Positions 1 to 64,000 of a stretch of DNA of 64,000 nucleotides are shown here, in pieces. The number at the start of each line of letters is the position of its first letter. The stretch's first letter is position 1. Location of the stretch: contig OZ245006.1 in NCBI GenBank assembly GCA_965223545.1, forward strand, positions 4,480,001 to 4,544,000, read 5' to 3'. The notes under the pieces are model-generated. The model saw nothing but the letters and a program-made list of their open reading frames with translations. It ran no database searches and was not told the DNA's origin. The position numbers were made by a program, and so were the translations under genes. The stretch comes from Planctomycetota bacterium (GTDB taxonomy: Bacteria; Planctomycetota; UBA1135; UBA2386).

Positions 1-1121
1 GTCGCGGCGTTACCGGCGCCGTCGGTGGTTCCGCCGATGTCTACGACCTCGACGAGGTCGCCGGGCGCGGGCCAGAATCCCGGACGGATCTCACCGGTCC
101 CCGAGTCGCCTTTGAGCACCGAGCCGTTGACGGATGCCCAGTAGTAGGGGGTCATGGGAAGCATCAGGCCCATTGGACTCACGGTCACGAAGTAGCCGGA
201 GCCTGATACGTGCGCGATCTGTGGCAGAAGATCCCTGGTCCCTCCCCCGTTCCCCAATCGTAGCTGGAACCCCGAAAACGACGCCGTGATAGGATCGAAG
301 TAGCGTGCCCAGCTGATCAAAGATGGTCCGGACGAGTAAAAGTTCGTGCACTCGTTCCAGGCGATGCAATAGCGCTGCGATGGCGCGTTCGCGGCGATAT
401 CGAACGTCTGCCCGAAGTAGCCAGGCGAAACGGGAGTGCCGACCGGGCCGCTGATCAGGGGGTCCACGACCAACGGTAGGAGTGGTTCGGTGAGCGCGGA
501 ATCGTCTACCCGAATGACGAATCCCTCTTGGTCGAACTCGATGGTGCTCGGAACATCGTCACCCCGAGCGTCGTACGCCAGCACGCCGCCAATTCGCAAG
601 AAGGGCCCCGTCACGCCACCGAACCGGATCCCATCCGGCTCGGGGGTCCCGGGTGCGTTCGCCGCAGCCCGCATTCGGATGACGAGGTCACCCGATCCTT
701 CAGGAAGTCTATTGAAGACGAAGCTCTGCTTGACGCCTTCGTGCCGCAGTTCGTAGGTCTCTTCGCACAAGTTTCGATCGTACACCACCGTTGCCTCGTC
801 CCTGAGGAATGGCATGCTGGGTGCCGCGCTGGACCAGGTACCGTCAGTGCGTCCGATTCCACCGAAAACTAGGGTTATTCGGCGGCAGTCGTCTGCCCCG
901 GGGGTCACGACGATGACGGACTCTTTGCCGAACCGCGCGCGTAAGCCGGGGCACATGGCGTAAACCGCGTCTCTGGCCCAAGATGCTGCTGGTGAATCGA
1001 GGTCGACCGCAACAAGTGACGAATACGCAGAACCTTGTTGTGCGGTCGCTGGGCGTTGCCCAATGCCGATTAAGAAAACAGACAGAGCGCAGAAAATCTG
1101 TAAGCGAGAGCCTCTGGCCAC
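1..1121 (-). CDS. Secreted hypothetical protein, 3' end beyond window (absent from ORF track)
   Basis: Manually translated open frame from GTG at 1121, with an AGGA shortly upstream, to the window edge without a stop: VARGSRLQIFCALSVFLIGIGQRPATAQQ (signal-like)...EETYELRHEGVKQSFVF...PLVVDPLISGP. Lies 25 bp downstream of the protease gene. Confidence 0.75.
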   Translation of the reverse strand, partial: MARGSRLQIFCALSVFLIGIGQRPATAQQGSAYSSLVAVDLDSPAASWARDAVYAMCPGLRARFGKESVIVVTPGADDCRRITLVFGGIGRTDGTWSSAAPSMPFLRDEATVVYDRNLCEETYELRHEGVKQSFVFNRLPEGSGDLVIRMRAAANAPGTPEPDGIRFGGVTGPFLRIGGVLAYDARGDDVPSTIEFDQEGFVIRVDDSALTEPLLPLVVDPLISGPVGTPVSPGYFGQTFDIAANAPSQRYCIAWNECTNFYSSGPSLISWARYFDPITASFSGFQLRLGNGGGTRDLLPQIAHVSGSGYFVTVSPMGLMLPMTPYYWASVNGSVLKGDSGTGEIRPGFWPAPGDLVEVVDIGGTTDGAGNAA

Positions 1122-2371
1122 TGGCTGTGGGATCCTTGCAACGGTGCTACGGGTGGTCGACATTGATAAAGGTCCTTGCAATGTTTGCTTCGGCGATAGG
1201 AGGGCCGTTCAAGTTGGTTGGCGTGAAAGCTGTTGCCTGAACAAGGCACACATTCCTAACTTTGAGTGGAACGTCCCCTGGAAACAGAAACGGTGGGTCT
1301 CCTGTGGGTGACGCACTTGGACCCAGCCAAACCCTCCAAGTGTTCTGGGGCGGGAGTAGGGTTGCGCTTCGAAGACAAGTGAGACCACCTTCGGCTCCTG
1401 CGAGAATCTCAACCTCAACCCGCTCAATCCCGTCGAAGTTGCTACAGCCCACTGCCGGGTCGGCAGCCGTCACGGTGATGTCAATGTATCCGCCTGTCAA
1501 GAGAGCGTTGGGGGCGGAAGGTGCGGCAGGCGTCGCGGAGACACTCACTTGGGGGATGTGATCTGTTGACTGCAACGCGGTCGGATCGTAGGTGACTGCA
1601 ACCGCATATGTCCCCGTTGCAGGCGTGATTCCGAGGGCAGCGATCGTTATGCCGCCAGAATACTCGGGAAACGGGTCAGACAATGTTTCGCCAGTGTCCA
1701 GGGTCGCGTCTTCGTGATCGAAGAGGCTGACAATATCGTCGCCAAACAATAGTGAGGCTGTCCGGTTTCCGGCCCGCAGCTTGTTGCCCAGAGACACGCA
1801 CACGCCGGAATCCGCTTGATGTGGGGGCGCCAACAGTGGCTCCATAGTTCTCCAAAACACCCAGTACGATTCCGCTGCAATGATGGGGTCGTTCGGAAAG
1901 CAGCGGCGCTTCACTGAGATAGACACACGGCGCCGCGGAATCTCGATCGCATGAAATGTCTGAGGAGGCGCCATCGCCGGATCGCTCTCGTAGGGACGCA
2001 ACTCAACTGTTCTGGTGACAGGCCCAGTGGCACCGGCGACTGGCCCCATCGTGATGACGTCAAGATCAGATAGCCACCCCTGCTGCAGCTTGCGGACTGG
2101 ACCGACATGGGTATCAATTCGCGCCGGGAAATAACCTAGTCCGCTCGGGCCGTATGCGCTGTCGACACGCGGCTGCGTCGCAGAATTGGCAAAGCCACCC
2201 ACTTGAAACCCCATGTAATCGTACAGGTCAGCATACACGCAGCTGCCCTGGAATGCTGTCCGCGGCAATGGCCCGCACATTGTGTACGTGTTCTGGGATG
2301 GATCATATGACAACACTGGGGGTGAGCCGCCACAAGGACCGGGCACTCCAATGCCCATACAAGTCGTCGGG

Positions 2372-3985
2372 GGGTGTGGATCCGCTATTGAGCAACTCGA
2401 TCATGCGGCCACCTTCACGGCGGTACGTCGGGTTTCGTGGAGCTTGTGCATCGCTTGATCCCAACGGTCGCTGAGCGGCAGAGCACGCAGGCGGAGGACG
2501 TGTTCGCCGGTCGTCGACTTCCAGCGCGATCCGGCGCGTTTCATACGCACGGCCACGAGTGTCTTGCAGGTGGCCTCGACAGCTCCGCTGCCAATTGGCA
2601 GACCAAGGCGCAGCGATCTGGCGAACCGCATGCGCTCGGCGTGGTTTTCGAAATAGGTGATGGCCTCATGGACGGGCCGCTTCGAGTCCCGCCAAGTATC
2701 CTCGAGGCCGGAACCGCGCAGTTCGGCGCGGATCTCTTCGGCTGCGCTGTTCGCGCAGCGCAATCGAACGCGCCAACGGTGCAACTCCGACTTGGCGCCG
2801 TCTGCACCGAAGATCACCTCGGCGGCCGGCGCCAGCTTCTCGACCACGTGCCAGAAGTCGATGCCTTGCTCGACGTTGCCGAACACCGCGGCGGGGAAGT
2901 GAGTGTGGAGCAGGTTGCACATCTCGTGGGCACCGTCGGACAGCAGCTTCACTCGCAGGTCCGGGCTCTTCTGCAACAGCCTGTACGCCTCGCCGGCGAT
3001 CTGAGCGAACCACAGGTCGACGTCGCTTTCCGGCATGCACCCGTACCGGAGCGTGTGCAGGCTCGCCCCTTCGGCGTCGTGCAAAGTGATCGTTGCGCAG
3101 TAGGCCATCCGGAAGTTCCGGTCTACGGGCCGCTTTGGCGCGTCCTTGCGCGGTCGGCCCGCCCGACGCTTCGCGGCCTCTTCCATCGGCACGGACACGC
3201 GGTCGACTGCCACGCTCATGGCGACGGCTTCCGCTGGCACGTCGAACTCCTGCGTGAGCATGTCCTCGATGTCCGCGTGTTCGCGAAGCCAGTGCTCGCC
3301 GACATGGTGCGCGACGCGCTCGAAGCTGGCCCGCGAATAGGGAAACCGACCTGTCTGGCGGGCAGCATCCGCCGCATCGCGCGACGGGCCGCGCTGAATG
3401 TCGTTCGCCATGCACTGGGCGGTGAGAGGAAGCCAACCGCGGCCGTAGGCACCGGTTCGCAGCTTGATCGGGTCGAGGATCGGTCCGTTGCGCACGCCGA
3501 CTTGGCGATAGACGGTGCGCTCGACTTTGACCTCGCCCGCCATCGTGAAGTACGTGCCCGGCGTGCGCCGGAAACTGGCGTAGAGAGCGCCTCGGACCCG
3601 GATCCGTGGCGCGTCGACGTCGAGGGCGCGAAGCACCTCCGCGTGCGCTGCCCGCTCGACCGCGGCGGTCTGCTTGGCGATCGCCCTCTCCGTGTCCGCG
3701 TAGTCCACCGCGTGACCGCCGCGGCTCGACACCGCCGCCGCCACCGTTGCGTCGACCAGGCTCTGCATCGACTCGGCGAGCCCCTTGTGCTCAACTGGCA
3801 CCTTCACGAGGACGTACCCTCGTGAAGCGCCCCTCCCAGGACGCTGGTGTTGCATCCTGTATCCGATAGGGAGGGGCGCATGCTTGTACAAGTGTCTTCT
3901 ACACAAATACTTGCGGCGAGCCAGCCTGCGACCACCAGATCTCGGGTGCGATCACGCTGCTCCGCTCAATGCCGGAGCCACACCC
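2372..3985 (-). mobile_element. Complete IS, ISKra4/ISLre2-type
   Basis: 22-bp imperfect IRs (GGGTGTGGATCCGCTATTGAGC and the reverse complement of GCTCAATGCCGGAGCCACACCC; 3 mismatches). 8-bp TSD TCGTCGGG at 2364-2371 and 3986-3993. Confidence 0.9.
2401..3855 (-). CDS. DDE transposase, ISKra4/ISLre2 (UPF0236-like) family
   Basis: Motifs LSDGA, DFWHVVEKL and GLPIGSGAVEATCKTLVAVRMKRAGSRW. Start codon uncertain (ORF open to 3906). Confidence 0.85.
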   Translation of the reverse strand: MQHQRPGRGASRGYVLVKVPVEHKGLAESMQSLVDATVAAAVSSRGGHAVDYADTERAIAKQTAAVERAAHAEVLRALDVDAPRIRVRGALYASFRRTPGTYFTMAGEVKVERTVYRQVGVRNGPILDPIKLRTGAYGRGWLPLTAQCMANDIQRGPSRDAADAARQTGRFPYSRASFERVAHHVGEHWLREHADIEDMLTQEFDVPAEAVAMSVAVDRVSVPMEEAAKRRAGRPRKDAPKRPVDRNFRMAYCATITLHDAEGASLHTLRYGCMPESDVDLWFAQIAGEAYRLLQKSPDLRVKLLSDGAHEMCNLLHTHFPAAVFGNVEQGIDFWHVVEKLAPAAEVIFGADGAKSELHRWRVRLRCANSAAEEIRAELRGSGLEDTWRDSKRPVHEAITYFENHAERMRFARSLRLGLPIGSGAVEATCKTLVAVRMKRAGSRWKSTTGEHVLRLRALPLSDRWDQAMHKLHETRRTAVKVAA

Positions 3986-4915
3986 TCGTCGGGTAGCAGG
4001 CAGCATTGCTTCCAGATGTCGGACAGGCTCCCGTGTACGGGAACGCGTTCGCGTGCGCGGCCAGGAAAGTGTGACCCCATTCATGAAAGGGCCCGAGGAC
4101 TCTTCCCCCGTTTGCAGACACCCAGGCGAAGGCGCCAATATTGGTGGGGCCCGCGAAGTTCTTAAGTAGCTTGGAAGAGTACACGGCGACCAGATCAAAC
4201 GTCGTCAAGTCAATTGGAGGACTGGCGCTTGCTGCGGCAGAAATAACGTCTGATATCACGACTATGCCGCGATCGTGATGCGGATGGGCCGCGAGGTACG
4301 TCTGGTAATAGTTGACCGAGTTGGGTAGCACTACGTCCACATAACTTGCTACCGACAGCGAGTACTTGCCCCATGAGTTGCTTTGCGCAAGGCCTGGCAG
4401 CTCTTGTTCGATCTCTTGAATTTCTGCAACGGAGGGCGTGAACGAGGGTTCATCGCTGGCGCGTACGCGGGCAATGATTGCGCTATGGACGAGCTGTCCA
4501 GAGCTGGCGACGCGCGATGGTCTGTTGCCATCTGGCAAGGTAGGACAGCGTGGTGGCCACTGTGGAGTGGCTACAAGAAGGAGCACGGCGGAAGGTAGAA
4601 TCGCAAACATGTCAACCAGGCTCGGGAGGAGCAAGAAAACGTGCCGTCGGAAGGGGACTCGTACCGACGATGTACGATATCGGTGGGCCACGTGCTGTCA
4701 AGGGGGGCGACGCGGGTCGACGGTGTTGCGGTGCAAGCACAATGGCGGGGATCGAGCGTTCCGGTTGCACGTTCCGTGTCAGCGGGATCGGCGACGGAGA
4801 CGCGCTGACGAGGGCGAAGATCGGCGGGCTTGATCGCCGGGTCGCATCCGCGAAGTAGGATCCGCGGCCAGCTCCTTCCTCCCGCCAAGAGAGAAGCCCA
4901 CGGTGGTGGATCACC

Positions 4916-5350
4916 GTGGGCCTCGCACTTCGTGCCGCCATCTGGATTAGTAAGCCGGGTCGGCGACACGCCGCTGATAGCACACTCACCATCGAGCATC
5001 GTGCCGCTAGATCTCTGGATCCGATGGTGCTCGATCTCGTCACCAGACCAAGCGACGACGCGATCGCGTTGCGAGCCCGGCCTGGTGACGCCGACGGCCA
5101 TTCCAACCAGCGGCCCGATCTCGGTGCCCGCGTCCTCGAAGTGCTTACCCGAGCGCGTGAGCCGCTGTCGCGCAGTGCGCTGCGCGAGCGGCTTCGCGTG
5201 AACAACAAGCGGCTCGGCGATGCTCTTGCGGAGCTCGCCGGCGCCAACCTCGTCACGCACCCCGGCGCCGGGTGGTCGCCGGTGTGCGTCGAGATGAGTC
5301 CTGGTGAAACGGAGGCAGGCTCTGCAGAGGTGCATCCTGCCAAGGGATAG
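4916..5350 (+). pseudogene. C-terminal remnant of a mobile-element AAA/RecA-like ATPase with winged-helix tail
   Basis: LTIEHRAARSLDPMVLDL...ARVLEVL...PLSRSALRERLRVNNKRLGDALAEL...GW resembles the C-terminus of such ATPases. No P-loop part is present upstream. Confidence 0.5.
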
Positions 5351-5518
5351 CCAGGCCGACGGGCGCAACGATGTTGCCGAGAAGCCCTCGGCGGTCGAAG
5401 GCCGTTCGAGGGCTTCCTTTTGTACCGGGGCGCTCACGCACATCGGACACCCCGAGGCCATGCCTCACAAAACCTCGGGGCGAAGCCCCGTCCTCGGTGA
5501 CCGACGGACTGCGTTGAC

Positions 5519-5562
5519 CGTTCCGTTCCGGTGATCCCCAGCGGGCGCGCCGGAACGGAACG
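5519..5562. repeat. 13-bp perfect inverted repeat (hairpin)
   Basis: CGTTCCGTTCCGG-N18-CCGGAACGGAACG, followed by an extra CGGAACGG copy. Confidence 0.8.
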
Positions 5563-5977
5563 CGGAACGGTGTCGGTGGCTGGGCTTCGCTGCCAACTTC
5601 AGTGAAACGAGATGCGGCCTTGGGCTTGCACCGCAACAGGCGGGCGGTCCTGAAGGCTCTCCGAGAACCCTTGAACCGCTTCAAGCTTCGAGTTGACAAA
5701 TGAATCATGTGGCGAATTGAGTCAAACCGCTGCTGCCGGCTGATCATGCCAAACTGATCATTAATGGCCTCGTCCACCGTGTGGAGTTTCTCTTTGAGCG
5801 TTGATTGAGTGCTTCGTGCGGCTGGGCGGATCGGCACGGGCCTGAGCGCGTGGCGGTTGCGCCGTTGCCGGCGCACATCCGGCGCGCGGCGGCCGCGACG
5901 GCGCTCGACGAGGAGGCGGCGCGTGCGGCGGCCGACACCTGGGTGCGGCCACCGGGGATCGCGGACTCCGATCGCGT

Positions 5978-7399
5978 ATGATCCCCCGCTTTCGGGAACG
6001 CATGCATCGAACCACTGGGATGGCCGTGCTCTGCATGGCGGTGGTCGTCGCGCCGCTCGCGGCGCAGAACGCCAAGCAGCGGCAGGGGTTTCGGACCGCG
6101 GTGGTCAAGACGTTCGCGGAGAACGCGCAGCGTCACATCCGGCTCGGCAGCTGGGCGCGCAAGCAGGGTTTGGTAGCGCAGGCAACCAGTCAGTTCTTGC
6201 GCGCGAAGGAGGTCGGGCGCGGACACAACCCCGGGGCCGATTGGCTGATTCGCACCATGCGCGGGCTCGGCGATGCGTTCTGGCGTGGCGAGCACAAGCG
6301 CCCGAGCAAGGGCCTGCTGCGCAGCTTCGACAAGCGCGCACGCAACGTCGAGAGCAGCAACCGCAAGGACTGCTTCTCGCTGGCGAAGAGAGCCGTAGCG
6401 ATCGGTCTGACCGACGACGCCGTGCGCTACTACGCCGAGCTGCTGCGCGACAGCGAGAAGCGCGAGGAGCGCAAGAACGGCGATCTCGCGGTCGACGACG
6501 GCGTGATCCCCGGCGAGCTGCTGGCGGCCATCGAGCAGCTGCCGGCAAAGGAGGAGGTCGAAGCGACCGCCGCTCCGTTGCGCGGGTTGGATGCTCGGTT
6601 GGCCGTCCTCGAGGGGATTGTCGAGGTCGGCGACGACCTGGTGCGCGTGCGGGTGCAGGGCGACGAAGCGCTCGCCGCCGAGTTGCACGCGCTGTGCCTG
6701 GCGGCGTTGCCTCTGCTGGAAGAGCGGATCGAAGGCGCGCCGACGCGTCGGCTCGAGGTCGTCGTGTTTGGCGAGCGCGCGCAGTTCCGCGAGTTCTTGA
6801 CGGACCTCGGTTACGGCCACGCCGAAGCGCATGGCGTCATGGACCCCGGGACGTTCGCCGCGCTGACCTTTGCCGACCAGGAGCCGCACGAGCTGCGCGC
6901 GGTCGTGCTGCACGAGCTCGCCCACCTCTACGACTTCGGCGTCGCGCCGTGTGTTTGGCCCAGCTGGTATGCCGAGGGGTTTGCCGAGAGCTTCGGCGGC
7001 ATCGGCACGTTCCGCTGGGACGGGGAGCTGCTCAAGCTCGGCGCGCCGCTGGCGCCGTGGCGGCTGCTGCGCCTGCAGCAGGGGCACGCGTTTGGGTTGC
7101 GCGAGCTGATGGAGCGCAACGCGATGTCGGTGCTCAGCGAGAGCGCCGAGCGCGCGGGGGACTACTACGCGCAGAGCTGGGCGTTCGTCCGCTTCATGCG
7201 CACCGGGGCGGGCGACGACGTTGCCGAATCGTTCCGCGCGTGGGAGCGCCAATGTCGCGGCGCCGCGCTGGGGGCGCGTCCGGGCCATCCGAGGATTCGG
7301 CATGCTGCCGAGGCGCAAGCCGCGTTCGATCGCGTGTTCGGTCCGAAGCTGGCCGAGCTCGGAACGGCATTCGCGGAGTGGTTGCCGACGGTCCGGTAG
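5978..7399 (+). CDS. Secreted zincin-like protein (DUF1570/peptidase MA-like)
   Basis: Signal peptide; VLHELAHLY...PSWYAEGFAESF...YYAQSWAFVRFM. Confidence 0.75.
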   Translation: MIPRFRERMHRTTGMAVLCMAVVVAPLAAQNAKQRQGFRTAVVKTFAENAQRHIRLGSWARKQGLVAQATSQFLRAKEVGRGHNPGADWLIRTMRGLGDAFWRGEHKRPSKGLLRSFDKRARNVESSNRKDCFSLAKRAVAIGLTDDAVRYYAELLRDSEKREERKNGDLAVDDGVIPGELLAAIEQLPAKEEVEATAAPLRGLDARLAVLEGIVEVGDDLVRVRVQGDEALAAELHALCLAALPLLEERIEGAPTRRLEVVVFGERAQFREFLTDLGYGHAEAHGVMDPGTFAALTFADQEPHELRAVVLHELAHLYDFGVAPCVWPSWYAEGFAESFGGIGTFRWDGELLKLGAPLAPWRLLRLQQGHAFGLRELMERNAMSVLSESAERAGDYYAQSWAFVRFMRTGAGDDVAESFRAWERQCRGAALGARPGHPRIRHAAEAQAAFDRVFGPKLAELGTAFAEWLPTVR

Positions 7400-7613
7400 A
7401 GGCATCCGCCACGCGACCGAGCCGAGACAACAGCGGTACAGTCGCCTGGACTCGCGCTGCGGTTGGCCGAATGCCGAAAGCAATCCAAGGCCGCTGACCC
7501 CAAGGTCGGCCTCGCCGGCCGCGGCCGTCCTCCGTAGAGGCCTGCCCGCGCCTGAGCCAGCTTGCTAGGCTGGCCTGACTCCCTCCTTCAGACCTTCACG
7601 CCGGAGCCCCCCC

Positions 7614-10600
7614 ATGACCCGTTCGATCGCCACTCCGATGCTGCTCGCCGTTCTCGGCGTGTCGCCCGCGCTGCTCGCCCAGGACAGTCCCGTTTTGGAC
7701 GAAGCCGCGGTGGGGGCCTTCGAATGGCGCTGTCTCGGCCCCGCCAACATGAGCGGGCGCATCGTCGCCTTGGCCGTGAACGAGCAGGACCCGTCGACCT
7801 TCTGGGCCGCGACCGCGAGCGGTGGTTTGCTCAAAACCACCAACAACGGCATCACCTACGAACACCAGTTCGATGCGGAGGCCACCGTCGCGATCGGCGA
7901 CGTTTGCGTCGCGCCGTCGGACCCCGAGATCGTGTGGGTCGGCACCGGCGAGAACAACCCACGCAACTCGGTCTCATACGGTGACGGCGTCTACAAGTCG
8001 ACCGACGGTGGCGCGACCTGGAAGAACATGGGGCTGCGCGAGTCGTTCCAGATCGGGCGTATCGCGATCCATCCGACCGATCCCGACGTCGTCTACGTCG
8101 GCGCGCTCGGTCGGCTCTACGGCCCCAACGAAGAGCGCGGTCTGTTCAAGACGACGGACGGCGGCGAGAGCTGGGAGAAGGTTCTGTACGTGGACGAGAA
8201 CACCGGCGTGATCGACATCGCCATGCACCCGTCCGATCCGCAGACGTTGCTCGTCGCCACCTACGAGCGACGCCGCGACGGTTACGACACCAACGATCCG
8301 GCGGTCAAGATCGCGCCTGGCAGCGGGCTGTACCTCACCACGGATGGTGGTGCCACGTTCGAGCGCATCACCGAGGGGTTGCCGACGTGCAACCTGGGAC
8401 GCATCGGGCTCGATTGGTACCGCAAGGATCCGAACATCGTCTACGCGATCGTGGAGAGCGAGAAGATCGGCCAGGCGCGGGACAACGTCGGCTGGACCGG
8501 CATCGAGGCGTCGAATGCGGAGACCGGCGCGCGCGTCGTGCGCATTCCCGAGTCGAGTCCGGCGGCGGAGGCCGGCCTGCAGAAGGACGACATCGTGCTG
8601 TCGGTCAACGGCACCACCGTGCTGAGCGGCGGCGCGCTGCGCGACCAGCTGCTGCAGCACGTGGTCGGTGCGGACGTGAAGCTCGAGGTGGCGCGCGAGG
8701 GTGAGAGCCACACCATCGAGTTCGCGATGATCGCCGAGCCCGAGGAGGAGGAGGACCAGGACGAGGCGCCGCGCCGGCGCCGCGGTGGCGGCCCCCCCTA
8801 CGGCGCCAGCTTGGGCGGGCAACGCCACAACGTGCAAGACCTACAAGGGCCGGACGGCTTCGAGCGCGGCGGCGTCTATCGCTCGGACGACGGCGGACGA
8901 TCGTGGCAGCGCATCAACAGCGTCAACCCGCGCCCGATGTACTTCAGCCAGATCCGGGTCGATCCCAGCGACAACAACCATCTGTACGTGCTCGGAATCA
9001 GCGCGTTCCGCAGTGTCGACGGTGGCGAGACGTTCACCGCCGACGCCAGTCGCGGGGTGCACTCGGACCAGCACGCGCTGTGGATCGATCCGGAGGATGG
9101 GCGCCACATGATCCTCGGCACCGACGGTGGGCTGTACGTCAGCTACGACCGCACCGCCAACTGGGACCACCACAACCACGTGGCCTTGGGCCAGTTCTAT
9201 CACGTCGCCGTCGGCCCGCGCCGTGACTACTGGATCTACGGCGGTCTGCAGGACAACGGCACTTGGGGCGCGCCACACCGCGCCGCGCGCGGCGGCGGGA
9301 CGCGCAACGAGGACTGGATCCGCATCGGTGGTGGCGACGGCTTCTTGGTGGCGATCGACCCCGAGGATCCCGATCAGGTCTACTACGAGAGTCAGAACGG
9401 CGGCACGGCGCGCACTCACTTGCGCACCATGGAGAGTGGCCGCATCCGCCCGCAGGCCCCGCGGGGAACGCGCTACCGCTTCAACTGGCGCACGCCCTTC
9501 CTGCTGTCCCACCACAACTCACGGATCTACTACAACGCCGGCAACCACGTGTTCCGGTCACTCAACCGCGGTGACGACTTGGTGGCGATCTCACCGGAGA
9601 TCACCCGCGGGGACCGGGGCAGCGCAACCGCCCTGGCGGAGTCGTCGCGCGACGCGGGCGTGCTCTACGTCGGCACCGACGACGGAGCGTTGTTCGGCAC
9701 CCGCAACGGCGGCGCCGACTGGACCGACCTGTGGGTGTTGGCGGGCGATTTGACCGAGGACGAGGAGGAGGCTCCCGAGGTCGCCGTCGGCGGTCCACGC
9801 GAAGTCACGGCAACCGACGGCGACGAGGACGGCGAGCCGCTCGGCGCGCTGGTTCCGGCGCCGCGCTGGGTGAGCTCGGTCGAGGCGTCGCGCGCGGTCG
9901 ACGGTCGCGTCTATCTGACCTTGGACGCGCACCGCTCGGACGACGATGATCCCTACGTCTTCGTCTCCGAGAACTACGGCGAGACCTGGCGTTCGCTGCG
10001 CGCCAACCTGCCCCGCGGCTCGACGCGCGTCGTGCGCGAGGATCTGGAGAACCCCGACGTGCTCTACCTGGGCACCGAGTTCGGTCTGTGGGTGTCGCTC
10101 GATCGCGGTGGGCACTGGACACAGTTCCACAACAACCTGCCGACGGTCGCGGTGCACGAGGTCGCGCAGCACGCGACGTCGGGTGAGATCGTGCTCGGCA
10201 CGCACGGCCGCAGCCTGTGGGCGGTGGACGTCACCCCGTTGCGGCAGATGAGCGGCAAGGCGATGGCCGCCGACGCTCATCTGTTCGCGCCCAACGACGT
10301 CGTCTTGTGGCAGCGCCAGCATTCGCGCGGCACGACCGGCGGCGCGCGCGCGTATCGCGCCGACAGCGCCGACGGCGGCGCGGCCGTCTACTACCGGTTG
10401 GCCGAGCGCGCCCGCAGTGTCCGCCTGGAGGTCCGCGATGCGATGGGCAAGACGGTGGCGACGCTCGAGGCGCCGCGTGATGCCGGCTTGCACCGCGTCG
10501 GCTGGAACCTGCGCATCGCCGGCAGTGAGCCGTCGGGTGGAGGCGGTCGGTTCCGCTTCAGCCGCGGCCGGCGCGCCGAGCCGGGCACCTACGTCGTCGA

Positions 10601-10664
10601 GTTGGAGGTCGACGGCGAGACCTTCAGTCGGCCGCTACAGGTCGTGCCGCATCCGGACGAGTAG
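7614..10664 (+). CDS. Secreted BNR/Asp-box (VPS10/sortilin-like) beta-propeller protein with inserted PDZ domain
   Basis: GPANMSGRIVALAV start; repeated S/T-x-DGG-x-T/S-W Asp boxes; internal SPAAEAGLQKDDIVLSVNG PDZ signature; C-terminal GLHRVGWNL...PGTYVVELEV module. Confidence 0.9.
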   Translation: MTRSIATPMLLAVLGVSPALLAQDSPVLDEAAVGAFEWRCLGPANMSGRIVALAVNEQDPSTFWAATASGGLLKTTNNGITYEHQFDAEATVAIGDVCVAPSDPEIVWVGTGENNPRNSVSYGDGVYKSTDGGATWKNMGLRESFQIGRIAIHPTDPDVVYVGALGRLYGPNEERGLFKTTDGGESWEKVLYVDENTGVIDIAMHPSDPQTLLVATYERRRDGYDTNDPAVKIAPGSGLYLTTDGGATFERITEGLPTCNLGRIGLDWYRKDPNIVYAIVESEKIGQARDNVGWTGIEASNAETGARVVRIPESSPAAEAGLQKDDIVLSVNGTTVLSGGALRDQLLQHVVGADVKLEVAREGESHTIEFAMIAEPEEEEDQDEAPRRRRGGGPPYGASLGGQRHNVQDLQGPDGFERGGVYRSDDGGRSWQRINSVNPRPMYFSQIRVDPSDNNHLYVLGISAFRSVDGGETFTADASRGVHSDQHALWIDPEDGRHMILGTDGGLYVSYDRTANWDHHNHVALGQFYHVAVGPRRDYWIYGGLQDNGTWGAPHRAARGGGTRNEDWIRIGGGDGFLVAIDPEDPDQVYYESQNGGTARTHLRTMESGRIRPQAPRGTRYRFNWRTPFLLSHHNSRIYYNAGNHVFRSLNRGDDLVAISPEITRGDRGSATALAESSRDAGVLYVGTDDGALFGTRNGGADWTDLWVLAGDLTEDEEEAPEVAVGGPREVTATDGDEDGEPLGALVPAPRWVSSVEASRAVDGRVYLTLDAHRSDDDDPYVFVSENYGETWRSLRANLPRGSTRVVREDLENPDVLYLGTEFGLWVSLDRGGHWTQFHNNLPTVAVHEVAQHATSGEIVLGTHGRSLWAVDVTPLRQMSGKAMAADAHLFAPNDVVLWQRQHSRGTTGGARAYRADSADGGAAVYYRLAERARSVRLEVRDAMGKTVATLEAPRDAGLHRVGWNLRIAGSEPSGGGGRFRFSRGRRAEPGTYVVELEVDGETFSRPLQVVPHPDE

Positions 10665-10684
10665 CGCTACGCGGCGCGGCGGCT

Positions 10685-12247
10685 ATGGTCGGGCGGATGG
10701 CCTTCGTCCGATCCATGCTCGCCGTCGTGTTCGGCTTGGCTGCGGCTCTGCTGCTTGTCGTACCGGCGGACTGCCAGGAATCGGCCGCCCGCCGCGGCCG
10801 CCCGAACATCGTCTTCGTCTTCAGTGACGACCACGCCGCGCACGCGATCTCGGCCTACGGGTCGCGCGTCAACGAGACCCCACACATCGACTCGCTGGCC
10901 CGAGACGGTGTGCTGTTCGCCAACGCGTTCTGCGGCAATGCGATCTGCGGACCGTCGCGCGCGACGGTGCTGACCGGTCTACACAGCCACGCCAACGGCT
11001 TTCGGCAGAACGGCGATACCTTCGACGGCGGCCAGCGCACCTTGCCCAAGATGTTGCGCGCGGCGGGGTACCAAACCGCGATCATCGGCAAGTGGCATCT
11101 CGACACCGACCCCACCGGCTTCGATCACTGGGACGTGCTGCCCGGTCAGGGGGCCTACTACAACCCCGACTTCATCAGCGCCGGAGGCCGGCGCAGGGAG
11201 CAGGGCTACTGCACCGAGGTGACGACGCGGCTGGCGATCGAGTGGCTGGAGCAGCGAGATCCCGACCGGCCGTTTCTGCTGATGTGCCAGCACAAGGCGC
11301 CGCACCGGTCCTGGCAGCCGGGTCCGCGCGAGCTCGAGCTGTACCGGGGTGTGCGGTTCCCGGAGCCGCCGACTCTGTTCGACGACTACGCCGGGCGCGG
11401 CAAGGCGGCGCGGGCGCAGGAGATGGAGATCGACCGCCACATGTATCTCGCCTACGACCTGATGTGTCCGGTGGGCGAAGACGAGCGCTACCGCCGTAGC
11501 CACGACGCGTTCTTGGCGCGCCTCACAAAGGCCCAGCGCGAGCAGTGGGACGCCGCCTTCGGCGCGGAGAACGCGGCGTTTCGCGCCGCCAAGCTGAGCG
11601 GTCGCGACCTCGTGCGGTGGAAGTACCAGCGCTACCTCCGCAACTACCTGCGCTGCGTCGCCGGCGTGGACCGCAGTGTCGGCGAGCTGCTGCAGTGGTT
11701 GGAGGAGGCTGGCCTCGCCGACAACACGATCGTCGTGTACTCGTCCGACCAGGGGTTCTTCCTCGGCGATCACGGGTGGTACGACAAGCGATGGATGTAC
11801 GAGGAGTCGATGCGCATGCCGCTGCTGGTGCGGTGGCCCGGCGTCGCGCGTGCCGGCCATCGTTGCGAGGAGCTGGTGCAGAACATCGACTTCGCGCCCA
11901 CGCTGCTCGACGCGGCGGGCGTCGCGGTGCCGGCCGACATGCACGGCGTCAGCGCGTTGCCGCTGCTGCGCGGCGAGTCACCCGAGGACTGGCGCCAGAG
12001 CGTCTACTACCGCTACTACGAGGGGCAGGCGGAGCACAACGTCGGCCGCCACGAGGGGGTGCGGACGACGACGCACAAGCTGATCTGGTACTCCGACCCC
12101 GAAAACGCCTACTGGGAGCTGTTCGATCTGGTGGCCGATCCGGACGAGCTGCGCAACGTCTACGGCGACTCGCGCTACGCTGAGGTCGTCGAGGAGCTGA
12201 CCGCCGAGCTGGCGCGGCTGAAGGAGCAGTACGGCGTCGAGGGCTGA
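10685..12247 (+). CDS. Cys-type (formylglycine-dependent) sulfatase
   Basis: PNIVFVFSDDH; CGPSRATVLTG (CxPxR); GKWHL; YSSDQGFFLGDHGWYDKR. Confidence 0.95.
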   Translation: MVGRMAFVRSMLAVVFGLAAALLLVVPADCQESAARRGRPNIVFVFSDDHAAHAISAYGSRVNETPHIDSLARDGVLFANAFCGNAICGPSRATVLTGLHSHANGFRQNGDTFDGGQRTLPKMLRAAGYQTAIIGKWHLDTDPTGFDHWDVLPGQGAYYNPDFISAGGRRREQGYCTEVTTRLAIEWLEQRDPDRPFLLMCQHKAPHRSWQPGPRELELYRGVRFPEPPTLFDDYAGRGKAARAQEMEIDRHMYLAYDLMCPVGEDERYRRSHDAFLARLTKAQREQWDAAFGAENAAFRAAKLSGRDLVRWKYQRYLRNYLRCVAGVDRSVGELLQWLEEAGLADNTIVVYSSDQGFFLGDHGWYDKRWMYEESMRMPLLVRWPGVARAGHRCEELVQNIDFAPTLLDAAGVAVPADMHGVSALPLLRGESPEDWRQSVYYRYYEGQAEHNVGRHEGVRTTTHKLIWYSDPENAYWELFDLVADPDELRNVYGDSRYAEVVEELTAELARLKEQYGVEG

Positions 12248-12269
12248 CGCTGGTCGAGCCCGCGCCGCT

Positions 12270-13691
12270 TCAGCACTCGGGAACACGCACCGAGATGTTG
12301 GTCGCCAGCCCGCCCTGCGAGGTCTCCTTGTACTTGAGGCTCATGTCGCGCGCGACTTCGCTCATCGTGCGGATGACTTCGTCCAAGCTGACCTTGGCGT
12401 CGGCCGGGTTGCTGGCCGAGGCGAGCTCGGCGGCGTTGATCGCCTTGACCGCACCCATCGAGTTGCGCTCGATGCACGGAATCTGCACCAGGCCGCCGAC
12501 CGGGTCGCAGGTCATGCCGAGGTGGTGCTCCATGGCGATCTCGGCGGCGGCCAAGGCCTGCGGCACGCTGCCGCCGCGCGCCTCACAGAGGGCGGCGGCC
12601 GCCATCGCCGACGAGACTCCGATCTCCGCCTGGCAGCCGCCGAGGGCCGCCGAGATCGTGGCGCCCTTCTTGAAAAGGGCTCCGATCTCACCGCTGACCA
12701 GCAGGAAGTCGACGATGCCGTCGTCGTCGACCGCGTCGGTGGCGAAGCAGAGGTGATACATCAAGACCGCGGGGATCACGCCGGCGGCACCGTTGGTCGG
12801 CGCGGTCACCACTCGGCCCAGGGCGGCGTTCTGCTCGTTGACCGCCAGCGCGAAGCAGCTGATCCACTGCATCACCTCGCGGAAGTCGGCGCCGCGCGCG
12901 CGGATCGCGTCGATCCAGTCCTTGGGGTCTGTGTGGGTGGTGTCGCCGAGCAGACGGCGGTTCATCTTCGCGGCGCGGCGCTCGAGACCGAGCCCTCCAG
13001 GCAAGGTCCCAGTGGTGTGGCAACCGTCGAACACCGACTGCTGCATGACCTCCCAGATGCGCAGCATGCCGCGCTCGATGACTTCTCGCGGCGCCCAGGC
13101 CTGCTCGTTGGCGCGGGTCAGCGCCGCGATGGAGAGACCGGTCTGTTCGCAGTGCGCCCGGAGATCGGCCGCGGTCTGCGATGGATACGGCGGCCGCGCG
13201 CGATTCGGCGCGTGCATGCTCTCGCCTTCGGCCAAGATGAAGCCGCCGCCGATCGAGTAGTAGGTCGACTCGATCGAGCCGCCGGCGACGTGCGCGACGC
13301 AGCGCATCCCGTTGGGGTGCTCCGGCAGCTGCTCGTCGCGGTGAAAGTGAATGTCGGTGAAGGGAGTGAACGCCGCCCAGCGATCGCCCGGCATCGGCAC
13401 GCGCTGCTGCGCGGCCAGGGTGTCGATCAGCGTGCCGATTTCGTGCACCGGCACCGTCTCCGGATCGTGGCGGAGCAGCGCGAGGCACACCGCCTTGTCG
13501 GTGCAGTGGCCGCGGCCGGTCAGGGCGAGCGAGCCGTACAGGTGCACCGAAACCCGCTCTACCTCGATGTCCGCGTGCTCGGTCGAAAGCTCGCCGAGCC
13601 AGCGCTGGACCGCCCGCCACGGGCCGAGCGTGTGCGAGCTCGACGGTCCGACGCCGATCTTCAGCATGTCGAAAGCGCTGATGACTTCCAT
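12270..13691 (-). CDS. sdaA: L-serine ammonia-lyase, Fe-S dependent
   Basis: Starts MEVISAFDMLKIGVGPSSSHTLGP; LYGSLALTGRGH; TAPTNGAAG; GGCQAEIG; EHHLGMTCDPVGGLVQIPCIERN. Confidence 0.95.
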   Translation of the reverse strand: MEVISAFDMLKIGVGPSSSHTLGPWRAVQRWLGELSTEHADIEVERVSVHLYGSLALTGRGHCTDKAVCLALLRHDPETVPVHEIGTLIDTLAAQQRVPMPGDRWAAFTPFTDIHFHRDEQLPEHPNGMRCVAHVAGGSIESTYYSIGGGFILAEGESMHAPNRARPPYPSQTAADLRAHCEQTGLSIAALTRANEQAWAPREVIERGMLRIWEVMQQSVFDGCHTTGTLPGGLGLERRAAKMNRRLLGDTTHTDPKDWIDAIRARGADFREVMQWISCFALAVNEQNAALGRVVTAPTNGAAGVIPAVLMYHLCFATDAVDDDGIVDFLLVSGEIGALFKKGATISAALGGCQAEIGVSSAMAAAALCEARGGSVPQALAAAEIAMEHHLGMTCDPVGGLVQIPCIERNSMGAVKAINAAELASASNPADAKVSLDEVIRTMSEVARDMSLKYKETSQGGLATNISVRVPEC

Positions 13692-13772
13692 GCGGTGTGG
13701 CCCGGTGGAGACTAAGCTCTGGCGCCAGCGGGCGGGCAGCCTACGCCGGTCTCGCCGTCGAACAAGAGCGCG

Positions 13773-14549
13773 ATGCCCACCGATTTCGTCCAACGGGGCG
13801 ACCCACCTGCCCACCTGGCCTACGACTGGTTCGACGCTGGCGGCCGCGCGCCCGTCTTGGTCTACAGCCACGGCTTGCTCTCGACCCGCCGCGGCGAGCG
13901 CGCCGCGTTGCTCGAGCGATGGTGCGCGGAGCGCGGCTGGAGCCTGCTGCGCTTCGACTACCAGGGGCGCGGCGACTCCTCGGGATCGCTCGCCGACCTG
14001 ACCCTCAGCCGGCAGATCGCCGATCTCGAGGCCGTCCTGGGAGCCCTCCCCGAGGGTGCTCGGCCGGTGGTGCTGGGCTCCAGCTACGGCGGTCTGACCG
14101 CGGCTTGGCACGCCGCGCTGCATCCCGGCACAGTCGCCGCCTGCATCCTCTTGGCGCCGGCATTCGGTTTTGTCCCCGACCTGCTGGCCGAGATGGGACT
14201 TGCCGAGGCGCTGCGCTGGCGCGAGCGCGGCCAGCGCGACTTCGGCCGCGGCCTCGACTTCGAAGTGGACTACGAGCTGGTGCGGGATGCGGCGGCCTAT
14301 CCCGAAGCGCTGCTCGCCACCAGCCTGCGCACGCCGACCCTGATCGCCCACGGCACCGACGACGATGCGGTGCCGGTGGAGCGCAGCCGCGAGTTCGCGC
14401 GCAGGGCGCGTCCAGGAGTCGTGGACTTGCACGTCTTCAGCGGCGCCGACCACATCCTGCACGTCCAGATGATGGAGGTGCTGGCGATGGTCGAGCCGTT
14501 CGCGGCCCGCGTGGGCGGCCTCGATCACACGTCGAAGCGCATCACGTAG
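13773..14549 (+). CDS. Alpha/beta-fold hydrolase
   Basis: HGLLS; RFDYQGRGDS; GSSYGG nucleophile elbow; HGTDDDAVP; GADH. Confidence 0.9.
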   Translation: MPTDFVQRGDPPAHLAYDWFDAGGRAPVLVYSHGLLSTRRGERAALLERWCAERGWSLLRFDYQGRGDSSGSLADLTLSRQIADLEAVLGALPEGARPVVLGSSYGGLTAAWHAALHPGTVAACILLAPAFGFVPDLLAEMGLAEALRWRERGQRDFGRGLDFEVDYELVRDAAAYPEALLATSLRTPTLIAHGTDDDAVPVERSREFARRARPGVVDLHVFSGADHILHVQMMEVLAMVEPFAARVGGLDHTSKRIT

Positions 14550-15604
14550 CCGGCCGACTTGAGCACGGTGCCGGTCGGGCCGGTCGAGCTGTCGTTGTAG
14601 ACGGTGCCGACCGGAATGCTCGGGTACGGAGCGACGACGTGGTGCTCGGCGGCGTTGCTGAGGACGACGCCCCACGGGTTTGCCGCCGCGTCGGGTTGCA
14701 GAACCTGGCCGAACAGCGAGGCGCCGTTGCTGGCGGTGGTCACCGGCACGCTGAGGTTCCAGCTCACCTGCCCGTTGCTGTTGGTGAAGCCGGGGATCTG
14801 CACGACGATGTCGGTGTAGAGCCGGCAGGTCCCGGACGGGGCGCCGGCCGTGTTCGGTAGGGCGAACGGCAGCGGCAGTCCGCTGAAGCTCGTGTTGCTG
14901 CCGCCGATGATCAACCCGACGAGCTGGTTGGCGTCGAGACGCTGTCCGTTGTAGCTGAGGGTCACCGTGTTTGCCGACCAGTTCGATGACGAACTCGGGT
15001 TCAGGACGACGGTCCCACCGCCACTCGCCTTTTGGCAGCCGCTGCCGAAGCTCCGGGTCTCGGGCCTGGGATTGGAGGAGGCGAAGCTGACGAAGTCGAA
15101 GTTGTAGTTCGTGCTGTTGGTGCGTGTGATCACCTGGATCTCGAGGCACAGCGGACCGTTGCCGCCGAAGGCGAAGGGCCGGTTGAAGGGAATTACCAGC
15201 TCGAAGGGCGCCGGAAACCCGTGCACGCGGGCGGGTGCGATCTGCGCCAACGCAAAGGTCGTCACCTGGACCTTGTCGGGGCCATGGTTGTTGACGAAGG
15301 TCGCGTCGGGGTTCGCCGCGGTGGTCGCTGCCGTGGACGCGAACACGTTGACGACGAACGTTTGTTGCCCGGACTGGCCGCCGGGGACCTCACCGTCGAG
15401 GCGCAGGGCGACGCCCCGGATCGTGCGCGCGGTGCCCTGCAGCTCGTCGTGGATCGACAACAGCGTCGACGGCGAGCGGGTCGTGCCGATTCCGGAGGCT
15501 CGTCTGCTGGGGGCTTCGGCGTTGGCGAAATGGGCGGGAGAGACGATCTGTTGCTGCGGCGCGAGGCTGGCTGCGGCAAGAAGAATGGTCGAAAGCGTGA
15601 ACAT
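14525..15604 (-). CDS. Secreted hypothetical protein carrying the shared C-terminal-type domain
   Basis: Signal peptide MFTLSTILLAAASLAPQQ; FGSGC...GTCRLY...TNSNG...LSVP...GQ...ANPWGVVLSNA. Confidence 0.8.
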   Translation of the reverse strand: MFTLSTILLAAASLAPQQQIVSPAHFANAEAPSRRASGIGTTRSPSTLLSIHDELQGTARTIRGVALRLDGEVPGGQSGQQTFVVNVFASTAATTAANPDATFVNNHGPDKVQVTTFALAQIAPARVHGFPAPFELVIPFNRPFAFGGNGPLCLEIQVITRTNSTNYNFDFVSFASSNPRPETRSFGSGCQKASGGGTVVLNPSSSSNWSANTVTLSYNGQRLDANQLVGLIIGGSNTSFSGLPLPFALPNTAGAPSGTCRLYTDIVVQIPGFTNSNGQVSWNLSVPVTTASNGASLFGQVLQPDAAANPWGVVLSNAAEHHVVAPYPSIPVGTVYNDSSTGPTGTVLKSAGYVMRFDV

Positions 15605-15658
15605 CTGGGCTCCTGGTTCGATTCGGTTTCCCTGGACAAACCGGGGCCGGCGGTTCCG

Positions 15659-16516
15659 TTACTGCGCCTTCGGCTTTTTTTCGCTCTGCCCCAGTTTTGG
15701 AGGGGCAGGGGGCTGGCGGCGGTCGGCGGCGTACCGGGCCGGCGGTCTTCCGACCAGGTCGGTGAACGCGCGCGTGAGATGCGCCTGGTCGTAGAACCCC
15801 AATTGCGCTGCCACGGCAGCCAGGTCGACCGGTTCACCGGCCTCCAGCCGTGTGACGACCTCGTGCATCCGGTAGCGCTGGATGACCCACTTGGGCGAGA
15901 CGCCGGCGTAGCGGTGGAACAGCCGTTGGAGTCCCCTGGTAGTCAGGCCGAAGGTCCGCGCCACGGCCACCACGGAGACCGTGTCTCGGTGGTCGGCGAT
16001 GTGCTCGACGATGCGGCACGTCAGCGCTGCGCGCTCGTCGATCGTCGGCTCGAGGGTTTCGATGAGGTGTTCTGCAGCAGCGACTCGTTCGGCGTCGTCA
16101 CCGGCGGCGAGGACTGCGCGTTCGTAGCGAAGGCCTGGTTCGCCCAGAGCTTCCCCGAGCTCGATCCTGTGTCCGTTCAGGGCTGCCGGCGCGTGCCGAT
16201 ACACCGCGGTGAACATCGCGGGGCGGAACTTGATGCCGAACGCGTTGCCGCGCCCCGCGAGCACCTTCATCGACTTACCGGTGCCGATTCCGAACACACC
16301 GGATCGGCCGGCCTCCACGACGAGCTGAACGCAGGGGTGCGGCAAGATCTCCTGCCGGTGCGCGGCGTTGTCCGGCAGGTTCCACCGGACGCTCCAGTAG
16401 CGGTCGACCACGACACCGGCGGCGGCCGAGGGCCGGTAGCGGTCGACCGAGAAGCGCTCGGGACTTCCGTCCGCATGCAGGATGCCGCGCAGATCTTCTG
16501 GAGTGGGATCCGGCAT
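15659..16516 (-). CDS. AraC-family transcriptional regulator
   Basis: C-terminal double HTH: TRGLQRLFHRYAGVSPKW...LAAVAAQLGFYDQAHLTRAF. Confidence 0.92.
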   Translation of the reverse strand: MPDPTPEDLRGILHADGSPERFSVDRYRPSAAAGVVVDRYWSVRWNLPDNAAHRQEILPHPCVQLVVEAGRSGVFGIGTGKSMKVLAGRGNAFGIKFRPAMFTAVYRHAPAALNGHRIELGEALGEPGLRYERAVLAAGDDAERVAAAEHLIETLEPTIDERAALTCRIVEHIADHRDTVSVVAVARTFGLTTRGLQRLFHRYAGVSPKWVIQRYRMHEVVTRLEAGEPVDLAAVAAQLGFYDQAHLTRAFTDLVGRPPARYAADRRQPPAPPKLGQSEKKPKAQ

Positions 16517-16544
16517 GATCGATCCGTCCGCGGCCCATCCTATC

Positions 16545-16946
16545 TCAGTCGGCGAAGCTGCAGCTCAGCTCCACGTGGTACTCCGTCGCGTGCGGCGATT
16601 CGAACGTGCCCGACCCGGTGAGCCCGCGCAGCGCGCCGGTTCCGGCGCCTTCCACTACGACCATGGTCATGCGCGCCACGCCGTCGGCGAACGCGCCCTC
16701 GTGGCGCATCGCGAAGGTGCCCTGCCGGCCGTGCACTGTCCCCTCGATGCGTTCGATGCCGACGAACGTCGCGCTGCCGTCCTCGTGGTGGACCATCAGA
16801 TACTCGAGCGTGGAATCGCCGCTGATGTCACCGCTGTAGGTCTGGCGGCAATGTGCCCGAGTCATTTTCGGCACCGCGCCTTCACCGATGGGATCTTCTT
16901 GCCAGCTGGTGGAGCGAAACGTGGCGCGCGTCGGTCGAGACATCAT
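16545..16946 (-). CDS. DUF3224 domain protein
   Basis: MMSRPTRATFRSTSWQE...TYSGDISG...FVGIERIEGTVHGRQGTF...VVEGAGTGALRGLTGSG. The true start lies inside the track ORF. Confidence 0.85.
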   Translation of the reverse strand: MMSRPTRATFRSTSWQEDPIGEGAVPKMTRAHCRQTYSGDISGDSTLEYLMVHHEDGSATFVGIERIEGTVHGRQGTFAMRHEGAFADGVARMTMVVVEGAGTGALRGLTGSGTFESPHATEYHVELSCSFAD

Positions 16947-17057
16947 GGGTCCTCTCGTCAGGTTCTTGGTTCGGGCTGACCGTAGCTTTGCCGTGGAGTC
17001 GGTCTTGGAGAAACGCGACAACTGTCCGAGCAAGATCCGTCGGCGATACGATCCGCG

Positions 17058-17579
17058 GTGATGACTCTCCGTGCTCTTGCCTTGCTGAGCGTTCTGGTAG
17101 CGCCGGCGTGTGTCTGTCCTCCGCTGCCATCGCCGCATCTCGTCGCCCGCACCTACATCGAAGCCGACTACGACCGCGTCTGGCGCGCGTTCACTACGGC
17201 GGAGGGTTACCAGGCGTGGTACTCCACACCGTGCCGAGTGTTCGGCACGGAGCCGGGGGCGGAGTGCGTGTGGGCGGTGGGCGAGCGCGTCACCTACCGC
17301 GGCGAGCTGCGGTCGATCGAGCCCGGCGTCGGGTTGGCGCACACGTTCCGCTTCGTCGGTTTCGGCTTCGAGGAGACCACGCTCGTCGACATCGAAATCG
17401 TGCAGCAGGGCGACGTGGTGTACGTCTGCGTTCAGCACGACTGCTCAAAGGCCCCGGAAACGCGAGCGCTGATCACCGAGGTGGGTTGGTCGAAGTCGTT
17501 GGCGCGCCTCAAGTCTCTGCTCGAGCGCGGAACCCCGATGCCGTGGCCGGAAGGCGTTGCGGGACAACAGGCGCGCTGA
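17058..17579 (+). CDS. SRPBCC/AHSA1-like domain protein, possibly exported
   Basis: TYIEADYDRVWRAFT...GWSKSLARLKSLLERG; hydrophobic N-terminus. Confidence 0.8.
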   Translation: MMTLRALALLSVLVAPACVCPPLPSPHLVARTYIEADYDRVWRAFTTAEGYQAWYSTPCRVFGTEPGAECVWAVGERVTYRGELRSIEPGVGLAHTFRFVGFGFEETTLVDIEIVQQGDVVYVCVQHDCSKAPETRALITEVGWSKSLARLKSLLERGTPMPWPEGVAGQQAR

Positions 17580-17667
17580 CCGCGTGCAACGCGCTTGCAT
17601 TGACAGATTGCGAGGGACTGGCTAGCGTCCGTCGCTCGGGAATTGTCCCGGAAAGGTGTTCGGGAAA

Positions 17668-20541
17668 ATGCACCACATCCGTGTCTTGGACGGTCTCTTC
17701 GTCGTGACCGTGTCTTGTTCTGCCGCGCTGAGTCAGCAGCCGCTGGCCTCGTTGCAGGGTCCGTTCCTCTTTGGCCAACACGTTGCCGGAGTCGGCGACG
17801 TCAATCGCGATGGCATCTCCGATGTCGCGATCGCGACCCCGGAGACGTTTTCCGTACCGGGCTCGGTGCGCGTCGTTTCCGGCATCGACGGCACCGTTCT
17901 GCACGACCTCACGCGGCCGATCGGCACCGGCTTCGCGGCGTCGATCGCCGGAGTCGGCGACGTCAATGGCGATGGTGCCGCGGACTTGGCGGTCGGTGCG
18001 CCCTTTGCGGATGCGTACTCCGGTGAGTCGATCCCGCAGGCGGGGATGGCCGAAGTGATCTCCGGGGCGGACGGCAGCACACTCCACACCTTCCGTGGGC
18101 AAGCCATGTTCGACCACTTCGGAACTTCGGTTGCCGGTGGCGGCGACGTCGATGGCGATGGCTACGACGACGTGGCGGTCGGCGCACCGCAAGACCATCC
18201 GCGGCTGGGCGGGTTTGGCTACGTTCGCGTCTACTCGGGCAGGGACGGCGGGGTCCTACACACATTGGGTGCCCTCAGCGTCGAAGACGTCGGCATCCGA
18301 TTCGGCCACTCCGTGGCGATCCTCGGTGACGTCGACGGGGACCGTCGGGACGATGTTGCGGTCGGACTGCCAGGGATCGATTTCAAGACGGGCGCGGTTC
18401 GAGTGTTCTCCGGTGCGAACGGCCAGCGGCTGTACGAAGTGCTCGGTGTGCGTCGGCGACAGGCCTACGGACGGCTCTTGAGCGCCGTCGGCGACGCCGA
18501 CGGGGATGGCTTGGCCGACTTGGCGGTTGGCTTTCGACCCGTGTTGAGCCCGTTCGCCGGAGTGCATCTGCTTTCCGGTGCGAACGGTGCGTTTCTGCGC
18601 GGCTTGAGTCCGGTCTTCATGGGGTTTGGCCTCGGCATGCCTCACAGTGTCGCCGGTGTCGGTGACTACGATGGCGATGGCTGCGCCGACGTCGCGGTCG
18701 GCCGCCTCGGCCATGCCGTGGTCTACTCCGGCCGCGATGGCAGCCCGCTGTGTGTGCGTGCGAGCACCATGCCCGGCACCAGCACGGGGTTCGGCACAGC
18801 CGTTGCCAGTGCCGGCGATGTCGACCGCGACGGCTACCCGGACTTGATCATCGGGTCGCCGGGCGAAGGCCCTGGTCGCGGCGGAGCGTACGTCTACCGG
18901 GGCGGCCCGTGCATGCATCGCGAGGTCGGCGCTCTCTCGCCGGCGGCGGGCGGCTCGCTGTTCGGGCGCCGGATCGCGGCTCTCACCGACTGGAATGGCG
19001 ACGGCGTCGCGGAGTACGCGGTCGGAGCGATGCTGGAGTCGAGCCAGGGGCGCACCCGCAATGGGGTCGTCCGTGTCTTTTCCGGCGCGGACAACCGCGA
19101 AGTCCTCTCGCTGCACGGCACGACGAACCACCAGTTCTTCGGATCGGCCGTCGGCAATGCCGGTGACGTGGATGGGGACGGTGTGGGCGACCTCGTCGTC
19201 GGCGCCTACGGCGACCGATCGGCCGGGCTCGATGCCGGCAAGATCGTGGTCTATTCGGGCGCGACCGCCGGCGTGCTGCACGTTGTCGTCGGGAGTGCTC
19301 CCGGAGATCTGCTCGGCTCTGCCGTCGATGGACTGGGAGATGTCGATGGAGATGGGTTTGACGATTTTCTCGCGAGTGCGCGCGGGGCGGGCGCGGGGCG
19401 AGGATCGGTTCGGGTCTACAGCGGTAGGACCGCGGCGCCGCTCTATGCCGTCAACGGCCCGCTGGTCGACCAGGGCCTCGGTACTTCGGCACGAGCCATC
19501 GGTGACTTCGACGGCGATGGGGTCACCGATTTTGGCGCCGGTGCGCCGCAGCTCTTGCCGCAGCCGACCGGACCGGGCTCGGTCCGCGTCTATTCGGGTG
19601 CCACGGGTGCGGTGCTGCGCGTGATCACGGGAGCTGGCTTCGGGAGTGGGTTTGGTCAGTCGCTCGCGGGCGGCGTCGATCTCGACGGCGATGCTGCGCT
19701 GGACCTGGTGATCGGCGCACCCGAGGGCAGCAGGAATGGCGAGGTATGGCTGTTTTCCGGTGGCCCGGCGATCGTGCGGAGGTTGGGCATCGGCGCGGGT
19801 CTCGGCGACCGGTACGGGGCATGGGTCGAGTGCGTCGGCGACGTGGATGGAGACGGAGTCGGCGAGTACGCCGTGGGCGCGCCGTTCGCCGACGTCGCGC
19901 TAGCCGACGGAGTCGTGCTGGCCGACGCTGGTACCGCGTCGATCCTGTCCGTCCACGGCATGGTCGCCGTGCAGACGGTCCAGGGGGCAGCAGCGGACGA
20001 AGGAGTCGGTGCCTCGGTCGCCGCGCTCGGCGACACCAACGGCGACGGCAGCGCGGATTTCGCGGTCGGCGCCCCGAGTGCGTCGCCCAACGGCCCTCAA
20101 TCGGGCGCGGTGCGTATCTTCCAGTCGACGCCGCCGCGTGCCCGCGGCTTCTACGATGCCTACGGCGTGAGTTGCCCCGGATCGAGCGGCACGCTGCCCC
20201 GGGCGAGTGGCGGCGTCGAGCCGCGGCCCGGCATCGCGATCGACGTGGGGCTGCGCGCGGCGCCGGCCGGCATGCCGGCGGTGCTGCTGATCGGCGGTGC
20301 GCGGGCCAGCGTGGGCCTCGCCGCGATCGGCATGCCGGGGTGCGTGCTGGCGACGCAGCCTCTGGCGAGCTTGCCGGGTCTCACCGACGCGACCGGAACC
20401 GCGACGGCGACGCTTGCCGTGCCTGGTTCCCCGTCGCTGGTGGGCGGTGTGGTCGACGTGCAGTGGGCCATTGCCGATGCGCTGGCGAATCCCCTGGGAC
20501 TGGTCGCGAGCCACGGGCTGGAAGCCGTGATCGGCGGCTGA
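17668..20541 (+). CDS. Secreted FG-GAP/integrin-alpha repeat protein, probably two propellers, with shared C-terminal domain
   Basis: About 14 repeats of FG..VAG.GDV(N/D)GDG..D..VGAP with Ca-binding DxDGDG loops; signal peptide. Confidence 0.92.
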   Translation: MHHIRVLDGLFVVTVSCSAALSQQPLASLQGPFLFGQHVAGVGDVNRDGISDVAIATPETFSVPGSVRVVSGIDGTVLHDLTRPIGTGFAASIAGVGDVNGDGAADLAVGAPFADAYSGESIPQAGMAEVISGADGSTLHTFRGQAMFDHFGTSVAGGGDVDGDGYDDVAVGAPQDHPRLGGFGYVRVYSGRDGGVLHTLGALSVEDVGIRFGHSVAILGDVDGDRRDDVAVGLPGIDFKTGAVRVFSGANGQRLYEVLGVRRRQAYGRLLSAVGDADGDGLADLAVGFRPVLSPFAGVHLLSGANGAFLRGLSPVFMGFGLGMPHSVAGVGDYDGDGCADVAVGRLGHAVVYSGRDGSPLCVRASTMPGTSTGFGTAVASAGDVDRDGYPDLIIGSPGEGPGRGGAYVYRGGPCMHREVGALSPAAGGSLFGRRIAALTDWNGDGVAEYAVGAMLESSQGRTRNGVVRVFSGADNREVLSLHGTTNHQFFGSAVGNAGDVDGDGVGDLVVGAYGDRSAGLDAGKIVVYSGATAGVLHVVVGSAPGDLLGSAVDGLGDVDGDGFDDFLASARGAGAGRGSVRVYSGRTAAPLYAVNGPLVDQGLGTSARAIGDFDGDGVTDFGAGAPQLLPQPTGPGSVRVYSGATGAVLRVITGAGFGSGFGQSLAGGVDLDGDAALDLVIGAPEGSRNGEVWLFSGGPAIVRRLGIGAGLGDRYGAWVECVGDVDGDGVGEYAVGAPFADVALADGVVLADAGTASILSVHGMVAVQTVQGAAADEGVGASVAALGDTNGDGSADFAVGAPSASPNGPQSGAVRIFQSTPPRARGFYDAYGVSCPGSSGTLPRASGGVEPRPGIAIDVGLRAAPAGMPAVLLIGGARASVGLAAIGMPGCVLATQPLASLPGLTDATGTATATLAVPGSPSLVGGVVDVQWAIADALANPLGLVASHGLEAVIGG

Positions 20542-20611
20542 CGCGCACTCGAGGGCGCCTGGCCTGCGGAGTGGCTTCGGGAGGGCTATGATCGACTGCC
20601 CAGGAGGTCAC

Positions 20612-21922
20612 ATGCCGACTCCCGTGCGCAGCGTGTCGTTCCGTCCCTCCGCGGTCTTCGCCGCGGGTTGTCTCTCCGCCCTCTTCGCCAACCCCGCGGT
20701 GGGCCAGATCCCCGACGGCCACTTGGCGGTCGCGGCGCGCCCCGCCCAGATGCCGGGGGGAATCTGGATCTTCGATCCCCGCGAGCCGGGGCCGGGCTTG
20801 GCGATCTCCGGGCTGGAGCCGGACCTGACCACCGCGGGGGGCGGAGGTGGCGGCGCCAACGCGCTGTTGGTGCGCGACGACGACGGCGCACTCGTGGTCG
20901 GCGAGTGGGGCCGCAACGGCGCGTCGTTGGACGTGCACGTGATCACACTGTCGGGGAGCCGCGTCGTCGTCGACCGGCGCATCTCGCTGGGCGTCGGTGC
21001 GCCGCTCGGGGCCGCCCCGGCAGTGGCCGACATGGACTGGCTGCCCAACGGCGACGTCGTCGTCGCCACGCGCAACCTGCCACCGTCGGCGCTCGGCGGC
21101 ACGCCGCTGGCGATCGTGTCGCTGACCACCGGCGTCGTGACGCCGATTCCGTTGAATCCGCCGCCGTCGTTGTTGGTCGGCTCGGTCGTCTACGACGCGG
21201 CATCGGCGAGTGTGCTGTACGGCACGGTGATCGGCAGCGGCCCCGCGATCTACCGCGTGGCTTTGACCGGTGGGACGCCGCAGCAGGTGTATCCGCTGGT
21301 GGCCGAGGACATGGTGCTGCATCCGGATGGGAGCCTCTATGTCGCCGCCGGCAGCATCGTGCGCGTCGAGCAGCCGTCGGGGGCGTGGCGCGTCGTGGTG
21401 CCCAATCTGCAGACGTTCCACCTGACGGTGGAGCGCGCGACCGGCGCGCTGCAGTTCACCAGCGCATCCGGTGTGCACTGGGCGCCGTCGAGCGGTGGGG
21501 TGCGCAATCTGGCATCGCTGTCCGGGGTCACGCCCACCGACATCGCGTTGCGCTCCGATCCCCGGGTGTACGGCGTTCCCTCGCCGGCGGCCAAGACCGT
21601 GCGCTGGCAGCCAGCGCTCAACGGTGTGCCGCGCCTGGGGACCACGATGCACCTCGAGGTCGCCGTCTCGCCGGCGGGCGGCGCGGCGGGGGTCGTCCTC
21701 GCCGCGCTGGCGCCGGCGGCGATTCCGGTGTTGGGCGGCACCCTGCTGCTCGATCCGGCCACCGTCGTTCCGCTGACCACCATGCCCGCGGCCGGCAGAG
21801 TCGCGCTGCCGATCCCCCAAGCCCCGGCTCTGGTTGCGCGCTCTGTGTACCTCCAGTCGATCCACCCCGACCCGGCCGGGGTCGCCGCATCCGACGGACT
21901 CGCGCTGACGTTCCTGCGGTAG
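20612..21922 (+). CDS. Secreted beta-rich protein with shared C-terminal domain
   Basis: GGAGG RBS before ATG 20612; signal peptide ...ALFANPAVGQ; C-terminus NGVPRLG...LPIPQAPALV...YLQ...SDGLALTF. Confidence 0.8.
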   Translation: MPTPVRSVSFRPSAVFAAGCLSALFANPAVGQIPDGHLAVAARPAQMPGGIWIFDPREPGPGLAISGLEPDLTTAGGGGGGANALLVRDDDGALVVGEWGRNGASLDVHVITLSGSRVVVDRRISLGVGAPLGAAPAVADMDWLPNGDVVVATRNLPPSALGGTPLAIVSLTTGVVTPIPLNPPPSLLVGSVVYDAASASVLYGTVIGSGPAIYRVALTGGTPQQVYPLVAEDMVLHPDGSLYVAAGSIVRVEQPSGAWRVVVPNLQTFHLTVERATGALQFTSASGVHWAPSSGGVRNLASLSGVTPTDIALRSDPRVYGVPSPAAKTVRWQPALNGVPRLGTTMHLEVAVSPAGGAAGVVLAALAPAAIPVLGGTLLLDPATVVPLTTMPAAGRVALPIPQAPALVARSVYLQSIHPDPAGVAASDGLALTFLR

Positions 21923-21934
21923 CCGCGGTCGCGG

Positions 21935-24900
21935 TCACACCTCGGAGGGTTGGTGCTCGATCGCGATCTGCTTGATCGCGCGCAGGTCGAGCTTGCCGGT
22001 GCCGAGGATCGGCAGCGCCTCGACCTGCACGAAGTCGTCGGCCTTGGGCACGAACAAGTTGGGCAGACCGGCGGCGCCGAGGTCTTGCAGCACGGTCGGG
22101 ATCTCCCGCGCCGCCAATGTGTGCAGCACGACGAGTTTCTCGCCCTTGCGCGCGTCGGGCACGCCGGTCACCGCGAAGGTCGGCTCGGTGCGTCCGGCGG
22201 CCTCGTGCAGGGCGGTCTCGACCGTGCCGTGCGGCACCATCTCGCCGCCGATCTTCGAGAACCGCGACAGCCGATCGCCGATGTGCACGTAGCCGTCGTC
22301 GTCGACGTGGGCGAGGTCGCCGGTCACGTACCAGCCCTCGCGCAGCACTTGTGCAGTGAGGTCGGGCCGGCCGAGGTAGCCGCGCATGACGTTGGGGCCG
22401 CGCACCAACAGGAGGCCGGTCTCGCCCGGAGGCAGCGCTGCGTGGCTGTCCGGATCGACGACGCGCACGGTGATGCCGGGCAGGGGTTGGCCCACGGACC
22501 CCGGCCGCTGGCCCGCTTGAAAGACGCCGGGGGCGCGGTAGTCCGGTGCGCCGACCGCGATCACCGGCGAGCACTCGGTCGCGCCGTAGCCCTCGAGCGG
22601 GCGGATGCCGAAGCGCTGCTCGAACGCGGTGGCCAAGCGGTCCGGCAGCTTTTCGGCGCCGGTGATCAGCAGCCGGATCGAGCCGAGCTGTCCGGGCTGG
22701 CAGCGGCGCAGATACAGCTGCAAGAACGTCGGCGTCGCCAGCATCGTCGTCACGCGGTAGCGCTCGATCAGCGCCCCGATCGCGGTCGCGTCGAGCGGGT
22801 TGGCGTGGAACACCAGCGCCATGCCGCGCCGCAGCGCGAACCACAAGCTCATCTTGCCGAAGGAGTGGAACAGCGGCAGGATGCCGAGCAGTCGGTCACC
22901 GCTGGAGACGGGCAGCGACTCGGCCGTGCCATCACCGTTGGCCACCAAGTTGAAGTGCGTCAGCTCGACGCCCTTGGGCTCGCCGGTGCTGCCGCTCGAG
23001 AACAGGACTGCGGCGACGTCGTCGACTTCGACCTTTCGCTCCGCGCCACAGGCGCGTTCGAGCCAGCGCACCGGGGCGAACATCGCCAGCAGCGCCGCGA
23101 AGAGCTTGTTGCCCTTGCCGATCGAGGCGGCGAGATCCTCCGCCATCAGCAGTCGGGCACCGCCTTGGAGCTCGATCTTGGCGAGCTCCAAGAAGCGCGC
23201 ACTGGTGACGATCGTGTCGAGCTCGGCTTGGCGGATGGCGGAGGCGATCGCGGCCGGGCCGGCGGTGTAGTTGAGGTTGACGGCCGTGCGGCCGGCGAGG
23301 GCGGCGGCGATGTTGGTGGCAGCGCCGGCCACGCTCGGTGGTAGCAAGATGCCGACCCGTTCGCTGTTGCCCCAGTCCGACCGCAGCCGTCGGGCGAGGG
23401 CGACCGCTGCCGTGAGCAGGCCGAAGCGCGACACGGAGGGGCGGGTGGCGTCGGCCGCGGCGAGCTTCCACGGCGCCCGGCGCGCACCGCGGACGAACGC
23501 GACGTGCAGCGGTGCGGCGTTGGCCGCGCGCTCCGCCCACGCGTCGGCGGACAAGTCGCGCACCGCCTCGCGCACCGCGCGGCGGTCGCTGTCCGCGCGC
23601 ATCGGCGCGCCGAAGCACACGGTCACCGGCCGCGGCAGGCGCGGAATGCCCCCGCCGCCGCGCTTGGCGGCGAAGCTGAAGACGCTGCCCCACACGCGGT
23701 CGAGGTACAGCGGCACGATCGGCACGTCGCGGCCCTTGACCAGCCGCTCCAGCCCGCGCTGGAACGGCAGCATGCGGCCGGTGCGACTGATCTCGCCCTC
23801 GGCAAAGATGCACACCAGCTCACCGTCGTCGAGGTGCTTGCCGGCGTCCCGCATGGACTGCAGCAAGGCCCGCGGGCTGTCGCCCGCCGCGATCGGCACC
23901 GCGCGCAGCAGCCGCATGAACGGGTGCAGCCAACGGTGGTAGTAGTAGTCCGAGTAGACCAAGAAGCGGATCGGCCGGTGCGTGCTCGCCATGAGCAGCA
24001 GACCGTCGACGAAGGACATGTGGTTGGCGACCAGGAGTCCGCCGCCTTCGGCGGGCACGTTCTCCGCGCCGCGGACCCGCACGCGGTAGAGGGTCGCGCT
24101 CAGCAGAGTGAGCGCGGTGCGCAGACAGGCCTCCGGCAACAGCCATAGCGCCCACGCCGTCGCGGCGGCGACCACCACGGCGGCGGCGGTGAAGATCCCG
24201 GCCGGAGTGAGGCCGAGCATGGTGAACAGCTGCGCTCCCAGCGAGCCGGCGAGGATGCCACCGAAGATCGCACCGTTGGCGACCGCGATCACCGCGCCGC
24301 GCACGCCGGCGGGGGAGAAGAGCTGCAGGGCGGTGTTGAGTGGCACGACGATCAGGCCGCTGCACACGCCGAGCGCGCCCAGCCACGCCGCGGTACCCCA
24401 CGCGCCGGGAGCATACAGACCGAGCACCGCCGAGGCGGCGGCGAGGCCGATGCTGCCCAGCGGGATCCAGCCGAGGTCGAGGCCGCTGCGCGACAGCCGC
24501 CCGACGAGGGCGCTGCCGATGCCGATGCCGACGCCGGAGGCCACCAACAGCTGGCCGGCATGCGACTCGGAGAGGCCGAGGGTCGCGCGGCCGTAGACCA
24601 GGGCGTTTTGGCTGACCAAGCTGGCGATGCCCCAGAAGAGCACCGATCCCGCCACCGTCAGCCGCAGCGTGCGGTCGCGCCAGATCGTGGCAAAGCCATC
24701 GCGACACGCGGTGACCAAGGAGGCGTCGGGGCGCGCTGGCGCGACCCGCGGCACGAACTGGATGGCGACCAGGCCGACCAGCGCCAGCCCGGTCAGCACC
24801 GCGCCGGCGACCCAGGGCTGCGCGCCCGACTGCTCGAGCAGCATGCCACCCGCGGCGGTGCCGAGGATGATCGCCAAGAACGTCCACAGCTCGAGGACGC

Positions 24901-25354
24901 CGTTGCCGGCGGTCAGCCGTTTTGCCGGCAGGATCTCCGGCAGGATGCTGTACTTGGCGGGGCTGAACAGCGCGCTCTGCGCACCCATCGCCGCCAGCAC
25001 GATCAGCCCGAGCACCCCGCCCTCCGGCTGCAGCCAGAGGGCCGCGGTGCCGGCCGCCATCAGCAGCACCTCGGCGCCCTTGGTCGCGACCAGCACGCTG
25101 CGCTTGCTGAACCGGTCGGCGATCCAAGCCGCGGGCAGCGAGAACAGCATCAGCGGCAGGGTGAACACGACGAACGCCAACGTGGTCTGCGCCTGGGAGG
25201 CAATTTCGAGCTGGAGCGTTCCCTCGCCCAGCTGGCCGGCCAGCGTGCGGATCGCCAGCAACGCCATCAGCAGCTTGATGGCGTTGTCGTTGAACGCGCC
25301 GAAGAACTGAGCGATCAGCAGCCCCGCCAGATTGGCCTTGCCTGGATTGTTCAT
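21935..25354 (-). CDS. aas: MFS lysophospholipid transporter / acyltransferase / acyl-ACP synthetase fusion
   Basis: AQFFGAFNDN (LplT-like MFS); NHMSFVD and FAEGEISRTG (PlsC); FSSGSTGEPKG, EGYGATE and WYVTGD (AMP-binding). Confidence 0.92.
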   Translation of the reverse strand: MNNPGKANLAGLLIAQFFGAFNDNAIKLLMALLAIRTLAGQLGEGTLQLEIASQAQTTLAFVVFTLPLMLFSLPAAWIADRFSKRSVLVATKGAEVLLMAAGTAALWLQPEGGVLGLIVLAAMGAQSALFSPAKYSILPEILPAKRLTAGNGVLELWTFLAIILGTAAGGMLLEQSGAQPWVAGAVLTGLALVGLVAIQFVPRVAPARPDASLVTACRDGFATIWRDRTLRLTVAGSVLFWGIASLVSQNALVYGRATLGLSESHAGQLLVASGVGIGIGSALVGRLSRSGLDLGWIPLGSIGLAAASAVLGLYAPGAWGTAAWLGALGVCSGLIVVPLNTALQLFSPAGVRGAVIAVANGAIFGGILAGSLGAQLFTMLGLTPAGIFTAAAVVVAAATAWALWLLPEACLRTALTLLSATLYRVRVRGAENVPAEGGGLLVANHMSFVDGLLLMASTHRPIRFLVYSDYYYHRWLHPFMRLLRAVPIAAGDSPRALLQSMRDAGKHLDDGELVCIFAEGEISRTGRMLPFQRGLERLVKGRDVPIVPLYLDRVWGSVFSFAAKRGGGGIPRLPRPVTVCFGAPMRADSDRRAVREAVRDLSADAWAERAANAAPLHVAFVRGARRAPWKLAAADATRPSVSRFGLLTAAVALARRLRSDWGNSERVGILLPPSVAGAATNIAAALAGRTAVNLNYTAGPAAIASAIRQAELDTIVTSARFLELAKIELQGGARLLMAEDLAASIGKGNKLFAALLAMFAPVRWLERACGAERKVEVDDVAAVLFSSGSTGEPKGVELTHFNLVANGDGTAESLPVSSGDRLLGILPLFHSFGKMSLWFALRRGMALVFHANPLDATAIGALIERYRVTTMLATPTFLQLYLRRCQPGQLGSIRLLITGAEKLPDRLATAFEQRFGIRPLEGYGATECSPVIAVGAPDYRAPGVFQAGQRPGSVGQPLPGITVRVVDPDSHAALPPGETGLLLVRGPNVMRGYLGRPDLTAQVLREGWYVTGDLAHVDDDGYVHIGDRLSRFSKIGGEMVPHGTVETALHEAAGRTEPTFAVTGVPDARKGEKLVVLHTLAAREIPTVLQDLGAAGLPNLFVPKADDFVQVEALPILGTGKLDLRAIKQIAIEHQPSEV

Positions 25355-25566
25355 CGTGGATCGATCGGAGTGGCTCCCCCGGAGTGGCTTCCCCGGGATG
25401 TCAGCAGTATCGACGCCGGAAGAGCACCGCCCCGACTCATTCCGCCGTGCCATTCGCTAAGCACGGCTAATCGAAGAGCCATCCGTCGACTATACTGCGG
25501 CACGAGTGCCTACAGGCTGGCAAAGCGCCTTGCCACCCTGGTTTCCGGCTCCCTTTGCCCCGCCAC

Positions 25567-26445
25567 ATGATTCAGCTCCATCGTCTCGAAGGCTTCTTCT
25601 GGGTCGCGAAGACCGGCGGCTACGCGCGCGCGGCCCGCGCGTTTCCGTACCCGATCACGCAGCCGGCGGTGCACCAGCAGGTGCGCAAGCTCGAGGACGA
25701 GCTGGGTCTCGAGCTGTTCGAGCGCGTCGCCAAGGACCGCGTGCGGCCGACGCCGGCCGGCCGCGCGCTGATGCAGTTCGTGCAGCCGTTCTTCGAGGGG
25801 CTGCCCGCCGCGCTGCGTGCCGTGCGCGCCGGCGCCGGCGCCGGCGAGCTCGTGGTCTACTGCGAGCCGCTGCTGTTGCGGTTGTTGCTGCCGCGCTGGA
25901 TCAAGCGGATGCAGCGGCGCGCGCCCGACACCTGCATCGACCTGCACGAGCTGCGGGAGATCGACGTTTCGCTGTTGCGCCGCGGCGACGCCGATCTCTT
26001 GGTGTGCTATTTGCCCGAGGTTCCCGACGACATCGCCACGCAGGTGGTGGCCACGCTGCGGCCGTTCTTGGTGGTCTCGGCGGATCACCCGCGCGCCGCC
26101 AACAAGCGGCTGCGGCCGAAGGACCTCGCCGGCGAGCCGTTCGTCGCCTACAACCGAGGCACGGTCGAGCACGACCTGCAGATGGGGGCGCTGGCGGAGT
26201 TCGGCGTGCGGCCCGAGCGGCTCCTGTTCGCCAGCAGCGCCGACGCGATTCTCGGCTTCGTCGCCAGCGGGCTCGGCTACTCGCTGGTGCCGCACCTCTC
26301 GGCGGAAGAGCTGCAGTCGTCCGGGGTGTCGGCGCGCCCGCTGTCCCGGCCCAAGATCGAGTTTCCGATCAGTGCCGCGTGGCGCCGCGACGCGCCGGAG
26401 AACGCGGCGCTCGACTTGGCGCTGGAGACCGCTCCCGGCCGGTAG
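25567..26445 (+). CDS. LysR-family transcriptional regulator
   Basis: N-terminal HTH GGYARAARAF...TQPAVHQQVRKLEDELGLELFER; C-terminal substrate-binding domain. Confidence 0.92.
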   Translation: MIQLHRLEGFFWVAKTGGYARAARAFPYPITQPAVHQQVRKLEDELGLELFERVAKDRVRPTPAGRALMQFVQPFFEGLPAALRAVRAGAGAGELVVYCEPLLLRLLLPRWIKRMQRRAPDTCIDLHELREIDVSLLRRGDADLLVCYLPEVPDDIATQVVATLRPFLVVSADHPRAANKRLRPKDLAGEPFVAYNRGTVEHDLQMGALAEFGVRPERLLFASSADAILGFVASGLGYSLVPHLSAEELQSSGVSARPLSRPKIEFPISAAWRRDAPENAALDLALETAPGR

Positions 26446-26535
26446 ACCCGATTCCGGGGTTTTTCGTGACGCCCTGACACGACCGCGGGTGGAACGCCTG
26501 AAACGGACGCAACCGTCCCCGACCAGGAGTGACCC

Positions 26536-27033
26536 GTGCCAGCCAGCCAACAACCGCATGCCATCGCCGACGGCCCGCCGTGGGCCGCCCCTGCCGAGTT
26601 CGTCGTGCGCAACAGCGGCGACGGACGCGAGCAAGGGGTCTTCGCCGCGCGGTCCTTCTCCCGTTCCAGTCTGGTGGCGAGGATCTCCGGCGTCGTCGTG
26701 CATGCCCGCGGGCTCCACACGCTGCAGATGGGCGAAGGGCTGCACATGTACGACATGGACTTCGCCGGTCTGCTGCTGCACTCGTGCGCACCGAACGTCC
26801 ACGTCGACATGCAGCGCCTCGAGGTCTGGGCCCTGCGGGACATCCGGCCGGGAGAGGCACTGTGCATGGACTACACGACGACCGAGGACGTGCTGCATCG
26901 GCAGTTCCCGTGTCTGTGCGGCGCGCCGGCCTGCCGCCGGTGGATCACCGGCTATAGGGAGCCGATCAATGGCGAGGGTCTGCGCTACCTGCAAGGTGGC
27001 AACCGGGACGGCGCGCTGCGCGATGTGGTGTGA
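26536..27033 (+). CDS. SET-domain methyltransferase, BurB-like (putative methionine S-methyltransferase)
   Basis: GVFA; LLHSCAPN; ALRDIRPGEALCMDY; post-SET CLCGAPACR; AGGAG RBS at 26525 before GTG. Confidence 0.85.
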   Translation: MPASQQPHAIADGPPWAAPAEFVVRNSGDGREQGVFAARSFSRSSLVARISGVVVHARGLHTLQMGEGLHMYDMDFAGLLLHSCAPNVHVDMQRLEVWALRDIRPGEALCMDYTTTEDVLHRQFPCLCGAPACRRWITGYREPINGEGLRYLQGGNRDGALRDVV

Positions 27034-27044
27034 CGGGGATCGCC

Positions 27045-28280
27045 ATGCTGAGCACTCGAACCGAACGCACCGTCGACCGCGCCTGGTGGGCGCGCAGCGA
27101 CCTCCATCACGACTCCGGCGAGCTCTCGTTCGCGGGTCGACGCGTCGCGGACTTGGCGCGATCGGTGGGCACGCCCGCGTTCTTCTACAGCACCCAACGC
27201 GTCGAAGAGAACCTGAGGCGGTTGCACCGCGCGCTGGGTTCGGTGCACCGCCGCTGCCGCGTCTTCTACGCGATCAAGGCCAACCGCTACGCGCCGCTCT
27301 TGACGTGGATGAAGTCGACGGGGCTGTGTGGCGTGGACGTTTGCTCGCCGGGTGAGCTCCGGCACGCTCTGGCGGTCGGGTTTCGGCAAGACGAGATCTC
27401 CTACACTGCTTCCGGAATCGGCAGGGACGAGGTCGGGCTCCTCGGCGCCAACCCCGACGTGCTGGTCAATTGCGACGGGCTGGGCGCGCTGCGCCATCTC
27501 GGCGAGGCCTCCCCGGGGCGCGCGGTCGGCATTCGCATCAACCCGGCGCGCGGCACCGGCTACGGCACCAACCAAAAGCTCCGCTACAGCGGTCGGGCGA
27601 CCACCAAGTTCGGCATCTACCGAGACCAGTTCGACCAGGCGCTGCGCTGTGCCGAGCAGAGTGGCCTGGTGGTGCGGCGCATCCACCTGCATCTGGGTTG
27701 CGGCTACTTGGACGATCAGCTCGACGAGTGGGAGGCCGGCCTCGAGGCATGCCGGTGGTTCGTCGACCGGGTCCCGGGGCTGGAGGCGATCAACCTCGGC
27801 GGCGGGCTGGGAGTGCCGCACCGCGCCGGCGATCGGCCCCTGGACCTCGACCGCTGGGCCGGCGTCGTGCAGCGGTTCGTCGGTGGCCGCGACGTCGAGA
27901 TCCACGTCGAGCCCGGGGACTACGTCGTGAAGGACGCCGGCTTGCTCGGTGTTTCCGTCACCGCCGTGGAGCGCAAGCAGGAGACGGTGTTCGTCACCGT
28001 CGACGCCGGCTTCAACGTCGCCATCGAGCCCGCGTTCTACGGCCTGCCGTGCGAGCCCGTTGCCTGCTCGGCCGGCCCTGTGGCCGACCGCGTCACGATC
28101 GTCGGTCCGATCAACGAGGCGCTCGACGTCTGGGCCGCGGACGTGCCGATGCCTGGCGTCGCCGAGGGCGACGTCATCGCGCTGCTCAACTCTGGCGGCT
28201 ACGCCGCCTCGATGAGCTCCAACCACTGCCTGCGCGCGCGTGCTTGCCAATACCTGCTGTTCGCCGAGGCTCCGAGATGA
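27045..28280 (+). CDS. PLP-dependent decarboxylase, fold type III (LysA-like; putative S-methylmethionine decarboxylase)
   Basis: YAIKAN (PLP Lys); TKFG; HLHLG; INLGGG; VEPG; GGYAASMSSN. Alternative GTG start at 27030 overlaps the SET stop. Confidence 0.88.
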   Translation: MLSTRTERTVDRAWWARSDLHHDSGELSFAGRRVADLARSVGTPAFFYSTQRVEENLRRLHRALGSVHRRCRVFYAIKANRYAPLLTWMKSTGLCGVDVCSPGELRHALAVGFRQDEISYTASGIGRDEVGLLGANPDVLVNCDGLGALRHLGEASPGRAVGIRINPARGTGYGTNQKLRYSGRATTKFGIYRDQFDQALRCAEQSGLVVRRIHLHLGCGYLDDQLDEWEAGLEACRWFVDRVPGLEAINLGGGLGVPHRAGDRPLDLDRWAGVVQRFVGGRDVEIHVEPGDYVVKDAGLLGVSVTAVERKQETVFVTVDAGFNVAIEPAFYGLPCEPVACSAGPVADRVTIVGPINEALDVWAADVPMPGVAEGDVIALLNSGGYAASMSSNHCLRARACQYLLFAEAPR

Positions 28281-29689
28281 CAGTGCTAGAACGCGACCCA
28301 CCGGGCGTGGCACGCCGGTGCGCGGACCACGAGATCGTCCGCCGCGACCTCTCCCACGTGCTCCACCCGTGGACCGACTTCTCCAGCCGGGACGACGCGC
28401 CGCTGGTCATCGTCAAGGGCGAGGGCTGTACGGTGGAGGACGCCAATGGCAACCGCTACCTCGACGCCATTGGCGGGATGTGGTGCGTCACCCTGGGCCA
28501 CGGGCGATCCGAGCTGGCCGACGCGATGGCGCAGCAGGCGAGGCAGCTCGCCTACTACACGCCGTTCGGAGCCATGGCCAACGCGCCGGCTGCCGAGCTC
28601 GCGGCCGAGCTGGCCGCCCTGGCTCCCGGCGACCTCAACCGCGTGCACTTCACCACCGGCGGTTCCACCGCGGTCGACTCGGCGATTCGGTTGGCGCACT
28701 ACTACTGGGCGAGCATCGGCCAACCCGCGCGGAAGCACATCATTTCGCGGTTGGACGCGTACCACGGCAGCACCTATCTGACGGCCTCGGTCAGCGGCAA
28801 GCAGTGCGACCGCACGCTCTTCCACTACGAGAGCGAGTTCGTGCACCACGTCAGCTCGCCGAATGCGTACTACCGGCGAGAGCATGCTTCGCCGGCAGAG
28901 CTGTGCGACGCGTTGGTCGCCGAGCTGGAGCAGAAGATCTTGGAGCTGGGTCCGGAGCGGGTGGCGTGCTTCATCGCCGAGCCCATCCTGGCGTCGGGCG
29001 GCGTGATCGTTCCACCGGTCGGCTACCAGCAACGCACGCAGGAGATCTGCCGCCGCTACGGCGTGCTCTACATCAGCGACGAGGTGGTGACCGGCTTCGG
29101 GCGGTTGGGGCACTTCTTCGCTTCCGAGCCCCGCTTCGGGGTCGTGCCGGACATGATCATCACCGCGAAGGGCCTGACGTCGGGCGCGATTCCGCTCGGC
29201 GCCTGCATCGTCTCCGACCGTATCCACGACACGATCGCGGCTGTCGACGATGGCATCTTCACCAACGGGTTCACCTACTCGGGCCACCCCGTGGCCTGCG
29301 CCGTGGCGCGCGCCAACATCGCGGTGATGCAGCGCGAGCGCATCTGCGAGCACGTGCGCGACGTCGGGCCTTACTTCATCCAGCGGCTCGAGGAGCTCCG
29401 GCGCTACGACATCGTCGGCGACGTGCGCGGCGATCATCTCATGGCGTGCATCGTCTGCGATGTCGACGGCCATCCGGACGCGGCCACCGCACGGGACATC
29501 GCGGTCGCCGGCCTGGTCGACGCCCATTGCCAGAAGCGAGGGCTCCTGGTGAGGCCCTACGAGAACTTGTGCATCCTGTCGCCCCCGCTCACCATCGATC
29601 GCGCGACCATCGATGCGATGGTGGATCTCCTGCACGCGTCGATCGCCGCGGCCGAGCGCGACCTCGGTGGCACGGCCCGGCCGAAATGA
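28277..29689 (+). CDS. Class III (omega) aminotransferase
   Basis: YLDAIGGMWCVTLGHGR; AYHGST; SDEVVTGFGRLG; TAKGLTSG; GFTYSGHP. ATGA overlap with the upstream gene. Confidence 0.93.
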   Translation: MTVLERDPPGVARRCADHEIVRRDLSHVLHPWTDFSSRDDAPLVIVKGEGCTVEDANGNRYLDAIGGMWCVTLGHGRSELADAMAQQARQLAYYTPFGAMANAPAAELAAELAALAPGDLNRVHFTTGGSTAVDSAIRLAHYYWASIGQPARKHIISRLDAYHGSTYLTASVSGKQCDRTLFHYESEFVHHVSSPNAYYRREHASPAELCDALVAELEQKILELGPERVACFIAEPILASGGVIVPPVGYQQRTQEICRRYGVLYISDEVVTGFGRLGHFFASEPRFGVVPDMIITAKGLTSGAIPLGACIVSDRIHDTIAAVDDGIFTNGFTYSGHPVACAVARANIAVMQRERICEHVRDVGPYFIQRLEELRRYDIVGDVRGDHLMACIVCDVDGHPDAATARDIAVAGLVDAHCQKRGLLVRPYENLCILSPPLTIDRATIDAMVDLLHASIAAAERDLGGTARPK

Positions 29690-29696
29690 CTCCGCC

Positions 29697-30089
29697 ATGA
29701 ACAGCAACGAACGCGTCGTCCGAGACTTCATCGCCGCGTGGTCGCGCTTGGACCACGACGAGCTCGCCGCCTACTTCACCGAAGATGGCGTCTACCACAA
29801 CATGCCGCTGGCCCCCGCGATCGGCCGCGACGCGGTCCGCGACCTGATCGAGAGCTTCACGTCGGGCTGGACCGGCACGACGTGGGAGGTGGTCAACGTC
29901 GCGGTTGCGGGCGACCTGGTCATCGCCGAACGGATCGACCACACCCGCGCGGTCGGCAGGTCGGTGGACTTGCCCTGCGTCGGCGTCTTCGAGTTGCAGG
30001 CGGGCAAGATCCGCTGCTGGCGCGACTACTTCGATCTCGACTCGTACCTGCGTGCGATGGAGCCGGCGAGCGACGCCCGCGTGCAGTGA
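29697..30089 (+). CDS. Limonene-1,2-epoxide hydrolase-like / SnoaL (NTF2-fold) protein
   Basis: YFTEDGVYHNMP; VIAERID; LPCVGVFEL..GKI..WRDYFD. Confidence 0.88.
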   Translation: MNSNERVVRDFIAAWSRLDHDELAAYFTEDGVYHNMPLAPAIGRDAVRDLIESFTSGWTGTTWEVVNVAVAGDLVIAERIDHTRAVGRSVDLPCVGVFELQAGKIRCWRDYFDLDSYLRAMEPASDARVQ

Positions 30090-30192
30090 GGCGCAGTGAG
30101 GGGAGCACTTTTTTGGCTTCCCGCGTGACGCCGGCCACGGTGCTGCGGGTGTGGGGGCACCACTTCTTTTTTCAAACCGAACGAGCCGAACG

Positions 30193-30600
30193 ATGTTGTT
30201 CCCCATCCTGACGATTGCCGGTGGCCTGGTGGCCGCTTCCTCGCTGATCATCGCCCGCAAGCCGAACGCGCAACAGCTGTTCGACAAGGTCGCCCCGTAT
30301 CAGGGATTCCTCGGTGTCGGCCTGTTTGCCGTCGGTGTGTTGTGGGCGATTCGCGTGGTGCCGCACATCGGCGCGATCGCGTCGGCGCCGCTGACTCTTG
30401 GCCTCACCCTCGCCGCCATCGCGCTCGACCTCGGCCTGGGCTTTCTGCTCGGCTACGGCCTGCTCAACAAGTGGCTGCTCTCGAAGAACGAGGCGGCCAA
30501 GGCCAGAGGAGCGGAGATCCTCGCCAAGCTGGCCGTGGTGCAGGTGCCGTTGGGCTGCGCGGCCATGGCGTCGGGGATCGCGGTGCTGGTCGGGTTCTGA
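30193..30600 (+). CDS. Small integral membrane protein
   Basis: Four hydrophobic segments; PYQGFLGV and LGFLLGYGLL motifs. Confidence 0.75.
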   Translation: MLFPILTIAGGLVAASSLIIARKPNAQQLFDKVAPYQGFLGVGLFAVGVLWAIRVVPHIGAIASAPLTLGLTLAAIALDLGLGFLLGYGLLNKWLLSKNEAAKARGAEILAKLAVVQVPLGCAAMASGIAVLVGF

Positions 30601-30625
30601 CGCGCGTCCCGACTCAGCCCTCCGG

Positions 30626-31516
30626 TCAAGCGGCCGCGGGCGCGGGATCGTAGAACTCGAGCAAGCGCTGCACCCGAGTCTGCGTCGCCGGATGCGTGCG
30701 CAGCCACTCCGGCACCGGCTCGACCTCCGCGTCGGGCAGCCGTTGGCGCCACCGCGTCCAGCGGCGCAGCTGATCGTGAAAGCGCTCGAGCTTGGTCAGT
30801 GCCGAGGCGAGCCCCAGCGGGTCGCTGGTCAGCTGCACCGCGCCGAGGTCGGCGCCGAACTCGCGCATGCGCGAGGCGGCGAAGCGCAGCGCCATCACCG
30901 CCATCGGCGCCGCCGCCAGCAGCGCGAGCGTCAGCCAGCGGACTCCGTCGGCGTCGATCAACAGCGGCAGGCCCAACAGCAGACTGAGGCCGCCGAGCCA
31001 GAACAACGAGTGGGTCAGCTTGGCCGCGGCGTCGAACACCGCCAGCAGCTTCAGGTCGCCATGGGCCAGGTGGCTGACTTCGTGCGCCAACACTCCGATC
31101 AGCTCGCGGTCGTCGAGGTAGCGCAGCAAGCCCTGGGTCACCGCGACGACCGGCTGCTCGGGCGTGCCCATGGCCATGGCGTTGAGATCGCCGCGCGGCA
31201 GCACGAAGACGTGCGGCGGCCGGGGCAGCTCGGCGCGGCGGGCCAGCGTGGTGACGGCGCGCGCCAGGCCGGAGCCGGGGGCGACCGGCTGTGCCCGCAT
31301 CCAGCGCAGCACCAGGCCCAACGGTGCGTGCTGCTTGCTGCCGAGGTAGAGCGCGCTGCCGACGGCGAGGACGATCAGGCCGAAGATGCCCGCGACCAGC
31401 CAGCCCAACAACGCCAACAAGCCGACGACCGCGGCGATCAAGAGCACGGTGCGCAGCGCGTTGCGCCGGCGGTGGCGGCGCAGCACCGCGGGGTCGAACC
31501 GGGGAAGTGAGCGCAC
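30626..31516 (-). CDS. M48 family zinc metalloprotease (HtpX-like)
   Basis: NAMAMG; VAVTQGLL; LAHEVSH; SRMREFGADLGA; THPATQTRV. Start approximate. Confidence 0.9.
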   Translation of the reverse strand: MRSLPRFDPAVLRRHRRRNALRTVLLIAAVVGLLALLGWLVAGIFGLIVLAVGSALYLGSKQHAPLGLVLRWMRAQPVAPGSGLARAVTTLARRAELPRPPHVFVLPRGDLNAMAMGTPEQPVVAVTQGLLRYLDDRELIGVLAHEVSHLAHGDLKLLAVFDAAAKLTHSLFWLGGLSLLLGLPLLIDADGVRWLTLALLAAAPMAVMALRFAASRMREFGADLGAVQLTSDPLGLASALTKLERFHDQLRRWTRWRQRLPDAEVEPVPEWLRTHPATQTRVQRLLEFYDPAPAAA

Positions 31517-31577
31517 GGCCACAAGAGTGTAGCGACCACGAACGTACCGTGTCTGACTCGATTTTCTCGCTTCGCCC

Positions 31578-32606
31578 TCACCCGCGCCGCCACACCTCAA
31601 CGTCCACCCACCGCCGCGTCACCGCGTCCGCCGCCGCGTGCTCGGGCAGCGTCGCGACGTGCTCGAAGCCGCTGGCGGCGAGCGCCGTGCGCTTCCACGT
31701 CTGGCCCCGGTCACAGTGCGCGACGCAACGCGCGGACGACAGGGGCAGCGCGGCCAACAGCGCCGCCGCCGAAGCGACGAACGCCGGATGGCAGTGGACG
31801 TCGATCGTGCTCAAGCCCGGCCACGGGCCCTCGTCGCTCCGGTGGGCGACGCCGACCACGGCGCGCGGCGTGGTCTTGGCGAGAACGCTGGTCGCCGGCG
31901 GCGCGCCGCCAGCCATGCGCTCGGTGTGATCTTTGAGCATCGCCAAGAATGGACCTTCGCTCATCGCACGGCCGACGAGGCCGCGGCCGAGGCAGCGGAC
32001 CGTGCCGCCGTCGGCGTCGGTGAAGAGCGCGGCGGCGGCCGGCCAGTCGCTCCACTGCGGTGGGCGGAGTTCGGTTTCGCCCGGCGCGAACCACGCGTCG
32101 GGCAGGTTGGTTTCGGTGGCGAAGTTGCGTGCCATGACCCCCGATCCGGGTTCGAGCGCGCGGAACCCGAGGGCCTCGTACAGCCGAAACGGAGCTCCGC
32201 CGGGGTCGGTGCGCAGGAACAGCGCCCGGCCGCCGCGTTCGCCGAAATCCGCCAAGGCGAGCCGCAGCAGGGCGCGCGCCGCGCCGCGCCGCCGTTCGGC
32301 CGGCGTCGTGAACACGTGGCTGAGCAGGCCGACGCCGTCGGTCGCGGCAATCAGCACGTGGGCAAACGGTCGCCCGCCGCGGTGCAAGGCGTAGAAGCGG
32401 GCGTCCAGGTCGGTGCGTTCGTGCAGCAGGGTGCGGCACTGCCACTGCCAGAATGGCGGCTTGTGCCCGAGTAGCCGTTCGAGGCGGTCGGCCCACCGGG
32501 GTGCCGGTGCGGGGATCGCGATCGCTTCCGCGCGCGCACCGCCGTCCAGCTCGACCTCGCCCAACCGGAACGCGCCGTCGTCGCGGGCTGCCCGCGGTTC
32601 GCTCAT
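31578..32606 (-). CDS. GNAT-family acetyltransferase
   Basis: HVFTTPAERRRGAARALL...AP..LYEALGF. ATG at 32606 overlaps the pip stop (ATGA). Confidence 0.8.
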   Translation of the reverse strand: MSEPRAARDDGAFRLGEVELDGGARAEAIAIPAPAPRWADRLERLLGHKPPFWQWQCRTLLHERTDLDARFYALHRGGRPFAHVLIAATDGVGLLSHVFTTPAERRRGAARALLRLALADFGERGGRALFLRTDPGGAPFRLYEALGFRALEPGSGVMARNFATETNLPDAWFAPGETELRPPQWSDWPAAAALFTDADGGTVRCLGRGLVGRAMSEGPFLAMLKDHTERMAGGAPPATSVLAKTTPRAVVGVAHRSDEGPWPGLSTIDVHCHPAFVASAAALLAALPLSSARCVAHCDRGQTWKRTALAASGFEHVATLPEHAAADAVTRRWVDVEVWRRG

Positions 32607-33565
32607 GCCACCGGAGTGCCGGTCGCGGCGAGGCGGCGCGTCGCCGCGACCAACTCTTCTGTGATGCCGGGCTCGTGTGACGAGTGGCCGGCGTCGGCGA
32701 CGATGTGCGCCGACAGCTCCGGCCAGACGGCTTGCAAGTCGAGCAGGTTGCGCACCGGGCAGACGATGTCGTAGCGGCCGTGCACGGCAAACGCCGGGAC
32801 GTCGCGCAGGCGCGTCGCGCGCCGCAGCAGGGCGTCGTCGGGGACGAAGCGTTGGTTGCGGAAGTAGTGCGCCTCGAGCCGCGCCAGCGCGAAGGCGAAG
32901 TCGCTGTCGGCGAACGCCGCGGCGAACTCCTCGTTGGGCAGCAAGGTGCAGCACGAGCCCTCGTAGATGCTCCAGGCGCGCGCCGCGGCCCGCGCCTCGC
33001 TCTCGTCCTCGCCGTTCAGGCGGCGCCAGTACGCTTCGAGCAAGTCGTCCCGTTCGCCGGGCGGCACGTGGCCGGCAAACGCGCGCCACAGCTCGGGCTG
33101 CAGCCAACCCATCTCGTACAACCACCAGTGGATCTCGGCCGCGCGCAGCAGCCAGATGCCGCGCAGCACGAGGCTCAGCACGGACGGCGTGTGCTCCTGC
33201 GCGTAGTAGAGCGCGAGGGTGCTGCCCCAAGAGCCGCCGAACACGTGCCACCGGTCGATCCCGAGCGTGGTGCGCAGCAGCTCGATGTCCGCCACCAACG
33301 CGTCGATGTCGTTGTCGTGCAGCGATCCGAGCGGCTTCGATCGGCCGCACCCGCGTTGGTCGAACAGCACGATGCGGAACGCCTCGGGATCGAAGAACCG
33401 GCGGTCCACCGGAGTGCAGCCGGCGCCGGGGCCGCCGTGCAAGAACACGATCGGCATCCCGTCGGGATTGCCGCACTGCTCGTAGTAGAGCACGTGGTCA
33501 CCGCCGACCGGCAGCTCGCCGTGCGCGTAGGGCTCGATCTCCGGGTAGAAGTGCTGGTTGACCAT
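32603..33565 (-). CDS. pip: Prolyl aminopeptidase (proline iminopeptidase, S33)
   Basis: HGGPG; FDQRGCGRS; FGGSWGSTL; HGRYDIVCP; AGHS. Confidence 0.95.
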   Translation of the reverse strand: MVNQHFYPEIEPYAHGELPVGGDHVLYYEQCGNPDGMPIVFLHGGPGAGCTPVDRRFFDPEAFRIVLFDQRGCGRSKPLGSLHDNDIDALVADIELLRTTLGIDRWHVFGGSWGSTLALYYAQEHTPSVLSLVLRGIWLLRAAEIHWWLYEMGWLQPELWRAFAGHVPPGERDDLLEAYWRRLNGEDESEARAAARAWSIYEGSCCTLLPNEEFAAAFADSDFAFALARLEAHYFRNQRFVPDDALLRRATRLRDVPAFAVHGRYDIVCPVRNLLDLQAVWPELSAHIVADAGHSSHEPGITEELVAATRRLAATGTPVA

Positions 33566-33574
33566 TCGTGGGCG

Positions 33575-34582
33575 TCACACCAGATCGGAATCACCCATCG
33601 TGAAGTACCACTGATCGCGAAAGAACCGGGTCTCGTATTTCGCGGTCGCCAGCACGATGAAGTAGTCGGTGCCCTTGACCATGTAGCCGGCGCGCTGGAT
33701 CGCCAAGAAGCGCGGGTCGACGTGGTTCCAGAAGCTGCCGATCACCTCCTGCCCGTCGGCGGTGGCCTGGCGCTCGAGGACGGCGAGCATCGAGTGCATC
33801 GCGTCGGTGTCGGCGGGATCGTGCAGCCAGTCGACGATGAATGCGATGTCGGCGACGACGTGGCAGCGCGGCGAGTAGACCGCGATGCCGCGCAGTGCGC
33901 CGCTGGTGGTGTCGCGGCACTCGTACAGACGGTAGGTCTGGTCCGGGCAATCGGCGTAGCGCCAATTGAGGTAGCGCTGGTCGCGGATCAAGGTCAGGCC
34001 GAAGCCGGCCTTGAGGTGGTCGAACAGCCCGTCCACGTCGGCGGAGAAGCGCTCGACTTGCGCGGTCCGCACGCCATCGGGCGTGGTCCGCGGCGCGTTC
34101 GCTCCGAGCTCGCGGAACGTGCAGTCCCAGTCGCGGATGTTGAGGTAGCCGAGGTGCTTCTGACCGCTGCGCCAGGCCGGCACCGGCCAGCCGTAGGTAA
34201 AGGAGACCTCGCCGGGGTTCGGCCCGTGCCAGGTGTCGATGTAGGCCCGGCCGATGTCGACGAACAGGCCGTGCGGGCCGCCGCGCCGGCGCCAGTCGGG
34301 CAGCACGCAGAAGTCGACGCCCTGCGCCGCCAGTCGCTCTTCCCCCTCGACCCAGATGCGCACCGGAATGCCGACATACATGCCGACGATGTCGCCGTTC
34401 GGCGCTTCGGCCAGCATGTGCAGCATGCGCGGCACCGGGTTGTCGCGGAACTTCCAGCGCCAGTGCGCCTGAGTGCGGGGCGGCAGGCCGACGCCCGCGT
34501 GCGGAAACACCGCGTTGTAGCAGTCGAGGATCGCGGCCTCGTCGCCGTCGCGATACGGGCGGATGAGGACGTCGTCCGACAA
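33575..34582 (-). CDS. GNAT-family N-acyltransferase (tandem GNAT)
   Basis: IRPYRDGDE; WRWKFRDNP; DFCVLPDWRRRG; RDQRYLNWRY; WYFTMGDSD. Confidence 0.82.
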   Translation of the reverse strand: MSDDVLIRPYRDGDEAAILDCYNAVFPHAGVGLPPRTQAHWRWKFRDNPVPRMLHMLAEAPNGDIVGMYVGIPVRIWVEGEERLAAQGVDFCVLPDWRRRGGPHGLFVDIGRAYIDTWHGPNPGEVSFTYGWPVPAWRSGQKHLGYLNIRDWDCTFRELGANAPRTTPDGVRTAQVERFSADVDGLFDHLKAGFGLTLIRDQRYLNWRYADCPDQTYRLYECRDTTSGALRGIAVYSPRCHVVADIAFIVDWLHDPADTDAMHSMLAVLERQATADGQEVIGSFWNHVDPRFLAIQRAGYMVKGTDYFIVLATAKYETRFFRDQWYFTMGDSDLV

Positions 34583-34594
34583 CGGCCGCCCCCT

Positions 34595-35770
34595 CTACTG
34601 GCCGACCCGCAACAGCTCGATGTGGAAGACGAGGGTGGCGTCGGGGCCGATCTTCGGCGGCCGGCCGGAAGCGCCGTAGGCGAGGTCGCCGGGGATCACG
34701 AGCAGCGCCGCGCCGCCCGGCTTCATCAGCTGCAGGCCCTCGTTCCAGCCGGCGATCACTTGGCCCAGACTGAAACTCGAGGGCTCGGCGCGGTCGTAGG
34801 ACGCGTCGAACTGGGTGCCGTCGGTCAGCCAGCCGGCGTAGTGCACGTGCACGCGCTCGCCCATCTTCGGCGACTTGCCTTCGCCCTCGCGCAGCATCAC
34901 GTACTGCAAGCCGCTCTCGGTCTTCTGCAGCTTGTCCTCGGCCGGCATGGAGAACTCCGGCCGCCGGAAGGCGCGCGGCATGCGCACCCGCCAGATCGAT
35001 TCGGCGCCGCCCGGCAGGTCCGGCCCGGCCCCCTGATCGCCGAAGGCCAGCGCCGCCGGCACGCGGCACAGCCACTCGCCGCCGGGCCGCATGGTCTTGG
35101 CCGCCTCGGTGAGCACGCCCCAGCGCAGCGCCTTGGGCTGGGTCAGCCGTGAGCCGCCCATGTTGGCCGAGTCGTGGATCAGCTTGCCGTCGGTGGTCCA
35201 GATGGTGAACGTCATCTCCACGTGGGTGTCCGCGTCGATCGGCTCGCCCTCGCCGGCGGCGATCTCCTGGTAGACCAAGCCCGACTCGCAGGTGGTGGCC
35301 GTCTCGCTGTCCGGCTCGGCGAACACCGGGCCGGGGCGCACCGACAACAGCTCGACGTCGAAGATCAGCGTCGCGTTGGGCGGGATCGTCCCGGGCGCGC
35401 CGCGCTCGCCGTAGCCGAGATCCGGCGGGATGGTGAGCTTGAGCCGTGAGCCCGGCGTCATCATCGCCAGCGCCTCGTTCCAGCCCTCGATCACCCAGCC
35501 GACCGGGAACTCCGCGGGCTCGCCACGCTGTCGCGAGGAGTCGAACACCTTGCCGTCGGTCAGCCAGCCCGTGTAGTGCACCTTGACCATGTCGCCGCGC
35601 ACCGGGGTGCGGCCCTCGCCGCCCTCGGCCAACACCGAGTACGTCAGACCGGAGTCGGTGGTGACCGGATCCTTGTCCTCGGGAATCGCAGGAGTTTCGT
35701 TCTGCGCGGCGAGTGACGAGGCGGCGAGCAAGCCAGCCAGCGCCGGCGTGAGCAAATCGATGCGGGTCAT
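34595..35770 (-). CDS. Exported FKBP-type peptidyl-prolyl isomerase, three FKBP domains
   Basis: [16 protein letters not shown]...VIEGWNEAL...IPPDLGYG; a degenerate middle copy; third copy [16 protein letters not shown]...VIAGWNEGL. Confidence 0.93.
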
Positions 35771-35944
35771 GACGTCACGGATGGTCGGAGTTCGTGTGCC
35801 CGCAGCCTAACCGTTCCTCGGGCGCGGCGGCATGCCGGGTTCGGCAGAACGCGCGGCCGACTTGCGGTCTGAGGGTGGTGCGGGCCGTTTCCCTTGCTAC
35901 GTTGCCGTCGCGTCGAGCGCGGCCCTCGACCGGCGAATTCAGCG

Positions 35945-37927
35945 ATGTCCTCCCCCCGAGTCCCTGTTCTGGTGCGCCTCGCGCTGGCTGCCGGTGCGCT
36001 GGCGCTGGTCGCCTCGCTGGCGGTCGACGCGATCGGCCTCGGGGGAGGGCCTGGCTTCGGCACCAAGCAGCGCATCGCGGCGGGCGTCGGCCTCGCCCTG
36101 CTGGGCGGTGCGTGGTTGGTCTCCGCCGCGTTGCGCGCCCGGGTGTTTGCCGCCGCGGGCCGCCTGCCGCCGGTGAGCGGCGCCCAGTGCGTGCTGCTGG
36201 GATGTGGTGTCGGCGTGCTGCTCGGCTGGATCGAGTGGGCCCACCTGCGCGGGGTCAAGGTCGGGCTGCAGGGCGTCATCCTGCGCCAGCCGGAGCATCT
36301 GGTCTGGATGGCGCCGCTCAACCACGGCGCGGTGTTCGCGGCGCTGGGTGGGGTGCTCGGCATCGGTGCGCGGTGTGCCCCCGGCCTGGTGCGTCTGCCG
36401 GTCGTGGTGTTCGTCTTGATCGGCATCGCGGCGTACTCCCAGTGCCTCCTGCACCCCGTGCTGGCGGGCGTCGCGGTGGTGGCGCTGTCCGCCGGTGTCG
36501 GTCTGCTGGCGGCCCGGAGTGCGGCGCGCGCGCCGCGCCGCGCCGTGCGCTGGGCCGGCCGCACCGCGGCCGTTGCCGCAGCGGTGGCCGCCGCCACGGG
36601 CGTCGGCATCGCCGGCTATCAGCGGTGGAGCCAGCACCGCGCCGTCGCCACCCTGCCGGCGCCGCCCGCGGATGCGGCCAACGTCCTGTTGATCGTGCTC
36701 GACACCGTGCGCGCCGACCATCTGTCGCTCGCGGGCTATCACCGCGAGACCTCGCCCAGTATCGACGCGCTCGGCCGCGATGGCGTCACCCTGACGCGCG
36801 CGCTGACCACCGCTCCGTGGACCCTGCCCTCGCACGCCACGCTGTTCACCGGCCGCTATCCGCACGAGATGTCGGCGGACTGGTTGACCCCGCTGGACGA
36901 CGCGCACCCGACCTTGGCCGAAGTGCTCCGCGACCGGGGCTACGTCACCGGTGGCTTCGTCGGCAATCTGCTGTACTGCCTCGCCAACAACGGCTTGGGC
37001 CGCGGGTTCGCTCGATATGACGATCTGTTGGTCACGCCCGCGACCATTGCCGCCTCGACCGCGCTGGCGCGTTCGCTGCTGAGCGAGCCCTACCTGAAGG
37101 TCGACGCCGGCTCCAACCGCGCCGACACGGTGACCGATCGCCTGCTCGATTGGATTGACCAGCGCGGTGAGCGGCCGTTCTTCGCGTTCGCCAACTACAT
37201 CGACGCGCACGCCTACTGCGTCAGCCCAGAGGGCTTTACCGGTCATTTCGGCGAGGCCCACCCGGACATCTTCGACTGGTACGACTTCGCGCCGGGCCAG
37301 TGGAACGACGAGAAGTGGAATCGGTTTCGCGACGCTTACGACGATTGCATCCGCTTCATCGACTTCCAGGTGTCGCGCATCGTCGACCACCTCCGGGCGC
37401 AGGGGGTGCTGGAGCACACGCTGATCGTCGTTACCTCCGACCACGGCGAGCTGTTCGGTGAGCACGGGCTCGCCGATCACGGCAACAGCCTCTACCGGCC
37501 TCTGGTGCAAGCGCCGCTGGTGTGGCACTACCCGGCCGGCCTCGCGCCGCGCCCGGCCACCGATACGATGGTGTCGCAGCGCGACGTGCCGGCGACCCTG
37601 TTGGACCTGATCGGCGTCACCGGCCATCCGCTGCCGGGCAACAGCTTGGCGCCGATGCTGCGCGGCGCGCCGCCCGGCGAGGTGCCGCGCTCGCCGCTGT
37701 TGTGCTCGGTCACCGGCAGCATTCGACGGCCGGCCTGGGAGCCCGCCTCACGCGGGGACATGCACTCCCTGTTCGACGGTGACCGCCAGCTGATCATCGG
37801 CGGCGATGGCGCGGCCGAGCTGTTCGACCTCGGCGTGGCCGCCGATGCCGAGACCGACCTCAGCGCGCAGGAGCCCGGCGTCGTCGACCGGCTGCGGTCG
37901 GCGCTGCGGGCGCTTGTGCCCGAGTGA
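35945..37927 (+). CDS. Membrane-anchored sulfatase-like hydrolase/transferase (Thr at the nucleophile position)
   Basis: Multiple N-terminal TM segments; NVLLIVLDTVRADHL; APWTLPSHATLFTG; NYIDAH; TSDHGE. Confidence 0.88.
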   Translation: MSSPRVPVLVRLALAAGALALVASLAVDAIGLGGGPGFGTKQRIAAGVGLALLGGAWLVSAALRARVFAAAGRLPPVSGAQCVLLGCGVGVLLGWIEWAHLRGVKVGLQGVILRQPEHLVWMAPLNHGAVFAALGGVLGIGARCAPGLVRLPVVVFVLIGIAAYSQCLLHPVLAGVAVVALSAGVGLLAARSAARAPRRAVRWAGRTAAVAAAVAAATGVGIAGYQRWSQHRAVATLPAPPADAANVLLIVLDTVRADHLSLAGYHRETSPSIDALGRDGVTLTRALTTAPWTLPSHATLFTGRYPHEMSADWLTPLDDAHPTLAEVLRDRGYVTGGFVGNLLYCLANNGLGRGFARYDDLLVTPATIAASTALARSLLSEPYLKVDAGSNRADTVTDRLLDWIDQRGERPFFAFANYIDAHAYCVSPEGFTGHFGEAHPDIFDWYDFAPGQWNDEKWNRFRDAYDDCIRFIDFQVSRIVDHLRAQGVLEHTLIVVTSDHGELFGEHGLADHGNSLYRPLVQAPLVWHYPAGLAPRPATDTMVSQRDVPATLLDLIGVTGHPLPGNSLAPMLRGAPPGEVPRSPLLCSVTGSIRRPAWEPASRGDMHSLFDGDRQLIIGGDGAAELFDLGVAADAETDLSAQEPGVVDRLRSALRALVPE

Positions 37928-37949
37928 GCGGCGGCCTGAACTGGGCTGG

Positions 37950-38300
37950 AGTGTGCGACCGCGCTGATGGCCGCTTTTCGCAGCGCCACGGGCGGATACT
38001 GCAGCGGGTCGCGCCGACGCGCCCCCTCGACGGTCATACCCATAGCCGTGCTCCTTCGCAGGAATGCCAGGGCCTCCTCGATCGCCTGGACAAGATCCGA
38101 CTCCGCCTTCGACCCGGTCGGTGATCGATGCGCGGTGCGTGCCCTGGAACCGTGCCAGGCGAATGCGGGTGTTGGGGAAGTGCCGCAGACGCTCGCGGCC
38201 AATGCGCCGCGCGCCGGCCCGCGGCCTCAGCTTGCGCGGACCATCACCAACGCACCCTGGTGCCCGACGAGGAGCAGCAACGGTCGCCCGAGGAATTGAA
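37950..38300 (-). pseudogene. Frameshifted remnant of a Schlafen/AlbA-associated ATP-binding (HATPase_c_4-like) protein
   Basis: Pieces in different frames: GHQGALV, GRERLRHFPNTRIRLARFQGT and LVQAIEEALAFL...YPPVALRKAAISAVAH. Confidence 0.6.
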
Positions 38301-38561
38301 GACACCGATCTCGGTGGTTGCAGGGAGCGCCAGAGCACGCTGGCGGCAACGCCCGGCTGCGGTAGCGCGGCGACGAGGACGTGGCTGTCGCCGTCGGCGT
38401 CGCGCGCGATCTGCCGCGGCTCGTGCGCATTGACGCGAGCGTCCAGCCAACGCCACCGTCAGCAGCGCCGAGCTGTGTCAGTCGCGTCGAACGTCGCCCG
38501 GGCCGCGGACGTGGCAAGCCGGCGGTTCCCAGGGACCACCGGGGCGAGCTACACTTCTAGA

Positions 38562-38792
38562 ATGAACGAGTCGCTGCTCGATCGGGTCACCATCGAACCC
38601 GGCAAGTGTGGAGGCAAGCCCTGCATCCGCGGCAAGCGGATCCGGGTGACAGACCTCCTCGAACTGCTGGCCAACGAAGCCTCGATCGAGGAGATCGTCA
38701 CGGACTACCCGGGTCTCGAGCGTGAGGATGTCCTGGCAGCGATCGCGTACGCGGCGCGTCAGACCAACCACACGGTGATCCGGGTCGCTTGA
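38562..38792 (+). CDS. DUF433 antitoxin
   Basis: RVTIEPGKCGGKPCIRGKRIRV...EEIVTDYPGLEREDVLAAIAYA. Confidence 0.92.
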   Translation: MNESLLDRVTIEPGKCGGKPCIRGKRIRVTDLLELLANEASIEEIVTDYPGLEREDVLAAIAYAARQTNHTVIRVA

Positions 38793-39112
38793 GGTTCCTG
38801 GTCGACATCAGTAAGGACGAGGACTTCGTGTTCCTGGCCCATCGATCAGGCGACTCGGGCAAGCTTCTCTGGGTTCGCCTCGGAAACTGTCGCAGAGCAG
38901 CCCTCATCCAGTCGTTCGACCTGGCGATGGCAGCGATCGTTGCCGCATTCGAGTCTGGGCAGAACGTCGTCGAGCTTGGTTGTGCCCTCGGCCGGTCCGG
39001 GTGGCGTGGTCGAATGGTCGGAGGCAGCATCCGGACCTTCGCCAGCGGGAACAGCAACCTCTGGGCGGTTTCGCGCGACACCGCCAGCAGGCTTGTCCTC
39101 CAGCTCGTCTAA
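38789..39112 (+). pseudogene. DUF5615 PIN-like toxin with internal deletion
   Basis: MRFLVD is joined directly to ISKDEDF...LLWVRLGNC; the usual intervening segment is absent. Overlaps the antitoxin stop. Confidence 0.75.
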
Positions 39113-39351
39113 GCACCCGCCCCTTCCAGTCTCGCCCGGCATCTCGCGGCATCCCTGGCACGAATTGGCATGGCCCGTCTGCACTCGACGCCGCCCTCCC
39201 GGTTTAGAAAAATAGCCGACAGTTGCGGCGTATTTGCGGCGTCTTCACTTGCATGGGCCGGACTCCTGGGAGGTCGATGCGCTTCACCGTGGCGCGCTCT
39301 GGCCGTACGTGGGTGGCTGGATAGACTGCAGCGCCTCGGCGACGAGACCCG

Positions 39352-41709
<2,358 letters not shown>

Positions 41710-41721
41710 AACGGCCGTGGC

Positions 41722-42642
41722 TCAGTCGCGCGGGAACTCGAACGCGCGAAACTGCTCCTGCAGCTCGTCGAGTCCGCCCGTGATCTGGTCCACCGCCGCG
41801 CGGTCGGGGGTGCGCCCCTCGAGCAGATCCACGATGTAGTCCCGAAAGGGCGCCGCCGCATCGGCGTCGCCGGGCGCTTGAGTGCGCGTCTCGGGCCGAA
41901 AGCGCAGCAGGTAGTCGACGAACATGCCCAGCTGGATCAGCCGTTCCTGTGGCCGATCGCCGTAGCTCTGCAGCGGGTCGCCGAGCAGGCGCCGCAAGGG
42001 GATCTCGCGGGGCGTGCCGCGCATCGCCTCGAGCTGGTCGACGGCCCAGCCGTAGTTCCAGAACGCGGAGAAGTAGGCGGCGAGGCCCTCGCTCAGCCAA
42101 ACCGGCAGGTTGGCCGAGGGAAACGTCTGCGCGACGTAGGCGTGCAGCAGTGCGTGGGTCGCATTCCACTGCACCAACAAGACGTTGTCGCTGTGCACGA
42201 CGCAGACCGGTCGCTCTTCGTGGCCAGCGGCGTAGAACGCGCCGAAGAACGAGGAGTGGTGCTCGCCGTGGTCGTCGCCGAACTGGTTGTACGTCGCGAT
42301 GTCCGGCAGGACGAACACCGAGATCCTCCGGCTGGGCAGTCGTTGGATGCCCAGCGTCGTCTGGAAATGCTCCAGCATCGACTCGAGCCCGTTGGCCAGT
42401 GACCTGGCAAACCCGTGGCTCTTCGTGGTCCGCACCTCCACGTGGGCCGACTGCGCGCGCCACGCGTTCTCCCACGTGGTGCGGTCCTGCCAGATGTCGT
42501 CCTTCGCCGTGTCGGGTCGCGTGCGCTCGATCGAGGCGTCGAGGACCGACCGAAATGGAGTCGCGGGAGCCGGCGGCTTGTCTTGGGCGGCCGCCGGCAT
42601 CACCGCCAGGGCCAGGAGCGATGCGCGGGCGAGGCTTGGCAT
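41722..42642 (-). CDS. Secreted DUF1570/zincin-like protein
   Basis: Signal peptide; ATHALLHAY...LPVWLSEGLAAYF. Confidence 0.72.
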   Translation of the reverse strand: MPSLARASLLALAVMPAAAQDKPPAPATPFRSVLDASIERTRPDTAKDDIWQDRTTWENAWRAQSAHVEVRTTKSHGFARSLANGLESMLEHFQTTLGIQRLPSRRISVFVLPDIATYNQFGDDHGEHHSSFFGAFYAAGHEERPVCVVHSDNVLLVQWNATHALLHAYVAQTFPSANLPVWLSEGLAAYFSAFWNYGWAVDQLEAMRGTPREIPLRRLLGDPLQSYGDRPQERLIQLGMFVDYLLRFRPETRTQAPGDADAAAPFRDYIVDLLEGRTPDRAAVDQITGGLDELQEQFRAFEFPRD

Positions 42643-42817
42643 GATGTCTCTACTCAGTGGACGGTGCTCAGGCGTTCAGTGCGACCGCTCGCTGGCAAGA
42701 TTTTCGGTGCGCCGGTGTGGTCGCCGCTCGGTTTGCTTTTTTTGCGGCGCGAGCCGCGCATCGAGACATTGGAACGGGTTGGCGCCCGCCCACCCTCGTT
42801 TTCGCCCAACCGGAACC

Positions 42818-44938
42818 GTGCACTGCCCCACCCCTCTGGCTCTCCTCACCGCGATCGCGATCGCGCCTCCCATCACCGCCCAGCACACGTGGGTGCAGCG
42901 GACTACCGGACCCGTGCAGACCGGCGCTCGCTTGGCGACCGACCCGGTGCGCGGTCGCGTGCTGCGGTTCGGTGGGGTCGACGCCGTCGGCCGCCCGGTC
43001 GCGCGCACCGAAGCGTGGAGCGGCGCGGATTGGGTCCGGCTGGTGCCGCCGACCGAGCCCGCGGCGCGCGCCGCGCACGCGCTCTCCGACGATCCGCTGC
43101 GCGGCCGCGTCGTGCTGTTCGGCGGTACCGCCGAGATCGGCACTTGGCCGGCGACGACCGCGTTCGGCGACACCTGGGAGTGGGATGGACGCACTTGGAC
43201 GGTGGTTGCCACCGGCGGACCGTCGCCGCGCGCTGGCGCGGCGATGGCGTTCGACCGAGCCCGCCGCCGCCACGTGTTGTTCGGCGGCGGTGACGACTCC
43301 ACGTGGGAGTGGGACGGTGCGGGGTGGAGCGTGCTCAACACCGCGGTGCGGCCGCCCGTCCGGCAGGGTGCGGCGATGGCGTATGACGCCGCCCGCGCGC
43401 GGATCGTGCTGCACGGTGGATTCACCGGTGGGCGGCCGGGCGTCGGGCCGCTGGCGGACACTTGGGAGTTCGACGGCGCTTCGTGGACGCTGCGGTCCTC
43501 CGCCGGGCCGGGCGAGGGTGAGATGGCCTACGACGCCCAGCGGCAGCGATGCGTCCTCGTCACGCGCGCGACGGCGACCACTTGGGATTGGGACGGCAGC
43601 GCGTGGACGGCCCGCGGACCGGCCTATCAGGGCGGCGGCGCGCTCGCCTGGGACCCCCTCGGCACCGTGGTCATCACCGATGGCGGGCCGCGGATCGCGG
43701 CGTGGGGCGGCTCGAGCTGGCGCGAGTTCGGCGTCGACCGCGAGCTGCCTCAGACGGTGGGCGCGGCGCTCGCCGAGCATCGCGGCAGCGGCCACGTGTT
43801 GTTCTTCGGCGGTTGGTTCTTCAGCGCGAGCGGGCAGGCGCGCCCCGATGGTCAGACGTTGTTGTGGGACGGTCTCCGCTGGACTGCGCCCAACCTCGCG
43901 GTCGCGCCGCCGGCACGCGGTGACCACGCGATGGTCTACAGCACGCGCAGCGGTCGCGTGCTGATGTTCGGCGGCCGCGGCGCATCGGTGGCCCACGCCG
44001 ACACCTGGGAGTGGGACGGCCGCAGCTGGCGGCAGCGGCCGTTGGCGGTGTCGCCGCCCGGTGGCGATGGCCACCGGATGGCGTTCGACGAGCGGCGCGG
44101 AGCGGCGGTGTTGGTCACCGGCGGCACGCGGGCGGGCGAGACCTGGGAGTACCGCGCCGACCGCTGGCAGCAGGTCGTGACCGCGACCACGCCGCCGGGG
44201 GCGGGAGGCGTCGCGTACGACGCGCGCAACCGCGTCGTCGTGCTGTTCGACGGCGGCGTCCTCGGTGCCGGGACGTGGGCCTACGACGGCGTGGATTGGC
44301 GCCGCCGGACCCCGACCACGGCACCGCCCACCTCCGGCCCGATGGCGTTCGTGCCGTCGCTCAACGGCGTGGCGCTGTTCGAGCCGGCCGGTACTTGGCT
44401 GTGGAATGGGATCGATTGGCGCCGCACGGTGGTGACCGGCGGGCCCGCGCCGTTCTCGGGCGCGGCCGCGTACCACACCGCGCGCGAGGCGGCGGTCCTC
44501 GTCGACGGCGGCTACGACAACGCCACCTGGTTGTTGTCGCCGAACCCCGCGGCCTCGGTCGTGACCGGGACGGGTTGTGGGGGAGTGGGGCGCGCGCCGT
44601 GGCTCGAGAGCTATGGCCGGCCGGTGCTGGCCAACACCAAGTTCGCGCTCGACCTCGGCGATGCGCCGCCGTCGTCCGCGGCCGCGGTGTTGCTCGGCGC
44701 ACCGGGGAGCGCCCCGCTCGGCAGTGGGTGCACGCTGTTCGCGGATCCGCTGCAGCCCATCTTGGTGCTGCCGCTGGTCACCAGCGCGCTCGGCGCCGGC
44801 ACGATTCCGCTGCCGATCCCCGAGCGCAGGTTCTTCGCCGGTGGTGTGGCCGCGGCCCAGGCCACGGTGCTGCATGCCTCGGGACCCCTGGCCGGGCTGT
44901 CCTTCACGCACGGCGTGCTGCTGACCCTCGGCGAGTGA
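42818..44938 (+). CDS. Secreted Kelch-like repeat protein with shared C-terminal domain
   Basis: Repeats of P.R..HAMA(Y/F)D..R.RVVLFGG...DTWEWDG..W; signal peptide from GTG 42818. Confidence 0.88.
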   Translation: MHCPTPLALLTAIAIAPPITAQHTWVQRTTGPVQTGARLATDPVRGRVLRFGGVDAVGRPVARTEAWSGADWVRLVPPTEPAARAAHALSDDPLRGRVVLFGGTAEIGTWPATTAFGDTWEWDGRTWTVVATGGPSPRAGAAMAFDRARRRHVLFGGGDDSTWEWDGAGWSVLNTAVRPPVRQGAAMAYDAARARIVLHGGFTGGRPGVGPLADTWEFDGASWTLRSSAGPGEGEMAYDAQRQRCVLVTRATATTWDWDGSAWTARGPAYQGGGALAWDPLGTVVITDGGPRIAAWGGSSWREFGVDRELPQTVGAALAEHRGSGHVLFFGGWFFSASGQARPDGQTLLWDGLRWTAPNLAVAPPARGDHAMVYSTRSGRVLMFGGRGASVAHADTWEWDGRSWRQRPLAVSPPGGDGHRMAFDERRGAAVLVTGGTRAGETWEYRADRWQQVVTATTPPGAGGVAYDARNRVVVLFDGGVLGAGTWAYDGVDWRRRTPTTAPPTSGPMAFVPSLNGVALFEPAGTWLWNGIDWRRTVVTGGPAPFSGAAAYHTAREAAVLVDGGYDNATWLLSPNPAASVVTGTGCGGVGRAPWLESYGRPVLANTKFALDLGDAPPSSAAAVLLGAPGSAPLGSGCTLFADPLQPILVLPLVTSALGAGTIPLPIPERRFFAGGVAAAQATVLHASGPLAGLSFTHGVLLTLGE

Positions 44939-45156
44939 CGCGCTCCGGGGCGGCGCCGGCCGCGTGGTGTCGCAGGGCGCGTTGCCCGGCGCGGCCATCG
45001 CATGGGGGCTCTGGTGCGCGGCCGCGCGCCACGGTGCGCGGGCTTTGATCCTGGCTTCGACCGCCGAGTCGATTCGGTATACTTCGCCGCCCTTTTTCCG
45101 CCGCTGTCGGGCGCGGTTGCAGCCCATCCGTGGCGCGGCCGAGCCCGTGCCGATCC

Positions 45157-45939
45157 ATGCATCCCACCCAGCAACGAGCCTCCGGTGCCACGGCAACTTC
45201 TAGCCGTGGCCCGATCGATGGACCGCTGGCGATCTCGGTCGTGCTCCCGATCTACGCCGAGAAGCGCTCGGTCTCGGAGCTGGTGGACGGCCTGCTGCAG
45301 CTGGTGCGCCCGGATCTGCACGAGATCATCCTGATGGTTGCGCCCGCCGCGCCAGAGGAGACCTTCGCGATCTGCCGGGAGGTCGAGGCCGCCTGCGACA
45401 TCGCCCGGCTGTCGGTGCAGGAGAAGACGCCGGGGCTGGGCTACGCCGTGCGCCAGGGGATCGACGAGGCCCAGGGGGCGACGATCTTGCTGATGGACAG
45501 CGACGGCGAGATGGACGTCAACACGGTGCCCTTGATGGTCGCCGAGATGAAGCGCTCCGGCGCCGACATGGTGGTCGGCAGCCGCTGGGTCAAGGGCGGC
45601 GGCGTCGAGGGCTACGACCGCTTCAAGTACTACCTCAACCGCGGCTATCAGCTGCTGTTCCGCGTGCTGTACCGCACGCGCGTGCGCGACCTGACCCTGG
45701 GCTTCAAGCTGGCCCGCGCCGAGGTGATGAAGCGGCAGCAGTGGGACTCGCAGTTCCACGACATCGGCTGCGAGACGACGATGCGGATCGTCCGCGCCGG
45801 CCACCACGTCACCGAGGTGCCGACGGTGTGGCGCAAGCGCAAGGAAGGCGAGTCCAGCAACCCGTTCCGTCGCAACTTCAAGTACGTCTGGAAGGCACTG
45901 AACATTTTGATTCGACCCAAACCGCCGATCGACCAATGA
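45157..45939 (+). CDS. GT2 glycosyltransferase (polyprenyl-phosphate/DPM1-like)
   Basis: SVVLPIYAE; GLGYAVRQG; LMDSDGE; DMVVGSRW; DLTLGFK; EVPTVW. Confidence 0.9.
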   Translation: MHPTQQRASGATATSSRGPIDGPLAISVVLPIYAEKRSVSELVDGLLQLVRPDLHEIILMVAPAAPEETFAICREVEAACDIARLSVQEKTPGLGYAVRQGIDEAQGATILLMDSDGEMDVNTVPLMVAEMKRSGADMVVGSRWVKGGGVEGYDRFKYYLNRGYQLLFRVLYRTRVRDLTLGFKLARAEVMKRQQWDSQFHDIGCETTMRIVRAGHHVTEVPTVWRKRKEGESSNPFRRNFKYVWKALNILIRPKPPIDQ

Positions 45940-47069
45940 AGACCGCCCTCGTCACCACGACGATCCACGTCCCCAAGGCCCTCGAGGGCTATCTCGACAA
46001 CTTCGCGAAGAACGGCTTTCGCGACGATGTCTTCGTCGTCGTCATCGGCGACCGGAAGACGCCGGCGGAGACCGAGCCCTACTGTGCCCAGCTGAGTGAG
46101 CGCACTGGCTACGACATCCAATACTGGGGGGTCGAGCGGCAGCAGAAGTGGCTGGCCGATCTGCCGGAGCTGGACGCGTTGTTGCCGTGGAACAGCGTGC
46201 AGCGTCGCAATCTGGCCTACCTGCTGGCCGCGGCCGCGGGCGCCGAGAGCATCATCACGATCGACGACGACAACCACGTCACCGACGACGATTATCTGGG
46301 CGGCCACGCGATCATCGGGGCGACCGAGGAGCTGCCGACGTTGCACTCGCCGACCGGCTGGTTCAACAGCTCCCACCTGTTGGTGACCGATCCGCCCAAG
46401 CCGCTGTATCACCGCGGCTATCCCACCTCCAAGCGCGATCCCAAGGAGACCCTGCAGCCGGGCAGCGCGCGGGGCCGGGTCGTGGTCAACGCCGGATTGT
46501 GGCTGGAAACGGCGGACGCCGACGCGATGTCGCACCTGGACGCGCCGTGTCGGGTAATCGGCTATCGCGATGGGTTCGACGGCCGGACGGCGGTCGCGCC
46601 CGGTGACCACATGGTGTTCAACAGCCAGAACACCGCGTTCCACCGCGACACACTGCCGGCGATGTTCTTGATGCCGATGGGCGGCAAGTGCGGCGACTTG
46701 GTCGTCGGCCGCTACGACGACATCTGGATGGGCATGTTCGTCAAGCGCATCGCCGACCATCTCGGCGACCTGATCACGGTCGGTCGCCCGCTGGTGCAGC
46801 AGCTGCGCAACGACCACGACCTGATCAAGGACGCGCTGGTGGAGATCCCGGCGCAGCGCATCAGCAACACGATGACGGTCACCCTGGATCGCATCTCGCT
46901 GTCGGGAGCCGACTACGGCTCTTGCTATCTCGAGCTGATCGACCAGCTGCGGGCGGGGTTGACGCGCGACGGCTACACCGCCGACGAGCAGGCCTACCTC
47001 AACGGCATGTATGACGGCATGCAGACGTGGGTGCGCGTCTGCGAGGGCTTCACGACGGCGGCGAGCTGA
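45936..47069 (+). CDS. RGP/UDP-arabinopyranose mutase (GT75)/STELLO-like protein
   Basis: IGDRKTP; RRNLAYL; IITIDDDN; HRGYP; NAGLWLETADADA; NSQNTAF; GRYDDIWMG; DHLG. ATGA overlap with the upstream gene. Confidence 0.8.
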   Translation: MKTALVTTTIHVPKALEGYLDNFAKNGFRDDVFVVVIGDRKTPAETEPYCAQLSERTGYDIQYWGVERQQKWLADLPELDALLPWNSVQRRNLAYLLAAAAGAESIITIDDDNHVTDDDYLGGHAIIGATEELPTLHSPTGWFNSSHLLVTDPPKPLYHRGYPTSKRDPKETLQPGSARGRVVVNAGLWLETADADAMSHLDAPCRVIGYRDGFDGRTAVAPGDHMVFNSQNTAFHRDTLPAMFLMPMGGKCGDLVVGRYDDIWMGMFVKRIADHLGDLITVGRPLVQQLRNDHDLIKDALVEIPAQRISNTMTVTLDRISLSGADYGSCYLELIDQLRAGLTRDGYTADEQAYLNGMYDGMQTWVRVCEGFTTAAS

Positions 47070-47071
47070 GC

Positions 47072-48010
47072 ATGGGACAGAAGATCTTCATTACCGGGGG
47101 CGCCGGCTACCTCGGCAGCGTGATGATCGGCGAGCTGCTGCGCGCCGGGCACACGGTCACCGTCCTCGACAATCTGTGCTATGGGCAGCACACGCTGTTC
47201 CACTACTGCGCCGATCCCAACTTCGAGTTCGTGCGCGGCGACGCGCGCGACGAGGAGACGGTCAAGGGCTTGGTGCGCGATGCCGACGTGCTGATCCCGT
47301 TGGCGGCCCTGGTCGGCGCGCCGGGCTGCAAGCTCGACCCGTGGACCGCGACGTCGGTCAACCGCGACGCGATCGTGATGCTCAACCGCGTGCGCAGCAA
47401 GCAGCAGCTGGTGATCTACCCGACGACCAACTCCGGCTACGGCACGACCACCGGCGACGTCTACTGCACCGAGGAGACCCCGCTCGAGCCGATCTCGCTG
47501 TACGGCCAGACCAAGGTCGACGCCGAGAACGAGCTGCTGGCCTCCGAGAACGTCATCACCTTGCGCCTGGCCACGGTGTTCGGCATGTCGCCGCGCATGC
47601 GCCTGGACCTCCTCGTCAACCACTTCACCTACGCGGCGGTCACCGACCGCTACATCGTGATCTTCGAGAAGGACTTCAAGCGCAACTACATCCACGTCCG
47701 CGACGTCGCCGACGCCTTCGTCCACTGCATCGCCAACGCCCCCTCCATGGTCGGCAGGCCCTACAACGCCGGCCTCGACGAGGCCAACCTGAGCAAGGAA
47801 GAGCTCGCGCTCAAGATCAAGGGCTACGTGCCCGAGTTCTACATCCACTTCGGCGAGATCGGCTCCGACCCCGACAAGCGCAACTACATCGTCTCCAACG
47901 CGCGCCTGGCCGAGGCCGGCTTCACCGCGCAGCGCACGCTCGACTTCGGCATCGAGGAGCTGCTCAAGGGCTACCGGATGCTGGGGCGCGGGATGTTCAA
48001 GAACGTGTGA
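47072..48010 (+). CDS. NAD-dependent nucleotide-sugar epimerase/dehydratase (extended SDR)
   Basis: ITGGAGYLGS; YGQTK (YxxxK); LRLATVFG; RNYIHVRD. Confidence 0.93.
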   Translation: MGQKIFITGGAGYLGSVMIGELLRAGHTVTVLDNLCYGQHTLFHYCADPNFEFVRGDARDEETVKGLVRDADVLIPLAALVGAPGCKLDPWTATSVNRDAIVMLNRVRSKQQLVIYPTTNSGYGTTTGDVYCTEETPLEPISLYGQTKVDAENELLASENVITLRLATVFGMSPRMRLDLLVNHFTYAAVTDRYIVIFEKDFKRNYIHVRDVADAFVHCIANAPSMVGRPYNAGLDEANLSKEELALKIKGYVPEFYIHFGEIGSDPDKRNYIVSNARLAEAGFTAQRTLDFGIEELLKGYRMLGRGMFKNV

Positions 48011-48042
48011 CCGGCCCCGTGCCGGCGCCTCGAACGCGTGTG

Positions 48043-48455
48043 CTGCGCGACGATGTGGTCGACGACGCACGCGGAGTCATCGCCGACGATCACCATGCCG
48101 GCAAGGTTCGCGCGTGTTCTCGGCCGCACGGTTCGGTCTCGCGCTACCTGATCTCCACGAGTCGTTCCCCGTTCTCGAGCAGCTCCTTGACGCGCGGGAA
48201 GCCCCGGGTCATGAGGTCTTGGAGGCTGTGAGTCTCGATTGCGTTCGTGTCCGCCATCCCGGTTGCGGTGGTTGGCGGTAGCTGTGCGTCGATCCAGAGG
48301 TTCGAGCCACGATCACCGGATGGTGCTGAATGGGCCCGGGCGGGCATGCATGTCCGCAAGCGCGCCAGCGGCGCCGGATGCGTCCTACTGCGCGACGATG
48401 TCGTCGACGACGAACGCGGAGTCGTCGCCGATGATCACGATGCCGGCCAGGTTCG
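48043..48455. repeat. 68-bp imperfect direct repeat (48043-48110 and 48388-48455)
   Basis: 62/68 identical by eye. The second copy is the 3' end of the gene at 48385-49015. Confidence 0.85.
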
Positions 48456-49015
48456 AGCCCGTCACGGTGTAGGCCTGCCAGGTGCGCTGGACTGTGACGA
48501 ACATGGCATCTTGAACTCCGCCGGGGCCGAAACCGACGATCGCGAGCGGGGTGCCCGGTTCGTATCCGGTGGCAATATGCGCGGTGACCTGCGTGTGGCC
48601 GGCGCCAAAGGTGACGATGTGGGGCGGTACGGCAATGCCGTGCGGCGGCAGGTAGGACACCGCCCGGTTGAACGCCAGGAAGTTGACGCCAGAGCGCGCG
48701 TCGACGCCGAACCGACTGTTCTCATGAAGGACGGCCCCGCCGTTGCCGTTGAGCCCGCCAAAGACCGCGCCTTCGAACGGTCCGCTCAGGGGAGCGGTCG
48801 CGAGGAAACCGCTCGGCGCGGTGATGCTCTCGAAGTCGATGGTGGTCGGCGAGGCGTTCGGGCGTGGACCTTGCGACAGATCGATGAGGTGTTCGACCGT
48901 CTCGGCGGTCAGCATCTCGGCGACGCGGGCGCGTAGCTCGAGATGCCGCGCGTCGGGGAGAGTCGCGGTGAGGGCAGTGACCGCACCGAGGGCGAGGGCG
49001 GGATAGGCATTTCAA
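48385..49015 (-). pseudogene. Secreted small beta-domain protein with a 1-nt frameshift in the signal peptide
   Basis: GGAGG RBS, then TTG at 49015 (MKCLS); an extra C near 49000, then ALALGAVTALTATLP... continuing into the 48385-48915 ORF (TTIDFES...SGVNFLAFN...FVVDDI). Confidence 0.6.
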
Positions 49016-49210
49016 AGTGCCTCCGGCCTTCGCAAGAGGCCATCGGCGAACCGCCCCATGGTATCCGAACCGCTCGGCAGGTGCGGTGAGGCGTCCCCGA
49101 CGAGGTGAAACGCCCGAGTTTCCGGGGTGCGCGCAGACCCCATGCGCGCGGCGACCCGATCATGGCATGCAACCCGTTCACTCGAACGGCAGCGAAGATA
49201 CGCCGCCGCC

Positions 49211-49990
49211 TCACGTCGTCTTCATGATGAAGACGACGGTGTAGAAAGGTGGCAGGTTTACGCCCCCGTGGTCATGCTCTCCATCCACCGCGATGGTATG
49301 GCTATGCGTGTGCGTGTGGTGCCCATCGTCACCGTTCTTCTTTGGCTCACCGCTCGAAGCAGTTTCCCCGGTTCGGCCGCCATGGCTATGCCCGCCATCA
49401 CGAGGGATATCCTCCTGACCACCTTCAACTTGCGACTGGTCTATGTATTGCACGCCGCGTAAGAACCGGCTGTTCAGGTTTGGTGTGCCGTTCTTGCCAT
49501 CACAAATCACCCACTCCTTTGGTGGCTCAGGCTGGGTGGGTGTCGGGACCCAGGCAAGAATTGTCCCGACGGGAACTGAGCGGGCGAGTGCATTCCCTGA
49601 CGCCGTCACGGCGTTGTTGGCGAGTCTCTTTGCGTCGCCGGCATTGTCCACGGCCTCGTCGACGCGGCCGGATAACACCTTGCTCGCATCATCCGCCTGA
49701 GCTGCTTTGCTCTCGGCACGTGTAGCGACGAGTTCTGCGGTTGCGGACTTTTCCTCTGCCTTATCGGCGTCTTCTCGAGCCAGCACTGCGAGAGCAGACG
49801 CTCTCTCGGCTTTCTCCCTAGCTTGGCCAACAAGCCCGTAAAGACCGCTTTGTGCGCTGGGATCCCCAACGTCCTTCCTCAAGCTCGAAACGTCGTAGGC
49901 TCCCCGGGTGAAGAAGGCGGTTCCCGCGATGGCTGCCGAGATGAGCGAGAGAGCGAGTGCCGCGAGGGCAATTTTATCACCGTTTTCCAT
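49211..49990 (-). CDS. Membrane-anchored coiled-coil protein with phage tail-collar-like C-terminal domain
   Basis: MENGDKIALAALALSLISAAIAG (TM); Ala/Lys/Glu-rich coiled coil; VPVGTILAW...PPKEWVICDGKNGTPNL..RFLRG...HTHTHSH...NLPPFYTVVFIMK. Confidence 0.8.
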   Translation of the reverse strand: MENGDKIALAALALSLISAAIAGTAFFTRGAYDVSSLRKDVGDPSAQSGLYGLVGQAREKAERASALAVLAREDADKAEEKSATAELVATRAESKAAQADDASKVLSGRVDEAVDNAGDAKRLANNAVTASGNALARSVPVGTILAWVPTPTQPEPPKEWVICDGKNGTPNLNSRFLRGVQYIDQSQVEGGQEDIPRDGGHSHGGRTGETASSGEPKKNGDDGHHTHTHSHTIAVDGEHDHGGVNLPPFYTVVFIMKTT

Positions 49991-50262
49991 TCTTGTTTCC
50001 TCAACGAGTCCCAAGCATCTCCTCCACGCTGCGATATTCCAGACGTTGGGGCAGCGCAGCCACAACTCGACCGCATGGTCTACCCTCCCGGCCCTCTCGA
50101 GATGCCCCGATGCCGCAGGAGCCACGTCTCGCCCATCTTCTTGCCTGACGGACCAGCCCTTGATGAGACTCATCTGACCCTCGTTGAGGTTCCCACACGG
50201 TTCCCACACTAGGTTCGCGAGCAGGTGCTCAACAGCGAGTAACGGTCGCTAGCAGTCCGTTG

Positions 50263-52177
50263 GTGCGCCGGGAGACCGGCGGAGTGTAGCGAATGAAAGA
50301 GTCGTACGATGAAGGTTGGCGAGCCACGTCGACCCCGAGTCATGCGCCGTCACCCGCGAGGGTGGAGGTGAAGCGTTGACAGGGGCACACGCAGGCCAGG
50401 CTATTGAGCCGCGAAAACTGCTACTTCGGGATGCCGACGCAGTCAACGGATGCGGAAGGCAACACCAGCGCCAGCGAGATCGCCTGCTGGCGCAGGATCC
50501 CGCGCGGGCTGAGAACCAGGGCATGCGTGGAAGCACTCCGCACGGGAACCGGGAGATCTCAGACTTGCCCCGAGGGGAGGGCCCTCGGGGACGCATCGGG
50601 AAGTCTCAGGACGCAATCCGGTGACGCACGAGCCTGAGAAGTCGGACAGCTTCGTAGTACCGGAGAAGCAGCCGAACAAAGCTGGGCAACCGGCGGCGGA
50701 GGCCGTGGAGGAAAGGAAGCTGGCCAAGGGAAACTCGCGAGAGCAAAACGCGCCCCGGACTCAGCGCCGGATCAGCGCGCACAGCGCGCTCGAGCGGGTA
50801 CGTGAAGCAGCAAGGAGGAACAGGAAACAGCAGTTCACTGCGCTCCTACACCACGTCTACGACGTCGATCGTCTTCGGGTTGCGTATCACGCCATCCGGC
50901 GCGATGCAGCCCCCGGCGTCGACGGCGTGACATGGGCGGCCTACGGGGAGCACCTGGAGGATCGTCTCCAGGGCCTCGCGGCTCGCCTTCGGCGCGGAGC
51001 GTATCGAGCGAAGCCGGTGCAGAGGGCCTACGTGCCAAAGGTGGACGGGCGACAGCGTCCCATCGGTCTACCGACGCTGGAGGACAAGATCGTCCAGCGC
51101 GCGGTGGTCGAGGTCCTGAACGCCATCTACGAGACCGACTTCCTCGACTTCAGCTACGGCTTCCGTCCGAAGCGCAGCCCGCACATGGCGCTGGACGCAC
51201 TGACGACGGGAATCATGACACGGAAGGTGAACTGGGTGCTCGATGCCGACATCCGTGGCTTCTTCGATGCCCTCGACCACGGCTGGCTGGTGAAGTTTCT
51301 CGAGCACCACATCGGTGACCGGCGAGTGATTCGACTCATCCAAGAGTGGCTGCACGCCGGAGTCCTGGAGGGCGGGCGCCGAGTGCGTAGCGACAAGGGC
51401 ACGGTCCAGGGCGGGAGTATCAGTCCGCTGTTGGCCAACGTGTTCCTGCACTACGTGTTCGACCTGTGGATCCAACAGTGGCGCCAGACGCGGGCGCGCG
51501 GCGACGTCGTCGTCGTGCGCTTCGCCGATGACTTCGCTGTGGGCTTCGAGCACCGCGAGGAAGCGGAGGCGTTCCACAAGGAGCTGGCGGAGCGCTTCGC
51601 CAGCTTCGGTCTGGAACTGCATCCCGAGAAGACCCGGTTGCTCCGGTTCGGGCGCCACGCGCGCAAGGACGAGAGCGACGACGGTCGCACCGGGCCCCCC
51701 GCGACCTTCAAGTTCCTGGGATTCACGCACATCTGCGGGAAGACCAGGGCCGGCCGATTCACGGTCTACCGCCGAACGGCCACCAAGACACTCCAGCTGA
51801 AGTTGCGGGGGATCCGTGAGGCGCTCCGGCGCCGGAGGCATCTCCCCATCCCCGAGCAAGGGCGCTACCTGCGCTCCGTCGTGCTCGGGCATGTCCGCTA
51901 CTTCGGCGTGCCGATGAACAGCGGGGCGATCACTCGCTTCCGCCACATCGTCATACAGCTGTGGAAACGCAGCCTGGAGCGTCGCAGCCAACGGGGTCGC
52001 ATCCTCTGGGATCGCATGACGCGGCTCGCCGCAGCATGGCTCCCTCCGGCCCGAGTCTGTCATCCCTACCCTCTCGTGCGGCTTGGCGTCATCACCCGAG
52101 GCAGGAGCCCAGTGCGGTAGTCCCGCACGCTGGGATCTGAACGGGGGGCGTCGGGCAACCGGCGTCCCTACCGTGAC
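50263..52177 (+). mobile_element. Group II intron (IIB-like branch spacing), apparently full length
   Basis: 5' GTGCG at 50263; domain V GAGCCCAGTGCG...CGCACGCTGGGATC (52105-52137); domain VI hairpin with bulged A 8 nt from the 3' AC end at 52177; EBS loops match the 5' exon. Confidence 0.92.
50621..52120 (+). CDS. ltrA: Group II intron reverse transcriptase/maturase, no HNH endonuclease
   Basis: AAPGVDG; RPIGLPTLEDKIVQ; SYGFRPKRSPH; VLDADIRGFFD; GTVQGGSISPLLAN; RFADD; LHPEKT; FKFLGF. Confidence 0.95.
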   Translation: MTHEPEKSDSFVVPEKQPNKAGQPAAEAVEERKLAKGNSREQNAPRTQRRISAHSALERVREAARRNRKQQFTALLHHVYDVDRLRVAYHAIRRDAAPGVDGVTWAAYGEHLEDRLQGLAARLRRGAYRAKPVQRAYVPKVDGRQRPIGLPTLEDKIVQRAVVEVLNAIYETDFLDFSYGFRPKRSPHMALDALTTGIMTRKVNWVLDADIRGFFDALDHGWLVKFLEHHIGDRRVIRLIQEWLHAGVLEGGRRVRSDKGTVQGGSISPLLANVFLHYVFDLWIQQWRQTRARGDVVVVRFADDFAVGFEHREEAEAFHKELAERFASFGLELHPEKTRLLRFGRHARKDESDDGRTGPPATFKFLGFTHICGKTRAGRFTVYRRTATKTLQLKLRGIREALRRRRHLPIPEQGRYLRSVVLGHVRYFGVPMNSGAITRFRHIVIQLWKRSLERRSQRGRILWDRMTRLAAAWLPPARVCHPYPLVRLGVITRGRSPVR

Positions 52178-53558
52178 AACAAAGGGTGATCCGAGCGCGC
52201 GGGAAGAACCGGATGTCCATCGGCCTCGAGTCGCCGATCCGCCGAATCCGCCCGACGATTTGAACGACCCAGGAGTCGATTCGAGTTCGGATAGAAGCGC
52301 GGGTCTCGAGACAGGCCAGTAGAAGGCCGCGGAGCCCGCTCTGGATTGCCCTCGGTGTCCCGATCCCGAACAAGCTCCGCATGATCGTCCCGAGGTTGCG
52401 TGCTGCGGCGTGAATCACGTACCGCTTTTTGATGTCGTCGATCCCTCGCAGCCACGTTCGTCGCGCTGCTCCTGACTCGCAGGTGTGAGCAAAGCTGCGT
52501 TCGACCCGCTCGCTCCGGTGTCGTTGGAGCGTCCTTGATCGTGGGCCTGCGACTCGTCGTCGGTTGGCTCGATACGCCTTCTGCCACGACGCGGGCTTGT
52601 CGATCCACTTGCGCTTCCGTTGTAGTCGCGGCTGCGGGATGTAGGTGCGTATGCCGCGCTCGCCCAGCCAGGCGAGTGTCTCGGTCTTGTGGTAGCCCTT
52701 GTCGGCGACGACCTCTTCGTACGAATTGTTGTGCTCGGCGCCAACGAGCATGGCCTCGGCTTCCACAATCGCGTCCTTCAGCGCCTCGCTGTCAGCGGTG
52801 TCGGCATGATGGATCGTCGCGGCGACGAGGATCTCGGACTCGGTGTCGAGCGCGTGCTGCGCTTTGTACGCGAGGTGCGTCCGTCCGTCCTTCATCTTCG
52901 TGATCCGGCTGTCGGGGTCGGTCGGCGACTCCCAATCTTTGTTCGAGACCTTCTTCCCGCGGCGTTTGCGATCGAATCGCCGTAGGTCCTCCTCCGTGGG
53001 GTCTTCGATGCCCTCTCCCTTTGCGAGCTCACGCACGTAGTCGCTCCAGCCCTTGCCGGTGTCCTTGCGGACGATCGACTTCATCGCGGCGTTGGCTTCC
53101 AGCGTGGTCGTGTCCACGGCCAGCGCCTTGCCCCTCACCATGCCCTTGGACTTCGCGATCTTGACGACCAAGGCGAACACCTCTTCGTGAACCTCCACCG
53201 GCAACCGCTTGCGGATCACGGTCAGACTGGAGTGATCAGGTGTGCGCTCAGTCGGTAGCAACCCAAGGAAGTCCTGCAGCGAGCGGCTGTCGCTGCAGCG
53301 CCAGGCAATCCCGCGCTGCGACCCAACTCCCTCGAAGTACCCGACCAGAAGCATCCGGAAGTAGACGCCTGGCGGAATCGACGGGCGGCCGCCTTCCTTG
53401 TAATACGGCTCGCACAGCGACTCGACGTGGTGGTCGAACTCCGCCCCGGCGAGAAGCTCGTTGAGCTTCGAGTAAAACGGATGGCCCGGGGACCGAGGAA
53501 GGCTCGTAGTCGGGACCAAGAGCTCTTGCTGCTTTGCGCGTCGCTTGCCGAGTGCCAT
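52092..53558 (-). CDS. IS1182-family transposase (C-terminus altered by the intron)
   Basis: GRPSIPP..YFRMLL; PDHSSL; AVDTT; TDPDSR; ADKGY; VERSFAH. The native end would be RITLCSTDC-TAG at the CTAG. Confidence 0.9.
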   Translation of the reverse strand: MALGKRRAKQQELLVPTTSLPRSPGHPFYSKLNELLAGAEFDHHVESLCEPYYKEGGRPSIPPGVYFRMLLVGYFEGVGSQRGIAWRCSDSRSLQDFLGLLPTERTPDHSSLTVIRKRLPVEVHEEVFALVVKIAKSKGMVRGKALAVDTTTLEANAAMKSIVRKDTGKGWSDYVRELAKGEGIEDPTEEDLRRFDRKRRGKKVSNKDWESPTDPDSRITKMKDGRTHLAYKAQHALDTESEILVAATIHHADTADSEALKDAIVEAEAMLVGAEHNNSYEEVVADKGYHKTETLAWLGERGIRTYIPQPRLQRKRKWIDKPASWQKAYRANRRRVAGPRSRTLQRHRSERVERSFAHTCESGAARRTWLRGIDDIKKRYVIHAAARNLGTIMRSLFGIGTPRAIQSGLRGLLLACLETRASIRTRIDSWVVQIVGRIRRIGDSRPMDIRFFPRARITLCCHGRDAGCPTPPVQIPACGTTALGSCLG

Positions 53559-53763
53559 GGGGATCCGTCTCCAGTGATCGAGACATGATCCCTACGTACG
53601 TCGAGCACATCACGACAGGTCGATCTCGATGTTCTTCAACGGCCTGCTAGACACCCAAGTCGCCCTGAACCAAGGGGCCTGACTTGACGCGCAGGGCTGT
53701 CCCGGCTCTGCTGCTGGCTCACCTGACCCTGTGGCTGATCAACCAGGGCAGTGCCCCCTATTC

Positions 53764-54177
53764 ATGGCAACCAAGAAAGGCAAGCAGGCCTACGACTTCG
53801 TCGTTGCGGCTCTGAAGAGAAACAACAAGGTAGAGTTCGCTACTGTTCGCGATGCGGCAGCGAGAAAGGGCATCACCCTCTACCCCATCGTCTACGGCCG
53901 AGCGAAGGCGGCGCTTGGGCTTGTGCCATCCAGGAAACGAGGCGAGGCCAAGGCGGCTCGTGAAAAGGCCGCAGCGAGCAGCCACCGGGGGCCGGGTCGT
54001 CCGAGGAAGACTCAGGCGAGACGTGGTCCGGGACGGCCGCCGAAGAGTCGTTCAACGGGCACGCCGCTCGATGCCGTCCGAGAACTCGCCCAAACCATGC
54101 AGGAGACGGGCCGAGAGAACACACAGCTTCGAGCTACCCTCGAGAAGATTCGGGACCTCATCGACCGAGCGCTCTGA
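53764..54177 (+). CDS. Small basic protein with two AT-hook-like motifs and a C-terminal coiled coil
   Basis: RGPGRPRK and RRGPGRPPK; Lys/Arg-rich; heptad tail ENTQLRATLEKIRDLI. Confidence 0.8.
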   Translation: MATKKGKQAYDFVVAALKRNNKVEFATVRDAAARKGITLYPIVYGRAKAALGLVPSRKRGEAKAAREKAAASSHRGPGRPRKTQARRGPGRPPKSRSTGTPLDAVRELAQTMQETGRENTQLRATLEKIRDLIDRAL

Positions 54178-54862
54178 GGGTCACGCTTATCTCTCGCAGA
54201 GCTGCATTAGACCTCCGGGCAGCACTGCTCCAACAAGGCGTTCACCGCAGGCTAGTCGTGAGCACATCGGTCACGATGCGACTTCGCCTCTCGCGCTCGG
54301 GTAGGAGGTCGAAGGCGGAACGTCGGCGGCAATGCGCCGAGCGCTCCGTCCGGTAGCAGCCAGGCGCGAAAGTCGCGAGGACGTTCACCGCACACAGCCA
54401 GCATTCCAAGTTGGCTAGCCCAGAGCTGACACTGAGTGCGCCCGTCAAACCGTTGGAGGTCCGCCGCCCCAGAGTCTCCGCAGCTTGTCCGGGTTTGTCT
54501 CGGCCGTTCCCTTGTCGGTGAAGTCGCTGACTTGTCCGGGTGACTCGAACGACCGCTGTGGCGCTCGGCTTACAGAGCGCCTGGCGGAACCGCCCGGTCG
54601 GGAAGCGCTGGGAGGAGAATCGCCTCGTGTGCAGCGGAAGATGTAGTCTGCTGCCTGGCGGAACAACGCCGCCGCTTTGAAGTAGGTCTCGCCTCGATCT
54701 CCGGCGTCCCTTGCTCTGTAGGCGCGGTTGCTGTTCTCACGGGCAACCGCCATCTGGTCAGGAGTCAACTTCTTCCATTCGAACTGCGCTTCCTTATACA
54801 AGCGCTCCGCATCGGTAAGCGTCCGGTGAAGGCATCTCGAAAGCCGCTGGCGGATCGGCAGG

Positions 54863-55207
54863 ATGCGGCGGATGACGAAGAGAATCCCCGTGTGGGCTCG
54901 GGCGGAGATGCGCGAGCTGCTTCAAGAGCTGGACAACTCAGGCGTGACGGTCGCCGAGTTCGCGCGCCGGCGTGGAGTCAACGCAAACCGCATCTACTGG
55001 GCAAGGCGGCAAGCCCGAGCTGCGGCGGCGCCCACGTCCGCGCCGGCGGTGTCGGACTTCGGGGAGCTGGTGGTCGCTGCGGCCCCATCGCCGCGACGAG
55101 CAGCGGCCATTGAGTTGCGGGTGCCGTCGGGCGCGGTTGTCGATGTGCAGCGCGACTTCGACGAGGCGACGCTCCGACGGCTGCTCGGAGTCTTGCTGCC
55201 ATGCTGA
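54863..55207 (+). CDS. tnpA: IS66 accessory protein TnpA (HTH)
   Basis: SGVTVAEFARRRGV...IYW; IELRVPSG...FDEATLRRLL. Confidence 0.85.
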   Translation: MRRMTKRIPVWARAEMRELLQELDNSGVTVAEFARRRGVNANRIYWARRQARAAAAPTSAPAVSDFGELVVAAAPSPRRAAAIELRVPSGAVVDVQRDFDEATLRRLLGVLLPC

Positions 55208-55581
55208 GCTTTCCGCCCTCGCCGCAAGTCAAGATCTTCGTTTGCCGGAAGCCGGTGGACATGAGGAAGAGCTTCAGTGGTCTGTCCGGTGCGGTCATCG
55301 ACGTGGTCGACCACGACCCGCAATCTGGTCACCTCTTCCTCTTCTTCAACAAGCGCCGGACCATGATGAAGGCACTGGTGTGGGAGCCGTCCGGTTACTG
55401 GGTGCTGGCGAAGCGACTGACGAGCGGCCGCTTTCAGGTCTTCGATCGCTCGGCTGAGAACAACAGCCGATTCGAGATTGCGAGTAGCGATCTCGCGCTC
55501 TTGTTGGACGGCATCGACCTCCGTGGCGCGCGACGCAGAGAAGTTCGCGATCAGGTGCTGCAACGACTGGCCGTGACTTGA
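55201..55581 (+). CDS. tnpB: IS66 accessory protein TnpB
   Basis: PVDMRKSFSGL; LFLFFNKRR; K.LVWE..GYW..KRL..GRF. Confidence 0.93.
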   Translation: MLSFPPSPQVKIFVCRKPVDMRKSFSGLSGAVIDVVDHDPQSGHLFLFFNKRRTMMKALVWEPSGYWVLAKRLTSGRFQVFDRSAENNSRFEIASSDLALLLDGIDLRGARRREVRDQVLQRLAVT

Positions 55582-55611
55582 TCCGTCTCCGGTTTGTGTT
55601 AATCAGAGGGA

Positions 55612-57165
55612 GTGACGCCGCTCACGGACCTCGACGAAGCCAACTCGACGATCGTCAAGCTGCGCGCCGAGATCGAGCGCCTTCGCGGGCAGCTCGAACT
55701 GATGAAGCAGCGCACGTTCGGACGGCGCCGCGAGCACATCAATCCGAACCAACTGCTGTTGTTCGAGGCCGGCGTCGCGCAGCTCGAAGAGCTGCAGAAG
55801 CAGGCGCAGGAAGCGGAGCAGTCGAGCGAACTCGCGAAGCCTGACCCGAAGAAGAAGCGGAAGCGCGGTCACGGTCGCGGTCAGTTCGCCGAGCACCTGG
55901 ATCGGCATGTCGTCGAGGTCGACGTGCCGGAAGCGGAGCGCTGCTGCCCCGAGTGCGGCGAGGCCATGCACTGCATCGGGACTGACGTCACCGAGCGTGG
56001 CCACATCATCCCAGCGCGGTTGGTCGTGAAGCGCTACGTGCGCAACAAGTACGCGTGCCCGCACGGGCACAGGATGAAGATGGCGTCGATGCCTGCCGGC
56101 GTCGTCGAGAAGGCGAAGTACGAGCCCTCCGTCTACGCGCATCTTGTCACAGCGAAGTACGGCGACCACCTGCCGCTGAACCGCCTGCAGGGGATCTTCC
56201 GCCGCTTCGGGGCGCACGTCCCGAAGCAGACCATGTGGGACATGCTGGCGCGCTTCGACGAGATCGCGGCGCGTCCGATCCTGGCCGAGATGCGGCGCCA
56301 GCTGCTTCAAGAAGATGTTCTTCAAGCCGACGAGACCCCGATCAGGGTGCGACTGGAAGGCCAGAAGGGCACCCGGCGCGGTGTGCTCTGGGCCTGGCGG
56401 AACGCTCGCGGCAGCCCCAACGAGATGGTCGTGGCCGACTTCAGGGACAATCGATCCGCGAAGGGGCCCAACGCTTTTCTCGGCGCGTGGTCCGGGACAT
56501 TGTTGACCGATGGCTACGACGGTGTGAACCCGAAAGCGCAGCAGAACGCGATCACGCGGGCTGGCTGCTGGGCGCACGCCCGTCGGAAGTTTCGGGATGC
56601 GCTCACTGCTGGTGCATCACGGGCTGGTTTGGCGCTGCGACCGATCCAGAGGCTTTTCTGGATCGAGCGCGCCGTACTGTCCCGAGCGAAGGATCGGAAC
56701 CTGACCCGTGAAGCCCTCATCGAACTGCGTGAGACCGTTCGTAGCCGCAGATCCAAAGCGGTGCTCCACAGCCTCTACGAGATCGTGTTCGGCCTCCAGG
56801 AGGATCCGGCGACCGCGGGCAACGAACTGCTTCGCAAGGCGGTGAGCTACGCCATCCGGCAGCGGGACCCGTTGCTCGCGCACCTCGACGACGGCCGGCT
56901 GCCGATCCACAACAACGACACCGAACGTGACCTGCGCCACGTCGTGACGGGCCGGAAGAACTGGATGACGCTCGCCAGCGAGAAGGGTGGCAACGTGGCA
57001 GCTCGCCTCTACTCGATCGTGCTCAGCTGCAAGCTGGCGAAGGTCAACGTCGAGCGCTACCTCGAGGACGTCTTGGTCGCTGTCGCCACCACGCCGTCGT
57101 CGCGCATCGCCGAACTCACGCCCTGGGGCTGGGCGAAGGCACGCGCTGCCGGCCAGTCCTGCTGA
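55612..57165 (+). CDS. tnpC: IS66 transposase TnpC
   Basis: FGRRRE; CCPECG zinc ribbon; KYGDHLPLNR; ADET; TDGY; GCWAHARRKF; NNDTER; ELTPW. Confidence 0.95.
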   Translation: MTPLTDLDEANSTIVKLRAEIERLRGQLELMKQRTFGRRREHINPNQLLLFEAGVAQLEELQKQAQEAEQSSELAKPDPKKKRKRGHGRGQFAEHLDRHVVEVDVPEAERCCPECGEAMHCIGTDVTERGHIIPARLVVKRYVRNKYACPHGHRMKMASMPAGVVEKAKYEPSVYAHLVTAKYGDHLPLNRLQGIFRRFGAHVPKQTMWDMLARFDEIAARPILAEMRRQLLQEDVLQADETPIRVRLEGQKGTRRGVLWAWRNARGSPNEMVVADFRDNRSAKGPNAFLGAWSGTLLTDGYDGVNPKAQQNAITRAGCWAHARRKFRDALTAGASRAGLALRPIQRLFWIERAVLSRAKDRNLTREALIELRETVRSRRSKAVLHSLYEIVFGLQEDPATAGNELLRKAVSYAIRQRDPLLAHLDDGRLPIHNNDTERDLRHVVTGRKNWMTLASEKGGNVAARLYSIVLSCKLAKVNVERYLEDVLVAVATTPSSRIAELTPWGWAKARAAGQSC

Positions 57166-57460
57166 GACGCGTCGGCGGTCGCTCTTCAACCGCTGGCCGC
57201 CATGGCGTCACCGGACGCTTACCCGCATCGAATAATTCTGCGGCACCAGGTGCCAACGAGTCGAAGTTTGGCATGCGACCATCGTAACAGAAGCGGCCGA
57301 GCGCTGGGCCTCGCCTAGCGCGCTCAGCGATGGGGGATGCTCTGGTGCTTTCGATCCCACACAACCTCCTTCTCGTTCTGGGTTTGCACGCGGTGACTTC
57401 GCTGCCGCAGCAGCGATACGCGAGAAGGGCTACGATGTGCGGGCAGGAAGTTCAAGAGCC

Positions 57461-57745
57461 ATGGCCGACTACCACAACACGCCGCAGCACGACTACGAAT
57501 CTGCGTGGAGAATCTGGTCGGAGATGACCGCAGAAGAGCAGGCGTCCGACGCCTGCATTAGCGATGCCGCGCTTGTCTGGTTCGAGGGAATGCCAGAAGG
57601 GAGGCGGATTCACCTTGTCACCAATGGTGTTCCAGACGGACCCCCAGATTTAGCATGGGAAGTGAATCTTCCAGAGAAGATTGTTGGATTCGTCACGCTC
57701 ATACTTGTTGAGCTGTCCGTCTTAGGTTGGCTGGTTTCGAGATGA
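57461..57745 (+). CDS. Hypothetical protein with C-terminal TM helix
   Basis: Acidic N-terminus and hydrophobic C-terminus; tandem with the next ORF; no recognisable family. Confidence 0.45.
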   Translation: MADYHNTPQHDYESAWRIWSEMTAEEQASDACISDAALVWFEGMPEGRRIHLVTNGVPDGPPDLAWEVNLPEKIVGFVTLILVELSVLGWLVSR

Positions 57746-57757
57746 GAGGCTGAGAGC

Positions 57758-58183
57758 ATGGGGTATCAAGCAAACGCCGGTCAATGGCAGCGTATACAGG
57801 AAGAAGAAAGGCGCCTCTGGGAGGAGGCTCGAAGACAAGAGGACCTCGACCGTGTTTTTGAAGAGGAGCAAAGGCAGCGCGCGCTTGAGCGTGAACGAAG
57901 CCTCCAGAACGAATACCGGGAACGGTCTCAACGAGCCTGTCAGCACTGGAATCAACTACCCGAGTCAACGAGACGGGATCTAGTTCGGGAGCACTTTGTT
58001 TTCGCAGTCCGAACCGAACACGCACGGCGCCATGTTGCGCGGGAAAACGAACGGGTCTTCTGGGCCAGTGCTTTGGAAGAGCTGACATCTGAGGAAAAAG
58101 TAGCCCGGCTCTGTCTTTATGTATTTATCACAACATCTGTGCTTACCCTTCTAGGTGTTATGACTCTTGCCTCACGCCTGTAG
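57758..58183 (+). CDS. Hypothetical coiled-coil protein with C-terminal TM helix
   Basis: E/R/Q-rich helix; C-terminal LCLYVFITTSVLTLLGVMTLA. Confidence 0.55.
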   Translation: MGYQANAGQWQRIQEEERRLWEEARRQEDLDRVFEEEQRQRALERERSLQNEYRERSQRACQHWNQLPESTRRDLVREHFVFAVRTEHARRHVARENERVFWASALEELTSEEKVARLCLYVFITTSVLTLLGVMTLASRL

Positions 58184-59784
58184 TAATGGCCGACCATGGC
58201 CCAAGTGCTGAGGGACACCATGCCATCGGAGGTAGTGGTTGTCATGAATCGAGATGTTCATTAGTCCCCAACGGTCACCGGCGCACATGGATGCGCCAAC
58301 TTGGCGTTCCATGAACTCCGCTTGAGGCCTTTCCTGGGTCGGAACGTGCGTTGGGGCGAGCGTGAGACATCGCAAGTCGTTTCGCCGCAGCGCCGACCTG
58401 CCCCGGTTGCAGAGTCTTGGATAGCAGCAGAGAATCGCAGTTACCTCGCCCCCTGACTCAGCAGAGCGGAGTGACAGCATGCGGTTTCCGAACCTTCTCG
58501 TTCTCCCTTTTCTCTTGCGCACTCACGATGCCCGTTGCATCGCCAGGACAAGAGTTGGCAAGCCTTGCCGCAGGAGCACCAAAATGTTTCACGACATAGC
58601 AACCCAATTCTTCTCGCACACCACACGTGCCTTGGCCACAGCCTTGTTGTGCCTCTCACAAGCACCGAGCCAATACCTTTTCCCCCAAGAGTTCACGTCT
58701 ACTCAGAATTACGTCGTCTTCACTTCCATCACAAATTTCGTGGGCCACGACCTTTGGTCTACCGACGGAACGCCCGGCAACGAGACCCTTCTATTTCCAA
58801 TGGTCCCATATGCCTCAACCCTGTATACGGGTCTTATACCTGGTGCAACAGTTGCGTATGCGTTCATGCCAAACCCAAGCGGTCCGCCCACACTGGTGCG
58901 GACCGACGGAACCGTAGCGGGCACGCAGAATCTTGGACGCCACGAGTATCCTCTCCCCGGATGGCCTGTCAGCGGCGCGTCCCGCGCAATTACGATGGGA
59001 GATCATCTGTATTTTGTTTCCGCAACGTCGACTTCAAGCATACCACAGACTGTCATGTTGGCCGACTCTTTTGGGGTTGCAGGAATCTCCCAGCATTCGC
59101 ATGCAACTATGTTGGGGAAAGCGGGTGAGAGCGCCATTTGGGTAGCGGATCATTACGGAATAGGAACACCCACGATCATGTCGAGTTCGGTAGGTGCGAT
59201 GGCTCCAATCGGGCCGGGTGGATCGGGCTTTTTCGACCTCGGAGTCGAAACACCAACGACGCTCTACTTTACCGAAGCCCATAGGGTTAGGGCTACTAAT
59301 GGTCAGGTCGTTACAACCATCTTCACGTCAACGGGGGCGCTGGGATTCCCGATACTCCTTGGGACGATAGGCGAGACCGTGTTGTTCCAGGCAGATGACG
59401 TGCAGGGGCGCGGGCTTTTCAGTTTCACCCCGGGCGCCGGGTCGCGGGCGGTTACACGTTACGGCTCCCCTAATACCATCGACCGATACTCATATCGCAC
59501 CGCAGCTCGACTCGGCCGCGGATTGGTGTTCTGGGCGACTTTGTCTTCTGCTGGGTTGGAGCCTTGGTTCACCGATGGCACACAAGTCCGAATGATTGCT
59601 GACGTGAACCCGGGTCCCATAGGTTCAGGGTTCTCCGGTGCAGCATTCCACAGCGTGGGGTCACGACGTGCCTACTTCCCTGCACAAGCCCAAACTGGAG
59701 CGCCGGCGGGTCTCTACTGGACTGAGGGCTCAAGAGCGACACGCGTTAGCCCGATGTATCATTTGTCAGTGGGTCGAGAGCTAG

Positions 59785-61773
59785 CCCAACTTCCGCAGTT
59801 CGACGGGTCGTCACGTTGAAAAGCAACGACTTACGTCGATTGGTTGGCACTACATCGCGGTCGAACGGAGTGGCGCGGGGACGGATAGCCTCCTGGGTAG
59901 CTGGATGCCGAGCCGGTCGAGCAGGTGCGCCTGCGCCTCGTTGGGGGTGACCACGCAGCGGACCCGGAGTTCGCGGCCGTCAGTAGTTGGCAGGAGCACG
60001 TCTGCGCTTTGGACCTGACGGAGCTCCTCGAGGATGGCGGCCGGGCTGTTGCCGAGTCCGGCCTTCTCCTGCCAGAGCTCGAGCGTTTTCCACAAGGCGT
60101 AGGCGAGGAAGCAGACGAGGATGTGCGCCCTGACCCGGTCCTCGCGTTGATGCCACACCGGGCGGATCGACAGCTCGGACTTCTGGATCCGAAACGCGGA
60201 CTCAGCATCAGTGAGCTGGATGTACGTCCGCCAAAGCTCCTCATCTGTCCAACCCGTCACGTTGGACCTGAGCAGGTAGCACCCGGCGCTCTGGTCCACC
60301 CAGTTCGTGTTCTCACAAGCCTCCACGGCAAGCCCCGATGGTCGATCCGGGGCTTCGATCAACGAAACCGAGAAGCACGTGGAGGCCCGCGAGTTCTGGG
60401 CCAAGATGCGTCCGATCTGTTGATTGACGCGGTCCCGTTCGATCGACTTCTTCGACGCCGCCAGTCGGCGTTCGAGCGACGCAAGCCTCGCGCGAATGCG
60501 TTCGGCTGCTCGCGCGACAATTGCGGCGTCCTTCTCGATGCGCGCCTGGGAGCGACACAGGATGAACGTCTCCTCCCCGTCCTCGCTCGGGCAGAGCTTG
60601 ACCTCGACATCCTCACGAATGCTGCGCCAGTCTCGACGGTCGACGATCTCCTGTTCGAAGCGGCGCAGGTCCGAACGCGATGCGCCGATGACGTACCGTC
60701 GCCTTCCCTCCTTCAACCATTTCAGGTTGCGCTTGCTCACCATTCCGCGGTCCATGACCCAGATGCGATCAGCAGCACCGAATCGCCGCTCCATCGTCTC
60801 GACGATCTCGCGGACCGTCGTGACGTCAGTCCGATTGCCGTCGAACACTTCGTGCGCAAGAGGGATTCCCTGTCTGGTCACGACCAGAGCGATGCAAACC
60901 TGTTTGCAGTCAGGCCGGTGATCTCGGCTGTAGCCACGCTGCGCCTGGGGGTTGCCCAGCATGAGGCCTTCGAAGTAGGTCGAGGTCACGTCGTAGAGCA
61001 GCAAGTCGTACTGAACGTCGAACAACTCGCCGAGCCGTGCGCGGAGATGCTGCTCCAGCGCCTCTTTGTGCGGCAGGATCTGGTCGAGAGCCCGGTAGAG
61101 CCGGTCGTCGTTGACCTTGCCTTCCGGCAGGCCAAGCAGGTCGTCAAGCGCGGTCTGGCGGTACAGGACTTCAGCCAGGTGCAGCTCGCTGGAGGGCATG
61201 CACAACCGACAGATGACCATCGCTGCCGCCATCGTCGACCACGGGACATCTTCACGGCCCCGCGGCATGAGCTCCCAGAGTGCGTCGTCGAACTTCAGTG
61301 CGTGCCACAGCGCCAGGCCGACGAAAACGTCGCCGAAGCGGCGTGTCCGGTCGAGGCTGACCTCCTTCAAGCGAATCGACTCGACCGGGTCGTCGTCTGT
61401 CACCGGTGGCTCAAACAGGCTCGGGTGCATTCGGCGACCGGTCATCCGATCTGCCAGCGCACGAGCCCGGCGTCGCCCCTTCGCATCCAGTTTGCCCAGC
61501 TGCGCGATCACCTCCTGCCGCACTCGACGACCGTGCCGCACCGACCGAACGAGGAGCCAGTACTCGTGGGTCTTGCCGTTCTTTCTGACCGTCTTGCGTC
61601 GCAGGTACACGTCCGCCGCCTCGCACACAGTTGTCGTGCTCCCTGCCACACCGATCAACGGGGCGGGTTGGCACTACACGGCCGATCTGCGCCGCCGCGA
61701 CGGTGGATAGCGGGCTGGCGCCGCGCCGAGGCTCCGAATTGGCCTCAAAAATCGTCGAGCTGCGGAAGTTGGG
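59785..61773 (-). mobile_element. Complete IS1634-family element
   Basis: IRs CCCAACTTCCGCAGTTCGACG and CGTCGAGCTGCGGAAGTTGGG (1 mismatch), flanked by CTAG at 59781-59784 and 61774-61777. Confidence 0.92.
59850..61610 (-). CDS. IS1634-family transposase
   Basis: YWLLVRSVR; LYRALD; LYDVTSTYFEG; RGYSRDHRPD; VMDRGM; ESAFR..K; RPVWHQ..RVRAHI. GTG start at 61610. Confidence 0.93.
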   Translation of the reverse strand: MYLRRKTVRKNGKTHEYWLLVRSVRHGRRVRQEVIAQLGKLDAKGRRRARALADRMTGRRMHPSLFEPPVTDDDPVESIRLKEVSLDRTRRFGDVFVGLALWHALKFDDALWELMPRGREDVPWSTMAAAMVICRLCMPSSELHLAEVLYRQTALDDLLGLPEGKVNDDRLYRALDQILPHKEALEQHLRARLGELFDVQYDLLLYDVTSTYFEGLMLGNPQAQRGYSRDHRPDCKQVCIALVVTRQGIPLAHEVFDGNRTDVTTVREIVETMERRFGAADRIWVMDRGMVSKRNLKWLKEGRRRYVIGASRSDLRRFEQEIVDRRDWRSIREDVEVKLCPSEDGEETFILCRSQARIEKDAAIVARAAERIRARLASLERRLAASKKSIERDRVNQQIGRILAQNSRASTCFSVSLIEAPDRPSGLAVEACENTNWVDQSAGCYLLRSNVTGWTDEELWRTYIQLTDAESAFRIQKSELSIRPVWHQREDRVRAHILVCFLAYALWKTLELWQEKAGLGNSPAAILEELRQVQSADVLLPTTDGRELRVRCVVTPNEAQAHLLDRLGIQLPRRLSVPAPLRSTAM

Positions 61774-62231
61774 CTAGGGGTCGCTCGAGGAAATGTCGTG
61801 TATTTCGGTGCTGCGGGGCTTGCAAGCGTTTTCAACGGAGCAACTGCGGTTGGCTTTGGGCTTGCGTGTGGTGGCTTGAGCCTTGAGGCCGGCGACCCGG
61901 TCCTTGGAGCATCGGCGCAGATATCGGGGCGCGGACCGGCCTCGGCTGCGGGCGCCTTGTTGCTTTCGACTCTACCTGTCACCAACTTCCCTCTGTTTGG
62001 GTGCGAGTTATATTTGAACCTAGCCTCGGTTGCTGTGGCGGGGACCATTGCGACGGATGTTCAGGGAGATTGGGCGACCAGCCTTGCGATTCCTGCGACG
62101 CCTGCACTTACTGGAGCGACCATCGCTACCCAGGCAGTTCTCGCAAGCTCCGTCTTGCATCTGTCCAACGCCGCCACCTTGACTCTGGGGATGTAGCATC
62201 TCCGCTCTTGGGCGCGACAGGAGTCGAAGGC

Positions 62232-63534
62232 GCGCGTGGTCCGAAAACTCAGCCGGTGCCCATCAGGGTCGTCGCTGGCGGATTCAGGCTCCATTCGGCT
62301 GTCGCGTGATGTCGGGTTCGGTCAGTGCGGGCAGGCCGGTGGCCCCGAGCGATCGTGGCGTGGGGCTTCGAAGAGCGTCTGGCCGTCAGGCCGCGGAGCG
62401 GTGGTAGCTGTTGAGCAGTCCACCGAGTCGCTCGTGAACGGCGATCTCGCCAGAACTCGCGGCCGGATTGCCTTGGATCAACTCGTTCCCGAGTCCCTGG
62501 TGGGGCCGTTCGGCATGGTAGTGGGCGACGTACTCGCGCAAGACTCGCTCGAGATGGGTCTGACCGAACAGGATCAAGTGATCGAGGCACTCGCGCTTCG
62601 CGGACTGGACCCAGCGTTCAGCCAACGCGTTCATGTCGGGGGCCTGGTACGCGGTGCGGACGATCTCGATTTCGGCGTCGGCGAGGATCTCGCAGAAGTG
62701 GTCGGTGAATTTGCCATCGCGGTCGAGGATCAGGAAGCGTTTGCCACGCAGGAAGCCGTCGTCGTCCGCGGTGAGGTTGCGAGCGACCTGAGCCATGAAG
62801 TCGGCACCAGGGCTCGTGGTGATGCCTGCGATGTGGACCGCGCGTGTGGCGTGCTGGATGACGAACATCACGTAGTGGGTGACGAGGCCGCGAGCAGTCC
62901 ACACCTCCGTCGTGAAGAAGTCGGCTGCCGCGATCACGTCGGCATGGGGCCGAAGGAAGGTGCGCCACGAGGTGGGGCGGTCAGGAGCTGGAGCGATGCC
63001 GTGGTCTTTCAGCGTCTTGGCAATCGTGGACTTCGCGACGTCGTGGTCGAGCTTCATGAGCTCGCCGCGGATCCGGCCGTAGCCCCAGCCCGAGTTTTCC
63101 GTCGCCATGCGCACGATCAGTTGGCGGATGGTCTTCATCAGCCCGGGTCGGCCGATGCGCTTGGTCGATCGGGCTGGGTGAGTCCATTTGGCAGCGATCA
63201 GCTGACGGTGCCATCGCCTGATCGTGTCAGGCGTGACGATCGTGGCGACCTGGTGGAGGAGTCGCCAGCCGAGCACCTTTCCCTTCGCAGCGAGTCGTCG
63301 GCGTTGGCCGTCGGTCAGACGAGGTCGCTTGTCGCCGAGCTGCTCGCGCAGGACCCGGTTCTCCTCGACCAGGTAGGCGACGACTCGAGCTTGGTCGCGG
63401 TTCACCCAGCCGGCGAAGGTGGCGAGGAGGAGTCGAAGAGGGAAGAAGTCTGTCATCCCAGGGGATGATCGGGTCTGTCGCGACGCGTCGTAAGCTGAGC
63501 GTTCTCAGGTCGATCGAGTTTTCGGACCACGCGC
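62232..63534 (-). mobile_element. IS-like element with integrase-core transposase
   Basis: Perfect 19-bp IRs GCGCGTGGTCCGAAAACTC (62232-62250) and GAGTTTTCGGACCACGCGC (63516-63534). No clear TSD. Confidence 0.82.
62386..63456 (-). CDS. Integrase core (rve, IS481/IS3-like DDE) transposase
   Basis: PDTIRRWHR; ENSGWGYGRI.GEL; AADFF; ILDRDGKF; NALAERWV; YH.ERPHQG; RLGGLL..Y. Confidence 0.9.
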   Translation of the reverse strand: MTDFFPLRLLLATFAGWVNRDQARVVAYLVEENRVLREQLGDKRPRLTDGQRRRLAAKGKVLGWRLLHQVATIVTPDTIRRWHRQLIAAKWTHPARSTKRIGRPGLMKTIRQLIVRMATENSGWGYGRIRGELMKLDHDVAKSTIAKTLKDHGIAPAPDRPTSWRTFLRPHADVIAAADFFTTEVWTARGLVTHYVMFVIQHATRAVHIAGITTSPGADFMAQVARNLTADDDGFLRGKRFLILDRDGKFTDHFCEILADAEIEIVRTAYQAPDMNALAERWVQSAKRECLDHLILFGQTHLERVLREYVAHYHAERPHQGLGNELIQGNPAASSGEIAVHERLGGLLNSYHRSAA

Positions 63535-63542
63535 CCGAAACA

Positions 63543-64000
63543 TCACCCCTCATCGGCGGGACGTTCATGGGGCCCTCTTTCCGACACCAAAACTCTAAAC
63601 CCAACGTCACCGTATCCTCTTCTCGCTTCGCGCTCGAACAAGCGGCCAACTTCGAGAAACTCCTCCAAGAAGTTCCAAGAACCCCCGGCAACATCAACGT
63701 AATCCGGCGCCTTGCCCTTTTCAGCGGTCGCGCTGAGACCACACCACTCCCACACATTACCCGCCAAGTCCAGGTGGCCATGTTTGCCCGCTCCAGTTAT
63801 GTAACAGCCCACGGGGGTTGGGCCACCTACCTTCGAGCCGTAGTTCGCTCTTTCTTCATTGGGCTCCTCTCCTCCCCACGGCCAAGCTCCATCAGGGTGT
63901 TCCGCGAAGAACCGTCGCTCTGTGGGTGTGGGAAGGCGAACGACGGCCCCGACCCTTGCGGTCTTCCACCTGCACCAAGCAATGGCGTCGAACCACGTCA
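63543..64000 (-). CDS. FGE-sulfatase (SUMF1/C-type-lectin fold) domain protein, 5' end beyond window
   Basis: TWFDAIAWC...RLPT...WPWG...AN...GHLDLAGNVWEWC...GGSW...VGFRV. Confidence 0.88.
   Translation of the reverse strand, partial: TWFDAIAWCRWKTARVGAVVRLPTPTERRFFAEHPDGAWPWGGEEPNEERANYGSKVGGPTPVGCYITGAGKHGHLDLAGNVWEWCGLSATAEKGKAPDYVDVAGGSWNFLEEFLEVGRLFEREARRGYGDVGFRVLVSERGPHERPADEG

Follow-up and report, generated by a model that had tools for sequence, protein, structure and literature searches.

S-Methylation of free methionine by a SET-domain protein is known from BurB, whose activity on Met has been demonstrated (PMC12542666, PMC7496086) and which, according to a 2026 review, has been reported only from Burkholderia thailandensis. 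There, the bur cluster leads to malleicyprol, and a burE knockout still made the product, at a reduced level (PMC7496086). The same chemistry is proposed for the Group I mmtN clusters, and mmtN clusters are described in a type without NRPS (Novosphingobium sp. BW1) and a type with NRPS (Streptomyces mobaraensis) (PMC9135737). For the S. mobaraensis enzyme the papers disagree; it is described as MmtN-like (PMC9135737) or as a distant BurB homologue (PMC7496086).

The DNA analysed here, referred to as the window, is a stretch of 64,000 nucleotides from the genome of a Planctomycetota bacterium (G000). It contains the following features:

25567..26445, + strand, LysR regulator (Pfam LysR), which flanks the cassette and lies outside it
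26536..27033, + strand, BurB-like SET/post-SET methyltransferase, 165 aa (Pfam SET), GTG start, AGGAG at 26525-26529
27030..28280, + strand, BurI-family PLP decarboxylase with LysA fold, 416 aa (Pfam Orn_Arg_deC_N and Orn_DAP_Arg_deC), GTG start
28277..29689, + strand, BurD-like class-III aminotransferase, 470 aa (Pfam Aminotran_3)
29697..30089, + strand, limonene-1,2-epoxide hydrolase (LEH)/SnoaL-like protein, 130 aa (Pfam LEH, E 2e-20)
30148..30161, + strand, weak terminator-like hairpin 3' of the LEH gene (consensus match only)

We read the four genes from 26536 to 30089, with a probability of roughly 0.6, as a horizontally acquired methionine-methylation cassette that would lead toward sulfonium compounds without an assembly line, DMSP being formed through an unlinked dehydrogenase.

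All genes were found as window ORFs on the + strand at these coordinates. The three tightly linked genes for SET protein, decarboxylase and aminotransferase that the initial annotation had described are present and both overlaps were verified, a GTGA at the SET stop and decarboxylase start and an ATGA at the junction of decarboxylase and aminotransferase; an alternative in-frame ATG start of the decarboxylase lies at 27045. The locus had been given the range 25567-30089, and the genes listed for it are there, but the LEH gene within that range, which begins after a gap of 7 nt behind the aminotransferase gene, went undescribed. One 14,588-bp short-read contig from run X1, which may be the source sample, spans 25283-31500 with 0 differences and, therefore, the locus is not an assembly artefact. 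The same four genes were found in the same order, with 65, 70, 76 and 80% identity, in a second locus (L001) of another genome, G009, with a different neighbourhood. The GTGA junction is the same there, and dN/dS per cassette gene between window and L001 was 0.13-0.25 at a dS near 1. Since the four-gene order recurs and dN/dS is in this range, the arrangement is not due to chance. A non-working remnant of a larger bur/DMSP cluster is very improbable; burE is missing and the distribution is very patchy, with BurB-grade matches in 2 of the 339 genomes of the class, but four intact frames persist in two genera with the dN/dS values given above, and the GTGA junction is conserved. At 0.67-0.70, the cassette differs little in GC content from the genome (0.70). 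No sigma-70-like promoter was found at the cassette, terminator-like hairpins numbered 3 versus 1.9 expected in shuffles, and the gene that follows (30193-30600) had no Pfam match and is missing from L001. In run X4, of which ~66% was read with filtered records, contigs over the LEH gene and both flanks were deep, and coverage of genes one to three was thin; in run X5, from another study, short fragments matched with full identity within the cassette and next to it.

In a PDB sequence search with the SET protein, BurB (9L4T) was the top match with E 4e-42, followed by histone enzymes at 3e-8. The predicted model superimposed on BurB (9L4V) with an rmsd of 0.7 Å and a TM score of 0.80 at 52% identity over 134 columns; the protein is, thus, ~50% identical to BurB with a near-identical predicted fold, in line with its previous assignment as BurB-like. 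A histone-type lysine methyltransferase was ruled out by the ranking of sequence and fold matches. Twelve residues of the SAM/Met site of BurB (R42, A44, R70, H72, T73, S88, H93, Y124, V130, M132, R133 and H138; PMC12542666) were compared, of which seven are identical in the SET protein (R31, H61, T62, H82, Y113, V119 and R122 in window numbering) and five are changed (A44, R70, S88, M132 and H138). Of the latter, R70 and M132 touch Met by main chain, and the S88A variant retained >60% activity (PMC12542666). BurB is the nearest solved relative; in the tree, the window protein stands as a separate clade, which is not resolved as a neighbour of the BurB proxy. MmtN had no match in G000. Judged by sequence and model, the SET protein is predicted with high confidence to be an L-methionine S-methyltransferase, which would use SAM to convert free L-methionine to SMM (step 1). 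That homology can mislead is known from a planctomycete DsyG-like protein with ~39% identity, which was inactive (PMC11306096).

The decarboxylase shares the fold-type III PLP fold and the YAxKAN lysine motif with LysA (diaminopimelate decarboxylase). Unlike LysA, it reached 218 bits against TIGR01048 (lysA), under the cut-off of 298 bits, and carries GPINEALD in place of GPxCExxD, with N362 at the position of the cysteine. Further, a separate LysA-like gene is present in G000 (G000:C1:6991778), whose protein is only 29% identical to the decarboxylase. A housekeeping LysA was ruled out by the score, the missing GPxCE motif and the separate gene. The protein is 54% identical to the BurI-position protein of the bur-like cluster of Eleftheria terrae and grouped with SET- and MmtN-linked decarboxylases, apart from LysA, in a FastTree tree of 37 rows (support 99; the rows are proxies, not BurI itself); GCGYL and NEALD motifs are common to it and these relatives. 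This is what had been expected of a BurI-like, LysA-fold decarboxylase, and an SMM decarboxylase that would yield DMSP-amine (step 2) is predicted with the same high confidence as the methyltransferase. The aminotransferase scored 701 bits against NF005447/PRK07036 (cut-off 618), a family wider than BurD whose cut-off is also passed by the BurD-position protein of the E. terrae cluster. To the latter, it is 65% identical, which agrees with its earlier description as a BurD-like omega-aminotransferase. Among eight plasmid matches, the best two (64%) both lie in BurI-family clusters, and the other six are 47-49% identical. The protein is a probable DMSP-amine transaminase, which would produce DMSP-aldehyde (step 3).

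The closeness of the two partner enzymes to BurI and BurD was measured on position proxies, since the bur-like cluster of E. terrae was used instead of the proteins of B. thailandensis or S. mobaraensis. This reference was validated by its SET protein (E 2e-73 to BurB) and its reductoisomerase (E 4e-163 to 7PCC). MmtN (7VVV, E 4e-105) is encoded in the loci L105 and L104, where its neighbours come from the decarboxylase and aminotransferase families of the window cassette (48-54% and 54-64% identity, respectively). Since MmtN is a non-homologous Met S-methyltransferase, its occurrence with the same partner families points to SMM as the common substrate. Unlike the Group I mmtN clusters, the window cassette has a SET protein as its first enzyme. 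The SET protein could also N- or S-methylate a different amino acid, with decarboxylase and aminotransferase leading on to a methylated product that resembles a polyamine or betaine. BurB contacts Met mostly via main-chain atoms (PMC12542666), so sequence is a weak guide to specificity, and a BurI-family partner was not seen in 49 of the 80 metagenome loci described below (many of them short), which leaves room for more than a single role in the SET family. However, all three genes fall with bur- or mmtN-linked partners, and the decarboxylase is without the LysA motif in a genome that has a separate LysA-like gene, and we consider another substrate improbable.

Unlike the bur cluster of B. thailandensis, the cassette has no burA/C/F/G/H neighbours, its genes are in compact B-I-D order with an LEH-family fourth gene, and its host belongs to the Planctomycetota. 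The best matches to BurC and BurG in G000 (30-35%) are located elsewhere in the genome. As stated by the initial annotation, no PKS/NRPS family was found in the window, among 36 + 5 ORFs scanned (rough gene calls), and the stand-alone status it proposed extends to the genome level. No BurA-type A domain was found in G000 or in the second cassette carrier G009 (assembly completeness 91% and 90%), the best matches being 35-36% identical versus 45-60% for true BurA-like domains (G009 by identity only). A BurA-type partner acting in trans was thus not found in either genome. As happens in the bur cluster, the sulfonium amine, aldehyde or acid could still be incorporated into a secondary metabolite, here one whose assembly genes lie at another place in the genome. 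NRPS-type A domains number at least 12 in G000, which also has several NRPS-PKS hybrids, and G009 has more (27 matches); besides, DMSP-amine is the terminal amine of bleomycin A2, to which it is joined through a free C domain (PMC10664482), and loading of the BurA type is, therefore, not required. This is improbable in view of the missing BurA-type domain, and no biosynthetic gene lies beside the cassette in either genome. The FDx aspartate, which is missing in BurA-type domains, is kept in 12/12 NRPS-type A domains of G000.

No aldehyde dehydrogenase of the BurE/PRK13473 clade was found at the locus, and none in G000 or G009 passed the NF010000 cut-off. The best dehydrogenases of both genomes showed 41-47% identity in the BurE comparison and were placed outside the BurE clade (support 97/99; rows L111 and L114 of G437 not counted). 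An unlinked broad-range aldehyde dehydrogenase may instead oxidise DMSP-aldehyde to free DMSP (step 4), which we consider rather probable; the best candidate in G000 is G000:C1:3407957-3409360, whose closest counterpart in G009 is only 48% identical, and a further dehydrogenase of G000 lies at C1:1963540. Plant aldehyde dehydrogenases readily oxidise DMSP-aldehyde (PMC11464771). Free DMSP would act as a stress protectant, and DMSP-aldehyde that escapes oxidation would decay to DMS. Of the DMSP operon with an osmolyte role that had been proposed, the BurB/I/D-like genes stand; with the BurE-clade enzyme missing, DMSP as end product and the osmolyte role are inferences. Neither BCCT transporters (PF02028) nor AcuI-type proteins (TIGR02823) were found over cut-off in G000 or G009, and cupin DMSP lyase (PF16867) was found over cut-off neither there nor in any control genome. 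Ectoine synthase gave no match anywhere, control genomes included. NqrB is encoded in both G000 and G009, which is too weak for naming a habitat.

The product of the fourth gene matched limonene-1,2-epoxide hydrolase in the PDB search (E 2e-22; Rhodococcus erythropolis type; 1NWW, 4XBT), with Y33, N35, R79, D81, W108 and D110 identical, which we take to represent the Tyr/Asn/Arg/Asp/Asp active-site and water-activating set of LEH. Unlike in the known enzyme, the gene is placed directly behind an aminotransferase gene, and we know of no link of limonene-1,2-epoxide hydrolase to sulfonium metabolism. Most likely, the gene is a co-transferred passenger or an accessory. Alternatively, the cassette might stop at DMSP-aldehyde, from which DMS would be lost spontaneously or via an LEH-fold hydrolase/hydratase together with a C3 aldehyde (acrolein or 3-hydroxypropanal), giving a lyase-free route from Met to DMS. 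Acrolein is the co-product when DMSP-aldehyde loses DMS; no literature was found that joins the two, and we know of no LEH that acts on sulfonium aldehydes or enals. The gene occupies the place of burE in four-gene burB-I-D-E operons; of 61 related genomes, two have it, both times at the cassette, and its dN/dS (0.13) is the lowest among the cassette genes. The LEH residue set is kept, a BurE-clade enzyme is missing in both genomes, and the half-life of DMSP-aldehyde, which breaks down to DMS, is ~1 h (PMC11464771). Against this stand the two genomes only, which probably go back to one acquisition, the absence of the gene from all 80 metagenome BurB-like loci, and the size of the conserved LEH family (571 clusters; best listed outside the two planctomycetes 60-69% identical), whose conservation needs no sulfonium link. 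DMS release from the aldehyde is, therefore, unlikely as the fate of the pathway, and slightly more so in the form in which the aldehyde is passed to the epoxide-hydrolase-fold enzyme and DMS and a reactive C3 aldehyde are released without DMSP or DMSP lyase. If true, cells would form a climate-active gas by a new biochemical route, and the LEH fold would gain a new reaction. With its dehydrogenase missing, the cassette offers a clean test of DMS emission straight from a synthesis pathway.

The LysR regulator had been regarded as the regulator of the operon, which did not hold. It is divergent from an Aas-like gene (21935-25453), whose protein contains the sole AMP-binding domain among the window ORFs scanned. 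LysR matches were found in 53 of 91 genomes of the family, with G009 not among them, and in 13/13 loci read in relatives LysR had the Aas-like gene as its divergent neighbour and a SET gene was absent. LysR is thus the native partner of the Aas-like gene and not a cassette member, and a role as cassette regulator was ruled out.

G009, a planctomycete, belongs to the same family as the genome of the window but to a different genus, which supports the planctomycete host. Our findings suggest that the Burkholderia-type DMSP route is used well outside Burkholderia. If the predictions hold, the SET-type route exists in Planctomycetota free of a toxin assembly line; judged by the related loci, Desulfobacterales-like organisms would have the complete operon of four genes and many others a methyltransferase-decarboxylase pair, and counts restricted to dsyB and mmtN would overlook organisms that make DMSP and DMSP-amine. 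SET relatives were encoded on 201 metagenome stretches, of which 80 were kept for analysis; five of these have the burB/I/D/E-like set but no BurA domain. The nearest SET relatives are P0003 and P0045, and a decarboxylase (P0247) is present in Desulfatibacillum aliphaticivorans. No gene for Met or SAM supply lies beside the window cassette, and related operons adjoin a SAM synthetase, SAH hydrolase or homocysteine-synthesis gene (L026, L028, L040, L042, L043 and L047). In P0054, P0298 and P0299, the SET protein and the decarboxylase are fused.

The LysR, SET methyltransferase, decarboxylase and aminotransferase genes named in the initial annotation were present, with both overlaps, at the places given there, and a gene of the limonene-1,2-epoxide hydrolase (LEH) family follows them:

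25567-26445, + strand: LysR gene
26536-27033, + strand: SET methyltransferase gene
27030-28280, + strand: decarboxylase gene (GTGA overlap with the SET gene; alternative start ATG at 27045)
28277-29689, + strand: aminotransferase gene (ATGA overlap with the decarboxylase gene)
29697-30089, + strand: LEH-family gene (by family match), 7 nt after the aminotransferase gene

One contig of sequencing run X1, possibly the source sample, spans 25283-31500 with 0 differences, and the window sits within an 8.07-Mb contig (genome completeness given as 91%). At 50621-63456, the window holds a reverse transcriptase gene and a cluster of IS elements (DDE, IS66, integrase core).

Judged from the encoded proteins, the four-gene cassette (26536-30089) is most likely a sulfonium-synthesis unit. 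The SET protein would convert Met and SAM to SMM, the decarboxylase SMM to DMSP-amine and the aminotransferase DMSP-amine to DMSP-aldehyde, from which an unlinked dehydrogenase would form DMSP; we infer each step and give the full route a probability of about 0.6. The osmolyte role suggested initially for DMSP would be speculative, since searches for marker genes gave no pointer to it. The proposed similarity of the SET protein to BurB, from the malleicyprol (bur) cluster of Burkholderia thailandensis, was borne out in sequence and fold. BurB was the top PDB match (9L4T, E 4e-42), followed by histone methyltransferases (3e-8), and the AlphaFold model (mean pLDDT 88.8) matched the BurB-SMM-SAM complex 9L4V with an rmsd of 0.7 Å, a TM score of 0.80 and 52% identity across 134 columns; the next protein had a TM score of 0.57. 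Seven of the 12 BurB residues named in PMC12542666 are kept (R42, H72, T73, H93, Y124, V130, R133) and, in the same alignment, five are changed (A44, R70, S88, M132, H138). R70 and M132 of BurB contact Met through the main chain and BurB S88A retained >60% activity (PMC12542666); exactly this S88A change is carried by the SET protein. The suggested phylogeny, a FastTree of 96 rows, placed the SET protein inside the BurB-like set, in a supported clade with its relatives from locus L001, P0003 and P0045, but did not resolve the branching order of this clade and the BurB proxy.

For the partner enzymes, the bur-like cluster of an Eleftheria terrae plasmid was used as proxy in place of BurI, BurD and BurE themselves. 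Its SET protein matches BurB (E 2e-73) and its reductoisomerase matches 7PCC (E 4e-163), which we take to be BurG; the cluster (L018:11897-40411) is full and in bur gene order, and L024 and L147 hold bur-like clusters, too. The window decarboxylase and aminotransferase were 54% and 65% identical to their counterparts in this proxy, compared with 26-29% and ≤33% to the other decarboxylases and aminotransferases of their own genome, in agreement with their description as BurI- and BurD-like. The decarboxylase scores under the lysA cut-off, has GPINEALD in place of the GPxCExxD of LysA and has this type of motif and GCGYL in common with 7/7 other family members aligned; a separate LysA-like gene is present in the genome. 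In four plasmid records, the decarboxylase family was found twice beside a SET gene and twice beside a gene like mmtN, which encodes a non-SET Met S-methyltransferase. Thus, two unrelated SMM-making methyltransferases have this partner in common, which is the strongest indirect clue to its substrate; that the cassette enzymes use another substrate is rather improbable. At least three SET-decarboxylase fusions (P0054, P0298, P0299) were found among the matches listed (120 of 835 clusters). On a Rhodovulum sp. P5 plasmid (L104:13303-14141), an mmtN-like gene aligns over two frames and is interrupted in the record, as is the aminotransferase gene of L105.

The BurE-position proteins score above NF010000 and form their own clade (support 97/99), into which no dehydrogenase tested from the window's genome or from G009, a genome carrying the cassette at L001, fell in a tree without valid rows for G437, a genome with SET and decarboxylase genes. 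Neither of the first two genomes had a match above the NF010000 cut-off, and the closest dehydrogenase of the window's genome was 41-47% identical to the BurE-position proteins. The FDx aspartate, whose loss is described as a BurA feature (PMC7496086), is absent from three BurA-type domains and kept in 12/12 NRPS-type A domains of the window's genome; the 27 A-domain matches of G009 are ≤36% identical to the BurA type. Since both genomes lack a BurA-type domain and a BurE-clade enzyme, the cassette is stand-alone not only in the window, as annotated initially, but genome-wide, and is without the fourth enzyme of the pathway. A cassette product serving as building block is unlikely. Several NRPS-PKS hybrid genes are scattered over contig C1 of the genome (e.g. 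1096168-1105434, 3046551-3075271, 3467683-3477462), those at 3.05 and 3.07 Mb being nearly alike. Knockout of burD or of burE in B. thailandensis lowered product formation without abolishing it (PMC7496086). DMSP-aldehyde is readily oxidised by plant aldehyde dehydrogenases; left unoxidised, it breaks down to DMS, half of it within about 1 h (PMC11464771). The LEH protein retains the active-site residues of its family, and help in breaking DMSP-aldehyde down to DMS and a C3 aldehyde would be a conceivable, if unlikely, role. Because the family is large and conserved (571 clusters), the plain reading is that the LEH gene is a passenger; its protein was matched in 2/61 related genomes, each time at the cassette.

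The cassette is real and conserved. A SET-protein scan of species genomes confirmed 2 of 109 candidate stretches. At L001 in G009, a planctomycete of another genus of the same family, the SET, decarboxylase, aminotransferase and LEH genes have the order seen in the window (65, 70, 76 and 80% identity), the flanking genes are unrelated and LysR is absent. This kinship assigns the window's host to the Planctomycetota. All four gene pairs had a dS of ~1 and low dN/dS (0.25, 0.25, 0.17 and 0.13; simple counting method), indicating that the four genes moved and were retained together; a relic is very improbable. The cassette is also rare: a BurB-like profile (39 rows) matched 2/339 class genomes (the window's and G009) and 2/401 phylum genomes (the window's and G437, where it comprises SET and decarboxylase only). 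The view of LysR as the cassette's own regulator had to be abandoned, since LysR was matched in 53/91 family genomes but not in G009, and in 13/13 relatives' loci read it lies opposite the Aas-like gene with no SET gene behind it. LysR is native to the site and the cassette is an insert behind it. The pair of LysR and the divergent Aas-like MFS/acyltransferase/AMP-binding gene (21935-26445) is kept in these 13 loci; the genes behind LysR differ from relative to relative.

The cassette resembles the front part of the bur pathway but is not itself a bur cluster; it works like the NRPS-free mmtN clusters (PMC9135737) and does not qualify as a complete four-enzyme DMSP operon. BurB was reported exclusively in B. 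thailandensis (PMC13360808), and the titles and abstracts covered, with most subscription papers outside the scope, contained none on BurB-type genes in Planctomycetota, in Desulfobacterales or outside an assembly-line cluster. The chemistry is known; host phylum, gene layout, the absent last enzyme and the unexplained fourth gene are new.

The cassette matters mainly as a pointer to a wider spread of BurB-type operons. A metagenome scan by one conserved pattern confirmed 201 of 225 stretches, of which the best 80 were kept. By tblastn, these comprised SET alone (49), SET plus BurI-family decarboxylase (23), and SET, decarboxylase and aminotransferase with (5) or without (1) a BurE-like gene; the first two are upper counts because many loci are short, and three "SET only" loci hold a more distant decarboxylase. 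A BurA-type domain occurred in two and the LEH gene in none of the 80. L040, L042 and L043, among the five four-gene loci, are bordered on both sides by non-PKS genes. Upstream of the genes lie a SAM synthetase gene in L026 (also SAH hydrolase), L028, L040 and L047 and, in L042 and L043, a gene for homocysteine synthesis. Proteins of Desulfatibacillum aliphaticivorans or Desulfobacterales HSG17 share 76-84% identity with the decarboxylases of L028, L033, L040, L042, L043, L047 and L048, a single-gene similarity which suggests an origin from sulfate reducers. Complete burB-I-D-E-like operons with no PKS/NRPS within the stretches read were seen at L040:6178-12455, L042:3602-10176, L043:5238-11530 and L028:1-5066 (decarboxylases 76-81% identical to Desulfobacterales proteins); as makers of free DMSP, they are stronger candidates than the window cassette. 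In a 401-genome sample of a second phylum (centre G716), 8 genomes had a match; the seven besides the centre comprised one bur-like cluster, one pair and five without a nearby BurI-family partner. Among the SET relatives that carry a name are those of Teredinibacter turnerae, Pseudomonas and Azospirillaceae.

SET-decarboxylase pairs without aminotransferase (L002, L020, L025, L029, L106 and others) and fusions (P0054, L050, L094) would end at DMSP-amine; the same compound is the terminal amine in bleomycin A2, where its source was called enigmatic (PMC10664482). On a Sphingomonas paeninsulae plasmid (L020:1-9601), the pair follows genes for an ATP-binding protein, a STAS protein and a PP2C phosphatase (partner-switching stress module). 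At L038:885-4074, genes for SET, a RimK-like ATP-grasp ligase, a BurI-family decarboxylase and APS kinase are consecutive; the ligase could join DMSP-amine to an acid. On a Rhizobium bangladeshense plasmid (L019:6955-8867), a BurB-like gene precedes an S-adenosylmethionine decarboxylase gene in phage-like surroundings, and in two Pseudomonas-like loci (L044:6560-9064, L080:6556-9151) a lone BurB-like gene lies downstream of a gene for a Pfam-less protein of 389-408 aa and convergent with a carbonic anhydrase gene.

Follow-up and report, generated by a model that had tools for sequence, protein, structure and literature searches.

Group II introns that home into the inverted repeats (IRs) of insertion sequences are known from RmInt2 of Sinorhizobium meliloti GR4, which inserts into both IRs of ISRm17 (PMC4615759; PMC5894124, accessible portions). 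According to the accessible portion of PMC4615759, all seven RmInt2 copies are in ISRm17 IRs, and the authors point out that an IR target offers twice as many sites, one of which is always on the lagging strand. The same portion describes a selection experiment that gave CTAG at positions -16 to -13, with IBS2 at -14 to -10. A copy of ISRm17 (L234) has CTAG at both ends, thus IBS2 of RmInt2 also straddles flank and IR. The accessible portions of PMC4615759 and PMC5894124 hold no remark on CTAG as the target duplication of an IS. A related case is RmInt1, which homes into ISRm2011-2 and is reported to block the spread of this IS because it splices poorly (PMC4615759; PMC5894124, accessible portions). 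RmInt1 is likewise specialised on an IS, but it is of class D and its target is not described in these portions as an inverted repeat, i.e., there is one site per element. The strategy of IR homing is therefore itself not new, as it is already published for RmInt2 in the CTAG-flanked ISRm17. A literature search, with subscription papers outside its coverage, gave nothing relevant on an IR-homing intron in IS1182, IS5 or a MITE.

The window is a 64,000 nt stretch of a Planctomycetota genome of 8.1 Mb. It has an intact group II intron of 1,915 nt with GTGCG as its first bases and ...GAC as its last. It lies in an IS1182/IS5-like element, whose right IR it splits after base 10. The locus adds a class E/F-like intron, with IS1182/IS5-like elements as hosts, to the one published case of IR homing (class D, ISNCY); the general understanding of group II introns is unchanged. 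The features are as follows.

50249-50252, no strand: right target duplication CTAG (transposase 3' side), with TAG as outer half of IBS2 on the + strand
50253-50262, + strand: outer 10 bp of the right IR, with the remainder of IBS2 (50253-50255), the probable linker (50256) and IBS1 (50257-50262)
50263-52177, + strand: group II intron, IIB-like with class E/F features, a single copy in this genome
50417-50423, + strand: EBS2; the core 50418-50423 pairs with -8 to -13, and A50417 may pair with -7
50444-50449, + strand: EBS1 in the d3 loop, pairs with -1 to -6
50510-50510, + strand: EBS3 (U), pairs with IBS3 A52178, from covariation
50621-52120, + strand: intron-encoded RT/maturase, 499 aa, FADD motif, without endonuclease domain
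52103-52177, + strand: domains V and VI, with AGC triad, AC bulge, 5-nt D5 loop and 3' end AC
52092-53558, - strand: DDE transposase, IS1182/IS5-like; the frame gives 488 aa in its present form and 464 aa once the intron is removed
52178-52182, + strand: inner right IR, bases 11-15, set 1915 bp from the tip by the intron
53632-53646, - strand: left IR, a vacant target on the leading-strand template
53647-53650, no strand: CTAG target duplication at the left end

Removal of the intron in silico gives an element of 1,479 bp with CTAG on each side, and the restored right IR shares 13 of its 15 bases with the left IR. A second copy of the IS (C1:7,696,880-7,698,365) is 84% identical and intron-free; it has an uninterrupted IR and CTAG at both ends. 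These comparisons bear out the first-pass annotation, which had proposed that an intron at 50263-52177 splits the IR of an IS, and all its coordinates check. The same annotation assigned the element to IS1182. This is the best-scoring family of the transposase (NF033551, 197 bits), but the score is under the cut-off of 270, and the score against IS5_4 is also under its cut-off (95 bits, cut-off 140); "IS1182/IS5-like" is thus the safe label. The element has the DUF772 and DDE domains (Pfam), the short terminal IRs and the 4-bp duplication expected of an IS1182/IS5-like DDE element. Two plasmid elements with 46–48% identical transposases are flanked by CTAA and TTTG, respectively, and TTAG is found in L096, so that the duplication is 4 bp in length but not always CTAG.

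The intron is antisense to the transposase gene. The last four residues of the protein are replaced by 28 that are read from the intron antisense strand. In both genomic copies the intron-free reading frame is 464 aa and runs through the right IR to a stop provided by the duplication; on the - strand of the window this is TAG at 50251-50249. Neither copy of the IS (53558-52178(-) in the window and C1:7,696,971-7,698,365) has a stop codon of its own, and both end at the TAG of the duplication. In the surroundings, an IS66 element with three ORFs (54863-57165) and an IS1634 element (59850-61658) form a mobile-element cluster within 10 kb. The flanking ORFs at 49211-50209(-), 332 aa, and 53731-54177(+), 148 aa, have no match in Pfam or NCBIfam. 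The latter, scanned from its ATG, is a basic protein with repeated GPGRP motifs.

The intron has the properties of a group II intron, i.e., a domain I fold, a D5 with AGC triad and bulge, a D6, and GUGYG...AY ends. The Rfam match to RF02005 (domain I) is at 50298-50517 with 180.8 bits. The match to RF00029 has 33.6 bits (E 5e-5), which does not reach the gathering score of 40; it ends exactly at 52177. The RT/maturase ORF is in domain IV and matches TIGR04416 with 344.6 bits (cut-off 300). RVT_1 is the sole Pfam domain in the 499 aa, which makes the protein endonuclease-less, as class E/F requires. The alpha' sequence UCGC (50480-83) is in a terminal loop, and its complement is GCGA at 50319-22. 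Both alpha' at a stem-loop tip and the 5-nt D5 loop are class E/F traits by the criterion in the accessible part of PMC3753933. The intron thus resembles group IIE and IIF introns, as the accessible parts of PMC3753933 and PMC3552965 describe them, in its IIB-like RNA, the alpha' in a terminal loop, the 5-nt D5 loop and the lack of an endonuclease; IR targeting by such introns is not mentioned in these parts. Class D was considered and rejected, as the RT ends in ...RVCHPYP... and is without the LX3AX3PXLF[V/A]HW motif. The HPYP tail is a putative mark of class E. An RT of the RmInt2 type (L233) has an LFVHW C-terminus and is 32% identical to the window RT. A scan of 49900-53800 revealed no sigma-70-type promoter, and no RNA run is listed among the sequencing runs that hold the locus.

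Secondary structure modeling shows EBS1 within a 9-nt loop of a CGCA/UGCG stem and EBS2 within a 13-nt single-stranded bulge. Against the IR and the duplicated TAG, all 13 guide bases pair (EBS1 6/6, EBS2 6/6, EBS3 1/1). Comparative evidence comes from 22 related introns, those parsed out of 26 loci given, of which two are near-duplicates. In this set the pairing of a guide with its own flank is 5.73 vs 3.85 for EBS1 and 4.61 vs 3.96 for EBS2, in each case above all 5000 shuffles. In all 16 rows with a known first 3'-exon base, this base pairs with the homologue of U50510 (15 Watson-Crick pairs and one wobble), which is therefore EBS3; the alignment has 25 rows, several of which are copies of one intron. 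The initial placement of EBS1 CAACGG in the CGCA/TGCG loop, paired with IBS1 CCGTTG, thus agrees with folding and covariation. For EBS2, all seven bases of ACTGCTA had been paired with TAGCAGT (50250-50256). The bulge position and the core 50418-23 were confirmed, but base -7 is probably an unpaired linker between IBS1 and IBS2.

The target site consists of TAG from the target duplication, CAG, one linker base and the six IBS1 bases, followed by A. The 13 nt had been described as the TAG of CTAG plus the first 10 nt of the IR, and this description is correct; the TAG comes from the 4-bp duplication. Base -7 is the fourth base of the IR and is variable (T, G or A among seven sites). The opposite end of the IS had been called a near-perfect vacant site. 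It is vacant, but since base -7 is both a probable linker and a variable IR base, this end is a full match and not a near match. Both ends of the host IS score 6/6 for EBS1 and 6/6 for EBS2, which is the pairing at both element ends found with RmInt2-type introns.

With any base allowed at the linker, there are seven full matches to the 13-base site in the 8.1-Mb genome, where 0.27 are expected by chance (order-5 Markov model). All seven are IS or MITE ends, and no full match is present elsewhere in the genome. The MITE family is about 160 bp, has the same ends as the IS, and comprises three full copies and some fragments. In two of the three full copies the flanking 4-mers are mismatched. The full copies are:

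C1:4,474,691-4,474,857: full MITE, ends vacant
C1:3,035,335-3,035,502: full MITE, ends vacant
C1:5,347,946-5,348,110: full MITE, ends vacant

Only one of the seven full sites is occupied. Cumulative GC skew reaches a minimum at 4.017 Mb and a maximum at 0.140 Mb. Given the minimum, the occupied site (+ strand) belongs to the lagging template and the vacant left end to the leading template; for a strand preference this is a single observation with even odds. Among the six vacant sites, three are on the lagging template. The window intron is the single copy in the genome, and with three fully pairing lagging-template sites vacant, it has not spread there. The first-pass annotation had expected the intron to gain new sites as the IS spreads; these counts do not show such spread. 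T is found at the linker in only two of the seven full sites, and the second T site is on the leading template; the intron may therefore need T at this base.

A candidate second insertion at C1:1,936,700, where GTGCG follows an IR-like sequence, was rejected as there is no intron-like sequence downstream. The genome has a second group II intron family of about 2,033 nt with the 5' end UUGCG (Rfam RF02001) and an RT that is about 40% identical. There are 14 near-identical copies on C1, most within one GC-rich interspersed repeat, and 10 of the 14 are on the lagging template. Example copies are:

C1:7,636,863, + strand: RF02001-type intron
C1:6,352,490, - strand: RF02001-type intron
C1:6,354,795, - strand: RF02001-type intron
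C1:6,355,037, + strand: RF02001-type intron

A comparison with RmInt2 shows an endonuclease-less intron in both cases, with an IS IR as target and two sites per element on opposite strands. Both also have a U-A EBS3/IBS3 pair and an IBS2 that reaches into CTAG. RmInt2 has a lagging-template bias, and the occupied site in the window is likewise on the lagging template. RmInt2 is of class D; it has seven copies, inserts after IR base 12 and uses a linker of 2 nt. The window intron, with class E/F features, has a single copy, inserts after base 10, uses a linker of 1 nt and, unlike RmInt2, also disrupts the end of the transposase reading frame. The host elements differ as well; ISRm17 is an ISNCY element (523.8 bits, cut-off 325) and its IR sequence is unrelated to that of the window IS. 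Several independent copies in IRs, a further RmInt2-type property, are not found for the window intron (one copy) but are found in a second lineage (L096, L152, L159, L187 and L258).

The nearest RT (protein P0001) is 92% identical to the window RT and the next is 74% identical. Intron DNA searches of 301 genomes of the class gave any match in 100, the best other than the window intron at 71%. Domain I searches gave four matches in 301 genomes of the order, own genome included, and 5 of 201 and 3 of 201 around G589 and G588, respectively, where none of the parsed matches is in this IR. The junction pattern was found in the own genome only among 301 genomes of the phylum, with no second copy in the 300 others, and in none of five named-locus genomes. 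Viral contigs gave 4 and 32 pattern matches with no intron among them, and no RT relative. Plasmids hold only relatives of about 65–68%; the 5' end of one plasmid intron, L232, could not be parsed. A total of 28 junctions were parsed, 19 of them from relatives (about 55–75% alike) chosen by homology alone. None of these 19 uses this IR as target, a count that concerns this IR family and not the ends of other elements. The proposed check by tabulating copies thus gave a single copy in the genome and no relative in this IR. The idea of a retroelement specialised on a DNA transposon is upheld for the window intron by the 13 of 13 pairing with IR and duplication and by an independent lineage on the same IR family, but the counts do not support it for the wider lineage.

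This second lineage was found by a metagenome scan for the EBS1 stem loop with a loose pattern, which matched at least 120 stretches. Eight introns were recognised by inspection among the matches listed, and four of the eight (L096, L152, L159 and L187) have inserted into the IR family of the window IS, each with a different outer flank. These were picked by EBS1, so they demonstrate recurrence and not frequency. With L258 there are five flanks, and the insertion is at IR base 11, one base further in; L187 is absent from the junction parse, as it was dropped by the parser. L152 occupies the left IR of an element that scores 265.8 bits as IS5 (cut-off 140), and L096 a MITE of about 140 bp. EBS2 of this lineage pairs poorly (3 to 4.5 of 6). 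A domain I search with L152 gave one match in 301 genomes of the phylum of G586 and none in 301 of its order, and a plasmid search for L096 relatives at E 1e-100 gave nothing. Genome G768, from the phylum of an Acidobacteriaceae record, holds a 76%-identical relative with a changed EBS1 that pairs 6/6 with the local IR variant. It is inserted at the same IR position, and the ends of that copy are degenerate. Only one of 18 such IR ends in G768 is occupied. Contigs C1-C21 of G768 have a MITE family with 18 matching ends, nearly all after CTAG, vs six control matches.

The RTs of the second lineage are 53–55% identical to the window RT. A clade of L096 and L152 with the window RT is rejected by the AU test (p=0.003; quick tree, LG+G4, on the 18 rows that remain of the 28-row tree after removal of long branches, near-duplicates and partial rows). 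Rejection of one clade requires either two origins or several losses. Two origins appear likelier, given the free retargeting of relatives. The CAG-N-YY-GT(T/G)G(A/T)-AAA type end is common to IS5- and IS1182-like elements and to MITEs across phyla. A tentative but plausible reading is that this end has been colonised at least twice independently by class E-like introns, with EBS1 tracking IR variants, and that the IS is hardly able to escape. The guides of the window intron would read the duplication TAG, which is also the transposase stop, and skip the variable IR base; the IS would thus have little room to mutate away. If this is true, the CAG-N-YY-type end represents a standing niche that is entered at adjacent positions, an apparent convergence of introns on one IR family. 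The second lineage with its putative compensatory EBS1 change, and the CTAG that would double as transposase stop and intron binding site, are the most interesting additions of the present analysis.

The most probable explanation, held with good confidence, is an endonuclease-less intron whose homing site is the tip of an IS1182/IS5-like family and its MITEs. Pairing lends good support to the predicted IR specificity; it is this pairing that defines the home site, and not repeated insertions, there being one copy. By analogy, the intron can be taken to work like RmInt2, though it is not of class D. As in RmInt1 and RmInt2, the intron RNA with its RT would reverse-splice into single-stranded DNA at the replication fork, mostly on the lagging-strand template. 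EBS2 would pair with TAG and CAG, i.e., duplication and IR tip, the variable fourth IR base would be skipped, and IR bases 5–10 and 11 would pair with EBS1 and EBS3, respectively. Two opposite-facing ends would always place one end of each element on the favoured strand; in the window IS this is the occupied end, and the opposite one is vacant. Further IS or MITE insertions at CTAG would create new sites. The insertion probably impairs the host copy in cis by parting IR bases 1–10 from 11–15, while all but the end of the transposase is retained. The intron appears to have arrived once in this genome, with no spread.

Alternatively, the intron may be a passenger and not a blocker, having homed once, perhaps in another host, with the IS still moving as a 3.4-kb unit. 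The target would be chosen in the way just described, and the IS would serve as a vehicle. Both outer 10-bp tips of the IS and the CTAG flanks are intact, so the IS might still carry the intron, and a 460-residue transposase core is also intact. The single intron copy while vacant sites are nearby, and the presence of the IS66 and IS1634 elements in the region, are consistent with this. Yet the A-rich IR bases 11–15, kept at the intron-free ends in the genome, are missing from the tip of the split end; searches of the own genome and of 300 others of the phylum gave no second copy of the intron with the IS; and the two complete cases of the second lineage are in different hosts (MITE and IS5), which means separate homing events. 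Such carriage is considered unlikely. The locus represents a compact test system for an intron as blocker vs rider of its host IS.

The guides could also have been shaped by another target, with the IR a secondary site that fits by chance. Relatives retarget freely, and L091, L117, L130 and L146 have a similar EBS1 core yet are outside this IR; EBS1 of L117 and L146 is identical to that of the window intron. However, these two have a different EBS2 and belong to another clade, the ectopic sites of relatives carry mismatches whereas the window site pairs 13 of 13, and the genome offers no full match outside the elements. A chance fit is therefore very improbable. An assembly artefact joining intron and IS, suggested only by both being repeat-type elements, has a negligible probability, as contigs of run X4 span the two junctions without a single difference, the exons rejoin into an IR that matches the second IS copy, and the guides pair with the flanks. 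Run X4 is another sample from the same study as the best holder, and it shows a real junction and not an independent occurrence. An intron-less joint is absent among 15 of 19 joints listed in four contig sets, which has no weight as evidence.

L117 and L146 have a GAAAGCG-type 5' end. A second RT gene follows L117, so this intron may lie close to where another one begins. At L266/L269 (G1528:C12) a related intron is located within a sequence that resembles the RT coding region of another copy, and these are apparently nested introns.
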